Positions 1 to 64,000 of a DNA stretch of 64,000 nt are shown one piece after another; position 1 is the stretch's first letter; each line of letters begins with the position of its first letter. Source of the stretch: Oopsacas minuta (Eukaryota; Animalia; Porifera); contig JAKMXF010000319.1 of assembly GCA_024704765.1 (NCBI GenBank), forward strand, positions 1 through 64,000, written 5' to 3'. The position numbers and the translations under genes are program-made. The notes below the pieces were generated by a model. It was given only the letters and a program-made list of their open reading frames with translations. It ran no database searches and was not told where the DNA came from.

Positions 1-205
1 GATGAATTGAGAGAATTCTGACAGAAAACTGAGCATGGCTGGGTGACGAATTGAGAGAATTCTGTTAGAAAATTGGGCAGAGGTGAGTGACGAATTGAGG
101 GAATTCTGTCAGAAAATTGAGCCAAGGTGAATGATGAATTGAGAGAATCCTATAAGCAAATTGAGCAGAGGTTGGTGTAGAATTGAGAGTATGCCTGTAG
201 CACTG
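1..205. repeat. 44-bp minisatellite, about 4.5 diverged copies (truncated by window start)
   Basis: Units beginning GAYGAATTGAGRGAAT start at 1, 45, 89, 133 and 177. The period is 44 bp, not a multiple of 3. Confidence 0.85.
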
Positions 206-1467
206 TAATTGATAGAGAGAATACGACCGTGGAGGAGGAAAGGTAGTGAAGAGATGAGACATCTTAGAGAGATGTAGAAGAAATATTTGAATTGAAACTA
301 TTGCTCGCATTTATACTCTTTTCACTAGTGCAGTTGTTGCAGGCGGTGCAGTTGTTTCTAGTGTTGCAGGTGTTGCAAGCGTTACAAACATTTCAGTTGA
401 TGCAGATGGTAACTACGGAAATTTTATGGTTTATACTAAACATGTTGTGACACCTGCGACTCATCAACAAGTATATATACGATCAGAATTTAACATAATA
501 GAATCTTCTCTTCTTTTCTCTTTTCGCTTCCCTTGTCTCCATACCCTTCCTCATTTTCCTCTACTTAATTCAGACTTATCGAGGCAATTGCTACATTTGA
601 TCAAATCTCGAAACTGAGGTGAAAGTACAGAGTGTCTCAGGCGTGTTTCTCACAGCCAAGTTACTAAGCAGCATCGCTGAGGGACTACCATGGAGTTATT
701 CATATATTCGATGCTATAAATTGTAACCCAATCTCTTGTATATTGAGAAATAAATTAGATACTATAATCACTTCTCACGATTTCTAAGAATAATGGGCTA
801 GAACTTTAGAAAAGATGAAATACTATTATATTATACTGACTATACTATAAGGGTATGTTCTTATGAGAATACATTCCTTTATAAATTATAAGAACATTTC
901 CTTATAATTGTGAGAACATTCTCTTATAGATATACGATTGCATTTCATGACCAAGTAGTGACATTTGCTTTTTTTCAGCGATTTCTCACAAACATTCAAT
1001 CGAATTGCATTACAATTTCAAAACAAATGTGCCTGACGTAATTCATCGCCATTAGATTGATCCCTTCTGAATATTTAGACGGCTACATCCTATGCCGTCG
1101 TAAATAGTCTCACAATTTGTATTGTTGATCTGGAAATTGTATGAATGACTCGCTTAGAAGATATATCTGCTTTAAATTGTGGAGTCAATATATAGCACTG
1201 AATACTTTTCATGCGATAGAAGAGAGTTTAATGCCAATTATACGCGCTTAACATAAAAACTGTGGGATCCACTGTCCCTGCTTAATATCGAAATAGTGCA
1301 AACAACAACAACAACAACACAGTAAATATATTCTATCAATTTCAAAACATAATTTGGGTGTAGTGAACCAATCAATCTGTAGAAACTATACAAATTCTAA
1401 TAATTTTCAATATTATGCTAAAATTACACACAAACTAATTCAAATAATTTTACAGTTGAAAATATAT

Positions 1468-4400
1468 TTATTTCTTCTTTTTATCTTTCTTTTTTGATTT
1501 TTTCCCCTTTTCTTTGCCAACCGCTGATAATTCACTTTCTGCTTCGATGTACTTCTTTATTTTCTTGGAGAACTTGCTCGCATCTTTATCAGAACGATCA
1601 GAAAGCGCAAAAAATATTTGTGTATGAATAGGAAACATAATATTCAATGTAGTCTCTATTGCTTCTTCTTTTGTCTTTGCCATCTCGTCAATTGCAAGGT
1701 ACACTGAACCACCGTAATCATTCTTATTCCAAAGATCATGATCATAGAGTGACAACTGTAAGCAGGCACCTTTTAGTGTAGAAGGATTATCATTCAGTTT
1801 GAAATCAAAATCAAGTTTCCAATTCGGATTCTGAGTGTTACTTTGATGCTTTGTCTCTACCTTTTCGAATAATTCTTTCGGTAAAGTTTTGAATTTAATG
1901 TACGGATCACAACTGCCAATTGTATCCATTTTTGGGAGATTTTCGCCGCGGATTAATTTTAATTTTATTACATTTTCTGATTGTAAATGGTAAACTGAAA
2001 ACGTCAGTGATCCGTATTTCATTTCTACTGTTTTATTCGTCTCTGTTAATTGGCTGCAATATATAGCGATAAGATCTTCTGTGTTATCTCCGTATAGATT
2101 AAGTGCTGATTTTAACAGTTTATACTCATCTGTTTCTAGATCTTCCGTCTTCAAACCGTTTCCATCTACATATAGGAAATTGTAGAAGATATCTACTGCT
2201 GCAGCCATTTTGGTACAGTAGCTGCCCTGTTTGGATTTGCTTTTCTGTAACTCTGCAAGAAACATTGGTAAAATAGAACAGAACTGGGTTAGTACATAAA
2301 GCATAGTTGTCAAGTGCTAACCATTTCGTAATCCATGCATTATCCGGAATTTTACAAGAAATGCATGGATGAATTACTGAAAATAGAGTTTTTCCTTCAT
2401 AAATAGCCTGAGATTATCATTTATGGATATATCACTTGAAAATCCAGCTTTTTGCAATACTATCCCTGCAAATTATTATGCGAATGGTTGTATGTATTTG
2501 TAAGTTCAACAATATACTAAAATGTTTGTATTTTCTACTCAAAGCCACAAACCTGCACAAATCTTTATAATTTCATGCCACATACACTCCAAGAGCAACT
2601 GAAACTCCTCCTGGCATAGAGTTGTCCAAGTTCCTTCTAGGTTATTAGCCATCCAATTCATTAATACATCAATCGCATCATCAATAGACTCTTCTAACGG
2701 TTTTTTCATAAAATCATTGAAATATATTTTAAACTGTTTCGTGAAAGCTACTATAATCTCCTTTAACATTAAACTTTTATCTTTTTCAATTGCTGCAATG
2801 GATTTCTCGAGTATTTTCCTCCATTCTTCTACTAGAACTTTGTTGTCTTCTGATTCTTGGATTAATTCTTCCCAATTCAAGCGTTGAGGAATCTCTCTCA
2901 TATATTCCAATACTACCTGAAACAACGTATACAGTATACTTCGCTTAATCTGGACAAATGGCTTGGCCCCAATGTGACCCTATTAAGCCGAGTCTACTGT
3001 ATTAATATAAGCAAAACTATCAATTATACATTAGCAATTTATACTGACGTATAGTCGGACTCTAATTATAAGAAAATATAAATACATCTTACCTGTGTAT
3101 TGTTAATGCTCACACAAGTGTTCTCGTTGAGCTCAAAGATTGCTTGAGATTTCTTATCCTTCTTGTCCATATCACCAATCATAATCTTAATCATTTGAGA
3201 ACTGTAGAATTTACCAATATCACAGATCATTTTCACAACCTTTGCTATAGAAAATAGAATTACAGTAAATAATCTGTTGAATTATTTTTCCCATAAATAG
3301 AGAGCTAGAATGTTATCCAATTAGTTACCTATAATATGTGATCCCTCTTCTTCATGATTCCAGCTCAATTGTCTATTGAACTGATAGCACTGCTCAAAGC
3401 AAATCGCGATGTCAATAGCAGATGACGTAACTTTCATTCTGTTGTTGTCTTGTATTATTACTTCACGCGTATCAATCTCTATTGCTCGTTTCACAGTTCC
3501 TAGATAGTGGTATTTATATAATGAGCTCGAGGGAGCCAGTAAACCCCCACAAAGAGAACACGGATATGTCAAACTCAACGCTTATCTGAAATTGTGCAAA
3601 TATGCTGCAAATCCATCAAAGTAACATATATTTTCGTCGGTTATATCAAACTCTGCTTATATAGGAGTATTTATCGCTTTCCCCTGAGCTTCGATAAACC
3701 TGAAATTGAATGTATTGCCAGATAGTCAAGTACATGTACAATCTCACCTATAGAAATATTTCTGGCTACATCCATCCAACTGAGTACATAAGGCTTAAAC
3801 CAGACTTGATAATCCTCAAATTCGTATTTCTTTGCTCTTATTTCTTCATTGATAATGTGCTCTTTGAATTGACAAATATCTTTAACATGCTCGTATAGCT
3901 AATGGATCAGGAAGCTGAATTTACAATACATTTGCATAGACCTTAATAAAATATCAGATTTACTGACCTTTAGAATTAAAATAGCTAAAGTGAATTGCTC
4001 CCTTTTATTCTCTTCAGTCATCTTCTTGTCTTCCATAGAGATTTGCTCAAAGTATCCTTTGAAATCAGATGAACTGAGCAGACGGGAAACTTCTTGAGAA
4101 ACAATCTCATCCAGAATCTGATATGCAATGTCGAAGTAACTTATTCCAGTCTGTTCAAAAGCCTGAAGAGTAGAAGATAGTATTTACATACCGTCGTAGG
4201 TAAATTGATAGTGGTAAGGAAAGATTAGAAGTTGTTAAGTAAGGTTAGAAAGGTCAGGCCTGCCCCATAGAGTTGTACAGGTGAAGGCACAAAATGGAAG
4301 GCATTTCCCTAGCGTTCCTGGCCGTTCCACAGGCGTTGAGTTACATGAAATCACACAGTACGCCTGTACCAAGACAATTATCCAATAACCAACCTGTGGA

Positions 4401-7400
4401 TACAACAAATGTACTGTAATTAAATCCTGTGCTACCTCAGCACATAGATTAGTTAGTGTAGTAATCCTGATGGTATGAGTTGATTTATCAGCTGTTGTAG
4501 TTAACTGTAAAGGCTGTGAATTAGCATTAAGGACTTTATACCAGCTGTGTATGTCTTCCTTTAAGTTTGGCGTAATTTCAAGGTCCAATTCTAAGTTTGT
4601 ATTAACTCTCCCTAAATGAATTATTGAATTAATATACTGCAACAAGTACTTGTTATATAATGTACAAATAGAGAGATTTCCTGTATGCTTTGCTCGTACT
4701 AATAACTGTACTGACTATAGACATAGCATTGAAATCACTGGACATAGTATTCCTTATAATTTCCGTAAACGGTGCAGAGCCAGAATATAATAGATTTTAC
4801 CATCGGGTGTGCACTGAGTAACAGGGTTTAGATTTGACCAAATATGGTATTTTTATGATACATTTCCCATTTTAATTGTATTAGCTTATCGAATTTTCCA
4901 AATTTCATATTAGGTGTTTAAATCTATAGAAAAAATTTCTGTATAATTTTCCGCATATTTTGCAATACAGAGCAAAATTGAATTTCCATTACTTTGAATT
5001 ATAATTATTTACCTAGTTTTTTGAGGAAATTAAACGTTGTAGTAATAGTTTGTATAACTTCTTTGAGTATGAATTGTCCTGTGTTAGAGTTTGGAGGGAA
5101 TAATATTCTACTCTGCTTCAAGAGAGACATTTCATGACTCAAGATTTCTTCAATATCCCCTATTACTCCTTTAGTTACGTCCTCAGTTAATGTTGTATGT
5201 TGTGTCTCCCAATTTGTAATTATTTCTTCAAGATATCCTATATACAAATATTTGATAGAAATATAGAATTTTCTAGAAGATACGAGCTGTAACAAAATTT
5301 AATTGTTTGTCTGTCTGTTCGTTTGTTTGCTTGTTTCTAAATTTGTTTGTTTATTTGTTCATTAGTTAGTTCGTTCGTTCATTCTATCGTTAGTCTGTTT
5401 GTTTGTTTGTTTGTTTGTTTGTTTGTTTGTTTGTTTCCTAAACTTTAATGCCGAAATTGTTTCACAAACATTTCTAAATACCGAACCTTTCAATAGTTCC
5501 CTTTGATAACTAAATTTTATAAGGTATTTAGCACTTCCTCCCAGCCTAGCCACAGATTGGGAGAAGCTGTCAACTTGTAGTAATTGTATAACTTTATCAG
5601 CAAGGAAAGTATGTATATCTTTCATTGAATGATTTCTGTTTACATCAACATCTTTGATATACTGATGTCTTGCTGACTCAATATAGAAGTCTCTAAGCAA
5701 GGATAGACCATATCCATTTGTCTTTATAGTTTCTAATTCACTGTCTTGTATTCTGACAATAATTTCTGTAGTAATCTGTAAATGTTATAGATTTTAATTG
5801 AAGATCTCTTTAAATTAAGCACGGATATACCGAAATAGCGGCTTATATCGAAGTAACTATCGCGGTTCCTTGAGCTTCGATATTATGTATTTTACCTGTA
5901 TATTTCCTTTGGCTTTGTTCAAACTCTTTCCATGTAGTGTAAATTCATGCTGTGTTTTCTCATTATGTAATGTGTTAATATCGATACAGCGCTTACCTAA
6001 GAATTTATATAAAATTCATAAGGTTCAGATTCAGATGTAATGAATTATAATGTTCAGTTGCAATCTCTTTGATCGGTACAATATTCGCTTAAACATTCAT
6101 TGAATAGCAAACTTTGCATGCAAATTAAGTAACATTGCAATCAAGTATAATTACCTAAGAAATCGTCTTGTCCAGGTTTAAAGAAGTCAATAATCTTAAA
6201 CTTTAATCCTCTAAATCCTTTGATAGCACTCCTGCCCTCATTCTGCTGCGCTATATCATCGTCCCAAACTTCCATCACCAAAACTCTTGGTTGTTCAACT
6301 AATAAAAGCTCAAAGGTTTCCTCCCAAACTGGATCCAATGTCTTTCTCTGAATTTTAGATTTCTCCATCTGTTCTGGATCTGGGATAGACTTTAAGGATT
6401 GCTTACCGACTACAGATTTATCTCGTGGGACTAAGCCTAGAAATATTTAAACAGTTGAAAACGCGTATAACGAACACAGATGAAGCGCAATCACTTGTCT
6501 AAGTATTCTTACAGAGTTACTCTCACATTTGCATTATATCAATGCATTCATATTCTCTACACAAATCTAACAGTAATATCTTACCCATTCTACAATATGG
6601 ATCAGAGAATCCATCTTGATCAGCTGATGGCAGTCCATGAGCTTCGTGTACAGTCAGTATTAATACTTTCTGATACTTTGCAGTTGAGGATAGTCTTGCT
6701 TGCCAGCTTTTCTGTTCTTCAGTGCTTGCTTGTAGAATGTCTTGTACCTAAATACATGGTACATAATTCATGGCTATAAATGGATCACAGATCTCTTGAA
6801 TTATATTTGATATTGCGTTGATAGCTTTCAATTCTTACAAACAAATATCTTAAAATAATTCCAAAGATATATTTGCAAAAATCCTGGCAAATTCGAACAA
6901 ATTCATGAATTTCCATATTTTAATTCATTATTCAATTTCTGCCAATTATTTGTAAACACAAGACTCAATAAAATTGGAAATAATTTCTGAATTTTACTTG
7001 CATTATTGAAGAAGTTTGGCGAGTATGGAATATTCATTCGTTACGAATTCTAAATTAATTTCCGCCCTAATGATGATTTAATCATATTTCAAGTCCCATA
7101 GCTCACTTGTTTATGCATTTGCTGTGAGGTAAAGCTAGAATTAGCTTCTGCTGCTGATATCTTCCCATCCTTTAATCTATCCTCTAACACTGTAGCACTG
7201 TTTACCACTCTCATCAATAGTTTATACAAATCTTCTCGAGTAGCTAAACAAGATATCTACATTATTTTCTTGTTAAAATATTCAGTTTGTGAGCGGTTTT
7301 GCCCAATCAAGGTTTGCTGGACAGCTTATTCGTCCAATTTGGAATTCATTATTTATGTAACTTACTATTATTTAGTTTGCATTTTGATTCAGTCTCTTTG

Positions 7401-7690
7401 CTAAAGTTATTTGGCGGTCTCCTCTCTATTTCTTCACCCTCTGGTATCATTTTTACTTCAGAATAATAATCAGTTTTAGATGAAATAACTTGTGAAGCCA
7501 TAGCGAACAGATCTAAATACGTTGATGGATCAACCAAACCTTCTTCTATGCTCTGTTTATGTGTTTTTAGCTTTTCTCTAGAACTTTTATTCATAGAATC
7601 GAATAACTTTGATGAAGTTTTCATAACTGTTCCTCCTCTCAATCGACGTTTCCATGTTTTCTCTTTATTTTTCGGCGTAACTTCTGCCAT
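1468..7690 (-). CDS. Munc13-4/BAIAP3-like C2-MUN-C2 vesicle priming protein (multi-exon)
   Basis: ATG at 7690. C2A exon (KSKIQRKTLDPVWEETF...MEVWDDD, 6141-6368). Helical MUN-type exons at 5700-2539. Terminal exon with C2B (LIRGENLPKMDTIGSCDPYIK...LSLYDHD) and stop at 1468. UNC13D and BAIAP3 cannot be told apart by eye. Confidence 0.8.
2932..2999. mobile_element. 68-bp Tc1/mariner-type MITE in intron
   Basis: Ends CAGTATACTTCGCTTAAT and ATTAAGCCGAGTCTACTG are inverted repeats with 3 mismatches, flanked by TA on both sides. Confidence 0.7.
5397..5436. repeat. (GTTT)10 microsatellite in intron
   Basis: Read directly. It explains the TNKQ repeats at the end of ORF 5362..5700. Confidence 0.9.
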
Positions 7691-8615
7691 TCTTTCTTAG
7701 ATCCTAACGAACGAATTTAAAATTAAGCATTTCTCATACTCAAAGCATTATTCTTCTAATATTCTGAATTATTTTAATTATTAGAGATGGTCTATACTCA
7801 ATCATTTGTTTTACAGAATTATGAATTTATTTTCCCGCTCAATAATGTCAGGCTCTTCCAAGTTGAAAATTAGATTCACAAATTTCATATTTTCAATACG
7901 GCAATTGCCCGAATTTATGTTATAATTTTTAGCGATTCGTCCAATAGACAGCATAATGACAGAATTATTACTTGTATCTCTTCGACATTGCATTTATACA
8001 AATTCGGATATTTGTTTCAATCTGTAATACAACTATGAATTGATTGAATGCCTCCAATTCGAGGTAATCTGAGCTGAATTGTTTATCTAATTAACTTGCA
8101 GTCTGATATCTAAAGTGTAGGCTAGTTTGTGGAAGTAAAATTGAGAAATCTATCTTCTAATTCGTCAAAATATGTCCAATTGAGTATCTCATATTAATAT
8201 TTACTGATTCAGTGAACTTCAGGCGAATTCTGTTTACCAAAAAGTCTGCAATTTGCTGATTAGACTAACGCACAATTATGCTAATTTCTTGGTTATTTAA
8301 TTAGTTGACATGTTATTACGAGGTAATCAATTCCAGGAAGATAATGGTTGCATCAGGGAGATTTTGCTAACTTCACATCTAATGATGTTGTTATTCCCTC
8401 TCAGCACACCTACTTGGAAAACCTGAAAACTTGACAATTCCAAGTCGATTTGATTTATTTGAGTATCTTTGAGCAATTAGTATAGTGGATACCGGTTATA
8501 AGAACATCATCACTAGCTTGGTTCATAATACTCGACCCTAGCTGCATATATTTACTAACTGTGTACACGTACGTACATTCTGAAACCTCATTGAATTGGC
8601 CTTTCTAGATATAAA

Positions 8616-10120
8616 ATGCCTAAACGCACTCCAAAGCGTGTAATAGTCCATCCTTTGGTACTACTGAGCGTGGTAGATCACTTCAATAGAATGTCAAAAG
8701 AAGGAAAGAGAGTAGTCGGTTGTCTTCTCGGATCCTGGCGTTCTAACGGAGTTGTAGACGTTTCGAACAGTTTTGCTGTACCATTTGATGAAGACGACAA
8801 CGACCCAACTATCTGGTACTTAGACCATAACTACATGGAGCAAATGGCTGCCATGTTCCGCAAGGTAAACTCCAAAGAGAGAGTAATAGGATGGTATCAT
8901 TCAGGACCTAAACTGAGGATAAATGACGTAGCTGTGAATGATATAGTCTCTTTGTATTGTAATGATCCCATTCTGGTGATGATACTAGCTCAACCCAAGG
9001 AGTTAGGTTAGTTAGATATTTGTTTATGGATACAGCCAACTCCTGTTATATCGAATCTCAAGGGACCGAATTAATTACTTGGATATAAGCGGGTATTTCC
9101 ATATATTCTTGTTCGATAACTGGAGTTGACTGTATTCCACAGGCAATTGTGCTATATATCCGATTTATTTATCAACCAGTAATTACTCTGATCTCTATAT
9201 AGGAATACCAACAGACGCATACTACGCTGTAGAAGAAATACACGACGATGGAACTCCTACCAGTAAGACGTTCAACCATGTAGCCTCAGAGATCGGAGCA
9301 GAAGAAGCAGAAGAAGTAGGAGTAGAGCATTTACTCAGGGATATAAGAGATACTACTATAGGTTCTCTGTCTCAATCTGTGTCTAGTCAGTTACAGAGTG
9401 TTAAGGGACTTATGGGGCATACTCAGCATATAGAGTTATATCTTTCTAAGGTATGTACTGGGTTTTACAAGTGAAGATATCAGGAAACTGCGTGATATCG
9501 ATACTATTTAAATATCGCGAATTTTCCACATTTTTCGATATTTTATACAAAACGAAAAATATCAGCTGATGTTCCCTCATGTTTTGACTCGATATTCTAA
9601 TACAATCAACTCCAGTTTTATCGAAGCTCTAGAAACCGCGATACAAAATATATATAAACGGGTTCGATACAAGTGATATAACCGAAGGAATTTATGTTAC
9701 ATTTACGGTTTCTGTACAATTTCTGAATTGTATATAATCATGAATTGGCTATATTCTTACAGTACTCCGATCTGCACTACCAGTCTGCTACTATACATAT
9801 TGCATTTGGTTTTTACCTATTAATTACTACAGGTATTAGACGGCACATACCCTGTCAACCACACAATAATATATCTCCTACAAGACATCCTATCTCTCCT
9901 ACCTGACCTAACCCTTCCTCAATTAATCTCATCCTTCTACTCAAACGCTAATGACCGTATGCTTGTAATATATATCGTATCTCTCGTGAGAGCTATCATA
10001 GCTCTACATGATCTTATTGATAACAAGCTATCCAACCAGGCCATCGAGAAGGAAGTTAAGGAAGAGAAAAGGAAGGATAAGACTGTTGTAAGTAAGGAAA
10101 CAGAGAAGGAGAAAGTTTGA
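8616..10120 (+). CDS. PSMD7: 26S proteasome lid subunit Rpn8 (3 exons)
   Basis: MPN domain [17 protein letters not shown]...[11 protein letters not shown]. Exon 2 [19 protein letters not shown]. Exon 3 [29 protein letters not shown] at 10118-10120. Confidence 0.95.
9033..9132. mobile_element. 100-bp Tc1/mariner-type MITE in PSMD7 intron 1
   Basis: 5' end CAGCCAACTCCTGTTATATCGAA, 3' end TTCGATAACTGGAGTTGACTG, TA on both flanks. Confidence 0.75.
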
Positions 10121-10455
10121 ATTGTTGTGTAGTTTGTTAGTGGAAATTATCAAAGTTATAATTACTTTAAGATTATTCGCTTCAGTCAGGGCCTTAGGAA
10201 GCGTTAATTCTATGCTCCATGAGTCAGCATTGCCACTTTGTATTACTATGCTTACATTGGCCAATTTCGTAAATGTTTGATGCCAAAATCGTGAGATTTT
10301 CGAAAATCCGACGAGTTGATGGAGCAAATGGCTTCCATGTTGGGTGACAATTATGTCATTCTTCAGTCGAATAGTTAACGCCCCCTAGCAGACATTTTTC
10401 ACTTCCACCATTTGAGTATTTCATTTCTATATTTCAATTCAGCAAGGTTTACATA

Positions 10456-13400
10456 ATGCTAAGTATCAGATCACTTAAACATATTTCTAAATCGCGATTA
10501 ATCTCGCCTGAATGTGCACCCTCTCAAAACATCCGCCCTCGCATGTTTCACAGAGGTACAGTACACGATCCGACTAAGAACCCAATCACTAATGAGAGCG
10601 CTACTAAGATATTGAGAGAGATGGTTGGACATTTATGGCCTCATGACGCTCCTTCTCTCAAATACAGAGTTGTAGGTTTGAATTTTAGTTAATGAGGAGC
10701 TTGTTTTAGCTCTACATGATATCCATCTAAGCATTTCATTACAATTATCTTATTATATGACGTCATCATATTACAAAGTGGTCTCTTCATAGAAAATATT
10801 CTATTGTATTGTGTAGTTGAATATCACTGAGAAAATAGTGAAAAATTTCTAATACAGGTCTTGTGCCGGGTCTCCAGAGGTTTACTTGTAATTCCTATAC
10901 AGTGCCATACAGATAATCCATCGCAATGGGTCATCGAAATCTGTACAATTAAGCTATACACGGGTTTGTGGATTATCCGTGTGACGCTATAATGACAATA
11001 TTCATACGGCAGGTAATCTTATACTGTAGTGGAGCTTAAACAAATTTCTAATTTACAGTAGCCTTATGATCAAACATAATTCTTCTATGTAGATATATAT
11101 TCAATTTCTCTCTACAGGTGCTCTTAGCTGTTTATTCGGTGCTAAGCTTCTCAATGTACAAATTCCATTCCTTTTCAAATACGCTATAGATTCACTACAG
11201 GTATTACCTCAGTTAGATTCTGTAGAACATACTATCATTACTGGATCTGCTGCATTTGTTATTGGATATGGAGCTGCTAGATTAGGTATATATGTATTTG
11301 TATTTATTTATTTGTTTGGCTCAATGATTCCTTATAATTATCCATACAAATACAGGCTCGACTTTATTCAGCGAACTCCGTAACTCAATCTTCGCTAAAG
11401 TAGCTCAGACTTCAATTCGGAAACTAGCACGTCGTTCGTTCTCCCATCTCCATTCCTTAGACCTAGAATTCCATCTCTCACGTGACACAGGTGGATTATC
11501 ACGTGCTCTAGACAGAGGCACAAGAGCTATAAACTTCATATTGAATGCTATGCTGTTTAACTTGTTACCTACATCATTTGAAGTATTGCTAGTAGCAGGA
11601 TTACTTAGTTATAACTGTGGTTGGGAGTACGGAGCTATTTCTATGCTTACTATGGCTGTATATAGTATATTCACTTTCTCAGTTACTCAATGGAGAACTA
11701 AGTATGTAAGTTTTCAAGTTGGTTATAACGACGTGATTCTGAACCTCCATAGCTTGAAAGATATTGGTTATACTCCGCTTAAAGCGAAACGAATCGCGGT
11801 TCCTAACACTTCGTTATAACGAGAGTTTATTGTGTATTTCTTCTTAGGAAATTTCCGATAACTTAAATATCCTTAAGTAACTGGCATTACATACTAATTT
11901 GATGTATGCAACACTGGAATCGTTCTCATTTTTGCAAATTTTCAGCAAATTTCTAGTGAGAACTTAAGCTTGAGATTTTGATAAGTGAATATTTCAGGGT
12001 CACCCTAAACGATACATTAATACGTCATAAGATATGTATTTTTCCAGGATTCAATGTTCATATCAAATTGTGTTGCATTCTGAGTTACTTAATGTAATAT
12101 TCAAGATTTCCTATTTCACTTATATACGTTACTATTAGAAAATGACAAATGTCTATCCATTACAGATTCCGTGTTGAGATGAACAAAGCAGACAATTCGG
12201 CAGGTCGCAGGAGTTTAGAATCTCTCTTAAACTATGAAACAATAAAATACTGTAATGCAGAAGAGCTAGAAGCAGAGAACTATGACGTATCTCTACAGGA
12301 ATACCAGAAAGCTAGTCTCAAGACTACAACATCCCTATCACTACTTGGATTCGGACAGTCTGCTATATTTACATTAGCTATGGCTGGTACTATGTTAATG
12401 GCTGTTAATGCTATTCAAGCAGGTTCTATGACTCCTGGTGATCTGGTTATGATTAATGGACTGCTGTTCCAGTTGTCTATACCTCTAAATTTCTTAGGTG
12501 AAAAATATAAAGTAGACTCCGGTTAACAGAGCCATAATCAAATGTTGTGTAAATATGATTAATCATATGATAAATCATTTAGATATAGTTAGGAATGGCA
12601 AAATCGGACTCTACGTACAGAATTACTCCTGAAAACATGTTGAAACTGTTTTTTTTTTCATCGAAAGGTGTGATAATTTCATTTTATGAAGGTGCTAATA
12701 TCCGTCCAAAAATGTATATGTATACCAATTTTCATGTTATTCAGACTGCTAGATTTCGCATGACCGCACGGACGGACATACTAACATAGCTGTACGTGTT
12801 TAATTATCTGTTTACTTCCTGTGTAGGATCTGTTTACCGTGAGATAAGACAATCCCTCATAGACATGCAGAATATGTTTGTACTATTCGACAAGAAACCA
12901 GTAATAACAGAGAAGATCGGAGCTCCTAGCATTATAGTATCTAATACAGAATCTGCTATACAATTTGATGGAGTATCTTTTGGTTATTCTCCTGAGAAAA
13001 TGGTTAGAATTTATGTATATTCACGATTCCTAACCCTGGGGTCTATCGTCCCTTTGGTTGTCTACGGACGTCAGCGGGGGTCTATGAGGTACAGATAATT
13101 TGGTGAAATAGGTTACTACTTTTATATGAAGAATTCCTGAAATCTAAATCAATGAATTCCTTACTTAAAATTATGTGGAAATAGGCAATAATTGGTTCAT
13201 ATACAAATGTATATGTAAACTCCAAAAAGGGCCTGTGAAATCGGGGAACTTCTGGAAATGGTCTCTTAAAAATGAAGCACAGACGTGAAATTAGGCAGAA
13301 ATGTTGTAGTATTTTCGGCGTTCTCTGGGGCGTCCGAGAATCTAGCATAGTATGGCATTATATTAAGCCTGTCCTGCAGGCTTAATATAATTTAATTCGT

Positions 13401-14659
13401 CTATAATTCAGGTACTAAACAACTGCTCATTCTCTCTCCCTAGCGGTAAGAAAGGAGCTATAGTAGGAGGATCAGGATGTGGTAAGAGTACTGTTATACG
13501 AATGCTTTACAGATTCTATGATCCTGTCAGAGGACATATTCTAATTAATGGACAGGACATACAGGAGGTTTGATTATATGATATCTTCATTCTATTTGTG
13601 ATATGTAAATAAGCAGTGTTACCAGATGATGTACCAACAAAGTTCATCCCATTTCATCTCCTGTACAAACCTATTAAGCACTTTCCAATTAGCCTGCTTC
13701 CTCGTTTTTATGAATTATTCTTAAAACCTGATCTCCATTTGTATTTCAGGTATCTTTATCGTCTCTACGTAGCAGTATAGGAATAGTCCCACAAGACACA
13801 GTACTATTCTCAGACAGTATTCACTATAACATATCCTATGGTAGAGGAGGAAGTACTAATGATGAGGTTATGACAGCTAGTAAGCTAGCAGGATTACATG
13901 ATTCTGTATTGAGTATGCCTCAGCAGTATGATACGAGAGTTGGTGAGAGAGGTCAGTTGTAAATCCTTGCGCCGACCTGGCCAGTGTATGCCAGATCCTG
14001 GTAGCTTTCCTGGACTTATTGAATACTGGTTGAGTGTTAGATTCATAATAAGTGTCGGAAGGATGTTTAAATGCACTACAGTAACCAATTTCTCTCGAAA
14101 TTCTTTGTATAGTAAACACCGTTATATCGAAGCTCAAGAGACCGCGATAATTACTTCGATATAACCGATGGGATTATGTTTCATTGACAGATTAGGACCA
14201 TATTTGTACATTTTCAGACTTCGATATTTACAAAATAACCATAATATTATCGGTTTTATCTAATCCCGCTTATATCGAGGTAATTGTCGCTTCGACATAA
14301 CAAGTGTTGACTGTATATATTCTGACTATATCATAGGTCTAATGCTATCTGGAGGAGAGAAACAACGAGTAGTAATCGCCCGTACATTCATAAAAGGTTC
14401 CCCCATACTTCTATTCGACGAAGCTACCTCATCACTTGACAGCCTTACAGAATCACATCTACTGGAATCTTTACGCGCTACCTTTAAATCTCGAACTAGT
14501 TTATTCATAGCACACAGACTCAGTACTATACAAGATGCTGATATTATATTTGTTATGGATAACGGAAGAATAGTAGAAACTGGTTCTCATAGAGATTTGA
14601 TTGAGTACGGACAATTGTATAGATATATATGGGAGAACCAAACTGCTAAAAATGTATAG
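10456..14659 (+). CDS. ABCB7: Mitochondrial ABC half-transporter ABCB7/Atm1 (about 8 exons)
   Basis: Basic N-terminal presequence. SLLNYETIKY and [28 protein letters not shown] motifs. Walker A GGSGCGKST, signature LSGGEKQRV, Walker B DEATSSLD. Confidence 0.93.
12551..12790. mobile_element. Interspersed repeat copy, Helentron-associated (HINE/DINE-1)-like
   Basis: Shares AATATGATTAATCA, AATCGGACTCTAC and CCAATTTTCATGTT...CTAGA(T/A)TTCGCA blocks with 59461-59740 and 63267-63485, and ends in ACGGACGGAC. The classification is tentative. Confidence 0.55.
14079..14313. mobile_element. TA-flanked CAGT...ACTG MITE in ABCB7 intron
   Basis: TA|CAGTAACC...GTTGACTG|TA. Internal TTATATCGAAG / CTTCGATATAA motifs are shared with 9033-9132, 5820-5900 and 9600-9650. 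Confidence 0.65.
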
Positions 14660-15455
14660 CTACTTGTTATATTGTTGTTATGAAAAGATTCACAGTTTCA
14701 ATCTATTCATTAGAATACGGAAATTAATTAATTGGGAAAAGCGGGAATCGATTGCTCGGGCTGTGCGGCTTGTGAACACTTCGTGCCTAGGATGTCCCAG
14801 GATTTTGCATATCCTGGGCAAAGTTTTCTAATCTATTAACCTTGTTAATGATCTGGCGATACTGTTACTGATTCAATTTTCAAATTTAATTCTTTGAAAA
14901 ATTATTTGAATGATACCACAGGAACGGCGTTAGGGCTTTTCAAATCGACAGAATGGTGTGAAAATATGAGTTGAGCATTTACTATCTTCTAAACCTATAT
15001 ATGTATTCTATAAGTGTGGAAAGACGTGCGGACATCGCAGATTGTCTATACCAACACACAGCAGAATTCTCCAAGTATTTATGCAATTATTCTGTATTTT
15101 ACTCACTAATCAATGTTGCTAGATCATAAACACAGTTCTTACTATTTGCTTTGGTATGAACGTTGTGCATCAATCATGAATTTTGGCATGGAATATCGAT
15201 TGATTTGAGGTGTGACAACTGACAATATGATTAATCACCTACAAAGTGCGAATTTTATATAAAATCTTACCCAAAGTGCGAATCTCCCCCCAAAAAGCGT
15301 ACCCATGGACAAATATTCATATCAATCGGACTGCTAGAATTCGCACTGCCGAACATACTGACGTCACACATCGCCCATGCCATTACTGCATCTCTCTATA
15401 GTAGCTACGCTATAATATCTATACTATATTCTATTGACTTACTAATTAGCTATTC

Positions 15456-18400
15456 ATGGTATCACGTTTGAAGCTAAAACCTGATGAGATCTACGAATTC
15501 TATGCAGAAATCAGATGGAATCCTCCTCCTACAACCTCATCAACCGGATTAAACATATCCATAACCGTAATTCATCCCACGGGATATCTGCTAGACGATG
15601 AAACTACCAAACAGTTGAATAAATTCTGTTTTCCGATCGGTAAACCGACCTTTTCATCTCCAGAGAGATTCTGTTTCGTCCTGACGGATAAAGATGGATT
15701 ATTCCGATTCGGTTTTTGCCGGTATGATACTATACGGAAATGCTGTATGTTCTTACTATCATATCTACCTTGGTTTGACTGTTTCTATTCGTTTCTGTTA
15801 ATGCTACAAGGATATACTTCCTCAAGTGGTGAGTTATACTTTATATATTTCTACTACCAATTCCTATGCTTATACCGGAGTTTATCAACCCGTGTTCATA
15901 TGAACAAACTCCTCCACATTCTGGCCATATAAGGAAATTTAGTAATGACAATTATCTGTCAAGTTGCTATCGTCCCATGGATCACCAAGAAGTCTATGCA
16001 CCCTTTGCGATTGGGAACCACTGATATATGCTTTAGCCAAAATATTTGTAAAACACTTGACTCTACTATATATCATTCAATTTCTTTAGAGAAAGATGAA
16101 CGTGAACACAGAAGAATAATCCCTAATCTCCTGCTCGAGAGATTATACATATTATCTCTACCAGCTCCTGAGACAACATCTATTAGTTTATCTATAGTAG
16201 ATGAGAGTATTACACTACAGCAAGCACTAACTAATCCACAGGGTAAGGACTACGAATTTACGAATAAGACGAAGAAATACATAATACATTCCCTTAACTG
16301 CATATCCAATTGGTATTACTCTACAAAACTTGACCTTCCGTTGGTGCTGTTATTACCGAGTTTCCACTTTACACACCTCTTACTCTATTCCTTTTCTATC
16401 TAGACCCTCTCTCGATGCTTCCATCCCTTCCTATTCCCTCAGCCTATTCTCTCCCTAAGCTCTCAGACTGTCAGAACATACAACTACTATACTCCAAGCT
16501 AGATCCTACAACCATAATCTCAGTGTTCTCATCTCTCCTGCAGGAGAGACGTATTATAGTACACTCAAAGAGTTTAACAGATCTCACAGCTGTTGTACAC
16601 GGGTTAAGTCAGCTGATATACCCAATGTTCTGGCAGCATATATTTATACCAGTTATACCAGAAGGTTTGGCAAATATTTGTATCGATTAAAACACCATAC
16701 ACACCTTATCCCAATTAAACCACATTCGTTAGATTTTTCTAAAATTTCGAAAAATATCTTGAAAATATCGGAAAAAATGTAAGAAATTATCAGGAATTCT
16801 AGGAAAGGAATATTCAATAATTCAATATTTTTATACTTTTTCGATATTATTTTGGAAATTCCATATATGGATATTTTTGATATTTTTATATATGAATATA
16901 TCTCTACAACTTTCTCTCCCACAAGGTCTAACCGACTACTGCTGTGCTCCAATGCCATTCCTATGCGGTGTACCAGAAGTTTTAATGTCACGTGTCAGAC
17001 AACTACCTATAGAAGACGTAGTGATCCTCAATATCGATGAATCTTCGTTAGAAACTCCTTTCCAAGATCAGTCAATAATCCCAAAGGAGTTACTGCAGAA
17101 TTTATCTAATGTTATTAAGAAGCCTATTAACCGTACAGATACTACCATACCTGAAGCATTCCTTCACTTCTTTGCTATGTTACTAGGTGGATATAGAGGT
17201 GGGATGAAGCAGTATGAAGATAAGATTGTGTTTGATCAGGTGAGATGTCATCTTATTTGAAATCTTGTAGTCATTTGCCGGATTAGACACACAAAGTTAA
17301 TCCCAACAGCTAATTTCTCATAGTGTTTAGATATAATTGCATTATACCCTCAGGATCTTTTCAAAGAATCACAACCACCCTACCTCCATGGTATATTAGA
17401 TCAGCTGTTCCAATTACAGATGTTTGATCAGTTCATCGCCTCAAGAACTCTGTATCTTAAGAACTATATGGATGATCCGTTCGAGCAGGAGTGTAGGAAG
17501 TATAAGGGACATAGTCATAAGAGTACTCAACAGAAATTCTCTGATTTTGGTGATAAAATCGCTGATGCTAAAGACAATTTTGTTACTAAGTTTAAGGTGA
17601 TTTATGTATGCAGTCGAACATCTGAGATCCGAACCTCCATTAACCGGCACAATTTATTGAATCTGTTCATATGTTTCGACCTTTCTGGTAAATTTCACCA
17701 AATATAGGGTTGATTTTGGTTGTATTTTCTTGTCAAATACTTTCTCACCTGCCCCAAACTGTGAATACCATTATTCGGTCTGGAATTGGTGGAAATTCTA
17801 AGAAACTGCCCAAATATATATGCAAAGCTATCTAAAATAAATTACTTATTTCCATTCTGGAATTATGACCATTCGATTTTTCATCATATTTACAAGTAAT
17901 TACATGTGGATTTCACAATTATTTATTGCACTAATGTGTATATTATCCATATTTAGGATTTGGAGATAATACGTTCAGATGACCTCAAAACATCCACAAA
18001 CGAAATGTTCAAGCAGGCCGAAACAGGCATGAAGAGCCTCCGCTGTTTTCTAAACAAACAAATAGCAAAATCAGCAGTCAAACTCAAAACCAAATCACAA
18101 ATTGAATTGACAACAGATCAATCCTTGACCAATTCAATATCCACTGTAGATTTCAATGAGATAGAACGTCAGTATTGTACAATGGAAAAAAGGCAATCTA
18201 CGATTCTGCAAAAATCTCGGGTAATATCCATAGCAGACGTAAAACGGCCAGATCGTCCGCCGCCGCCGATTCCACCGCCTTATTCCCAACACAAGATTAT
18301 ATCCAACCAATTTCTAGCCGAAAAACCACAGAAATATGAATCATTAACGCCACCACTTCCGCAGAAAATATCTTTATCCAAAACTCGAAGTTTCACTAAT

Positions 18401-18646
18401 AACGAAATTAATTTAATTTCATTCGATGGTCCTGCACAATCCAATATATATTCTAATCCAAAGCCACCACCAACGCCACCGCCAAGACCTCCACAACAGG
18501 CTGTGCCGAGCCCAATGCTAAGGCGACTAACAAATCCATACTCAACAACAAGTCAACAAAACAACGTGACGACACAACCTAATCTTCTAATTATACCACC
18601 TGTTGTTACTGAGACTAATTTGGATGACTTTTTGAATCCTCATTAA
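15456..18646 (+). CDS. DENND1A: DENN-domain Rab GEF, connecdenn/DENND1 family, with proline-rich tail
   Basis: N-terminus MVSRLKLKPDEIYEFYAE. uDENN FCFVLTD...RFGFCR. DENN LLQERRII...WQHIFIPVIP..DYCCAPMPFLCGV. dDENN FLHFFAMLLGGYR. Last exon is PxxP-rich. The paralog letter is nominal. Confidence 0.85.
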
Positions 18647-19096
18647 TAACTGCAGGTATTGATTTTAATGCTACAATTATTGTGGTTTGTTTGTATATGC
18701 GTAATAAAGTTAAATTTGTGTTTGTATTTATTTCCTTAATTTATGCTGAATTCCCGATTTTGTTTATTAACTGATGGACAGCTTCAGGAATCTCTGGGCC
18801 GACACTTTTTCTTTTTGCAGGCTCTCATGCGGACGGTACTATATTGAACCTGTACAAATTTGAGTCCGATTGTCGGCACAGTTGTCCATGGTTGCCGATG
18901 GCATTTTTGGGTGCCGCCAAGCACCTACTTAGGTGTACCCCTGAACAGAAGGTGAGTGTTGCCCAGAAATCCTGGATGCACTCCTACCTGTTGCTTGTAT
19001 ACGCTGCCTTGGCTATTCTTGTAATTGTCACTGAACAATTCAATTAGCTTACAATCAGTAAATGCATTATACACAATAATCTTCGCTTCATCTCCA

Positions 19097-19954
19097 ATGT
19101 TCGGTTTCGATTACACACAAGTATCCTCATACTTAGAAGAAGTATGCTACGGAGGTCTGAATAAATCCCTCGTAAGTCAGGGGGGTAGAGCATGCGCAGA
19201 ATATCTACCATATAACCAGAAGATCTACGAGACGATGATCACAACCATAATAATGTCTACTGCGAGTATTATATCATGGAAAACGATTAAGTTACCAAAA
19301 ATATTTCCAAAAGACAGGAACCCATTGGGTCAACGGATATTGCTTCTTTCCTTAGGATTTGTATTTGGTATTGAAACTGGTTACAAAATCGCATCACGGA
19401 AATTGCTATTCTTCCTGAATCCTTGTCATATGCTTACAGTCTTACAATTATTGATTCTAGCTTCCAAACCAGGCCGTGTATCATTCGCCATGCTTCGTAT
19501 CATGTTACACTATGTATACGGCGCGTTTATCGCGGTTTTTCTTGCGCATATGGAAGGCCGTTATTTCTACGGAGAATTCATATCTTTTTGGTGTCATCAC
19601 ATCCTTATAGCATTCATAGTCCCTCCATATATGGTATATACCTGGGGCCCTGACAGTTTAGAGCCGATCACTAATTTGGGTTGGAACATGCTTACGGGAA
19701 TAATATTCGGTATCCATCATCATTACGTACTGCAGCCGCTTGGCGCTCTCACGCATGTTAACCTCAATTATATTCTGTGTCCGGCAGAAAGAGATCCATT
19801 CCGTGGACAGTATTACAGATTTGCTGCAATTTTCCATCAAACATTCGCGCTTTTTTTCCTAGGAAAAATATACGGGACTTTTATTCGTTACGTCATAATA
19901 CCGATTCTACCAAAAATCGATTATTTCGCCGGTGAACATGACAAGAAAGAGTGA
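19097..19954 (+). CDS. TMEM164: TMEM164 multi-pass membrane protein (single exon)
   Basis: YGG...QGGRACAEYL, FFLNPCHMLT and VNLNYILCPAERDPFRGQYYR..AIFHQT match the family. First in-frame ATG is at 19097. Confidence 0.9.
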   Translation: MFGFDYTQVSSYLEEVCYGGLNKSLVSQGGRACAEYLPYNQKIYETMITTIIMSTASIISWKTIKLPKIFPKDRNPLGQRILLLSLGFVFGIETGYKIASRKLLFFLNPCHMLTVLQLLILASKPGRVSFAMLRIMLHYVYGAFIAVFLAHMEGRYFYGEFISFWCHHILIAFIVPPYMVYTWGPDSLEPITNLGWNMLTGIIFGIHHHYVLQPLGALTHVNLNYILCPAERDPFRGQYYRFAAIFHQTFALFFLGKIYGTFIRYVIIPILPKIDYFAGEHDKKE

Positions 19955-20190
19955 CGTGTATGTTCTGTGATTATGCTGATGTATTAATCCTGCTACTTAG
20001 CTATTTAAGTAAAATATTTTTAATTAGCTTTCTTCTAGTGAATTTGTATTTATATTATTTCAGGGTGAATTATCAGATACTTTAGGCTCTCTGCTAGTAG
20101 ACAGTACTCAACAAACCTGGTAGCTATAGCCACCAAAGAATCGTGCATTTTGGCTAAGTTAAACCACCACGAATGTTCAATTTTATAGAG

Positions 20191-20260
20191 GATAACGTGT
20201 TTAATATTGAGATATAACCGAAATCATAATCGATTGTATCTCAATATTAAACACATTATC
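20191..20260. repeat. 70-nt near-perfect inverted repeat
   Basis: GATAACGTGTTTAATATTGAGATA and TATCTCAATATTAAACACATTATC are complementary at 23 of 24 positions. Confidence 0.85.
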
Positions 20261-20498
20261 TTATAACTATTGTGATTTAATACGATTACATTTGATTACA
20301 AATGATTACAAAATCGTTTTCCTACGATTACGAATATGACTCCATGTTTTGTTGTATCATATACGATCGATTACAGTTTCGATTTCTTAAATACCTACGA
20401 TTACATTAAGTCTAATTACTACAGGATGTTTGCACTAACCTTTCAAAGACCCGCTCAATTTTACTGACACGAATTTGTAAATTAGTATTCTCTTAAAA

Positions 20499-23400
20499 AT
20501 GGATGGAATAGAAGTTGGAGCCGGATTCTTAGATCCAGAACTACCATCTAAGTATGAAACACTAAATGACAGCCTTACTAAAGAGAAAATGAAAGTAGCA
20601 TCACTGAAACAAGCATTAACAGAAGCACAGATCAGAACAAATCAACAAGATAAGAAGATCACCGAACAAAGTCAGAGGATACGTCAGTTTGACTCTGAGC
20701 AGGATTCTCTGTTATTTCGGTACATGCTATTGTCATGCCATAAGTCGTACTAAATTTCATGTTTCATACCACTTTCATGCCAAAAGTAAAGAGTTCACAT
20801 AGTTCACGTCTAATCCAAGATTCATCGAAAATCTATTAAATTTGTTCATGTGCTAACAATTCCGTGGAATCAATGGTCAAACTGGCTGATAATAAGGTTA
20901 GAAATCCCAGTTTTACTTATCTTCCTGCAGGAACAGCCAAATCTCCAAACGTGTAGAAGTTCTGCAAGAAGACATACAATCGATGCTTACTGTAACATCC
21001 ACTAAGAAACAGAGACGTCCTACGACTCCTCTCTCTAACTTAAGTCTCCAAAACGACTCAGGCTCACGTTCCAGCAGTACTACAAGTCTACCCAATAGTG
21101 TAGCTCATGATGGTACTACGTTAGAAGCATTTGCTGCTGATTTAGCTAATAAAATAGCTGAAAATGAACGGTTACATAATGAAATATTTGAGCTGTCTAC
21201 GAAAAATAGGACACAGGTATATATGAGAGTTTCAGTGCAGCTCCTATAAGGAGATGGCGAATTCTCAAATTACGGGTTATCACTAGCATAATTGGATAAG
21301 CATCGTTAACCATCCAGGGCACGGGATGCCTCCCGACCCAATGAGTCGAAATAAAAATTTCGACTCCCATGCTAACCAAGCTTTACAATTTATTAGGGAT
21401 TGCTATTGATTCCTCCCCCCCCTGCCATGTGAGACCCTGTGGCTGTCTGACTTTCTAAGCATTTTCGAAATTCATCTGTCAAGGTCTTACGTTTCAGAAC
21501 ATTTCCCTATAAGAGCTGTGCTAAACTCTCCTTGATTTGATTTTTGTTGACAAAAGTTCCTGAAATTTGTGAAATGTTCATGTAAATATATTTCATTTTA
21601 GAGAATAGAGTTAGAAGATAGAATCTCTGAATTACAAAAGGATTATGAATCTCTTTCAAAAGAACACACAGAACAACAAACTCAGTTTGAAACATCTAAG
21701 CAGGAAATAGAAAATAAGAATGTACTATTTATTGCAGATATTGAAAAGAAGAATGAAGAAAACAGGTATTTTCGTTAATTTATTAGCACTCTATGTCTAT
21801 CTGCTCGACGACCCTGTTCGGCACTTTGTGCCTAGGATTTAGCTTTGGTATGAAACAAAATTTCTGATAGTGCCTTTTCTCGGTGCGCTGCTTGGCTGGA
21901 TATTCTCAGCACCGTCAAACTTAAATATACTTATGACAATGAAAATCTCGTGATTTGGTCAAAATTATGCCGTCATGGCATGTTATTGTACCACATCTGT
22001 GATTCAAATTTGAGTTATCCAACATGCATATTGGCTGAGCTTGCCTAATAATGTGATTTTCGAAATCTAAGGTGACAACTAGGTCATAAATCTGTCAATT
22101 TTTGTCAAAACTCAAAATTATCTTATATGTCAAAATCTACCCTGGGAGACTTCCAGTTTCTTCAGCCAATTCCGAATGTACAAACAGTGACCCGCTATAT
22201 TTATCAACTTTAGGACACTTTCACAAGAACTTTCTGAACTAAAAGACACGCTTTACAATCTCCAAAACAAATCAAAAACAGACAACGAGCATAATCTCCA
22301 AATTATCCGCGACAAAATACCATTCATCGACAACGAAACACCTGGATTCAATACATATAACTTGCCTATATACGATAATACCCTCCACAATAATTTCACA
22401 CAAATATTCAAACAAATCTCTAATCTTTTCATTGCATTCTGCAGCCAAACATCCTTGCTCCATTCCTACATAGAATCTAGTATTAAGAACATAGAACATG
22501 ATCCTGACTCAAGTCTCAAAGTTGTCCAAGCCAAATTCATATCAAAATTACATAGAACAAAGTTCTATTCAAAACCAATAGAAAATTGCTTAATTTTAAT
22601 AGTTCAAGCCATTGAAACATCAGAAAATTTTCTCGAATGCGAAACTTTCAATGATTTACACAATAACCTAGCGTTATTCGTGAACTACGTTCGTATAATC
22701 GCGAAATATCACATCTTGTATATACGTGAAGAATCAACGGATATTTCCTTCACAAACGAGATGAGAAAATGCAATTTACAGTTACAAAACTTGATTGAAT
22801 TCTCTCCAATTCCTCTCGAGAAGCTTCTTGGCATAGTTTCAATTTTAGGACAAGTAGTTTCTGCGGAAATTTACCCTCGATTAATCGAGAACTTACAAGT
22901 CAATCTGTTACAGTTATCGATAAATACGCAGGATATTTCCCTATGTTTCACCAACAAATTCAAACTCGAAGAACTCGCGAAATTAGACCGAGCTGATAGC
23001 GAAAAACTAACAGCTGATAATCAATGTATAATGACATCACTCGCTGGCCTTATTAACACAACAGAAAGGTTAATGCGTTGCTTCACTGATAGTTTACCTG
23101 TAATCACAGCTTATGGGAATATTGCATTGAAGAGTCAATCGCAGTTTGGTTCTAATAACGATACTAAAGTACTGAGAGAGAAAGCAAGAGAGTATATTGA
23201 TTCACTTAATGGTAAGTATTTTCTAGATTTTGAATATGACATAGATCTCAAGGTTTCACAACTCGTGGGGGCCAGAGCCTGTGATAAGATTTTGGAATCC
23301 AAGGGTACAATGGTTGGAACCGCTGCTATAAATACTTAACGGTATATCGCAGTGTTGCCAATTGATGTAGCCCAATAAGTAGCGAACGTTTATCCGATGT

Positions 23401-24506
23401 TCATTGCCAAATTTTATGCCAAAATAGTACATTTTTCATCCAAAAGCCAAATCCTATGATAATACAAATCTTTCTCACATAGTACAACCACCAGATGCTC
23501 TCCTATATCCCGTATCATTAGCTCTGTCCAATCAAGTATTCACATATATCCCTGATAAATACGGCGATTCTGCTATAGCTCAACCTCGTGATCGTATTGT
23601 GGTACAATTACAATCAACACAAAACTCATTAGCTATGGTTGAACGTGAGAAAGAGAATTTAGCTATTGAATTAGAATTAATGAAAATGCAGCAGAGGCTA
23701 AAACCGAAAACGGAGAATAATCAAAGTGATGATTTTGACAGGTCTGCGACAGATTCTGACACTCAATTGATAGATTTGAGTGAATCAAGTTCTCTCGATG
23801 CTTCCTCTATAGAAAATATTGTTCCTAGTAAACAGACTGATGTTATGGACACAAATAATGTGGGTGAAGATTCTGTGAATATATTTGATAATTCTTCATT
23901 ACTCGATGGTGAAAGAGAGAAATTAATAAGGTTTGTTCTAATTCACAGGTATCGCATAAAATGTATCCAAGGTTTCACTGTATATGCTAAATTGGTTTCC
24001 AAAATCCTCGAAAAATTATGTGGTTTGTTAAGTACAGTATTTTCTAACCCGTGGTCCACTACAGGATCTCAAATATGTATGCAGCTATGGGAACGGGTCC
24101 ATTGGGAACTGCTGTCCTATGATACATAATTCTTTTCAAAGCTTTTCTAACTTCTTTTCTATTCAGACTATATTACACTACTCGTGTATCTCAACTAACT
24201 GAACAACTACAGACATCAGATTGTAATTCAACTTACTACTACAATGAAATAAAATCTATATCCAAACACATTAGCCATCTCCAACAGCTACGAAAACGAG
24301 ACTTACACCAAATAGAAGATTCTAATAACAAAATCGAGCAACTGAAAGCAGACCTAGAAACAACACAAAAAGGATATGAGCATCAACTAAATGTAATGTC
24401 AGAAACAATGTTATCACTCAATGAACAGCTATCGTTACGTCAGGACGAGATTGAAAGACTTTCGAGTGAATTTTCCCCGAGAAAGAAGCAAAAGAATAAA
24501 TCATAA
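20499..24506 (+). CDS. PPP1R21: PPP1R21 (FERRY complex subunit), coiled-coil, multi-exon
   Basis: QDSLLFRNSQISKRVEVLQED, DLANKIAENERLH and the C-terminal LETTQKGYEHQLNVMSETMLSLNEQL match the family. TAA at 24504-24506. Confidence 0.85.
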
Positions 24507-25202
24507 CTCATGGTTATGGGTGGATATAAAATGAATATATTTTCTAATTTGTTGTGTACAGTAGTTGAATAGCCAAGTTTATCAGTGTATTCAATAGGAA
24601 AAATAAAGGTATTCTATATATTAGCAACCCAAATAGACCTCTATCTAACTATACGCAGGCAGTTGGGACCTCTTTGCTGTGAGTTTTGTTACGTTTTGAG
24701 ATTTTCTTCTTAACACATTAGGTTTTTGACGTTCTTAGCTGGAAAATTCCTATTTTGTTTTCATTAGAATGAATCTGGTTCTGATATACTCTTCAGTTCT
24801 TGTAAGTTGATTTCTGTATCAGATGTAATGATAAATATTTCTACATATTTTCCTTCTTTAGTTACTGATTTCTATCTTGCAGACTGGTCTAACACATGGT
24901 ATGTTAGATCTATTATTTGTCTACACAATTACAGTCTACTGCTCTGTAGTCTGTATGAATATTTTGCATGTGTGTGTTTGTGCCTGGAAGTTATGGTCAA
25001 TTCCCATTCCCAGAATGGAATTGACCACATTGCTTTCTCATTTTGAGAATACAATGGCTTTTCCCTTATTGGCATTCCAATTGGTTTGGGTTTAGCATAC
25101 TTATACAACCGTGATTTCTTATTTTAGTTGTAAACTTTTAAACATCATGGTAGTCTATTGTATAATGTCTATTCTCTCAAATTTACCATTCGTTTCTTAC
25201 AG

Positions 25203-28200
25203 ATGTTGTCTTCACTCCTGACTATTCTGTCTTCTCTTTCTTTGAAAACGTTGCTATCAGTAACAGTCTTGGCCGATTATACACAACTTCTAATGTTGAT
25301 GTTAATCCAACCTTCATTACATCAAGTTCCTTGATCACGATTTCTAATTCTAGCATATTTATCTACAGAATTCTATTGATTATGAAAACACATCAGAGAG
25401 TAATATTTTCCAACTTCGAATAGAACAATCTTTTGCTCATAATAGAGTTGCTGAAGTTTATCTTTGCGTGTTAGACGCTAATGATAATGCGCCTACAGAA
25501 CCTACTATTGGGAATATTTCTGTGTTAACTAATGGGACAACTCTGGAAATTGGAGTAATTATAAAATTTAATTCTATTGATGCGGATTCAAACTTGAATG
25601 GTAAGGTGACGTACACTATGACCACGAGAGAAAATGACCTGTTTAACCTATCTTCAGATGGGATTTTAATGAATGCAGAGGCTTTATCCGCTAATGATAC
25701 TGAATTCATTATCGAGTACGAAATATCTGATGGTGGTAACCCTTTCCACTTTTCTAATTATACTTTCCGTTTTTCAGTGGATAGAGATGAAGGTGAGACT
25801 GTTCAAAATGTTTATATTCTTCAGAATAGGAATATAAGGCCACTGTTAATTGGAACTTGTTTCACGTCCACTGCCCTCATCTGCTACCATACGAACATTG
25901 TCATTATTGATTTTGACACTTTCAGATATTAAATACATATAATTGAAATTTGTGAATAGTAGAATAGTACAAGGACAGCGGAATGATTTATTAGCAGTCA
26001 GGGCATTGACTTGATCTATCATTGAATGATCAGGTCTTGTCCTGACTAGCCTGACTGTCTGCCCCGCCTTCGGATTATTATTGCATATATAAGCTACTGT
26101 GAGTGAAAATTTATCTGCACAGCTGTTATTTGAGATTATTTCTTGCAAATACTAGGAAAGTATAATGTTTGTATTTCTAGGTTTACAAATTGAACAAAGT
26201 AGATATGCATTCGCACTTCCAGAGAACACATCTGTTAATACTAATATCACAACACTGACAACTTCCGAAACTATTACTTTGATGCCAGAAGGTTATCTCT
26301 CTTATAATGAAAGTACAAATATGATATTTCTAATGTCTGAACTTGATTACGAAACTGAACCTGAAATCACTATCCGGATATACAATTCTAACGAAACTCA
26401 GATCAGTGAAATCGTGATTTACGTAATTAACGTCGTGGAAACAGCGCCTCTCTTCGTCACCTCAGTCCCAGATACAATCCCAATTTTTGGTATCACTGGT
26501 ACTATTGTATATTGTACTGAAGCATATACTAATGAGGATGATGCTGTACTAACCTATGAGTTAGAAAACGATTATGGTATCTTTGCAATCGATTGTAATG
26601 GCATTATCTCTCTCAGTCAATCGCTTGTATATGATTCTCCTACATTTGCAGAGTATAATGTTACATTATTTGTAACTGATAGAGGAATGACTAGTAACAT
26701 AACTCAACATTTCTTCTTTGATTCTACTTTTGTTCCTTTGCGTAAGTTTTTTCTTCTTGAATGCGCCTTTGTATTTTGTATACAAATTTTAAGTCATTTT
26801 TGCACGAACTTTCATTCCTAATCCTTAAATAGTTATCAGTTAAGTATTTCCGATAGATAATACACTCTAAGTCCCTGAATACACTACTATAATGCGAATT
26901 ACTATTAGTAGAACACTACTGTATCGAAATTTACAATATCCCTGTCCGCGTATTTTCCATTAATTCCTCAATTCCCGATTGCCCAATTTTTTCATAATTG
27001 TTTTAATCGCGATGCCTCGAGGCCACTGCTATTAATTTTTCTCTTTCTTTAACAGCTAGTGAACCTCTCAATGTAATTTTTAACACCGAAACCACTAACC
27101 TTTCCTGGGAACAACCTGCTGGTATATATCCTATTGAAATATTTTCCAGAGGTTTGTCTTATACTGTCAGATACGTTCATCTGACTGATCTCTCTAACAT
27201 ACAGACAGAGCTTTCTAACTTGACTTCATTGCAGTTAACATTATCTCAAGGATTTGTTTATTTGATTCGGATAGAAGCTTTGCTATTGAATAACTTTGGA
27301 GAGAAGGCAGTCATATCGTTTAATACTGGTAAGAATTTAATATTTTGCGAGGTATGCCCCGCTAGCCTTTGGAACGATTCTTTCAATAGCAAGTTATGAA
27401 AAGTGAAAATTATCGTTCTGAAATGCTCACGAACGTTTTATGCCAGTATTTACACATTTTCACTTTTTATTAGAATTGTTTCGCTTATGATAAATCACCA
27501 TATCTATGTCTAATATTCACTTTAGCACTAATTCATAGCACAAGTGTACTTCTGCATCTCGATATGTACATATCTACCAATTTTCACATTATTCAGTCTG
27601 TTAACTTCTCCAAAATAGCACATACAGAGGTTCAGTGTCCCTAGCTTATACGAGCTGCATATAGATAGAGGCGAATATCATTTCTTGGAATTTTGTCCTG
27701 AACTAATTATTCTTGTATTAGGTGCTCAGTATCTCACAGCTTCTACAATCTCTACTTCATCAATCCTAGTATCTTGGGATGAATTGGGATATTGTGATAG
27801 TAATAGTCTACGCATTCGATACGAGATAACATACTCTACTTCTTTCGGCACAAATTTTACAAATATGAATATTACAAACCAGTTCGATAATGTAACAAAC
27901 ATCTCATCATGTGCTCCTTCATCTGTCCTCTTGACTAACCTGGTTTCTGCTACTGTCTATAATATAACTCTACATATCTCTATACACGAGTATGGAGTTA
28001 ATAGAGTTTTTGTAGCAGATGCATACAATCAGACTCTTATTAATGGTTAGTTATATTTTCAATGTACATACAGTTATGGTTGCGTATTTTGATCCCCACG
28101 CTACCGAAAATCTGAATAATGAGACTTCATATTAAGGAAGATTTCTTCTAATTGTTTTCTAGACTCGAAATCCTCAAAGTTATATGACAGCTTACGTATC

Positions 28201-31200
28201 GAATTTGTGATATTTTGAATGTGCTATTGTTTATTATTCTATTATTTTATAGATTTCTTTGTAAAGGATCCATCACACCCTCTCTGTTTGGATGAAACTG
28301 CTTTTTTTTATTGTATACTTGACCCCAATCACTATGATTCTACATTTGATCCTGCTGTTTTCTTTTCTTTCAATGGTTCTGATCCTCTTGCGTTTGGAAT
28401 AAACTCACCGGATAATACTAGCAACGGGATTGATCTGCAAAACTTCAATTATTCCAGATTAGATTTACAAGGAATTCTGGAAATTAGTAATTTTTCTTAT
28501 GAACTTAGTCTTATTGAAATCGGATGTCATGTCAGATTAGATAATTCTACTATTAGTGAGGCTATTCTCTCTACAAAATTTGATTTTGCTCGTAAGTCTA
28601 TTATTTATCCTCAAAGCTCATTAAGAGCTATACGTCTTTATATATTCTCCATTAGAAACACTATCTAAACCTGAATGTGCACTCTCTTCGGAACCTTTTA
28701 ACGCATGTACATGCACTATCAACCTAGAATTATCTTGGCAATCTGTTCCATCAGAAATAAACGAAACCTCATATATCCTCAGGGAGAATGGAATGATCTT
28801 TGATATTGTAAATCAGACTCAGTTTGGTTACTCTACTTCTACTCGTGTTTTACCTCCTTTTACATACAATTTTACGATATCTGCTAGAGATTGCGCTGGT
28901 GAATCTGAACAAGACCTCTGCTATACGAGAACCATTCCAGGTAATTTAATTATTGAATTTTCATATTCTCTCGATCTATGGGACACCAACTCTTTTTCAA
29001 AATTCCCAGAATTGTCACTGGAAAATCCTGCCTATTGAATATTCACATTTCCTCCTATTCCAACCGAAAATATCCAGAAACAGGCACAATTATAGACATT
29101 TTATTTGATCACTTTCCACTTACATAACTTGTATTATGCCAATGATAACTAGCTGACACTTGGACATCCTGCATAGGCACTAAATGCTCCTCGTTGTGCT
29201 GCCGTACACTTATCCCCCTGAGCACGTAGTAATTCAAAGTGTTCCGCAGTTCGATTGACCTTTCTTCATTTAGACTTCGTAATTAAGGAAGATTCTCTAT
29301 CTTTGGATTTTCGACATGAAGATGGAAACCTTACACTAAATTGGGTAGGTTGGTTTATCTTTTTCTAGAGCTTAACTAGCAATCAAAAGGGTTTCTTCAG
29401 GATTGCTTGGAAGGCACTCTCATGGTCGGCATGGCACTGTCCTTTAATGCACTCTTAAGTGCAGCCAAATCACCAAGATAAACCCTTGCTGTGTATTAGA
29501 GGCCACTGTTAGTTTGAAACATGATTCAGCTCCACCGCCCGCATCTGATTTGGCTACCGCACTAATATTGTTATTATTTCACCATTCACTCAATGTATTT
29601 CAACTACAAGGTGTATAAACTTGCTAGAGTACAATAGAAGTATCTTATTCATAGTCTATCCTATTCTCATACCAAATTTGACTTTTGTAATTAAAATATT
29701 TTTTATGAAAGAAGTCAATGAATCAATTTTCCAGCCGATACCTCACATAATAATGAGCTAATGATAAAGAACCGCCCACCCGCGTGCCTGTCCTGTTAGA
29801 TCTAATGTGGAAGTGAAACAAGTTTCTTATTAACAGTGGCCTTATCTATGTCATGGGGCAATATGATAAATTGAGCATTTTGCATAAAGCCAAAATGCGT
29901 AATTTCTCATATCGCCCCTAGCATATACACTTCTAACCATACATTTGATTTGTTTCTAGGCTGTTGATACAATTCCTTCCAATTCATCAGAAGATCCTAT
30001 TTTAATTGGCTACTTCATAGTAATAGATTATCATTACACATCTTGCCAAGTTAATTTTGACTTAGAAGAAGGAGATATTCCCAGAAGATTACATCGTAGT
30101 ATATCATTATTTTCTGATAAATCTGACTACACCGTCAATCTTTACAGTCCTCAAGAAGTATCAGAACTTGCAATTAATGCTTCTATCCAAATAGTAAATT
30201 TATGTCAACAAGTTGTTAATGGTAGTTTGCCTCAAAATGAATCTTTTGAATACCATTTAGAGGTTCCACCACCGATTTGCACTGTTTTGAATTTTACCAT
30301 CGACCCAGGAACTTGTTTAACATCTCTTGAATTTCTCAGAGAAGTGCTCAGTAATGAGACATTTACCAGTGCTGTATTATACTATACTACCAGCAACCAA
30401 TCTTTTAATATTTCTGGGGACTCATATTTTTATGATGCTCGAAGGATACCTCCTTACACAGAATACAGCTATCAAATGAACACGATTAAATGTGGAATTG
30501 AATCGAATCGATCATTATGTCATTCGTCTATCATACCAGGTTATGAGTTTGATCAGATTTCTCTTTCATATTCAATTGAAACAGATTCTGTTAACTTCAC
30601 TTGGAATTTTACAAAATCCCCTGAATCAGCACCTGATCATCCTATCGATCTTACTGTCAATATTACTTATGAAATATCTTACAAATTGATAAATCAGGCC
30701 GAAATGATAATTATTCCATTCAATGATTCAGTCACTTTGTCTTCTACTTCGAATATGTCAGCTCTATATATTGAAAACTCTGGTGATGACATTGGAGATG
30801 TTAAATTCAAGTCATCAGATCTAATAGTTGCCCAATGTGGATTCCCGACTGAAAACCAAGAATTTTCATACGAAAGAGTTTTTACATGTGAAGAAACTGG
30901 CACTTGTGTCATGGATACAGATGGTGATGGCTACACGGATAAGCTAGGACTTTGCCCTTCCGCGAATGAGGGCACGCATTGTGTAGACAATTGCCCACTT
31001 AACCCCAATCCACAGCAGGGAGATTGTGATGAAAACGGGATAGGTGATGCATGCGATACAACATGTTTGCCAGAAACAGATCCTGTATTCAAATATAACT
31101 GGACGTGCACAGTTGGTGGAGTAACTCAATATCAAAATTGTACTCAAGGTGGAGGAAACGCGAGTAGAGTTTGCCTTGAAGGTGAATGGAGTGATCTGGT

Positions 31201-33373
31201 AGATACTTCTAACTGTTTCACCCCAGAGTATGCTGATATTAAACAGAATATCACCATAGATAGTTTGATAGAAGTTGCTGGATTTATTAACGAGACGGCG
31301 CCAGCAACCTCTGGAGATATCGGTGTCATTGTGGCTGTCTTGAACACTACAGTTGAGGCAACATTAACTGAAAGCATTGATAAATTAGAAGAAATTGTCA
31401 ACACTACTATTGTCATCGTTGATGTTCTAACAGATGACTCAAGTCAGGATTTATTATCCCAATCGCAAGACACCCAAGTTGCCCAAATGGTGATCTCCAT
31501 TATGGAACAGCAAGCAAGTGGTCTAGCTATGAATTCTGATGAAGATATCAAGCTCGATTCTGGCAAAAATGTATTTCTCGAGGTTCAAACTGTTGATGTA
31601 AATAGAAGTGAAGGTATTGTGATTACAGCAAGTAATATTATGACAGAAACCGCGGGTGGACAATCAAATCCAACAGTCACTGTCCCCATTCCTGAGGGAA
31701 TAGATCAATCCAAAAATCTGAGCGTTTCTGTTGTTGTACTGAAAAATATCGCCAATCTTATCACCAGTTTTGCTGACTCAATCACTGTAGGTATCGGTGG
31801 CCTCAAATTGGACGATTTCACCCAATTTGAGATAGTTTCATCGGTGGTATCTCTCCAATTATTTTCTGGTGATAAGTTACTCACTACAGATGGATCAAAC
31901 ACACTAGCTGAAATCTCAATACCTCTTTCGCTTTCTAGTATTGATTTAGATTTGTTCTACATAAAACCATCCTGTCTTTTCCTTAACGATTCTACAGCTG
32001 CGAATGTCACATGGTTTGACACTAATATCTTAGACGTTTCCTCCGATGACATCATCAATGGTGTTTTGCTATGTGAACCAGGTCATAACACATCTTTCGT
32101 AGTACTTGTAGGTGTAGGAAATTTGGAAAGTCAGACTGTAGTTTTTAATATTTTGTCATATGTTGGTTGTTCACTCTCCGTGATCTGTCTATTGATTAGT
32201 ATGACAATATATCTCATCTTCGGTAGAAAGCTTCTACGCAAAATCTACCATTTTGTGCATTTCCAACTTGCTCTTTCGCTCTGTCTGCTCTATCTAGCCT
32301 TTCTTTTTGGTGTGGAACCAGCATACGCTAACGTCTGGCTGTATATCCCATGTAAAATAGTAACTGTGGTTGTTGAGTATTTGCTACTTGTCACTTTTCT
32401 TTGGATGTTGATGGAAGGCATCGTAGTTTTGATAATGATAATGTTGCCATTCCATCAATTTACCTGGAAGCATTTTGTAATATTTTCATGCACTTCATGG
32501 ATTTTGCCATTAATATATGTTATACCATTCATTCCATTCTTCCATGAATACTACCTCTCACCGCCAGTTGGAAATACCACCGTCCTAACGAACACGGCGA
32601 AATATTGTTTTCTCCATAACGATGAGAACATCAACTTGATATATTCCGTGACAGCACCTTTGGCTCTCATAATACTCCTAAATGTTCTTACCTTAACGAT
32701 TGTTATAATTCGTTGTATGTTGATTATTGTACGCCAAAAAAGTTTGTCCAAACTGCAACGTGCTCAGAAAACGTCTTTGAGATTATTCAGGCTTTTGCTT
32801 GTGATGTTTCCTGTGCTCGGCTTTGGATGGAGTTTCGGATTACTTGCTATATATTTCAATACAGTTGTATTTGCATGGCTTTTCACGATACTTTGCGCAT
32901 TTCAAGGTATTCTATACCTCTTTTTCGTGCTTTTGATTCGTCGTGATATCCAACGCTCGATTGTGAGTGCCTTGAACCTGAAATCCAAATACTTGACTAT
33001 GCATTCCCGTATTTCAAGCTACTATTCCAGACCAGTATCCACCAAAGGGACTACATTTGATACGAAGCAAACCTTAGTCTTTGAACACCCAATGCCGACA
33101 CCTGAACTAGATTTAGAAACTCCCCCTCCCCAATTAAAAGTGGACGAAATCGACACTGATAAACGTGGTCTTAGCGAAGTTGTTAGTGCTGAGGAAAGAA
33201 GAACACTGCCTCCAACTATTGAGGTAGAAGAAAAGTTAATGTTTTATGAAGATAGAAAATGGTTACCAAATATGATAGCGGAGGGTGAATCGGATAATGA
33301 TGACTTTTTCGAAAAGTTATATGTAGATCTTAATGATCTTGCGACGCGGATCACTGAGATGGATAATAATTAA
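25203..33373 (+). CDS. Adhesion GPCR: cadherin repeats, FN3 repeats, Ig-like segment, TSP3-like repeat, HRM, GAIN/GPS, 7TM; 5' end not resolved
   Basis: Cadherin motifs IDYE, DANDNAP, DADSNLNGKVTY and LDYE at 25.3-26.7 kb. FN3 exons at 27-30.7 kb. DTDGDG...DNCP..PNPQQGDCDENGIGDACD at 30911-31057. HRM CxxxxD....W...C.....A.R.C...W. GHNTSFVVLV. Class B2 7TM (HFQLALSL, FLWMLMEG, LGFGWSFGLL, AFQG). Last exon 29960-33373. Confidence 0.85.
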
Positions 33374-33833
33374 ACACACTTGCATGCGCCAGTTGTCACT
33401 TAGTATTTTCTGATACAAAATAGTTTTTTACTGTATTTTTTACTCGCTACCCTTTTCAAACACTTTTAGATATTTATTCGTGTATTTACGTATATAATTA
33501 TGTGTTGAGATTCCTTATATATAGCCGAGCTATAATACAGTTCTTTGTAATACAAAAATCCATACCCTCATTCTAAAATTGACTTTCCTTCCCAAAAAAT
33601 AACCTTTCCTCGAACAAAGACAAGCTAATATAACAAAAACTGTACTATAGTATAGTTGAGCTATATTAAGGCATTTGTTATGGGTGTTTATATATTCTAT
33701 TATTATTTGCGTTGCCAATATTTCCTCCTGATAGGATGAACTAATATTTACACAAAATTTGTGTTCGTTACGAGGTATGTATTCAGTAATATTTGTGTTT
33801 GCGGATTGAAAGAATCATTTTAGAAATTTTCCA

Positions 33834-36800
33834 ATGAAACAAACTACTTTATTCGGCATTACCACTCCAACAAAACCAACAGTTCTTCATAACACGAATG
33901 GAAATACGAATTCCAAACACACACTACAATCACCAGGAAATGCATTATCAGATTATTTCAAACAATCGAATACAAGTAAAAAAGTTTTGAATAATAGAAA
34001 AAATTCAGAAATTACCCCAAAGGTAAACCGACAATCAAAGAATACTGCCAAACATGAAAACAAAATGTCTCCCGTTTCCCAGATCACAGATGATATTAGC
34101 ATTATTTCTATCGACTCGCCTTTGGCGTCCAAAAATGATCAAATTTTGACACCACTCAAAGCGATCACGCTTGGCATCAATAGCTGTTGCATGAACAATT
34201 CGACACCTGAAATATCCATAATCAATACAAACAAAGATACGATTCAAGACTGCAACCGGATCACTTCACATTTTCTGCCCAAAAAATTACATGAAAAATT
34301 TGTTGATTCTTTTGAAGAAGATGAAAAATCTTTACAAAAGTCTAAACCAAAAGTACAAGAAAGTGAAATATTTTTGAAAGAGAATCTCGTAGAATTTGAT
34401 AGTTTCAGCGATGTCCTGACAGTAAGTGAATTTCTACACGACTTTCACGAGTTATTGGAGGTAAAATCTGATGAAAATTGGTCTCCGCCAGATTTCCATA
34501 CACTGTATAAAGCTTTGAAAAGTTGTGATTTGACGGAAAATTTCACAATTTTGTCCACATTATTGCTACGATTTATGAAGTATCTCTTTACGGAATCTCT
34601 CCCCTATTTTCAAGAAGATGTTGGAGATCTTAACACCGCGTGTAATGTAGCTGCGTTATTAAGGTTATATTTCCAACAGAAAAATGAGTGTCTATTTGTA
34701 CAAGAAATGGAAAAGGATTTATATTGGTGAGTGATGATTCTATTTCTGTCTTCTCGATTCTCCTATGACATTTATTCACTATGTCGTGGACTATAATTCA
34801 TAAGCTAATGTAAAAATTCACTAGGGAGATGCCCTAATGGTTTTGAAATGTGCTACGTAGATGTGCACCCAGGAGGAAAATTTCTAAAGTGAAATTATCA
34901 CACCTTTTTGGTGATTAATCATATTTTGGCACTTTTTGCATATATTTCAAAATGATGCCAGAGATTTCGGTTCAACGGCTAGTCAAGAGTAATTGAGTCT
35001 GTAGTTTCTAATTTTGACATTCTCAAATCTATATTTCAAAGATTTTTCATTTCTTTTCTTTTAGCTTGCCATTCAATCTGAAAGTCTCCATCCTTATCCA
35101 ATTAATATATGACGTCAACAGTTCAACCGATTTTCGCAGTTTCTATGATAAGAAATGTTCTCAAATAGAAGAAATAAGAAGGACTATTAAGATATTACAA
35201 GGAGATATAGCTCGTTTTGATAGAGAAATGGTTGCATTAAAATATTACAAGAAAGAAAAGAATCAAAGTTTGATACTGGACAACACTACACAAATTAGTG
35301 GTTAGTTAAAGTGTAAAGTAGAAATCGGTTAGTACGTACTTTGCCAACAAATTGTTTATGCTATGTTCATGCCATTTTCATATAAAAGTTCCAAGTTCTT
35401 AATATAAGTCAAACGTTCATGCCAAAACCAAAATCTCTTGAGCGCATTTATTCAATTTCTTGTTAGAATGTGATAAAGAGAACATCAAAACGAATGCAAA
35501 TCACCAGTCAACTGATGAAGAGGACGTTGATACACGTCTACAAAAGGTGTTAGGAAAGTTCAATCATTCTCAAATGGAGATTGCGAAACTACGAGCTAGC
35601 ATTGAAGAATTAGAAAATGTGGTGATGTCGAAAAAGAAGCTAGGAACAGATACTTGTGGTTAGTTTATAAATACAATTGTTAGTGTGTATATGGTAAATG
35701 ATTTGGCCACAGTATCATAGTTGCCTAAGGTAGCAAAATTGAATATTGAAGATCTTATTTTTCAGGTCGTAATTACTTCAATTTAAAGTCTTTCAGTGAT
35801 ACAGCTATATTAGTTGAATTGGAATACAGCAAGCTACAATTCCTCACATCTCTAAACAAGACAAAAAGCCAACATCAAGGCGATAGAACTAACGAACCAA
35901 TTCTTTCTAAAATATTAGAAGAATGTGATTCGAAGAATGACCAACATTTCACTGGTTGGATGAGCTTTAGTACAGAGAGCGAGTTGACATCTTTAGTAAA
36001 GTAAATTTCTGTAAAATCTCTCTAGAATTTGGTGAAGCTAAGTGCCCAAAAATTATTTAAATTATTGCGCTCATAAGTCATAAGTTTTTTAATGAAATTT
36101 CGCATAATACTCATCTTTGGTGGGCAACTGGACATTTGCCCGTCTTTAGCATCGGACCGCCACACCCTATAAAGGAGAGTTTTCCACTGATATGCCAGAT
36201 CTTTGGATCGCCACAATGAACAAAAATCTATACTATGTAATCTCAATTGTTGTCTGTTTGTTTGTCTGTTGTCAAGGAAAGGATTTACGGTATGCAATTT
36301 TGAAATTACCCAGGGGTGACTAAGTATGCTGAATCCGAAATTCGCATTTTCAAGTTTCTCAGATGTAAATTTATTGTTATTTCATACTTTTATAGATATT
36401 TGAGGTCAACTAAATGTGATAAGAAAATTCACTCACAAATCGAAGAATTACGAAGTTTCCTGAGAAATATCAAACTGCCTGTTGTATCACCAATTGTAGA
36501 AGAATCTCATTACCTTCGTTCTACCATCAAGAACAAACTACCAGTCGATTATTTCACTGTAGAAGAATTTGCTAGACAGCTTCTAGAGTTTGGGGAAGAA
36601 TTACTCTATTCTGGTTTTGTTTCTACCAAATTCGATTGTGTAGGATGGATTGGTAAGTTGGAGAGCCGCACAGATCAAAGCAAGCCATTGTTTGCCGTTA
36701 TAGTGAGCTATGTGACATTATGTGTAAAATTTAATGATTAGGACGTTCGAATACAGGAGTTTGCTGTCAACCACCCAATGCAGCTGACATTTGAAAAATT

Positions 36801-38865
36801 TCAAATGTCAGGTGCACAACTAGATGTCACTACGAGTACACATGCCAAATTTGATATCTTAATCTCGAAAGGTGTGAATTGTAGAGCGAAATCCAACTTA
36901 CATCTGTGTTATGCTCTGGCTTTCAAAATCTCGAATTTTCAGGAATTTCCTATTATAACCTACTCCTATACAGATGCACTATCAAACGAGGATTTTTCAC
37001 ACACAACAGAGGTAATACAAGAACTAAGTAACAAACTAACTTCACTGATCGACTCACTAATCAAATCCACGACAGTAAACGTACCAGAATCAATTACGAA
37101 ATGTTACATGCTATTAACGCCACCCACTTTATCACACCTATTTCTACTGCTGAACTATTATGAACATACTCTAAGTACTGTAGACTCCTGCTATGGGAAC
37201 AGGTGTATGAAGTGTTATAAGAAGCCGATATGGAATGGTACGTTTCTGAATTTTAGGCGGGTTAACCGTGGGAAATATCTTTTAGGGAATTGATCACTCA
37301 TTCATAAATTCTCTTGATATCTTGTGGTGGTAGGATTATAAATATGATTCAACCACTGATTGTGGTTTGCTTAGAGAGTAACTTCACCAAGTATAATGTT
37401 GCTACCTATTTGGGAACTACCGATTTTTAGACAGCTCTTGCGATTTGATTGAGAGCTTTTCATTAATTCGTTCATATGTATGAATATTGATTCGGTAGGT
37501 ATCAAGATTCGAATGTGCACGAACTTCAAAATTCTGTAAAATTCTTCACTTTTAATTCATTAAATATTATGATTTCCACTGCATTAACTCCCAATTTGAA
37601 CTTTTCAAGTATAAATTGCATCCTTTAGCATAATTAAGAATGTCACACTTTGACTTTCCTATATTTTTAGGTAAAACTTATAACCCCAAATTCATCTGTA
37701 AAGAATGCTCAAAAGTGTTCCACTTAACTTGCCAAGATCCACCTCTTCCTGATATTGTATTTGATCATCGCTGTGATTCGTGTAGAAATCCTCAGAGCTT
37801 GATAACTAATACTTTTTACAGAACAAGGAGTCAAAGAATCAGCGAAGATGATAGCTCTTCTGAACCGGTATATACAGTTAACGGACAAAAGTATTTGAAC
37901 ACTTACCGTATTTAATACAAAGTATATCAAACTAAAATCTAATCAATCTGATGTATTCAATAACTATTATCCAGGAAGCAGAGAATAAGCGTGAACAAGA
38001 TTCATTAATGTAGATTGACGGATATTGATTTATAAGAATATCTTAGTTACATGGGTGAATAAGAATATAACAAAATAATTGCAATCCTGAAATGGTCGAA
38101 TACTTTTATCCTTTAATTGTATATATGAATACAGTCAAACCTGCTTAACGGTCACCTCCTGCACATGGCTGCCACCTAACTCAGTCCCATCCGATCCCAA
38201 TTATTATGACTTCTGTATAGCGGTTATCATTTTGGTCCTACAAACCGTTAATTCGGACAATTATATATGCGAGTACAAATTCCACGGAAAACAGATAGTT
38301 AAGACTGGCTCAAATATGTCATTTAGTGCCAGATAATAATCGTATATCCAGTTGCACATTGACGGTAGCAGTCTATTTATATGCATATTTTCAGGATGCC
38401 AGATATAAGGGTATGACCCGGACACCGTCTACGGAGAAAAATATAAAAAATATTAAACACGAATACAAGGTTTATGTAAATCTATCTGGCATTTTCCAAT
38501 TTTCAGCTTTGCCTTTTAATTTCCACAGCAAGAACTTTTGTTATAGTCTGCATAGCAATCTGCCAGACACTCTGGCTATGATATAATAATTTCCATTGAC
38601 GTAATGTCAACTTTTCTAGGAAGAGATTGTTGTGAGAAGAAAATCATTGAGACAAAAGCCAACCTTTTTCCACAGCTTCTATTCATCCCCTGTACGTTCT
38701 CAAATAGAGAAAAAGCGCAGAATAATAGTTTCATCTGAATCAGAAGACAACAGTCCATATGTTAGAAGAAAAGGCCTCCGAAGTATGACATACCAACCAC
38801 CTAGAAAGAAAATACCAGTTAAACCAAATGATTACACTTCCAAACTTAGATCAGCTTGTTCTTAG
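33834..38865 (+). CDS. DDT-WHIM1-WSD-PHD protein, BAZ1/ACF1-like ISWI partner; 3' exon structure uncertain
   Basis: DDT DVLTVSEFLHDFHELL...LYKAL. WHIM1 LPFNLKVSILIQLI. WHIM3-like WMSFSTESELTSLV. TLSHLFLLL precedes a C4HC3 PHD split over two exons (CMKC...CKECSKVFHLTC...CDSC). Confidence 0.65.
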
Positions 38866-39235
38866 ACAACTTACCTTCAGTAATAGAATACGTTAATTCA
38901 GTTAATATTGTAATTATACACAATTACTAGTCTACTCCATTACTTTGATACAATTCTCTGGGTGATGGAAATAAGCATGTGGAATGTGAGCGTGCAAAGA
39001 GCCGCTAAACTCAGCATTTCCACGTCTAATTACAATTCTATTAGTGTGCTAACGTGGTCGCATATGCCAGATAATAGCTATAGCTATGCATCTGGCTTGA
39101 ATCAGACAAATTTGACTCTTCTCCGGCATGAAATATTTACCTATACAAACGTAAATTAGGGGATATAGACTATTGTCCTTTGCCGATACACAAGGTTATC
39201 CATGGGTTCTGTGATATCTAGCTAATTACTTCGTA

Positions 39236-39269
39236 TATATATATATACGCACACACACACACACACACA
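39236..39269. repeat. Compound (TA)n/(CA)n microsatellite just upstream of the EMC6 start
   Basis: Read directly. Confidence 0.85.
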
Positions 39270-39289
39270 AGATAGTATCGTTCCTCAAA

Positions 39290-39813
39290 ATGGAATCAAT
39301 AAGTGAACCATCTCTCCGCTTTAATCTCCAACAGATATCATACTGTCGAACTACTACAGCAGTTCTGACCGGCTCTACAGCTGGCATACTAGGATTAACT
39401 GGCGTATTAGGATTTGTATTATACTTGAGTACAGCTGTATTAGTTTCTGTTATACTATTGGCGAAAGCTGGAGCTAATTCTGCTAGCTTTTTTCCATCAA
39501 AATCTAGGTTTGTTTCGGGATTTTAGAAGCATATATTTTCGTAATAAAAGTTTTGGTATCTACATCTGGAAACGAAAATGACATTCTGATTTTACCGACA
39601 TTTCAAAAAATTATGAAACTTTCGATATTTGATTTTTTGCATATTTTAATGATATTTTGATGTTTTCCAATATTCTTTATTCAACTGTTTTATCGACAGC
39701 AACATTTATTTTCATTTCTCTCCTTTAGTTTATATCTTCAAGGAGTGTTAGAGGAAATTGTAACGTATATCCTATTCTGGACATTACTATATGGTATTGT
39801 ACATGTGTATTAG
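39290..39813 (+). CDS. EMC6: ER membrane complex subunit 6 (2 exons)
   Basis: NLQQISYCRTTTAVLTGSTAGILGLTG..GF, and exon 2 TYILFWTLLYGIVHVY-stop. Confidence 0.93.
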
Positions 39814-39864
39814 TTCAATAAAGTATAATTAAACTGGCTCACTATTCTCAATATTTATATACAG

Positions 39865-39915
39865 CAAGGTTGCAACCGAATAGTTCAATATTCAGTTCGA
39901 TCGGTTTCAACCTTG
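39865..39915. repeat. 51-bp inverted repeat / miniature TIR element downstream of EMC6
   Basis: CAAGGTTGCAACCGA and TCGGTTTCAACCTTG are complementary at 14 of 15 positions. Confidence 0.65.
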
Positions 39916-40191
39916 ATATACAGTCAACTTCCGTTTTATCGAAGCTATTTGATTCTTTACTGCTTCACGAAGTGATTCATTACCCCTTGAAAGAAGTTGA
40001 GTTGACTCCGCTTACAACGATATATCGTTTATAAAGGAAATGAAACAGAGATCCAGTCGCTTGCAGGTCATGCACACCACCAGATCAACAAATGTATAAT
40101 GAATAAAATATTTAAACTACATCAAACGAAATATATTAATCAAGTTAATACTTTAATAGACAATAATATATTTTAATCGCTGTACCCAAAG

Positions 40192-41271
40192 CTAGGAGTC
40201 TATACCATTGTACGGAACGACTCTTGTTACACCTTCGATATCTGGTTCTTTTGGTGGACAATTTTCTATATTTTGTAACTGTACAACATCAGGGGTAGCC
40301 CATGTAGACGGCGGCACATATAAATCTTCATATCGTCTGCTGGGTTTGATAGAGTTCTTTCCGCAATAATAAAAACACAGCCAATGTTTTAGATAGCAAA
40401 CAACTCCACATGCGATTAGTATCAAACAGCACACGAGTATGATTAGTCCCAGTAGTGGGAATAATGCCCAATCCAAACAGAAATCAAACTGGAGGTTGTA
40501 TTCTAAAGTCAAGCATGTTAGTTTGAATTGTGTTGTTACAAATGTTGGTTGAGTTTCAGTTGATTCTGTCCCACTCGTCGAGATTGTTGGTGGGTCAGTT
40601 ATAGTAGTGCCTGATTGTGCTGGTGATCCAGTTCTGATTGTTGATCGTGACATGGTGGATGTTTGAGTAGTTGGTGTCGTTGGTATCGTTGGTATCGTTG
40701 CTGTCGTTGCTGTCGTTGTGGCAGTACTGAGGTTGTAATTACAGCCTAAACTGTATATTTCCGTATCATTCAATACACTGTCTCTACAAGCCATCGGTAA
40801 AGCACATACCTTATCTGTTGTTGTAGCCAGGAAGAAAGCCATTTGTAAGCACGATATATTACGTGTTCTATCATTTTCAGCACTGGCCATGCTCCCATTA
40901 GATGTTGAAAGAAGGTAAACAGCCTTCGTTACTGTGAACACAAAATCATTTGAGGAAACAAGATTCAAACTCTCAATTCCTCTTACCACAAGCGGTATAG
41001 GATTAATTGCATTTGTCGCATTACAATTCATCATCTCTTCTTCTGTATTAACTTGAAATACATTCTCGTACAAATCTGCATCATTGTTGATAAACGATAG
41101 CGTATCTCCAACATAAAATCCACAAGCACTTTGGCTCGGTGGTAGAATCGTGTTATTAGCCAAAGGCTCTGTTCCCAAACAGAAATCACTTTGCCAGATC
41201 ACATTCCTATCGCAGCCTTGCGTCGCGATGATAAAAATAAAAAAGACCCATAATATAAAATACGAATTCAT
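40192..41271 (-). CDS. Ephrin-like type I membrane protein 1 (signal peptide, cupredoxin/ephrin-like domain, Thr-rich stalk, TM, Tyr-containing tail); intronless
   Basis: VGDTLSF, YENVFQV....MMNC and YLLSTSNGSMASAEN...SCLQMAF resemble ephrin-B (IGDKLDI, YEYYKLYLV...C, YITSTSNGSLEGLEN...C). TM WALFPLLGLIILVCCLILIACGVV. Confidence 0.75.
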   Translation of the reverse strand: MNSYFILWVFFIFIIATQGCDRNVIWQSDFCLGTEPLANNTILPPSQSACGFYVGDTLSFINNDADLYENVFQVNTEEEMMNCNATNAINPIPLVVRGIESLNLVSSNDFVFTVTKAVYLLSTSNGSMASAENDRTRNISCLQMAFFLATTTDKVCALPMACRDSVLNDTEIYSLGCNYNLSTATTTATTATIPTIPTTPTTQTSTMSRSTIRTGSPAQSGTTITDPPTISTSGTESTETQPTFVTTQFKLTCLTLEYNLQFDFCLDWALFPLLGLIILVCCLILIACGVVCYLKHWLCFYYCGKNSIKPSRRYEDLYVPPSTWATPDVVQLQNIENCPPKEPDIEGVTRVVPYNGIDS

Positions 41272-42123
41272 TATACATTCAATACAGCACTGTACAGACG
41301 GTTTAATCTTAATAATATAGTGGATTTAATGCCTCAAAAATAATAATATAAAAGCTTAAATGCATATAGATATATATTTCATTTGAAAGAGTATTAGGTT
41401 TCCTGATAATTCAATGGTTTTATTCTTTAGAAGGCTACGTATTGTTATAAAGCGATGACGTAATTAATGCCATTATAAGGAAAATTTATGTTCTTCACAA
41501 TAAAGATTTGAATTATAATTCAAATAATAGTGAGTTAATTCTTCTTGTTACTTCCTTATATGGATTCTTTCCATTCTCAATGATATAGCAACTTATAATC
41601 CCCTTATGGAACTAATCAGCGTATTCTTAATTTTGTATAGTGGCTTCTACATATTAGAATACCGAATTTTATACAGAATATCGATGAAATTTGCAAACTA
41701 TTTGTAATCAAAATAGGAGCACCGCTCCACCCTCCGCCCCTGATTCATAAATAGATCGCGCTCCTCAAATATTTGCTCTGATGACATCAGAGCGTTATGA
41801 AGTATTCCCATCGGAAAGGTCACGCATGAATTAATTAGTTAAAATTAAAATGCATTCAATGGCTTAGATTATAGCTCTCTCGTGCTATGAATTATGAAAT
41901 CGCGTTTTTATTGGTGAAATCACCATTGACAAGTGTGCTTTGAAATAATAGATAAATGAATGTGTCGCAGTTCAAAAAGTCAAAAAGGTTTAGAAATACT
42001 GAATTAAGAGCTGAAACTAAATATTTATAATTAACATTAACCAAAAAAGTATACAAAAATTATACACAGTAATTACAAACAACAATACAAATATTTACTA
42101 GTTAAAACATTCAATGAATTTTA

Positions 42124-42825
42124 TCACATTTCAACATCAGTAACTTCAGTCTTTTCCTTATGAAATGATTGCTGTATCAGCATCCTACGAGATCTACTTG
42201 AGAAGAAAATCGCGCCTACAAGAGTAGCTACAATACAAATTATCAGTAGAGGCACACCAATGTAAATGATTAATAGAACATTCATGCTTAATCCTGAACA
42301 ACCGAAAGTGTCGTTTGTATTATCAGTGAGAATACTACTTCGCATGCAATTTTCTGTTACAATACACTCATTCGCGCTATTTATCACTCTAAACGCGAGT
42401 TGTAGACATGGTGGATGAATTTTCCTGTTGTTTTCCGCCGCGTGTTTGCTGCCATTTGATGTAGAAATGAAGTAAACTTCCTCTCCAAAGCGAAAATTTT
42501 CGCTGTCAATGTTAAACGTGTATGAATCACTAATTATGACTAAATCAGATGTTGAATTGATAGAAGAGCAACTTATTAAATCATCCCTATCTCGCACACG
42601 AAACAAGTTTTCATAGTTATTGCGATTCAAGTGCTCCAATGTGATATTCGATCCTATTTCGAATTCACAAAGTTGGTCAAGGCTGTTGGGAGGGAGAAAT
42701 GAAGTGGACAAACGGTTTTCTGCGGTATCTTCACAAAAATCGCGATCCCATATAATATTATACCCGCAAGATTTCGCAGTTGGAATTGCAAAAATGATTA
42801 CAATGATTAAAATATTGAAATTCAT
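42124..42825 (-). CDS. Ephrin-like type I membrane protein 2, paralog without the Thr stalk; intronless
   Basis: Signal peptide from the second Met (MNFNILIIVIIFAIPTAKS). IIWDRDFC, YENLFRV....LISC, YFISTSNGSKHAAEN...PCLQLAF. TM LLIIYIGVPLLIICIVATLVGAIFF. Confidence 0.75.
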   Translation of the reverse strand: MNFNILIIVIIFAIPTAKSCGYNIIWDRDFCEDTAENRLSTSFLPPNSLDQLCEFEIGSNITLEHLNRNNYENLFRVRDRDDLISCSSINSTSDLVIISDSYTFNIDSENFRFGEEVYFISTSNGSKHAAENNRKIHPPCLQLAFRVINSANECIVTENCMRSSILTDNTNDTFGCSGLSMNVLLIIYIGVPLLIICIVATLVGAIFFSSRSRRMLIQQSFHKEKTEVTDVEM

Positions 42826-43287
42826 ATTTTCGCTTATTTTATTGCGAATTTCGTAATATTTATACATTCGGGAAATTCAAATTTCTATATTTTTTTGTCG
42901 AGAGAGCGCTGCTAGCCACAATTTTAGTGGAGTATACCAACTTACACTGAAACTATCTTTCAACATGATAATTAGGTTATTTCATTCAATTTCGAAGAAC
43001 TACACAATAAATAACTTTCAATGTATATCGTATACAATAAGAACCTTATTCGAATGTGGTTCCATACATGCTTACAACGTTAGCTATTCCATTGTAAAGA
43101 CAATAAATGTTGGATAATTCGAATCATGAATAAGTTAAAACCCACCATACACGATACAATTTAGTTGCATGCAACAAGACAATTTACAAGTTGCAACAGT
43201 GTAACATGGGACAGAATTACCCTCAAATCTCCGAAAACAAATTTGGGTCATCCTGTATGGTGGTAGGCTTAACATATTCATCTATAG

Positions 43288-43615
43288 CAGCTGTTCCCAA
43301 CATTTTCACCAGTGGATCCCAAATACAGTGGAACCTGGATCATCCGCCGTCGACACCTCTAAATCCGGAAGACCTCTATAATAATTCGACAGTGCTTCTG
43401 ATCTGAAATAGCTTCCGATAATATAATACAAATTCCCTGCATAACCTCAAAGATTTGAAATTGACAAAACTTTCATGCCCCATAGCGTGTTGGTCTATGC
43501 AAGTTCCACTTACTACCAGTTTAATACATTGTGTGTAGACTACTGTCATACGAATTTTGAGATAATGTGTTCGCCCGTGAGAAACTAAGATGTATCCCTA
43601 GCTTGGGAACCGCTG
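43288..43615. mobile_element. hAT-type MITE with 8-bp target site duplication
   Basis: TIRs CAGCTGTTCCCAAC and CTTGGGAACCGCTG (12/14). Flanks ATCTATAG and ATCTACAG (7/8). Confidence 0.8.
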
Positions 43616-44406
43616 ATCTACAGGATTATTCAGTTAGAGCTAGATAGGATAAATATACTAACATGTTGGCATTCCTTTCTACATGGTTTCATACATAACT
43701 TTTCTGTGAAGAAGAATATAAGGATTGTCGAGATCGAATCATTTTTGTTTTGAGTTCTGCTTGTACCCAAGGTTCTTGTTAATATATTTACATCCCTGGG
43801 GAGGGGATGATTTTTCTTGGGGTGGATTATTCCAGAACGTCCAACGCCTGAATGGAAACCTGTTCAGTGATAAGTAATTTATGAATAAACTTGAGATATC
43901 ACTGATTTATGCTGAATATCTAACATTCATTTCGAGCATTATTTCCTTACCTAGTATCCATCTATTTGATCCAATAGATCCACAGATTCCTGGCTACAGG
44001 ATATCACGTGGCACAACTCAAAAATTCGCCCTCTCATATTGTCTATAGCTTGTAATGAAATATTTCAAACTGAATAATGAATTTGATTATTCATCGACAG
44101 ATTGTTTATTCAACAAATTATACACATGCCTTATAAGATGACTACTACTTTCAATATTACCTAATTTGATGCCTTCACAGAAAACTACTGTCAGTGTCTA
44201 CCAAAATGACACTCCAAACTTATTTGGTGCACACAACCTACTCTCTGTATTCCAGACGTAACTATTCTCACCGTATTAATTGAATGACAACGCTATAAGT
44301 GAATTAACAACTACAGTGATAGAGTAGACAACAAATATACTACCAAATGATTGCTGGAGGATTTCTTATATAAACAAGCTCATTTATAAGGCTATACTAT
44401 TAAGCC

Positions 44407-47400
44407 ATGTTTAACAAATTTGTGTTGATTCAATTGCTTCTGTTTATGGTAAGACTATTCGTAATGTCCACAAAATTTTAAGATATTTTATTTGTGTGTC
44501 TTTTAGATATGTATACAGAGGGCATCTGCTGTCCCTGCCGCTACAGGTAAGTTTGCATTTTTCGTGTTATTTCTTATACATTTTCGGGTATATTAGTGGG
44601 AATAATTGTATATCGAACATTTAACTCGTTGCTTCGCTATGAACTTTCATATGAAATTTTGTTAATTTACATTAAACTTTTTACAGTACACTCCGCTTAA
44701 ACGGGACAGTTGGGGGCGCTGGATTAGGTCGAATTTAATATGTAAGCATTAGGTCGAATTAAGATGTTGTCGATAGATCGATATAGAAAATGGATTTATA
44801 GAAACGAGGACGTGATAGGACATTTTATTGTATTAATTATAAACCCGTACCATTGGGAGGGGATTAAGGATTTTGCTCACTACCTTATCGGTCTGGGAGT
44901 TTTCATTTGTACTCCTTATTAAGCTACCTAGGGACGGGGATGTGGAGTCCATGCTAATTTTGTGTTTGGGTGGACTTTTGTTGGGTTAATTATTAGAAGT
45001 TTATAAAATGGGGGATCGCTGGATTTTGCATATAAAACATTTGTGCAGGTTTTTTAGAAATTTAAGAAAGCATTCACTGTTTCTCAAAATATGAATTGTA
45101 CTTAAACAAGAGATATCCATCGCTAATTTACATTCGCTTTATCGACAATTCACCTTGACTTGATTTCGAACTAATGCATACGTTCTAAATTCGACGTAAT
45201 GCAGGGGCCTGGGACAGTTACCAAATACGCATATATTCCCAGCCCATAGAGATAATACAAACATTTTGGTAACTACAATTAAATGATTATGTTCAGGATT
45301 ACGTCACAATGGTACGAGATATCACATCAAAAAGCATTATCAGGGTTTGCGAAGTTGGGTATGTATTATAGAATGGCTATCTTGATATTGCTATAATTCT
45401 AACAATTAACGAGTCATAACTGAATATTGACATAGAAGTGGAATTGATATTTTGTATACAAATATATTTCAAAGATTTCATAACTGAACTTTGAATTCAG
45501 AGCTCAATATTGTGATTATCCCCTTAGCATTTTCCAACATATCAACCTAATAAGCGATCGCTTGACGTCTTTTTGAGTTTGTCTTTGCATAAACATGCTT
45601 GTTGAAATGTTGATTCTTTTAGTCCCCAATGCTCCTCCGACGAATATTGTTCTCACACCGCTCAGTTCTTCAACAATACAAGTATCATTCGGTCCACCAC
45701 CGTCTACAAATCGTAATGGAGACATTCTTTCCTACTCAATCAATTACACTGGATCACCCTTTGATACAAGTACAGTAACATTAAACGTTCCAGGTAGTAC
45801 CGATCCAGAAGAATCCTACTCAGAAGTTATTAATTTTTTGCAAGAATTTAATACATATGACGTTACCCTGGCCGCTGTGAATGCACAGGGAGTGGGAGTT
45901 GAAAGCACTCCTCAGTTAGTACAGACTTTTGCTGATGGTAAGTACATTACTAAAGAATTAAACCATTCTTTCCAACTCTCATTGAATACTTTACACTTGT
46001 ATATTCTTCATAATATATATTCTACATTTTTGCATTTCTAGTTCCACTTGCAGCACAAGATCTGATGCTATCAGTTTTAAGTGCAACAAGCATTCAAGTA
46101 GATTTCTCCCCACCTCTGCCAGAGGAACAGAATGGTCTAATAACATCGTATATAATACAATACATCGGATTAAACGTAGACACTATGCAAGATGATGACA
46201 CAACCAGTATCACAGATACGACCTATCCAGCATCAGACCAAATTTCTTATATCCTTACACAATTGGAAGAATTTGAAGATTACACTATAACAGTGTTTCC
46301 TGTTAATTCAGCAGGAATTAGTTTTGATCCTCTGTCTGAGTCAGCTATCACCCTTTCCGCAGGTAAAAATAGTACACATCATATGCTCAAAATGATGCAA
46401 TTTTTTGTATTTATAGACCAGTGCACGCAGTTTATAAGAATACAACTGGCATAAAATATACAGGAATATACGAGAACTGATTTCCGCCGGCATGTTCTTA
46501 TAACCCGCATCCACTGTATAATGCATACACCGTTGCACACTATACGTAAGTGGTTCAAAACATTCATCACTCGCGGACCATAGGATTATAAATACTTTTA
46601 TGTTTTCTGGAACTATGGAAGACCCCTTCTGCTGATTATTGCATACAGGTGTAATCTGGGCATGCGTTTGCTGTTGCCTCACATCATGTCCAGTTGTCTT
46701 ACTTCGTGAAGCGACCTAGAAAGCAAGTCACAATAGTTACAACAAAATAATAAATACACTCAGAAATTCAAGTTTCTTAAAACTTACTTTGCCTAGTCAG
46801 AGTATGTAATAGGTATTGTGATTCATTAATCTTTGTTTAGTTCCTGACTCAGCACCAATTAATGTCAACATCATACCGGATCAAAGAAGTTTGACCGTAA
46901 CATGGGATCCTCCACCAGCAATATCACAAAACGGACAAATCTCAAATTATTTGATTGCCATTACAGGAGATCCATTTCCTTTTACTGAGACTTCTCCAAT
47001 AATAATTACAGCTAGTGGATCATATCCTGATACCCAACAATATAGCGAAGATATTACAGGATTGGAAGAGTATAATTCTTACGACATTAGTATTGCAGCT
47101 TCAAATATGATTGGAGATGGTCCATTCAGCCCAGTTAGCACTCAAATGACACTAGAAGCAGGTTAGAATTATTGATGCATAATTTCCATTTTGTGATAAA
47201 GGAAACACCTAAACTAATGTAATTAGGTAGGTGTTACAGGCCCGAACATTTCAACTTGCTCTACAAGTAAACTGGCTTTGGTCATAGTTTTAACTGTGCT
47301 GAATACACTATAATATTGTAGGAGGCAAGTATTGGTATTTCTCAGGTATCTCAACATATCATTATATATGGCCACACGTTGTATAAAATTCTGTATCATG

Positions 47401-50400
47401 ACCACAACCCAAGTTTTGGAAACTACAATTATTTTCTATAGCAGGGATAAATAAGAAGTGCATTGTAGTTTATTCGAAGTCAATAACTCATCATATATGG
47501 GTATATTCAGGATTACGTCACAATGGTACGAGACATCACATCAAAAAGTATCATCAGGGTATGCGAAGTTGGGCATGTATTATAGAATGGCTATCTTGAT
47601 ATTGCTATAATTCTAACAATTAACGAGTCAAAACTGAATATTGACATAGAAGTGGAATTGATATTTTGTTTACAAATATATTTCGAAAATTTCATAACTG
47701 AACTTTGAATTCAGAGCTCAACATTGTGATTATCCCCTTATCATTTTCCAACATATCAACCTAATAAGCGATCGCATGACGTCTTTTGAATTTGTCTTTG
47801 CATAAACATGCTTGTTGAAATGTTGATTCTTTTAGTCCCAGATGCTCCTCCGACGAATATTGTTCTCATGGCGCTCAGTTCTACAACAATGCAAGTATCA
47901 TTCGGACCACCACCGTCTGCAAATCGTAATGGAGACATTCTCTCCTACAAAATCTATTACACTGGATCACCCTTTGATACATGTAGGGTAACATTAAACG
48001 TTACAGGTAGTATCGATCCAGAAGAATCCTACTTAGAGGATATTAATTTCTTGCAAGAATTCAATACATATGACGTTACGCTGGCCGCTGTGAATGCACA
48101 GGGAGTGGGAGTTGCAAGCGCTCCTCTGTCAGCACAGACTTTTGCTGATGGTAAGTACATTACTAAAGAATTAAACCATTCTTTCCAACTCTCATTGAAT
48201 ACTTTACACTTGTATATTCTTCATAATATATATTCTACATTTTTGCATTTCTAGTTCCACTTGCAGCACAAGATCTGATGCTATCAGTTTTAAGTGCAAC
48301 AAGCATTCAAGTAGATTTCTCCCCACCTCTGCCAGAGGAACAGAATGGTCTAATAACATCGTATACAATACAATACATCGGATTATACGTAGACACTGTG
48401 CAAGATGAAGTCATAACCAGTATCACAAATACTAACTATCCAGCATCAGACCAAATTTCTTATATCCTTACACAATTGGAAGAATTTGAAGATTACACTA
48501 TAACAGTGTTTCCTGTTAATTCAGCAGGAATTAGTTTTGATCCTCTGTCTGAGTTAGCTACCACCCTTTCCGCAGGTAAAATAGTACACATCATATGCTC
48601 ATAATAATGCAATTTTTTGTATTTATAGACCAGTGTATGTAGTTTATAAGAATACAACTGGCATGAAATATACAGGAATATACGAGAACTGATTTCCGCC
48701 GGCATGTTCTTATAACCAGCATCCACTGTATAATGCATACACATTTGCACACTATACGTAAGTGGTTCAAAACATTCATCACTCGCGGACCAAAGGATTA
48801 TAAATACTTTTATATTTTCTGGAACTATGGAAGACCCCTTTTGCTGATTATTGCATACAGGTGTAATCTGGGCATGCGTTTGCTGTTGTCTCACATCATG
48901 TCCAGTTGTCTTACTTCGTGAAGCGACCTAGAAAGCGAATCACAACAGTTTCCACCATATATTACATCTAAGTTATTTAATACGTCTTTTAATGAAGACG
49001 TATTACGTATTATACGATCAATCTACAATTTTTGGTGACGTAACTTCTAATAGGTTGATTTCCCCAAAATATATTTTACATAAAAACAGTAGTTCTCGAA
49101 TTGTTAATGAGAAATGTCAGCATAGTTTCCCAAATAATATACAGATAATACTTATAATAATGTGACTTATACAAGTCTAACAATCTAAATATCTCATATT
49201 TCGATGTTAACCTATATGTATAAACACTCCAATAGATCATATAGGATACGTTATACGCGTATTATACAACTTCCTATGTTAATACACATAGAAATTTAAG
49301 TTTCTTGAAACTTACTTTGGCTGGACAATATGTAGACCTTATTGATTCAGAGTACGTAATAGGAATTGTGATTCATTAATCTTTGTTTAGTTCCTGACTC
49401 AGCACCAATTATTGACAACATCATACAGAATCAAAGAAGTTTGACCGTAACATGGAGTCCTCCACCATCAATAACACAAAACGGACAACTCTTTGATTAT
49501 TTGATTGTCATTACAGGAGATCCATTTCCTTTTACTGAGACTTCTCCAATAATATTTACAGCTAGTGGATCATATCCTGATACTCAACAATACAGCGAAG
49601 ATATTACAGGATTGGAGGAGGATAATTCTTACGACATTAGTATTGCAGTTTCAAATATGGAGGGAGATAGTCCATTCAGTCCAGTTAGCACTCAAATGAC
49701 ACTAGAAGATGGTTAGAATGATTGATACATAATTTCCAATGTACAAATATTCTGAATTTCCCCAAAATCTCGTGAACATAGGATTATTCATGTCAAGTAT
49801 ATGCGTATATTTCATAACTCGGTCCAAGCCAGGCACGCCGGCGCATTGGTAAACAATATGCTCTGAAAATTCCAATCCCCAATTTGTGATAAAGGAAACA
49901 CCTAACCAATGTAATTAGGTAGGTGTTACAGGCCCGAACATTTCAACTTGCTCTACAAGTAAACTGGCTTTGGTCATAGTTTTAACTGTGCTGAATACAC
50001 TATAATATTGTAGGAGGCAAGTATTGGTATTTCTCAGGTATCTCAACATATCATTATATATGGCCACACGTTGTATAAAATTCTGTATCATGACCACAAC
50101 CCAAGTTTTGGAAACTACAATTATTTTCTATACCAGGGATAAATAAGAAGTGCATTGTAGTTTATTCGAAGTCAATAACTCATCATATATGGGCATAATC
50201 AGGATTACGTCACGATGGTACGAGATATCACATCAAAAAGTATTATCAGGGTTTGCGAAGTTGGGCATGTATTATAGAATGGCTATCTTGATATTGCTAT
50301 AATTCTAACAATTAACGAGTCAAAACTGAATATTGACATAGAAGTGGAATTGATATTTTGTTTACAAATATATTTCGAAAATTTCATAACTGAACTTTGA

Positions 50401-53400
50401 ATTCAGAGCTCAACATTGTGATTATCCCCTTATCATTTTCCAACATATCAACCTAATAAGCGATCGCATGACGTCTTTTGAATTTGTCTTTGCATAAACA
50501 TGCTTGTTGAAATGTTGATTCTTTTAGTCCCAGATGCTCCTCCGACGAATATTGTTCTCATGGCGCTCAGTTCTACAACAATGCAAGTATCATTCGGACC
50601 ACCACCGTCTGCAAATCGTAATGGAGACATTCTCTCCTACAAAATCTATTACACTGGATCACCCTTTGATACAAGTACAGTAACATTAAACGTTACAGGT
50701 AGTATCGATCCAGAAGAATCCTACTTAGAGGATATTAATTCTTTGCAAGAATTCAATGCATATAACGTTACGCTGGCCGCTGTGAATGCACAGGGAGTGG
50801 GAGTTGCAAGCGCTCCTTTGTCAGCACAGACTTTTGCTGATGGTAAGTACATTACTAAAGAATTAAACCATTCTTTCCAACTCTCATTGAATACTTTACA
50901 CTTGTATATTCTTCATAATATATATTCTACATTTTTGCATTTCTAGTTCCACTTGCAGCACAAGATCTGATGCTATCAGTTTTAAATGCAACAAGCATTC
51001 AAGTAGATTTCTCTCCACCTCTGCCAGAGGAACAGAATGGTCTAATAACATCGTATACAATACAATACATCGGATTAAACGTAGACACTATGCAAGATGA
51101 TGACACAACCAGTATCACAGATACGACCTATCCAGCATCAGACCAAATTTCTTATATCCTTACACAATTGGAAGAATTTGAAGATTACACTATAACAGTG
51201 TTTCCTGTTAATTCAGCAGGAATTAGTTTTGATCCTCTGTCTGAGTCAGCTATCACCCTTTCCGCAGGTAAAAATAGTACACATCATATGCTCAAAATGA
51301 TGCAATTTTTTGTATTTATAGACCAGTGCACGCAGTTTATAAGAATACAACTGGCATAAAATATACAGGAATATACGAGAACTGATTTCCGCCGGCATGT
51401 TCTTATAACCCGCATCCACTGTATAATGCATACACCGTTGCACACTATACGTAAGTGGTTCAAAACATTCATCACTCGCGGACCATAGGATTATAAATAC
51501 TTTTATGTTTTCTGGAACTATGGAAGACCCCTTTTGCTGATTATTTCATACAGGTGTAATCTGGGCATGCGTTTGCTGTTGCCTCACATCATGTCCAGTT
51601 GTCTTACTTCGTGAAGCGACCTAGAAAGCAAGTCACAATAGTTACAACAAAATAATAAATACACTCAGAAATTCAAGTTTCTTAAAACTTACTTTGCCTA
51701 GTCAGAGTATGTAATAGGTATTGTGATTCATTAATCTTTGTTTAGTTCCTGACTCAGCACCAATTAATGTCAACATCATACCGGATCAAAGAAGTTTGAC
51801 CGTAACATGGGATCCTCCACCAGCAATATCACAAAACGGACAAATCTCAAATTATTTGATTGCCATTACAGGAGATCCATTTCCTTTTACTGAGACTTCT
51901 CCAATAATAATTACAGCTAGTGGATCATATCCTGATACCCAACAATATAGCGAAGATATTACAGGATTGGAAGAGTATAATTCTTACGACATTAGTATTG
52001 CAGCTTCAAATATGATTGGAGATGGTCCATTCAGCCCAGTTAGCACTCAAATGACACTAGAAGCAGGTTAGAATTATTGATGCATAATTTCCATTTTGTG
52101 ATAAAGGAAACACCTAAACTAATGTAATTAGGTAGGTGTTACAGGCCCGAACATTTCAACTTGCTCTACAAGTAAACTGGCTTTGGTCATAGTTTTAACT
52201 GTGCTGAATACACTATAATATTGTAGGAGGCAAGTATTGGTATTTCTCAGGTATCTCAACATATCATTATATATGGCCACACGTTGTATAAAATTCTGTA
52301 TCATGGCCACTTTACCCAGGTTGGATCATGTTGGTCATGTTTGGCTGAATAATGACGTAAAAATTTCTGTCGACAAGTTTGGTCATAAAAGACAGATTGA
52401 GACATTCTATATTTAGAGTTTCTGAATAATGAACACGTTGAGGATATCGCTTCTGTCTGTTTAAGAGAGTTGTCTGCTTCTCGGCGACTGCTAGGGTATT
52501 ACATTTGATTGCTAATTCATTCCGTTCCAGGAGGTTTGTCCGTTGTTGAGGGATTGTCTGCTTCTCTGAGTGTCCGTTTTTGAAGACTCCACTGTAGTTG
52601 ATACTTGTTACATTTTTCTAACCTTTTAGCACCTACTGGAGCTGCTCAAAATGTATCCATCAATTCAGTAACATCTAATTCTTTCAATATTTCATTTCTT
52701 CAACCAATTGGGCAATTGCAGAATGGTCCAATCTTAAGATACGACGTATTATATACTGGAGTTACATTCCAAACTAATAGTTTATTACAGAGCTTTTTTG
52801 TCACAGCAATGGACCCGACGTTAATATCATCTGAGATATTGGTAACTCTTTCAAATCTACAGGAATTCAATGATTATAACATTCAAGTTAGAGCTGTCAA
52901 TAGTGAGGGATCCGCCCCACTAACTATGGCAATACCTGGATCTACTTCTGAAGCAGGTAAGCATTCAATATACAATACACACTCGGTTATCCGAACACCT
53001 TGGTCATATACCTTTACAAGTTTGGTGATAGGATAACCGAAATAGCCACAGAGATTTCTCTGGGCTTGTAGGGCAACAAAAATTCCAGTATAGAACCCAG
53101 AAGGGCGAAAAGTGCCGAGGGTGAGACTCAAATTTGTAAGTTTATGTAAAAAGTGAATCTGCATGAAATAGTGCCAACATCCAGCCAGGAATACCTGAAT
53201 AATTCCTAGAATTGTATTTACATTAATATAATACATTTTTATTAGCTCCAGACATGGCTCCTATTCCCACACAAATTGCACAAGTCAACGCGACAAGCAT
53301 ATTTGTAGCGTGGCAACCTCCGCCAGGAATATCACAAAACGGACAAATAGTATCATATACTTTTTACATTACCGGATATCCTTTCTTTTATACGGACACG

Positions 53401-56400
53401 CCACCTGTTGTACTAGCTACTGGAGGGTATCCAGATACCCAATCATATAGCATAAACATTACAGGATTGGAGGAGTTCAACATGTATAACCTCAGTATTA
53501 TAGCTGAAAATAGTGCTGGATCGAGTCCACCAAGCGACTATATCACTGAAACAACACTAGAAGCAGGTTAGATATTAGTTATATTTGTAGCTCTCTAGAT
53601 TGTGATAAACATATTGATCAGTGCTAAAAAGTTTCAAAATGGGATTTTTCTAATGTTATCTCCTTGAATCAATTGATTTTAAAATATTTCCTGTATTTCC
53701 AGTTCCCGGACGTCCAAGGTTAATCGGTGTTCTTGTCCTGAACGCCACAACAATCCGCGTAGTCTGGAGAGCTCCACTTCCGGCCGATCAAAATGGCATA
53801 ATCCTCGAATACAACATAACCTTACTTCCTGTCAGTGATCTGCCTCCTCCTGCATTAGTAACGGTTGCAAAAGGCGGTAGTTATCCTGTCCCAGATACTG
53901 TATTATATGAAGAGGAAGTGACTGGCCTAGAAGAAGGTTTTGCATATGACATATTCGTGACGGCAGTTACCTCTATAGGACCAGGATTACCTAGTCTGTC
54001 AGTTAGAAGAGAAATGACTCCTGATATCGGTAGGTTTAAAAGATGTACTAAAGTGCAACCTCGATCATCTGAACTCGTTGGCTCCGCGCAAAAGCGTCCA
54101 GATAATCGAGGTCATTTATACATAGTGGAATAGGAACTGAGGCCAGGGGCATGTTCCGATATTCGAAGATTCAGATAATCGCACGGTATAACAAATAAAA
54201 TTAAGCCATGAAGAAGTCGGAACAGTTTGAAAATTAGCTAAAAGTTCATTGTTGAGGTCATGTTTCATGCCAAATAAATGTTGCCATAAATCAAATGTTC
54301 ATCCAAAGCCAAAATCTCTCTGGCAACAGTGCTGCACCTTCCCAATAATGAAGGCTTTTACTGATTTAATTATAGCTCCACCAAACCTTCCTCCCTTCGA
54401 CAGCAGTGCTGTTAACGTTACTTCTGTATCATCAACCAGCTTTGGGTTATCACTACCTAGCGTCTCAGCACTTTTTCTTGGAGGAGCGCATACTGGTTTC
54501 ACTTTCAAGCATCAAGGATACATAACTATTGAAAGTTTATTCTCTATTTCACAAAAAAAGAGAAGTGTAGACCATCTGTATACTACAGATCAAATTACAA
54601 TTGTTACAGAAATGGGGAATGATTTCCTGATCACAGGCCTTCTCCCTCATTTCAACTACATTATTAGTGTATCTGCTAACAACGCGGCTGGAACTTCAGG
54701 AGCTGTGTATTTAGCCGATATTCTATTGAATAGTGATGGTAAGTATTCTTTAACCGCCAATGTGCCTGGAAAATAGACACTTTTGAACATTAGCGGTCCT
54801 TGGGGGGGCGGATAAATGGGCATTGCCCCGGAATTAAAATCATGGCTCCGGCGTGTTGATGGGTGTGTCAGATCTTGGATCCGCCCCTGAATGTAACTAG
54901 GCTCATTAGTTTGAGTGGGAATACGATTATTTTGTGAGGCAGGATTTAGAAGGATAATTCGAATAATATGAGTTTGATGCCATTTTTCAATAATGATTCA
55001 GCATTTTAAGGCCTACATTTATAAATATTTTTCAGTTCCTTCCAGTCCTCCAATCAACATCACAGCAGTCACTACATCCTACTCTACAATAAACTACACA
55101 TGGGATAATAACCTAACTACTATCAACGGTTTTCTACTCAGCTACAGTCTATACTATTCAGAGTCTGGCGAGCCTGCAATTAAGATACCATTTGAAGTTA
55201 ACACACTTGGACCTTACACATTTGTACTGGATGGTTTAGCACCAAATACGCTATACTCATTCTTTATTGCTGTTGTTAATGAGATTGGAGATGGACCTAA
55301 TTCAACACTTGTATGGGCTACAACGCATCCAAAGGGTAAGTAACTTGAGTACATATTCGCTTTGAATTTGTCTTGCAGTCGGCACTTAGTGCCTTCATTG
55401 CTGCCGAATAGGCACTTTTAGGTGCCCTGCACGCATATTGATAAACCCCTGTTAGCAAGCCGCGCAGCGCAAACAAGGGAAGCGAAGGGCGCTTGTCTGG
55501 ATTACTACACCATATTTTATAACAAAAATTGAGAAAGAATCTATTTTATCGAATTACCTTTCCATTTTCTAGTTCCCGAATCGACAATACAACCATTTCC
55601 AAACACTGATTCTCCTCCTATCGAATCTCAAGGTAGTATACAGATACGAGTGCCTACACAGAACTCATTTCCAACAGCTAATATTGCGTAAGTAAATTCT
55701 AGTAAATGTCATAATGGTATATCGGAATCGGTCAGGCGAAGGTCTGAACATTTTTTGTATTGGCCAAAAATCTATGGGACACTTTCCAATTATCCTAAAC
55801 ACTTTCAAATTTCCTGACTACTTTTAATTTGCTTCCTTCGATCCCCATTGAATGGATGAATTGCTTAAAAAATACTACATGTGCCGACACTTTGGCACTA
55901 TTAATTGGAGGCCGTTGTGCCTGTATTCATGCGATATATCTTCCAATAGTGCAATTTATATCATATCTGATATGAATATTCCTCCTCTATTCACCCTACT
56001 ATCTGCCATGGACGCGTACAGTCTTATCAATTCGGAAACAGAGCCTAACATTCGTATACAAGCTGTGCTGGACAGCGAATATTGGAATGGAGAAGGTACA
56101 TATTTCCAGTTTACGATAGGTGATAATATTGAGACCAGTTATAATGGAAATTTGTATATCAATATGCCTCTACAAGCTGGAACCAATTATGAGTTGAGCT
56201 ACTATATTCTATTCTATGATGAAAATGAGGTAAGTTTGCCAATATAATTATCACAGGAATTGTTTATTCGTGATTTCATATTTCTACAGGATATTACTCC
56301 TGAGTTCTCTACAATTGGTTCTTTAGGGGATATTACTACAGCAGGTCAGTATATTCTGAAGTTTGATATATAGTAGACTCCATTCACTGACCAGAAAGGG

Positions 56401-57002
56401 AATACATGCAAATTGTATCTGGTAAATCGGGTCAAATTCGAAATTTTTGTATCGAAGCAGGTCGTAAGATTTGGGCCATAGGGTAGTTGCTGTCTAGGGG
56501 GAGCAAACGGGGTATTTGCCCTGGGTTTGAAAGTCCTGCCCCCTGCCCGGGTATACTAGAACCTGAGACAGGCTCTGCCATAGACCCATCTCAAATCCAT
56601 GTGGCCTGACCACCTATTCGCCTTGCCCCGAAGTGAACCACTATCGCGGAGTCTACTGTAAAATGCATATAACAATTGCTCAATGCTAATCGTATTATCT
56701 TTCTTTCTACAGCTTTCAATACACGTTTTTGCGTAGAATGCGTTGTATTCCCAATTGTAGTAGTTTTACTACTACTCCTCATCCTATGTATAATCGTATT
56801 ACTACTACTGTTCCTTTGCTATTGGTATAAGCAAAGGACAGCATTACAAGGTGCAGTGCATACAAGGAATTCTCCAATCAGGCAAGTACAATTGCAGAGA
56901 ATGGAAAAGAGTATACCTGATAAAGAACAGAATGAAATGTTTATAGCTGAACACGCTAAGGAAGATTTAGGTGCTGACTCATTGGAGAAGAAACCTCTAT
57001 AA
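44407..57002 (+). CDS. Single-pass receptor with 14 FN3 exons and an RPTP-type juxtamembrane domain, short tail, no PTP domain
   Basis: Signal peptide from exons 44407-44448 and 44507-44546 (MFNKFVLIQLLLFMICIQRASAVPAAT). Phase-1 FN3 exons start at 45623, 46042, 46841, 47836, 48255, 49391, 50528, 50947, 51746, 52630, 53246, 53703, 54376, 55036. FQFTIGDN...YINMPLQAGTNY at about 56100-56190. TM VVFPIVVVLLLLLILCIIVLLLLFLCYWY. Stop at 57002. Confidence 0.85.
45292..52307 (+). repeat. Three tandem copies of a 3-exon (A,B,C) FN3 cassette including introns
   Basis: Units start near 45292, 47506 and 50199. Exon A spacing is 2213 and 2692 bp. Near-identical translations recur in the ORF track. Confidence 0.95.
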
Positions 57003-57560
57003 TATATATGTATGTGAATTTATACAGAAAGGTTTGTACCGATACAATAAGAGCCAATTTTATTCTATTTCTCTTTAGGTTTTCATGTTTACAGTCTAGG
57101 AAGTGCAATAGGAACTAGGACAATGTTAAATACATTGACTTTTAGATTTTTGTATATTTTGTCATTTTTGTCATTTTTATTATTTGCACGTTGGATTTAT
57201 ATTTAAACTGTAAACTTTTGATAATTATCCTATCATTCGGGGTATAATCATGCAACTTATGTACTCGCTATCCAACAAAATGTAGCTCTTGTATTCCAAT
57301 TTATACGAAAATTCACACATATTAGAGTTAGATTTTCAACTGGGGTCCGGCTTATCGGATCCCTAACTTGTCTGATCACAAGATATTCTGGTGTTAATTG
57401 TTGATACCATACTATGCGAAAAGTTCAATTTATTTGGTTACTATTGTTTATTCACAAAATACAAGTAAAAGACACCAAAAGTCCATAATATTAGGGGAAA
57501 GATTGGAATATTTAGAGAAAAACAATTAGAAACATATCAATGTGTATATAAACTTATCAT

Positions 57561-58047
57561 TCACTTTCTTAGCCTAGTCTGGCGGAGCGCTAGAGTACAT
57601 GGGATCTGCCCAAGGGAACTCACTCTTCGACAAGCCATACTTTCTTCTTTTTCCATAGTTAAACAAACAAAACAAAATTTGGTATGACAACTTTTGCATA
57701 TCACAATTGGGCATTCGGATTTGTGTAATATAAGTGTAGAACAAGATTTATTCGGACAAGCCCTCGTTGCGGGGAATTTTACACCATTTTTTGATTCTGG
57801 AGGATTTGTCTTCATTGGGGATATAACCAAGATCTCAATATCCTTTTTCTACAACCATTATTCCCACATTCCTGGTGATTTCCTGAATTCTTCCATTCTC
57901 CGAGACAGTACCAACAAAACATGAAGGCATTTTTTCCTTTTTAAGTCATATAATACAATGAACCTGTGCAGTGCTATTATCCTTCCGTGAATATACTGTT
58001 TGGCATTGAGGGCATTGATTGATGTCCTGACTCTCATAGAAGTTGGT
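57561..58047 (-). pseudogene. Disrupted IBR/RBR-type E3 ligase C-terminal exon
   Basis: Reconstructs as TNFYESQDINQCPQCQ...VHCII*LKKGKNAFMFCWYCLGEWKN...CGNNGC...RACPNKSCSTLILHKSECPIVICKSCHTKFCFVCL. It has a TGA at 57946-57948 and needs one extra base in each T5 run (57938-57942 and 57844-57848). Confidence 0.65.
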
Positions 58048-58624
58048 CTATGAGAGCTAATTATTAATATTAAAATTGCATTGCTCTTTCAACTCAAGAT
58101 ATATATACGAGAAAGAGAAAGTTGATTGTTAGTAAATTCACTAATCTCAAGGCTAAGGACGAGAAGAGATGCTCTTCTTCAGAAACTATATTTACTCCGA
58201 GAGGATTATACGCAAGGGAAACAAAGAAAAGTTAGAAAATGAAAACTGTACGCACCGTATGTTGAGACCTAATTTCTAGCATGCTTTGAATTTACATAGA
58301 AAGGTGTTAAAATGTAATTAATCAACAAAAAGGTGGAAAACTTCACTTTAGAAAGAGTTCATACCCGAGGTGCAAATCTCCGACACAAAATGTATATCTG
58401 AATCGAAGTGCTAGATTATGTAAGGTAGCGCTCAGGGACAGAAGGACGTCACACATCGTCCATGCCATTATGGCATCTCCCAATACCAAAAATGAAGAGT
58501 CCTTAGCAACGAATTTAATTTGGATAAATAGGTGAATACACACTAGTAAGTCAACTCCTAATAAAAAAACATAGAATAAATACTATCGAATCTAAAACTG
58601 TAACTCAAGTGATAGGGTAGCTAG

Positions 58625-61600
58625 TTAGTAGTCGAGAGCACATAGCATTGCAACTCCCCTCTTCACCCAATGCTGTTCGGGCATCTTTGTAGGTAACTGT
58701 ATAGCTGTGACAAAGTTAGTAGAGTGTCCTGTTGTAGATAGAACACCTGCTCTCTCCAGTGTCTTGTAAAGAGGACAGTGGTATACACTTGGCTCTGTTC
58801 GGGAGTTGTTTGATACGGGGACTATTGAAATGATGGGCACTTCTGTGTACAGCTGATTGGGGCGAGACTCTATCAATTCGTTTGTTTCATTGCACCATCG
58901 TGCTCCCTATTTAGCATTGGATAATAAATTTGGCCGCTAAACAGGTTGTGAATCCTTCGTAGCCGTGAATCCAAGGTATCGTAGCGATAAATCGGAAATT
59001 CTCAAAAATATCGGAAAAAACATCAAATTTCAAAAATGATCGAACTTCCTTAATTTTCAAACATTTCCCGAAATTTCTATATTTTTCTGTATTTTAACTA
59101 TATTTTCCCGATAATTTCCTTTTTAGAAATATCGAACAGATATGCATATAATATATGTATATATTATATTGTGTAATTTCCTTCTCCACGCTATCACTCA
59201 CCTCTAAATATAGTCCACTAATATAACATCCATTTTCAGGACTCTCTGTAACCTCATGAGAAATAAGTTTGTAGCAAAAGCTTAGTGTATCAATCGGAGC
59301 CATAGTTTTACGGGCGAAGTTTTGTAGAGTTCCTGTTAAGAATGCTTGTGGGAAGAAGAAACCAGGAAACCTATTTCAATAATTTTCAAAATATAGTAGA
59401 AATCAGAAAACATGACAATTTCCCTTCGCGAATTCCTAGCATTATTTAAAATATACGTAAAAAGGTGTGAAAATATGATTAATCATATGATAAAATTGTG
59501 AATTTGTAACTTTCAGCCTCTCAAAATCTCAAAATCGGACTCTACACACCCAACTACCCCTGACATGTTGAAACCAAATCTCTAGCATGCTTTTGAAATT
59601 TACATAGAAAGGTGTGAAAATATGATTAATCACCAAATTGGGGTGAAATTTCATCTGAGGTGCAGACGATCCAAAAGTATATGTAACCAATTTTCATGTT
59701 GATCGTATTGCTAGAATTCGCACGGCCGCGCAGACATCACCCTATAGGAGCTGTTACTAAACTTACCAGAAAACGTTAGGATTTCCATAATTTATCCATC
59801 CTTGTATAAACTTGAGTCTCTCTACCAGATCTTCTAGCCAAGCACCTAGCGGCTTGAGAGAGAGGTATCCTTTAGCTGCCCAACTCTTTGGCACAGAATT
59901 CTCATACAGACTTATACACACATCTTCTAACTCACGAGATAGTACTACCATTCCATTCAGTGCTTTTTGAAGTGTTGTGAGTGAGTCAACGATTGTAGAA
60001 ATCAACGTATTGTATCTTGTGACCTGTTGAATAGATGCATAATAATATATTGAGAAGTTCCTAGCAATTTTCTGACCAAACAGTGAAAAATTCATATTAT
60101 TTGCATATAAATTAGAAATCAGAGGAAAATTCAAAATTCCAGGATTTCGAAATAGATATCAGGGAATTAGTTAGAAAAGGATAATGCACCTCGTGAGTCT
60201 AGCTGTCTTGTTGGGAAAGTGCACACCATGGAACTTGAATGCCCAGTGCCCACACAGACCCAGACAGCCAGACTCATACCCGATACTATCCTCTTAATAT
60301 ATTATATAACAGACCTCTTGAATTAATACAGTGTTTAGTGATTCTTCATACTTAATTGGATACTTCTTCGTGACGTCATCTATTCGAAATTGGGCAGGTA
60401 TTTTTTCCAGGATGCGTTCTGATATAAATTGTACAACCGTCTTACGTGAAGTTACGCTCTTGGTAGAAGTTACTCTTTGGATAGACATTAGACCATCAAG
60501 TAACTGGAAGAATTTCATATATAAAGAAAGGTTTGGAGCGATACATCGTACATGAAAAATATCGAAATAGAAACCTCCAACAAATGGGCTGACTGAGACG
60601 CCGAAAATGCTACCCCGTTTTCCTGTTTATAGAGGCTCATTTGTATGGAAGTATGAATTTGCTCTATTTAATTTTCACTCCGTTTCCACCAGGTTCCGTT
60701 TGTGGAGGTTTCACTAATCGCACATTCCGATATTTTATAGAAACTATTGAAATTGGGATTTCCAAAAGAATCGAAAATATCGAGAATACCCGGAAATTAT
60801 CGAAAAATATCGGTCGCGAAATTTTAGGGAATTTCTGATACCGATTTATTTGATAAATATTAAAATATAGGAATTTTCGATCTTTCGTGTAACTCCTGTT
60901 TACGCATAGGATAAACTATAATTACCTGGACAGCTTGATTGTGACTATATTTAATATTAGCATTTTCATGTAACCCAAATATCTCTGGAGATTCTACTGT
61001 CGGTAGATCAGCTATATACTCAAGATAAGACGATAAATTTGTATTTGGAGGCAACTGGTGGTAGATTCCAGATTTGTCAAACTTGTAATTTTCTTTGAGT
61101 GCATTTTCAGTGTATAAATCGTTTAGAATACTCAATACGCATCGTCTGTCCCAACAGTCTGTCACTCTTCCACCGTAGTTGGCCTCTCCAGCTGTGTACC
61201 TGTGTTATTTAGATAAGTTATAAAATGCAAATGTATTTGTCAAATAGTAATAATTGAATAGCGGGCTTCACTTGCTTGATCGCTGCGGCGGTGAGCGGCC
61301 GTATACTCGGCATTTTGTGCAGCGATTTAGCCAAAATCAAAACGGCCAAATCTTTTAGGCATTTTGTGCCTCGAATTCAACATTGAAGAATATCATGAAT
61401 TTATACATTGTACATCCCCAAATACTTCTAATGGCCTCCTTTGGTGTCACACAGCTTTTGGTCATTAATCTTGGCACTTCGTGCCTCGAGTATTAAGAAA
61501 TACTCAAAATTTTCGAGATTTTGAAAATTACAACTTTTTAATAATCAAGGCACCAAGTGCCAAGATCAATTACCATAAGCTCTGTATCAGCTCATGTGAC

Positions 61601-63695
61601 ACTTCAGGAAACCATTAAAAGCATTTTGAATAAACCTCAGATATTAAAATTCATAAATTTAGGGATTTTCAATTGAGTTACATAGTGCCGAATATCTCCA
61701 GTTCAGCAAGCGAAGCGGCTAGTATATATTAACTGTGTGTACCTCAGAATCTTAAATGGAGTAGCAGGATATTCTTGTAAGAACATCTGTAACTGACTTA
61801 TACTCATCTTCAAATCTGAATCTGCGAACGCATATGGAATATTAAGACCCAAAGAACCAAACCTTTTCCTCTCAACAATCACACCATGGAATAAGCACAA
61901 TGAAAATAACAAATACTTAAATTCTCTCTTCTTGCTACAAACATTCAGCAACTCATCGCTCATATTGGTGTATGATTTGAGAAGATTTGCTTTTATTCCT
62001 TTAGGAGTTTCTAGAGTTAATTTGCAACCGTTCTGTAGGATAGAGACTGGGAACTTTTCACAAGGCATGCTTGATAGCCATAATCTGAAGTCTTTATTAA
62101 CCTAGATAAGTAATAAAGTAACACTAAATGTATAATGCATATCTGTTGTCTGTATCAAAATTCGGCACCGATTTGCGTATCGGAAATGATAAACATCTAA
62201 AGTCTCAATATCGAGATTTTGAAAAGGATCAAAAATATGGAAAATATTGCGAAAATGTTGAAAATATCAAAAATTCTCGAAATAGAAAATAATCAAATTT
62301 TCGATATTTTCCGACGAGACATTTTCATATATTCGGTATTTCTCTATATTTCCCGAAATTTTTCCTATATTTAGAAATATCGAAGCGATATTAATAATCG
62401 CGTAATTTCCCAATACATTGTATCGTATCTGAATTTTTAACCGATACAATCTTTACGAAACCTTGAAAAGTAAACTTACCTTATCTTCATCTATCTGCTT
62501 AATTATTCGCTCTAGTGTAGGCATCCAGCTGGGACAAAGATGACAATCTTGCAAGAACACCCACTTCCCATTCTCCATTCCCTCTTTCATCTTCTTAGCC
62601 GCCATCGGTCCTTGTCCCTGCCCCAGAGACACGCACAGTAGTTTATCTGTGAACTTCATTTCTGCAGCAAACCTATACAACTCAGCTGATGGGTCAGTAC
62701 CCGAAGATAGTATAAATATGAGAGGAGAGGTCGGAGTAGAGTCTTTGAATACAAGTCTCAGGTCAGATGTTTGAGGGTCTATACGAGAATACACATTCTC
62801 ATAAATGGAGAAACATATACAATTGAATGGAATACGTGTATAAAGCAATAAATAATACCAAATATATATTAGGTTAAATCCATGCATTTTCGCCTTTTCG
62901 GTCCATTTCTATTCCTAAATGTAATTGGGCCAGATTCCTACTATACCAAATATTATGAGTCGAATTCCAGCGTCTCACTAAGATTAACAATTAACTCACC
63001 AACAAAACGCTGTCCTACATTATCAGCTACATAGCATTGTATAGCATCTGTAAGTTTATCGGGTCTGATACAACGAAGTAACAGAAGCTTCTGAAATGAA
63101 TTCAAATGTGACCATTTTCCAGGGAGCTCCTCTTTATGAGGTGTGTTGCTATCGAATATGTGTTTGAAGTCTTTAGACGTTTCAACGAACGCACTTGCAA
63201 AGGTTGAAAACTTACCTAAACTCTAGAAAAACATCTAAACCCATTAATAAAAAGGACAATGTAAACAAAGTGTGAAAATATGATTAATCATATGATAAGT
63301 CTGCAAATTAGTAACTTTCAGGCCTTGAAAATATCAAATTCGGACTCTACGCAGCCAATTTCCCCTGACAACTTGTCGAAACATAATCTCTAGCATGATT
63401 TTGAATTTTACACAGAAAAGTGTGAAAATATAATTAATCACCAAAAAGGTGTGAAAATTCATACCCGAGGTGCATATTTCCGATGGCTAGACTCTAACAT
63501 ACCTGAATACTAAGTATTTCATTCCAAGCACGTCCATTAACCCAGTCAGGAGCAGGATTAGGAATTTGTTTACTAATAACACCTCCTCCTGAGATGAAGT
63601 ACTCCAATTCATCTGGACATATGATACCTTCGTTCATCAGGATTCGTGAGGTCAGTAAGAATGAGAATAAAAGTTTGTGCTTTTCAAACAGAGAT
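58625..63695 (-). CDS. DNAH1: Axonemal inner-arm dynein heavy chain, 3' exons only (gene continues past window end)
   Basis: GQGQGPMA...GKWVFLQDCHL, KLTLETPKGIKANL, HGVIVERKRFGSLG, YGGRVTDCWDRR, PEIFGLHENA. The C-terminus GVLSTTGHSTNFV...HWVKRGVAMLCALDY matches the DNAH1-type ending. Confidence 0.9.
59461..59740. mobile_element. HINE/Helentron-like interspersed repeat copy in dynein intron
   Basis: Same blocks as 12551-12790. AAAGGTGTGAAAATATGATTAATCA occurs twice internally. Confidence 0.6.
62165..62450. repeat. AATATCG/CGATATT-rich foldback-like repeat
   Basis: Dense AAAATATCG then CGATATTTT motifs in inverted arrangement. Similar tracts lie near 9485, 16735, 58990, 60760 and 63760. Confidence 0.55.
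63267..63485. mobile_element. HINE/Helentron-like interspersed repeat copy in dynein intron
   Basis: Colinear with 59461-59680. Confidence 0.6.
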
Positions 63696-64000
63696 CTATT
63701 AAATCAAAAGTTTAAATATTGTGAAGCAAGTATATAGGCTATGGAAATATCGTTATTGGTTTCCCCAAAAAATATCAAAATATCGGAATTTTCAATATTG
63801 AGTTTCCGATATTTCGCGATGTTTTCAGATATTTTTGATAATTTCATTATAATATCGATATATGTTGGCACGATTAATTAACGCTAGTATTTGTATGGTT
63901 TTATTTCTGGCTAATTGGCTCGATTGACTGGTGGCTCTATTACGCGGAGCCTACTGTATTAAATATTTTATATTTTCTTCCTGAACTCTTGATATTTTCA

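Follow-up and report, generated by a model that had tools for sequence, protein, structure and literature searches.

Two neighbouring genes on the minus strand, here called A and B, are found on contig JAKMXF010000319.1 of Oopsacas minuta, a glass sponge (Hexactinellida). The locus raises the question of whether their products are ephrins, and, if so, whether they are early or derived members of that group and still act as Eph ligands. The window analyzed is the first 64,000 nucleotides of this contig. The first-pass annotation, made from the sequence alone, described a tandem pair here, and two minus-strand open reading frames at 40192-41271 and 42124-42825 were confirmed. The parts of the two genes are as follows.

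42124..42825, minus strand: gene B, 233 aa plus stop, putative B-type glass-sponge ephrin (NCBI model 233 aa)
42769..42825, minus strand: B residues 1-19, predicted signal peptide (hydrophobic N-terminus, then the first conserved cysteine, C20)
42376..42768, minus strand: B residues 20-150, predicted ephrin-like receptor-binding-type domain of the cupredoxin fold (AlphaFold, Foldseek, VIA, hhalign)
42430..42474, minus strand: B residues 118-132, motif YFISTSNGSKHAAEN, aligned to ephrin-B2 YYIISTSNGSLEGLDN
42292..42375, minus strand: B residues 151-178, post-domain cysteine segment (C154, C160, C176), with low pLDDT in the model
42211..42291, minus strand: B residues 179-205, transmembrane segment (hydropathy maximum 2.9)
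42127..42210, minus strand: B residues 206-233, cytoplasmic tail of 28 residues with TDVEM at its C-terminus
40192..41271, minus strand: gene A, 359 aa plus stop, putative A-type glass-sponge ephrin (NCBI model 359 aa)
40816..41214, minus strand: A residues 20-152, predicted ephrin-like domain with C20, C31, C50, C83 and C141 (AlphaFold, VIA, AFDB Swiss-Prot)
40873-40917, minus strand: A residues 119-133, motif YLLSTSNGSMASAEN, aligned with ephrin-B2 YYIISTSNGSLEGLDN
40738..40815, minus strand: A residues 153-178, post-domain cysteine segment (C156, C162, C177)
40486..40737, minus strand: A residues 179-262, Thr/Ser/Pro-rich mucin-like stalk, read directly from the sequence and missing in B
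40399..40485, minus strand: A residues 263-291, transmembrane segment (hydropathy maximum 3.26)
40195..40398, minus strand: A residues 292-359, juxtamembrane stretch rich in cysteine, and cytoplasmic tail containing EDLYVPP

The proposed layout of a signal peptide, one domain and one transmembrane segment holds for both proteins. The N-terminus of A reads as hydrophobic, as in B, and each protein has a single strong transmembrane segment. The domain is about 130 aa long, against the roughly 150 aa first claimed. The mechanical ORF of B extends to 42867; both the NCBI gene model and the orthologs place the start codon at 42825. The domain of B contains the motifs IIW, YENLF and YFISTSNGS, and five cysteines (C20, C31, C53, C86 and C140). 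The tail of A carries the tyrosine motif LYVPP at 40309-40323 and ends in NGIDS. L-Y-x-[PS]-P, a short motif, recurs in A-type and S-type tails from other species. The C-terminus [ST]-x-[IVA], short as well and PDZ-binding-like, is seen in five of seven B-type orthologs, and the B tail in the window carries two additional residues.

A and B show 30% identity over 163 aa (E 5e-23) and are, by their sequences, true paralogs. No third copy of the family was found by tblastn in the 64-kb window. A is a 100% tblastn match to P0009, and its orthologs P0011 and P0012 are 45% identical to it. The orthologs of B (P0002-P0007) are 45-52% identical over the full length. With protein identities of 45-52%, synonymous sites are saturated.

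Both genes are real and expressed, based on these orthologs and on RNA-like contigs from run X4, which cover 42006-42840 (B) and 40336-41337 (A). No run carried an RNA label, and X4 was taken as RNA-like only from its read pattern: the depth is uneven, adapter ends are present, and a GT..AG joint is shown by X4 alone. No X4 contig lies over 40002-40335, and therefore transcript support for A stops short of its last ~48 codons, including the tyrosine motif. X4 spans both genes with no splice joint inside either coding sequence. The earlier description of the genes as intronless holds for the coding sequences, which are uninterrupted in both. Ephrin-B genes, in contrast, have several coding exons.

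A and B belong to a family with six old subfamilies in the tree, designated A, B, S, K, W and D. The genes form two tandem clusters, both of which are retained across species, and number at least eight in O. minuta. In at least two other assemblies, a B-type gene is likewise followed by an A-type gene. The tree and the synteny indicate that A and B come from two old subfamilies and are not recent duplicates. They belong to a derived, lineage-specific radiation of glass sponges. All O. minuta copies with a name are annotated as "hypothetical protein".

The family itself is already known from one published member of Sympagella nux. Krishnan et al. 2019 listed Snux_75319 in supplement 2, "Ephrins in sponges", as the only glass-sponge ephrin (PMC6485061). 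Their count is 0-1 ephrins per glass sponge, one in S. nux and none in three other species, and the A and B subfamilies were not found (PMC6485061). Judged by its sequence, Snux_75319 is plainly an S-type member (compare P0008 and P0010). It shares with the family the IIWDQ.YC start, YENLYRV, YYFISTS[DN]G, CLQ.AF, the post-domain Cys-x-Cys segment, the Thr-rich stalk, the transmembrane helix and the absence of the CxxP cysteine. It differs from the window genes in that C20 is missing, one more cysteine follows C53 at a distance of three residues, and the G-H loop has its full length. What is new here is the six subfamilies, the two conserved tandem clusters, the loss of the third ephrin cysteine (Cys3) in all 50 members, and the shorter G-H loop.

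A and B are very probably homologous to ephrins. A search with the family profile among 1.84 billion proteins reached two coral ephrins (E 3.8e-6 and 6.1e-5), which themselves score 76-78 bits to Pfam Ephrin. The transmembrane-anchored Pocillopora ephrins P0033/P0037 are the closest relatives outside the family in the profile search. The hhalign comparison with a coral ephrin alignment spanned 114 columns, with a probability of 96.9% and an E-value of 1.6e-10; the values with 50 family members were 96.7% and E 3.3e-10. In the profile search of PDB sequences, the top 13 matches were all ephrin-B2 or ephrin-B1 (E 0.07-0.9). Language-model features ranked cnidarian ephrin clusters first for both B (0.93, 209 shared) and A (0.89, 197 shared). 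The description of a divergent ephrin-like family is thus supported by profile, profile-profile, structural (see below) and language-model evidence. The outcome named in advance as refuting it, best profile and structure matches to cupredoxins other than ephrins, did not occur.

Single sequences give weaker signals. B scores 17.2 bits to Pfam Ephrin (PF00812; E 0.005), below the cut-off of 25, and A has no match to this model. The phmmer search against PDB sequences found ephrin-B2 for B at E 1.3 only, and nothing for A. Pfam Ephrin is nevertheless the commonest match in the family, with 13 glass-sponge members, all sub-threshold; its gathering score is reached by none. Ordinary Pfam thresholds therefore miss these candidate ephrins.

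The coral ephrins share with the family YEN.W.V, YYFISTSNGS.S, the second and fourth ephrin cysteines (Cys2 and Cys4), a post-domain Cys-x7-Cys pair, a stalk and a transmembrane helix. They differ in keeping ICP and CxDP (Cys1-Cys3), in a G-H loop longer by 4-7 residues, in passing the Pfam threshold, and in lacking C20, C31 and C176. The best structural matches are vertebrate ephrin-B1/B2 (1KGY, 1IKO, 6P7S), with Z 9.5-11.2 over 112-118 residues and rmsd 2.5-3.3. They have the type I transmembrane topology and the STSNGS strand-helix motif in common with A and B, at 17-20% identity. The motif match to ephrin-B noticed at first is real, as the segments from both proteins align with ephrin-B2. 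The term "ephrin-B-like" is appropriate for the topology only, a transmembrane segment and a tail. The tails have nothing alignable with ephrin-B tails and no YYKV end, and the first disulfide and the full G-H loop of ephrin-B are also missing in A and B. In published trees, non-bilaterian ephrins all fall outside the ephrin-A and ephrin-B classes (PMC6485061).

The first-pass annotation kept Cys2 and Cys4, and regarded the pair corresponding to ICP (Cys1) and CxxP (Cys3) as absent. Cys2 and Cys4 are C86 and C140 in B, and C83 and C141 in A. All 50 members have both, in the columns of the coral ephrin cysteines, and the two probably pair as the second disulfide, corresponding to C80-C140 of ephrin-A1 (3CZU_B). 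Cys3 is replaced by I, V, F or L in 50 of 50 members, and its column adjoins a deletion of ~7 residues. Because this cysteine is missing, the canonical first disulfide (Cys1-Cys3; C51-C92 of 3CZU_B) cannot form. The earlier map is therefore right for Cys2, Cys3 and Cys4, while Cys1 is uncertain. The cysteine first noted before the GD/GS strand is C53 in B and C50 in A; the hhalign and MAFFT alignments place it in the ICP column, and the Trp-to-Cys spacing is 27 in B, 26-27 in ephrins and 24 in A. In both AlphaFold models, however, this cysteine precedes the strand hairpin that carries the GD/GS turn, which favors the original register without an ICP cysteine. This structure-based register was not obtained among the alternative alignments of hhalign.

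Three cysteines after the domain had been considered new. This does not hold for two of them, as C154 and C160 of B align with the coral ephrin pair Cys-x7-Cys. The W-type, P0051 and P0058 each lack both C31 and C176, a joint loss to which P0014 is an exception. Members have either C20 or a cysteine located three residues past C53, and the tree shows this switch as one event. Disulfide pairing was judged from such co-loss patterns alone, and the family-specific C20, C31 and C176 probably stand in for the first disulfide.

Solved complexes show the G-H loop inserted into the pocket of Eph. The G-H segment is shortest in B, W and D (15 residues), intermediate in A (18) and longest in S and K (21-22). 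The length in S and K equals that of coral ephrins, and the loop is ~7 residues shorter in B and ~4 shorter in A. Due to this shortening, any Eph binding that persists must depart in its details from that of bilaterian ephrins.

The best explanation for the whole, which we consider reasonably probable, is that A and B are divergent ephrins of the glass-sponge radiation, type I membrane proteins that serve as contact ligands. Each would be a membrane glycoprotein displaying a copper-free ephrin-type cupredoxin domain on the cell surface. This domain would sit directly on the membrane in B and atop the mucin-like stalk in A, followed by the transmembrane helix and the cytoplasmic tail. The proteins would act as contact-dependent ligands to Eph-type receptors on apposed membranes. 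A return signal might pass through the tails, via the conserved pY-x-x-P-type tyrosine motif in A and the PDZ-ligand-like C-terminus in B-type orthologs. The chance that A is still an Eph ligand is about even; for B it is somewhat lower, and Eph binding by B is doubtful. In four other glass sponges, 1-11 Eph receptors per species are reported in Table S3, with 11 in Aphrocallistes vastus (PMC6485061). The published picture of glass sponges is thus one of many Eph receptors and almost no ligands, and the family supplies candidate ligands.

It is also conceivable, but rather doubtful, that the short-loop B, W and D proteins, and partly A, are derived from ephrins but no longer bind Eph, having taken another partner or a role in adhesion or recognition. 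True Eph ligands would then be confined to the second cluster, in its S and K subfamilies. The division of loop lengths between B, W, D and A on one side and the coral-like S and K on the other suggests this, as does the loss of the STSNGS-helix segment in D-type members. The age of the subfamilies and their separate conservation are what distinct functions would lead one to expect, and each has its own conserved tail ending. On the other hand, A and B keep high conservation elsewhere in the domain, also in the YFISTSNGS strand and helix that adjoin the interface, and no alternative partner is known. Furthermore, the Eph ligand-binding domains of glass sponges are divergent and expanded (PMC6485061), and therefore a co-evolved short-loop interface is possible.

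On a broader reading, rather unlikely as a whole, the glass-sponge ephrin repertoire would be far larger and more varied than the published 0-1 per species, and half of the subfamilies, those of A and B among them, would have cut the G-H loop in a split between Eph binding and Eph independence. If true, one ligand family has divided into Eph-binding and Eph-independent branches in an animal with largely syncytial tissue. The natural variants, without the first disulfide and with three G-H loop lengths, could help to show which parts of the ephrin domain Eph recognition needs.

The structural comparison bears on a quite different origin, in which A and B are membrane-anchored phytocyanin-like or early-nodulin-like proteins that lost copper independently and acquired STSNGS by convergence. 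The AlphaFold models have pLDDT 79 and pTM 0.78 for B, and pLDDT 86.5 and pTM 0.84 for A. Ephrin ectodomains come first for both models and phytocyanins next. The best 17 Foldseek matches of B are ephrins, and VIA gave Z 9.0-11.2 for ephrins against 8.1-8.9 for phytocyanins. For A, the best 21 VIA entries (Z 8.2-10.0) and the best 19 AFDB Swiss-Prot matches are ephrins, with phytocyanins at Z 7.5-8.2; ephrin-A1 (8.2-8.3) equals mavicyanin (8.2). Measured on these models, the margin of ephrins over phytocyanins is small, 1-2 Z units for B and less for A.

Phytocyanins and early nodulin-like proteins (PF02298; mavicyanin 1WS8, umecyanin 1X9R, stellacyanin 1JER) are thus the next-best fold, with Z 7.5-8.9, close behind ephrins. 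The phytocyanin disulfide is equivalent to Cys2-Cys4 of ephrins. The only related Pfam match of A is Cu_bind_like (residues 51-93, E 0.015, 15.8 bits against a cut-off of 20.8). By our reading, its hairpin F-Y-V-G-D-T-L-S-F resembles the strand 2-3 hairpin of phytocyanins and plastocyanins with a G-D turn, and the structure-based register gives a short, phytocyanin-like connection after the hairpin. However, Cu_bind_like is matched by one of 31 family members, against 13 glass-sponge members for Ephrin, and no significant profile match to PF02298 or PF00127 was seen in the family. The conserved columns (26-31 members) contain no invariant His or Met, and thus no conserved copper ligands, which separates A and B from the GPI-anchored or secreted phytocyanins of plants. 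Since ephrins are thought to be derived from monodomain cupredoxins (PMC6485061), residual similarity to phytocyanins is expected. With coral ephrins, not plant or bacterial cupredoxins, as the profile matches outside the family, with hhalign at E 1.6e-10, and with ephrins leading every structure search and the language-model features, a phytocyanin origin is very improbable and largely refuted.

The first-pass annotation also offered a "proto-ephrin" relevant to the origin of Eph-ephrin signaling, in which the short loops and the missing first disulfide are ancestral and older than canonical ephrins. Phytocyanins have similarly short G-H and strand 3-4 connections, and sponges branch early among animals. 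Against this, the G-H loop is of full length in the S and K paralogs that these genomes also encode. In the rooted tree, the long-loop S and K nest inside the family next to A, with the short-loop W, B and D around them; the base is unresolved, and therefore the polarity of loop length is open. Demosponge ephrins and the ephrin-like proteins of choanoflagellates are reported to have Cys1 and Cys3 (PMC6485061), and thus the absence of Cys3 in glass sponges is a loss. The odd features are losses, either family-wide (Cys3) or in some subfamilies (short G-H loop), in a radiation specific to glass sponges whose most canonical subfamily was already published (Snux_75319). An ancestral status is therefore highly unlikely, and the picture of when Eph-ephrin signaling arose is unchanged by this family.

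Two other features of the locus were considered. Two spikes in DNA depth flank the pair, and they do not represent copies of one repeat. The neighboring FN3 receptor gene (44407-57002, plus strand) was considered as part of a linked ligand-receptor module with the pair. This was rejected because its product has only fn3 matches and no Ephrin_lbd match on record, and because two other assemblies have, upstream of their B-type gene, a D-type ephrin-like gene adjoining a CCP1/M14 peptidase in place of an FN3 receptor.

Two ephrin-like genes are arranged head to tail on the minus strand of the window, which comes from contig JAKMXF010000319.1 of the glass sponge Oopsacas minuta (Hexactinellida; PMC10280926).

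42124-42825, minus strand: gene B, an ORF of 233 aa; its orthologs and the NCBI model both begin at 42825
40192-41271, minus strand: gene A, an ORF of 359 aa

The mechanical ORF of gene B extends to 42867, beyond this start. Both proteins begin with a hydrophobic N-terminus, followed by a ~130-residue domain, a short stretch with cysteines, one strong TM segment and, at the end, a cytoplasmic tail. A Thr/Ser/Pro-rich stalk of 84 residues is present in A only. A and B share 30% identity across 163 residues (E 5e-23), and the ephrin-B-like motifs quoted in the first-pass annotation were found at positions 119-133 of A and 118-132 of B.

Taken as single sequences, the two proteins offer weak evidence for ephrin identity: Pfam Ephrin scored 17.2 bits on B, below the cut-off of 25, and A matched only Cu_bind_like (E 0.015). 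The evidence at the family level is clear. A family profile of nine ectodomains, searched against 1.84 billion representative proteins, gave 30 matches. Those outside the family were P0033 (E 3.8e-6) and P0034 (E 6.1e-5), which score 76-78 bits on Pfam Ephrin; named ephrins of Pocillopora and Stylophora are close relatives of P0033. P0031 and P0036, two long proteins of several domains whose local matches are weak and repeated, were taken as spurious. Comparison of the family with a coral ephrin alignment by hhalign gave 96.9% probability (E 1.6e-10, 114 columns), and the repeat with 50 family members gave 96.7% (E 3.3e-10). Below the threshold, 13 glass-sponge members matched Pfam Ephrin and one matched Cu_bind_like.

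Both AlphaFold models are good (pLDDT 79 and pTM 0.78 for B; 86.5 and 0.84 for A). For the B model, the top 17 Foldseek matches in PDB were all ephrins (E 5e-6 to 1e-4), and in VIA-align 21 ephrin entries reached Z 9.0-11.2, compared with 8.1-8.9 for phytocyanins and ~7 for plastocyanins. For the A model, ephrins scored Z 8.2-10.0 and phytocyanins 7.5-8.2, and the top 19 matches in Swiss-Prot were ephrins. The structural margin over phytocyanins is modest, as it should be if monodomain cupredoxins gave rise to ephrins (PMC6485061). In language-model features, cnidarian and chordate ephrin clusters rank first (B 0.93, A 0.89), with phytocyanins at ~0.72. No His or Met is conserved across the family, which therefore lacks a type-1 copper site. 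The best profile and structure matches are thus ephrins and not other cupredoxins, the outcome that would have refuted the first-pass proposal, and A and B are ephrin homologs. The family profile, hhalign, models and language-model features bear out the proposal of divergent ephrins; its extension to proto-ephrins is wrong or unsupported.

Canonical ephrins have four cysteines, Cys1 (ICP) paired with Cys3 (CxxP) and Cys2 with Cys4. In the numbering of B, the invariant C86 and C140 align with Cys2 and Cys4, as had been proposed. All 50 members have I, V, F or L in the Cys3 column, next to a deletion of ~7 residues, and therefore the canonical first disulfide is impossible. The first-pass annotation had Cys1 and Cys3 both absent; this holds for Cys3 and is uncertain for Cys1, on which alignments and models disagree. 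Both hhalign and MAFFT put the invariant C53 in the Cys1 column. The Trp-to-Cys distance, by our count, is 27 in B, 24 in A, 27 in human ephrin-B2 and 26 in a coral ephrin. In both models, however, the segment preceding C53 is coil, and two strands linked by a G-S or G-D turn come after C53, resembling the I-G-D hairpin of ephrins and the V-G-D hairpin of phytocyanins. The pre-C53 segment is short and polar in most subfamilies, often with Pro or N-glycosylation sites. Structural alignments leave 16-17 residues unaligned in the models and 23-25 in ephrin-B2, a better fit to the register with the hairpin after C53. It is fairly likely that this register, the one of the first-pass annotation, is correct, with Cys1 absent and C53 not its equivalent.

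Three cysteines after the domain had been regarded as new. C154 and C160 are not, since coral ephrins have a Cys-x7-Cys pair that aligns with them. Joint loss of C31 and C176 in the W-type and in P0051 and P0058, a pattern that P0014 does not follow, suggests that these two cysteines pair with each other. C20 and a Cys at position 56 are mutually exclusive, one being present exactly where the other is absent; on the tree, this exchange maps to one switch, at the S+K clade.

The G-H loop enters the Eph pocket in solved complexes. Its segment is 15 residues long in the B-, W- and D-types and 18 in the A-type; the S- and K-types have 21-22, the length seen in coral ephrins in the alignment. An Eph-ligand function of the family is plausible, and on loop length S and K would be the best candidates and B the weakest.

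The cytoplasmic tails offer leads, rather than findings, on possible reverse-signalling elements. The A tail contains E-D-L-Y-V-P-P, and other species again have L-Y-x-[PS]-P in tails of the A-type and S-type; pY-x-x-P is preferred by the SH2 domains of Crk, Nck and Abl. Subfamilies S, K and D have recurrent Y-x-N-L and Y-E-N motifs. The C-terminal ends of the B-type ([ST]-x-[IVA] in five of seven proteins), the D-type (conserved E-I-[ST]-[SC]-L) and the W-type (S-x-x-V) all resemble PDZ ligands; the window B protein ends T-D-V-E-M, two residues past such a motif. The tail of P0010, an S-type protein from another assembly, ends Y-L-K-V, similar to the PDZ-binding Y-Y-K-V of bilaterian ephrin-B.

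Six groups emerge from a tree of 43 family ectodomains with coral ephrins at the root: B (97/98), A (90/74), D (100/99), W (100/99), S (100/95) and K, which is a grade beside S. The window genes fall in groups B and A, respectively. Group B is more distant from A than S+K is, and the A/B pair is therefore old. The order D-type, B-type, A-type on one strand, adjoining a CCP1-like M14 peptidase, is kept in two other assemblies, one of which has a second A-type gene. Their D-type members (L001 7276-8415 and L002 7705-8736, upstream of the B-type gene) lack the STSNGS-helix segment through a deletion of ~13 residues. In the O. minuta window, B is followed by A, but there is no D-type gene; an FN3 receptor gene occupies that place. 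This multi-FN3, single-pass receptor-like gene (44407-57002, plus strand) is divergently transcribed from gene B and contains near-identical repeated exon cassettes; the recorded matches of its 1763-aa product are all to fn3, with none to an Eph ligand-binding domain. A second cluster was found in O. minuta and in another assembly (L004).

JAKMXF010000345.1 (L005), 2882-12231: six tandem ephrin-like genes (W, K and four S), between asparaginase and DNA polymerase lambda-like genes

Together with the window pair, this brings the family in O. minuta to at least eight genes. In L005, the K-type copy (4641-5522) has no gene model, and the W-type model (P0032) appears N-terminally truncated. The other assemblies with family loci are inferred to be glass sponges from identity and synteny.

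One member of the family has been published before. Krishnan et al. 2019 reported one glass-sponge ephrin, Snux_75319 of Sympagella nux (PMC6485061); its printed sequence is plainly an ortholog of P0008 and P0010, so it too is a member of the family. Their Table S3 counts one ephrin in S. nux, none in Hyalonema, Rossella or Aphrocallistes, and 1-11 Eph receptors in the same four sponges (PMC6485061). Arcas et al. did not treat hexactinellids (PMC6993872), and ephrins go unmentioned in the genome papers of O. minuta and A. vastus. Those O. minuta paralogs for which a name was seen, LOD99_8868 and LOD99_8870, are called "hypothetical protein". As far as searchable papers show, the family's size, subfamilies, clusters, universal Cys3 loss and graded G-H loop have not been described.

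Orthologs in other assemblies are 45-52% identical to B and ~45% to A. Four read runs derive from one sample, and three of them, X1-X3, show even, DNA-like coverage here. X4 is taken as RNA-seq because of its uneven word depth (1,000-11,000 on both gene bodies, ~22 between them, 0 upstream of B), its adapter ends and a GT..AG joint (39504/39726, in a neighbouring plus-strand gene) seen in no other run. X4 has no splice joint within A or B, and therefore their coding sequences are uninterrupted, confirming the intronless pair. All 19 family genes across five loci are likewise uninterrupted; one NCBI model (P0013, in L005) has an annotated intron, inside a stretch that tblastn reads as continuous. 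The intronless state is a family trait, yet unremarkable in O. minuta, since its genome averages just 1.59 introns per gene (PMC10280926). Contigs of X4 are missing from 40002-40335, where the final ~48 codons and the 3' UTR of A lie, a hole that by itself proves nothing; this stretch includes the LYVPP motif, and depth just upstream is 1,000-3,900. At ~39835-40001 and ~43342-43508, X1-X3 depth is ~8-30x that of the flanks, indicating dispersed repeats on either side of the pair; these two stretches show no mutual similarity. The neighbouring plus-strand gene encodes a small TM protein (39290-39526 and on from 39726, with a GT..AG intron at 39505-39725), and its joint is seen in X4 only, at high depth.
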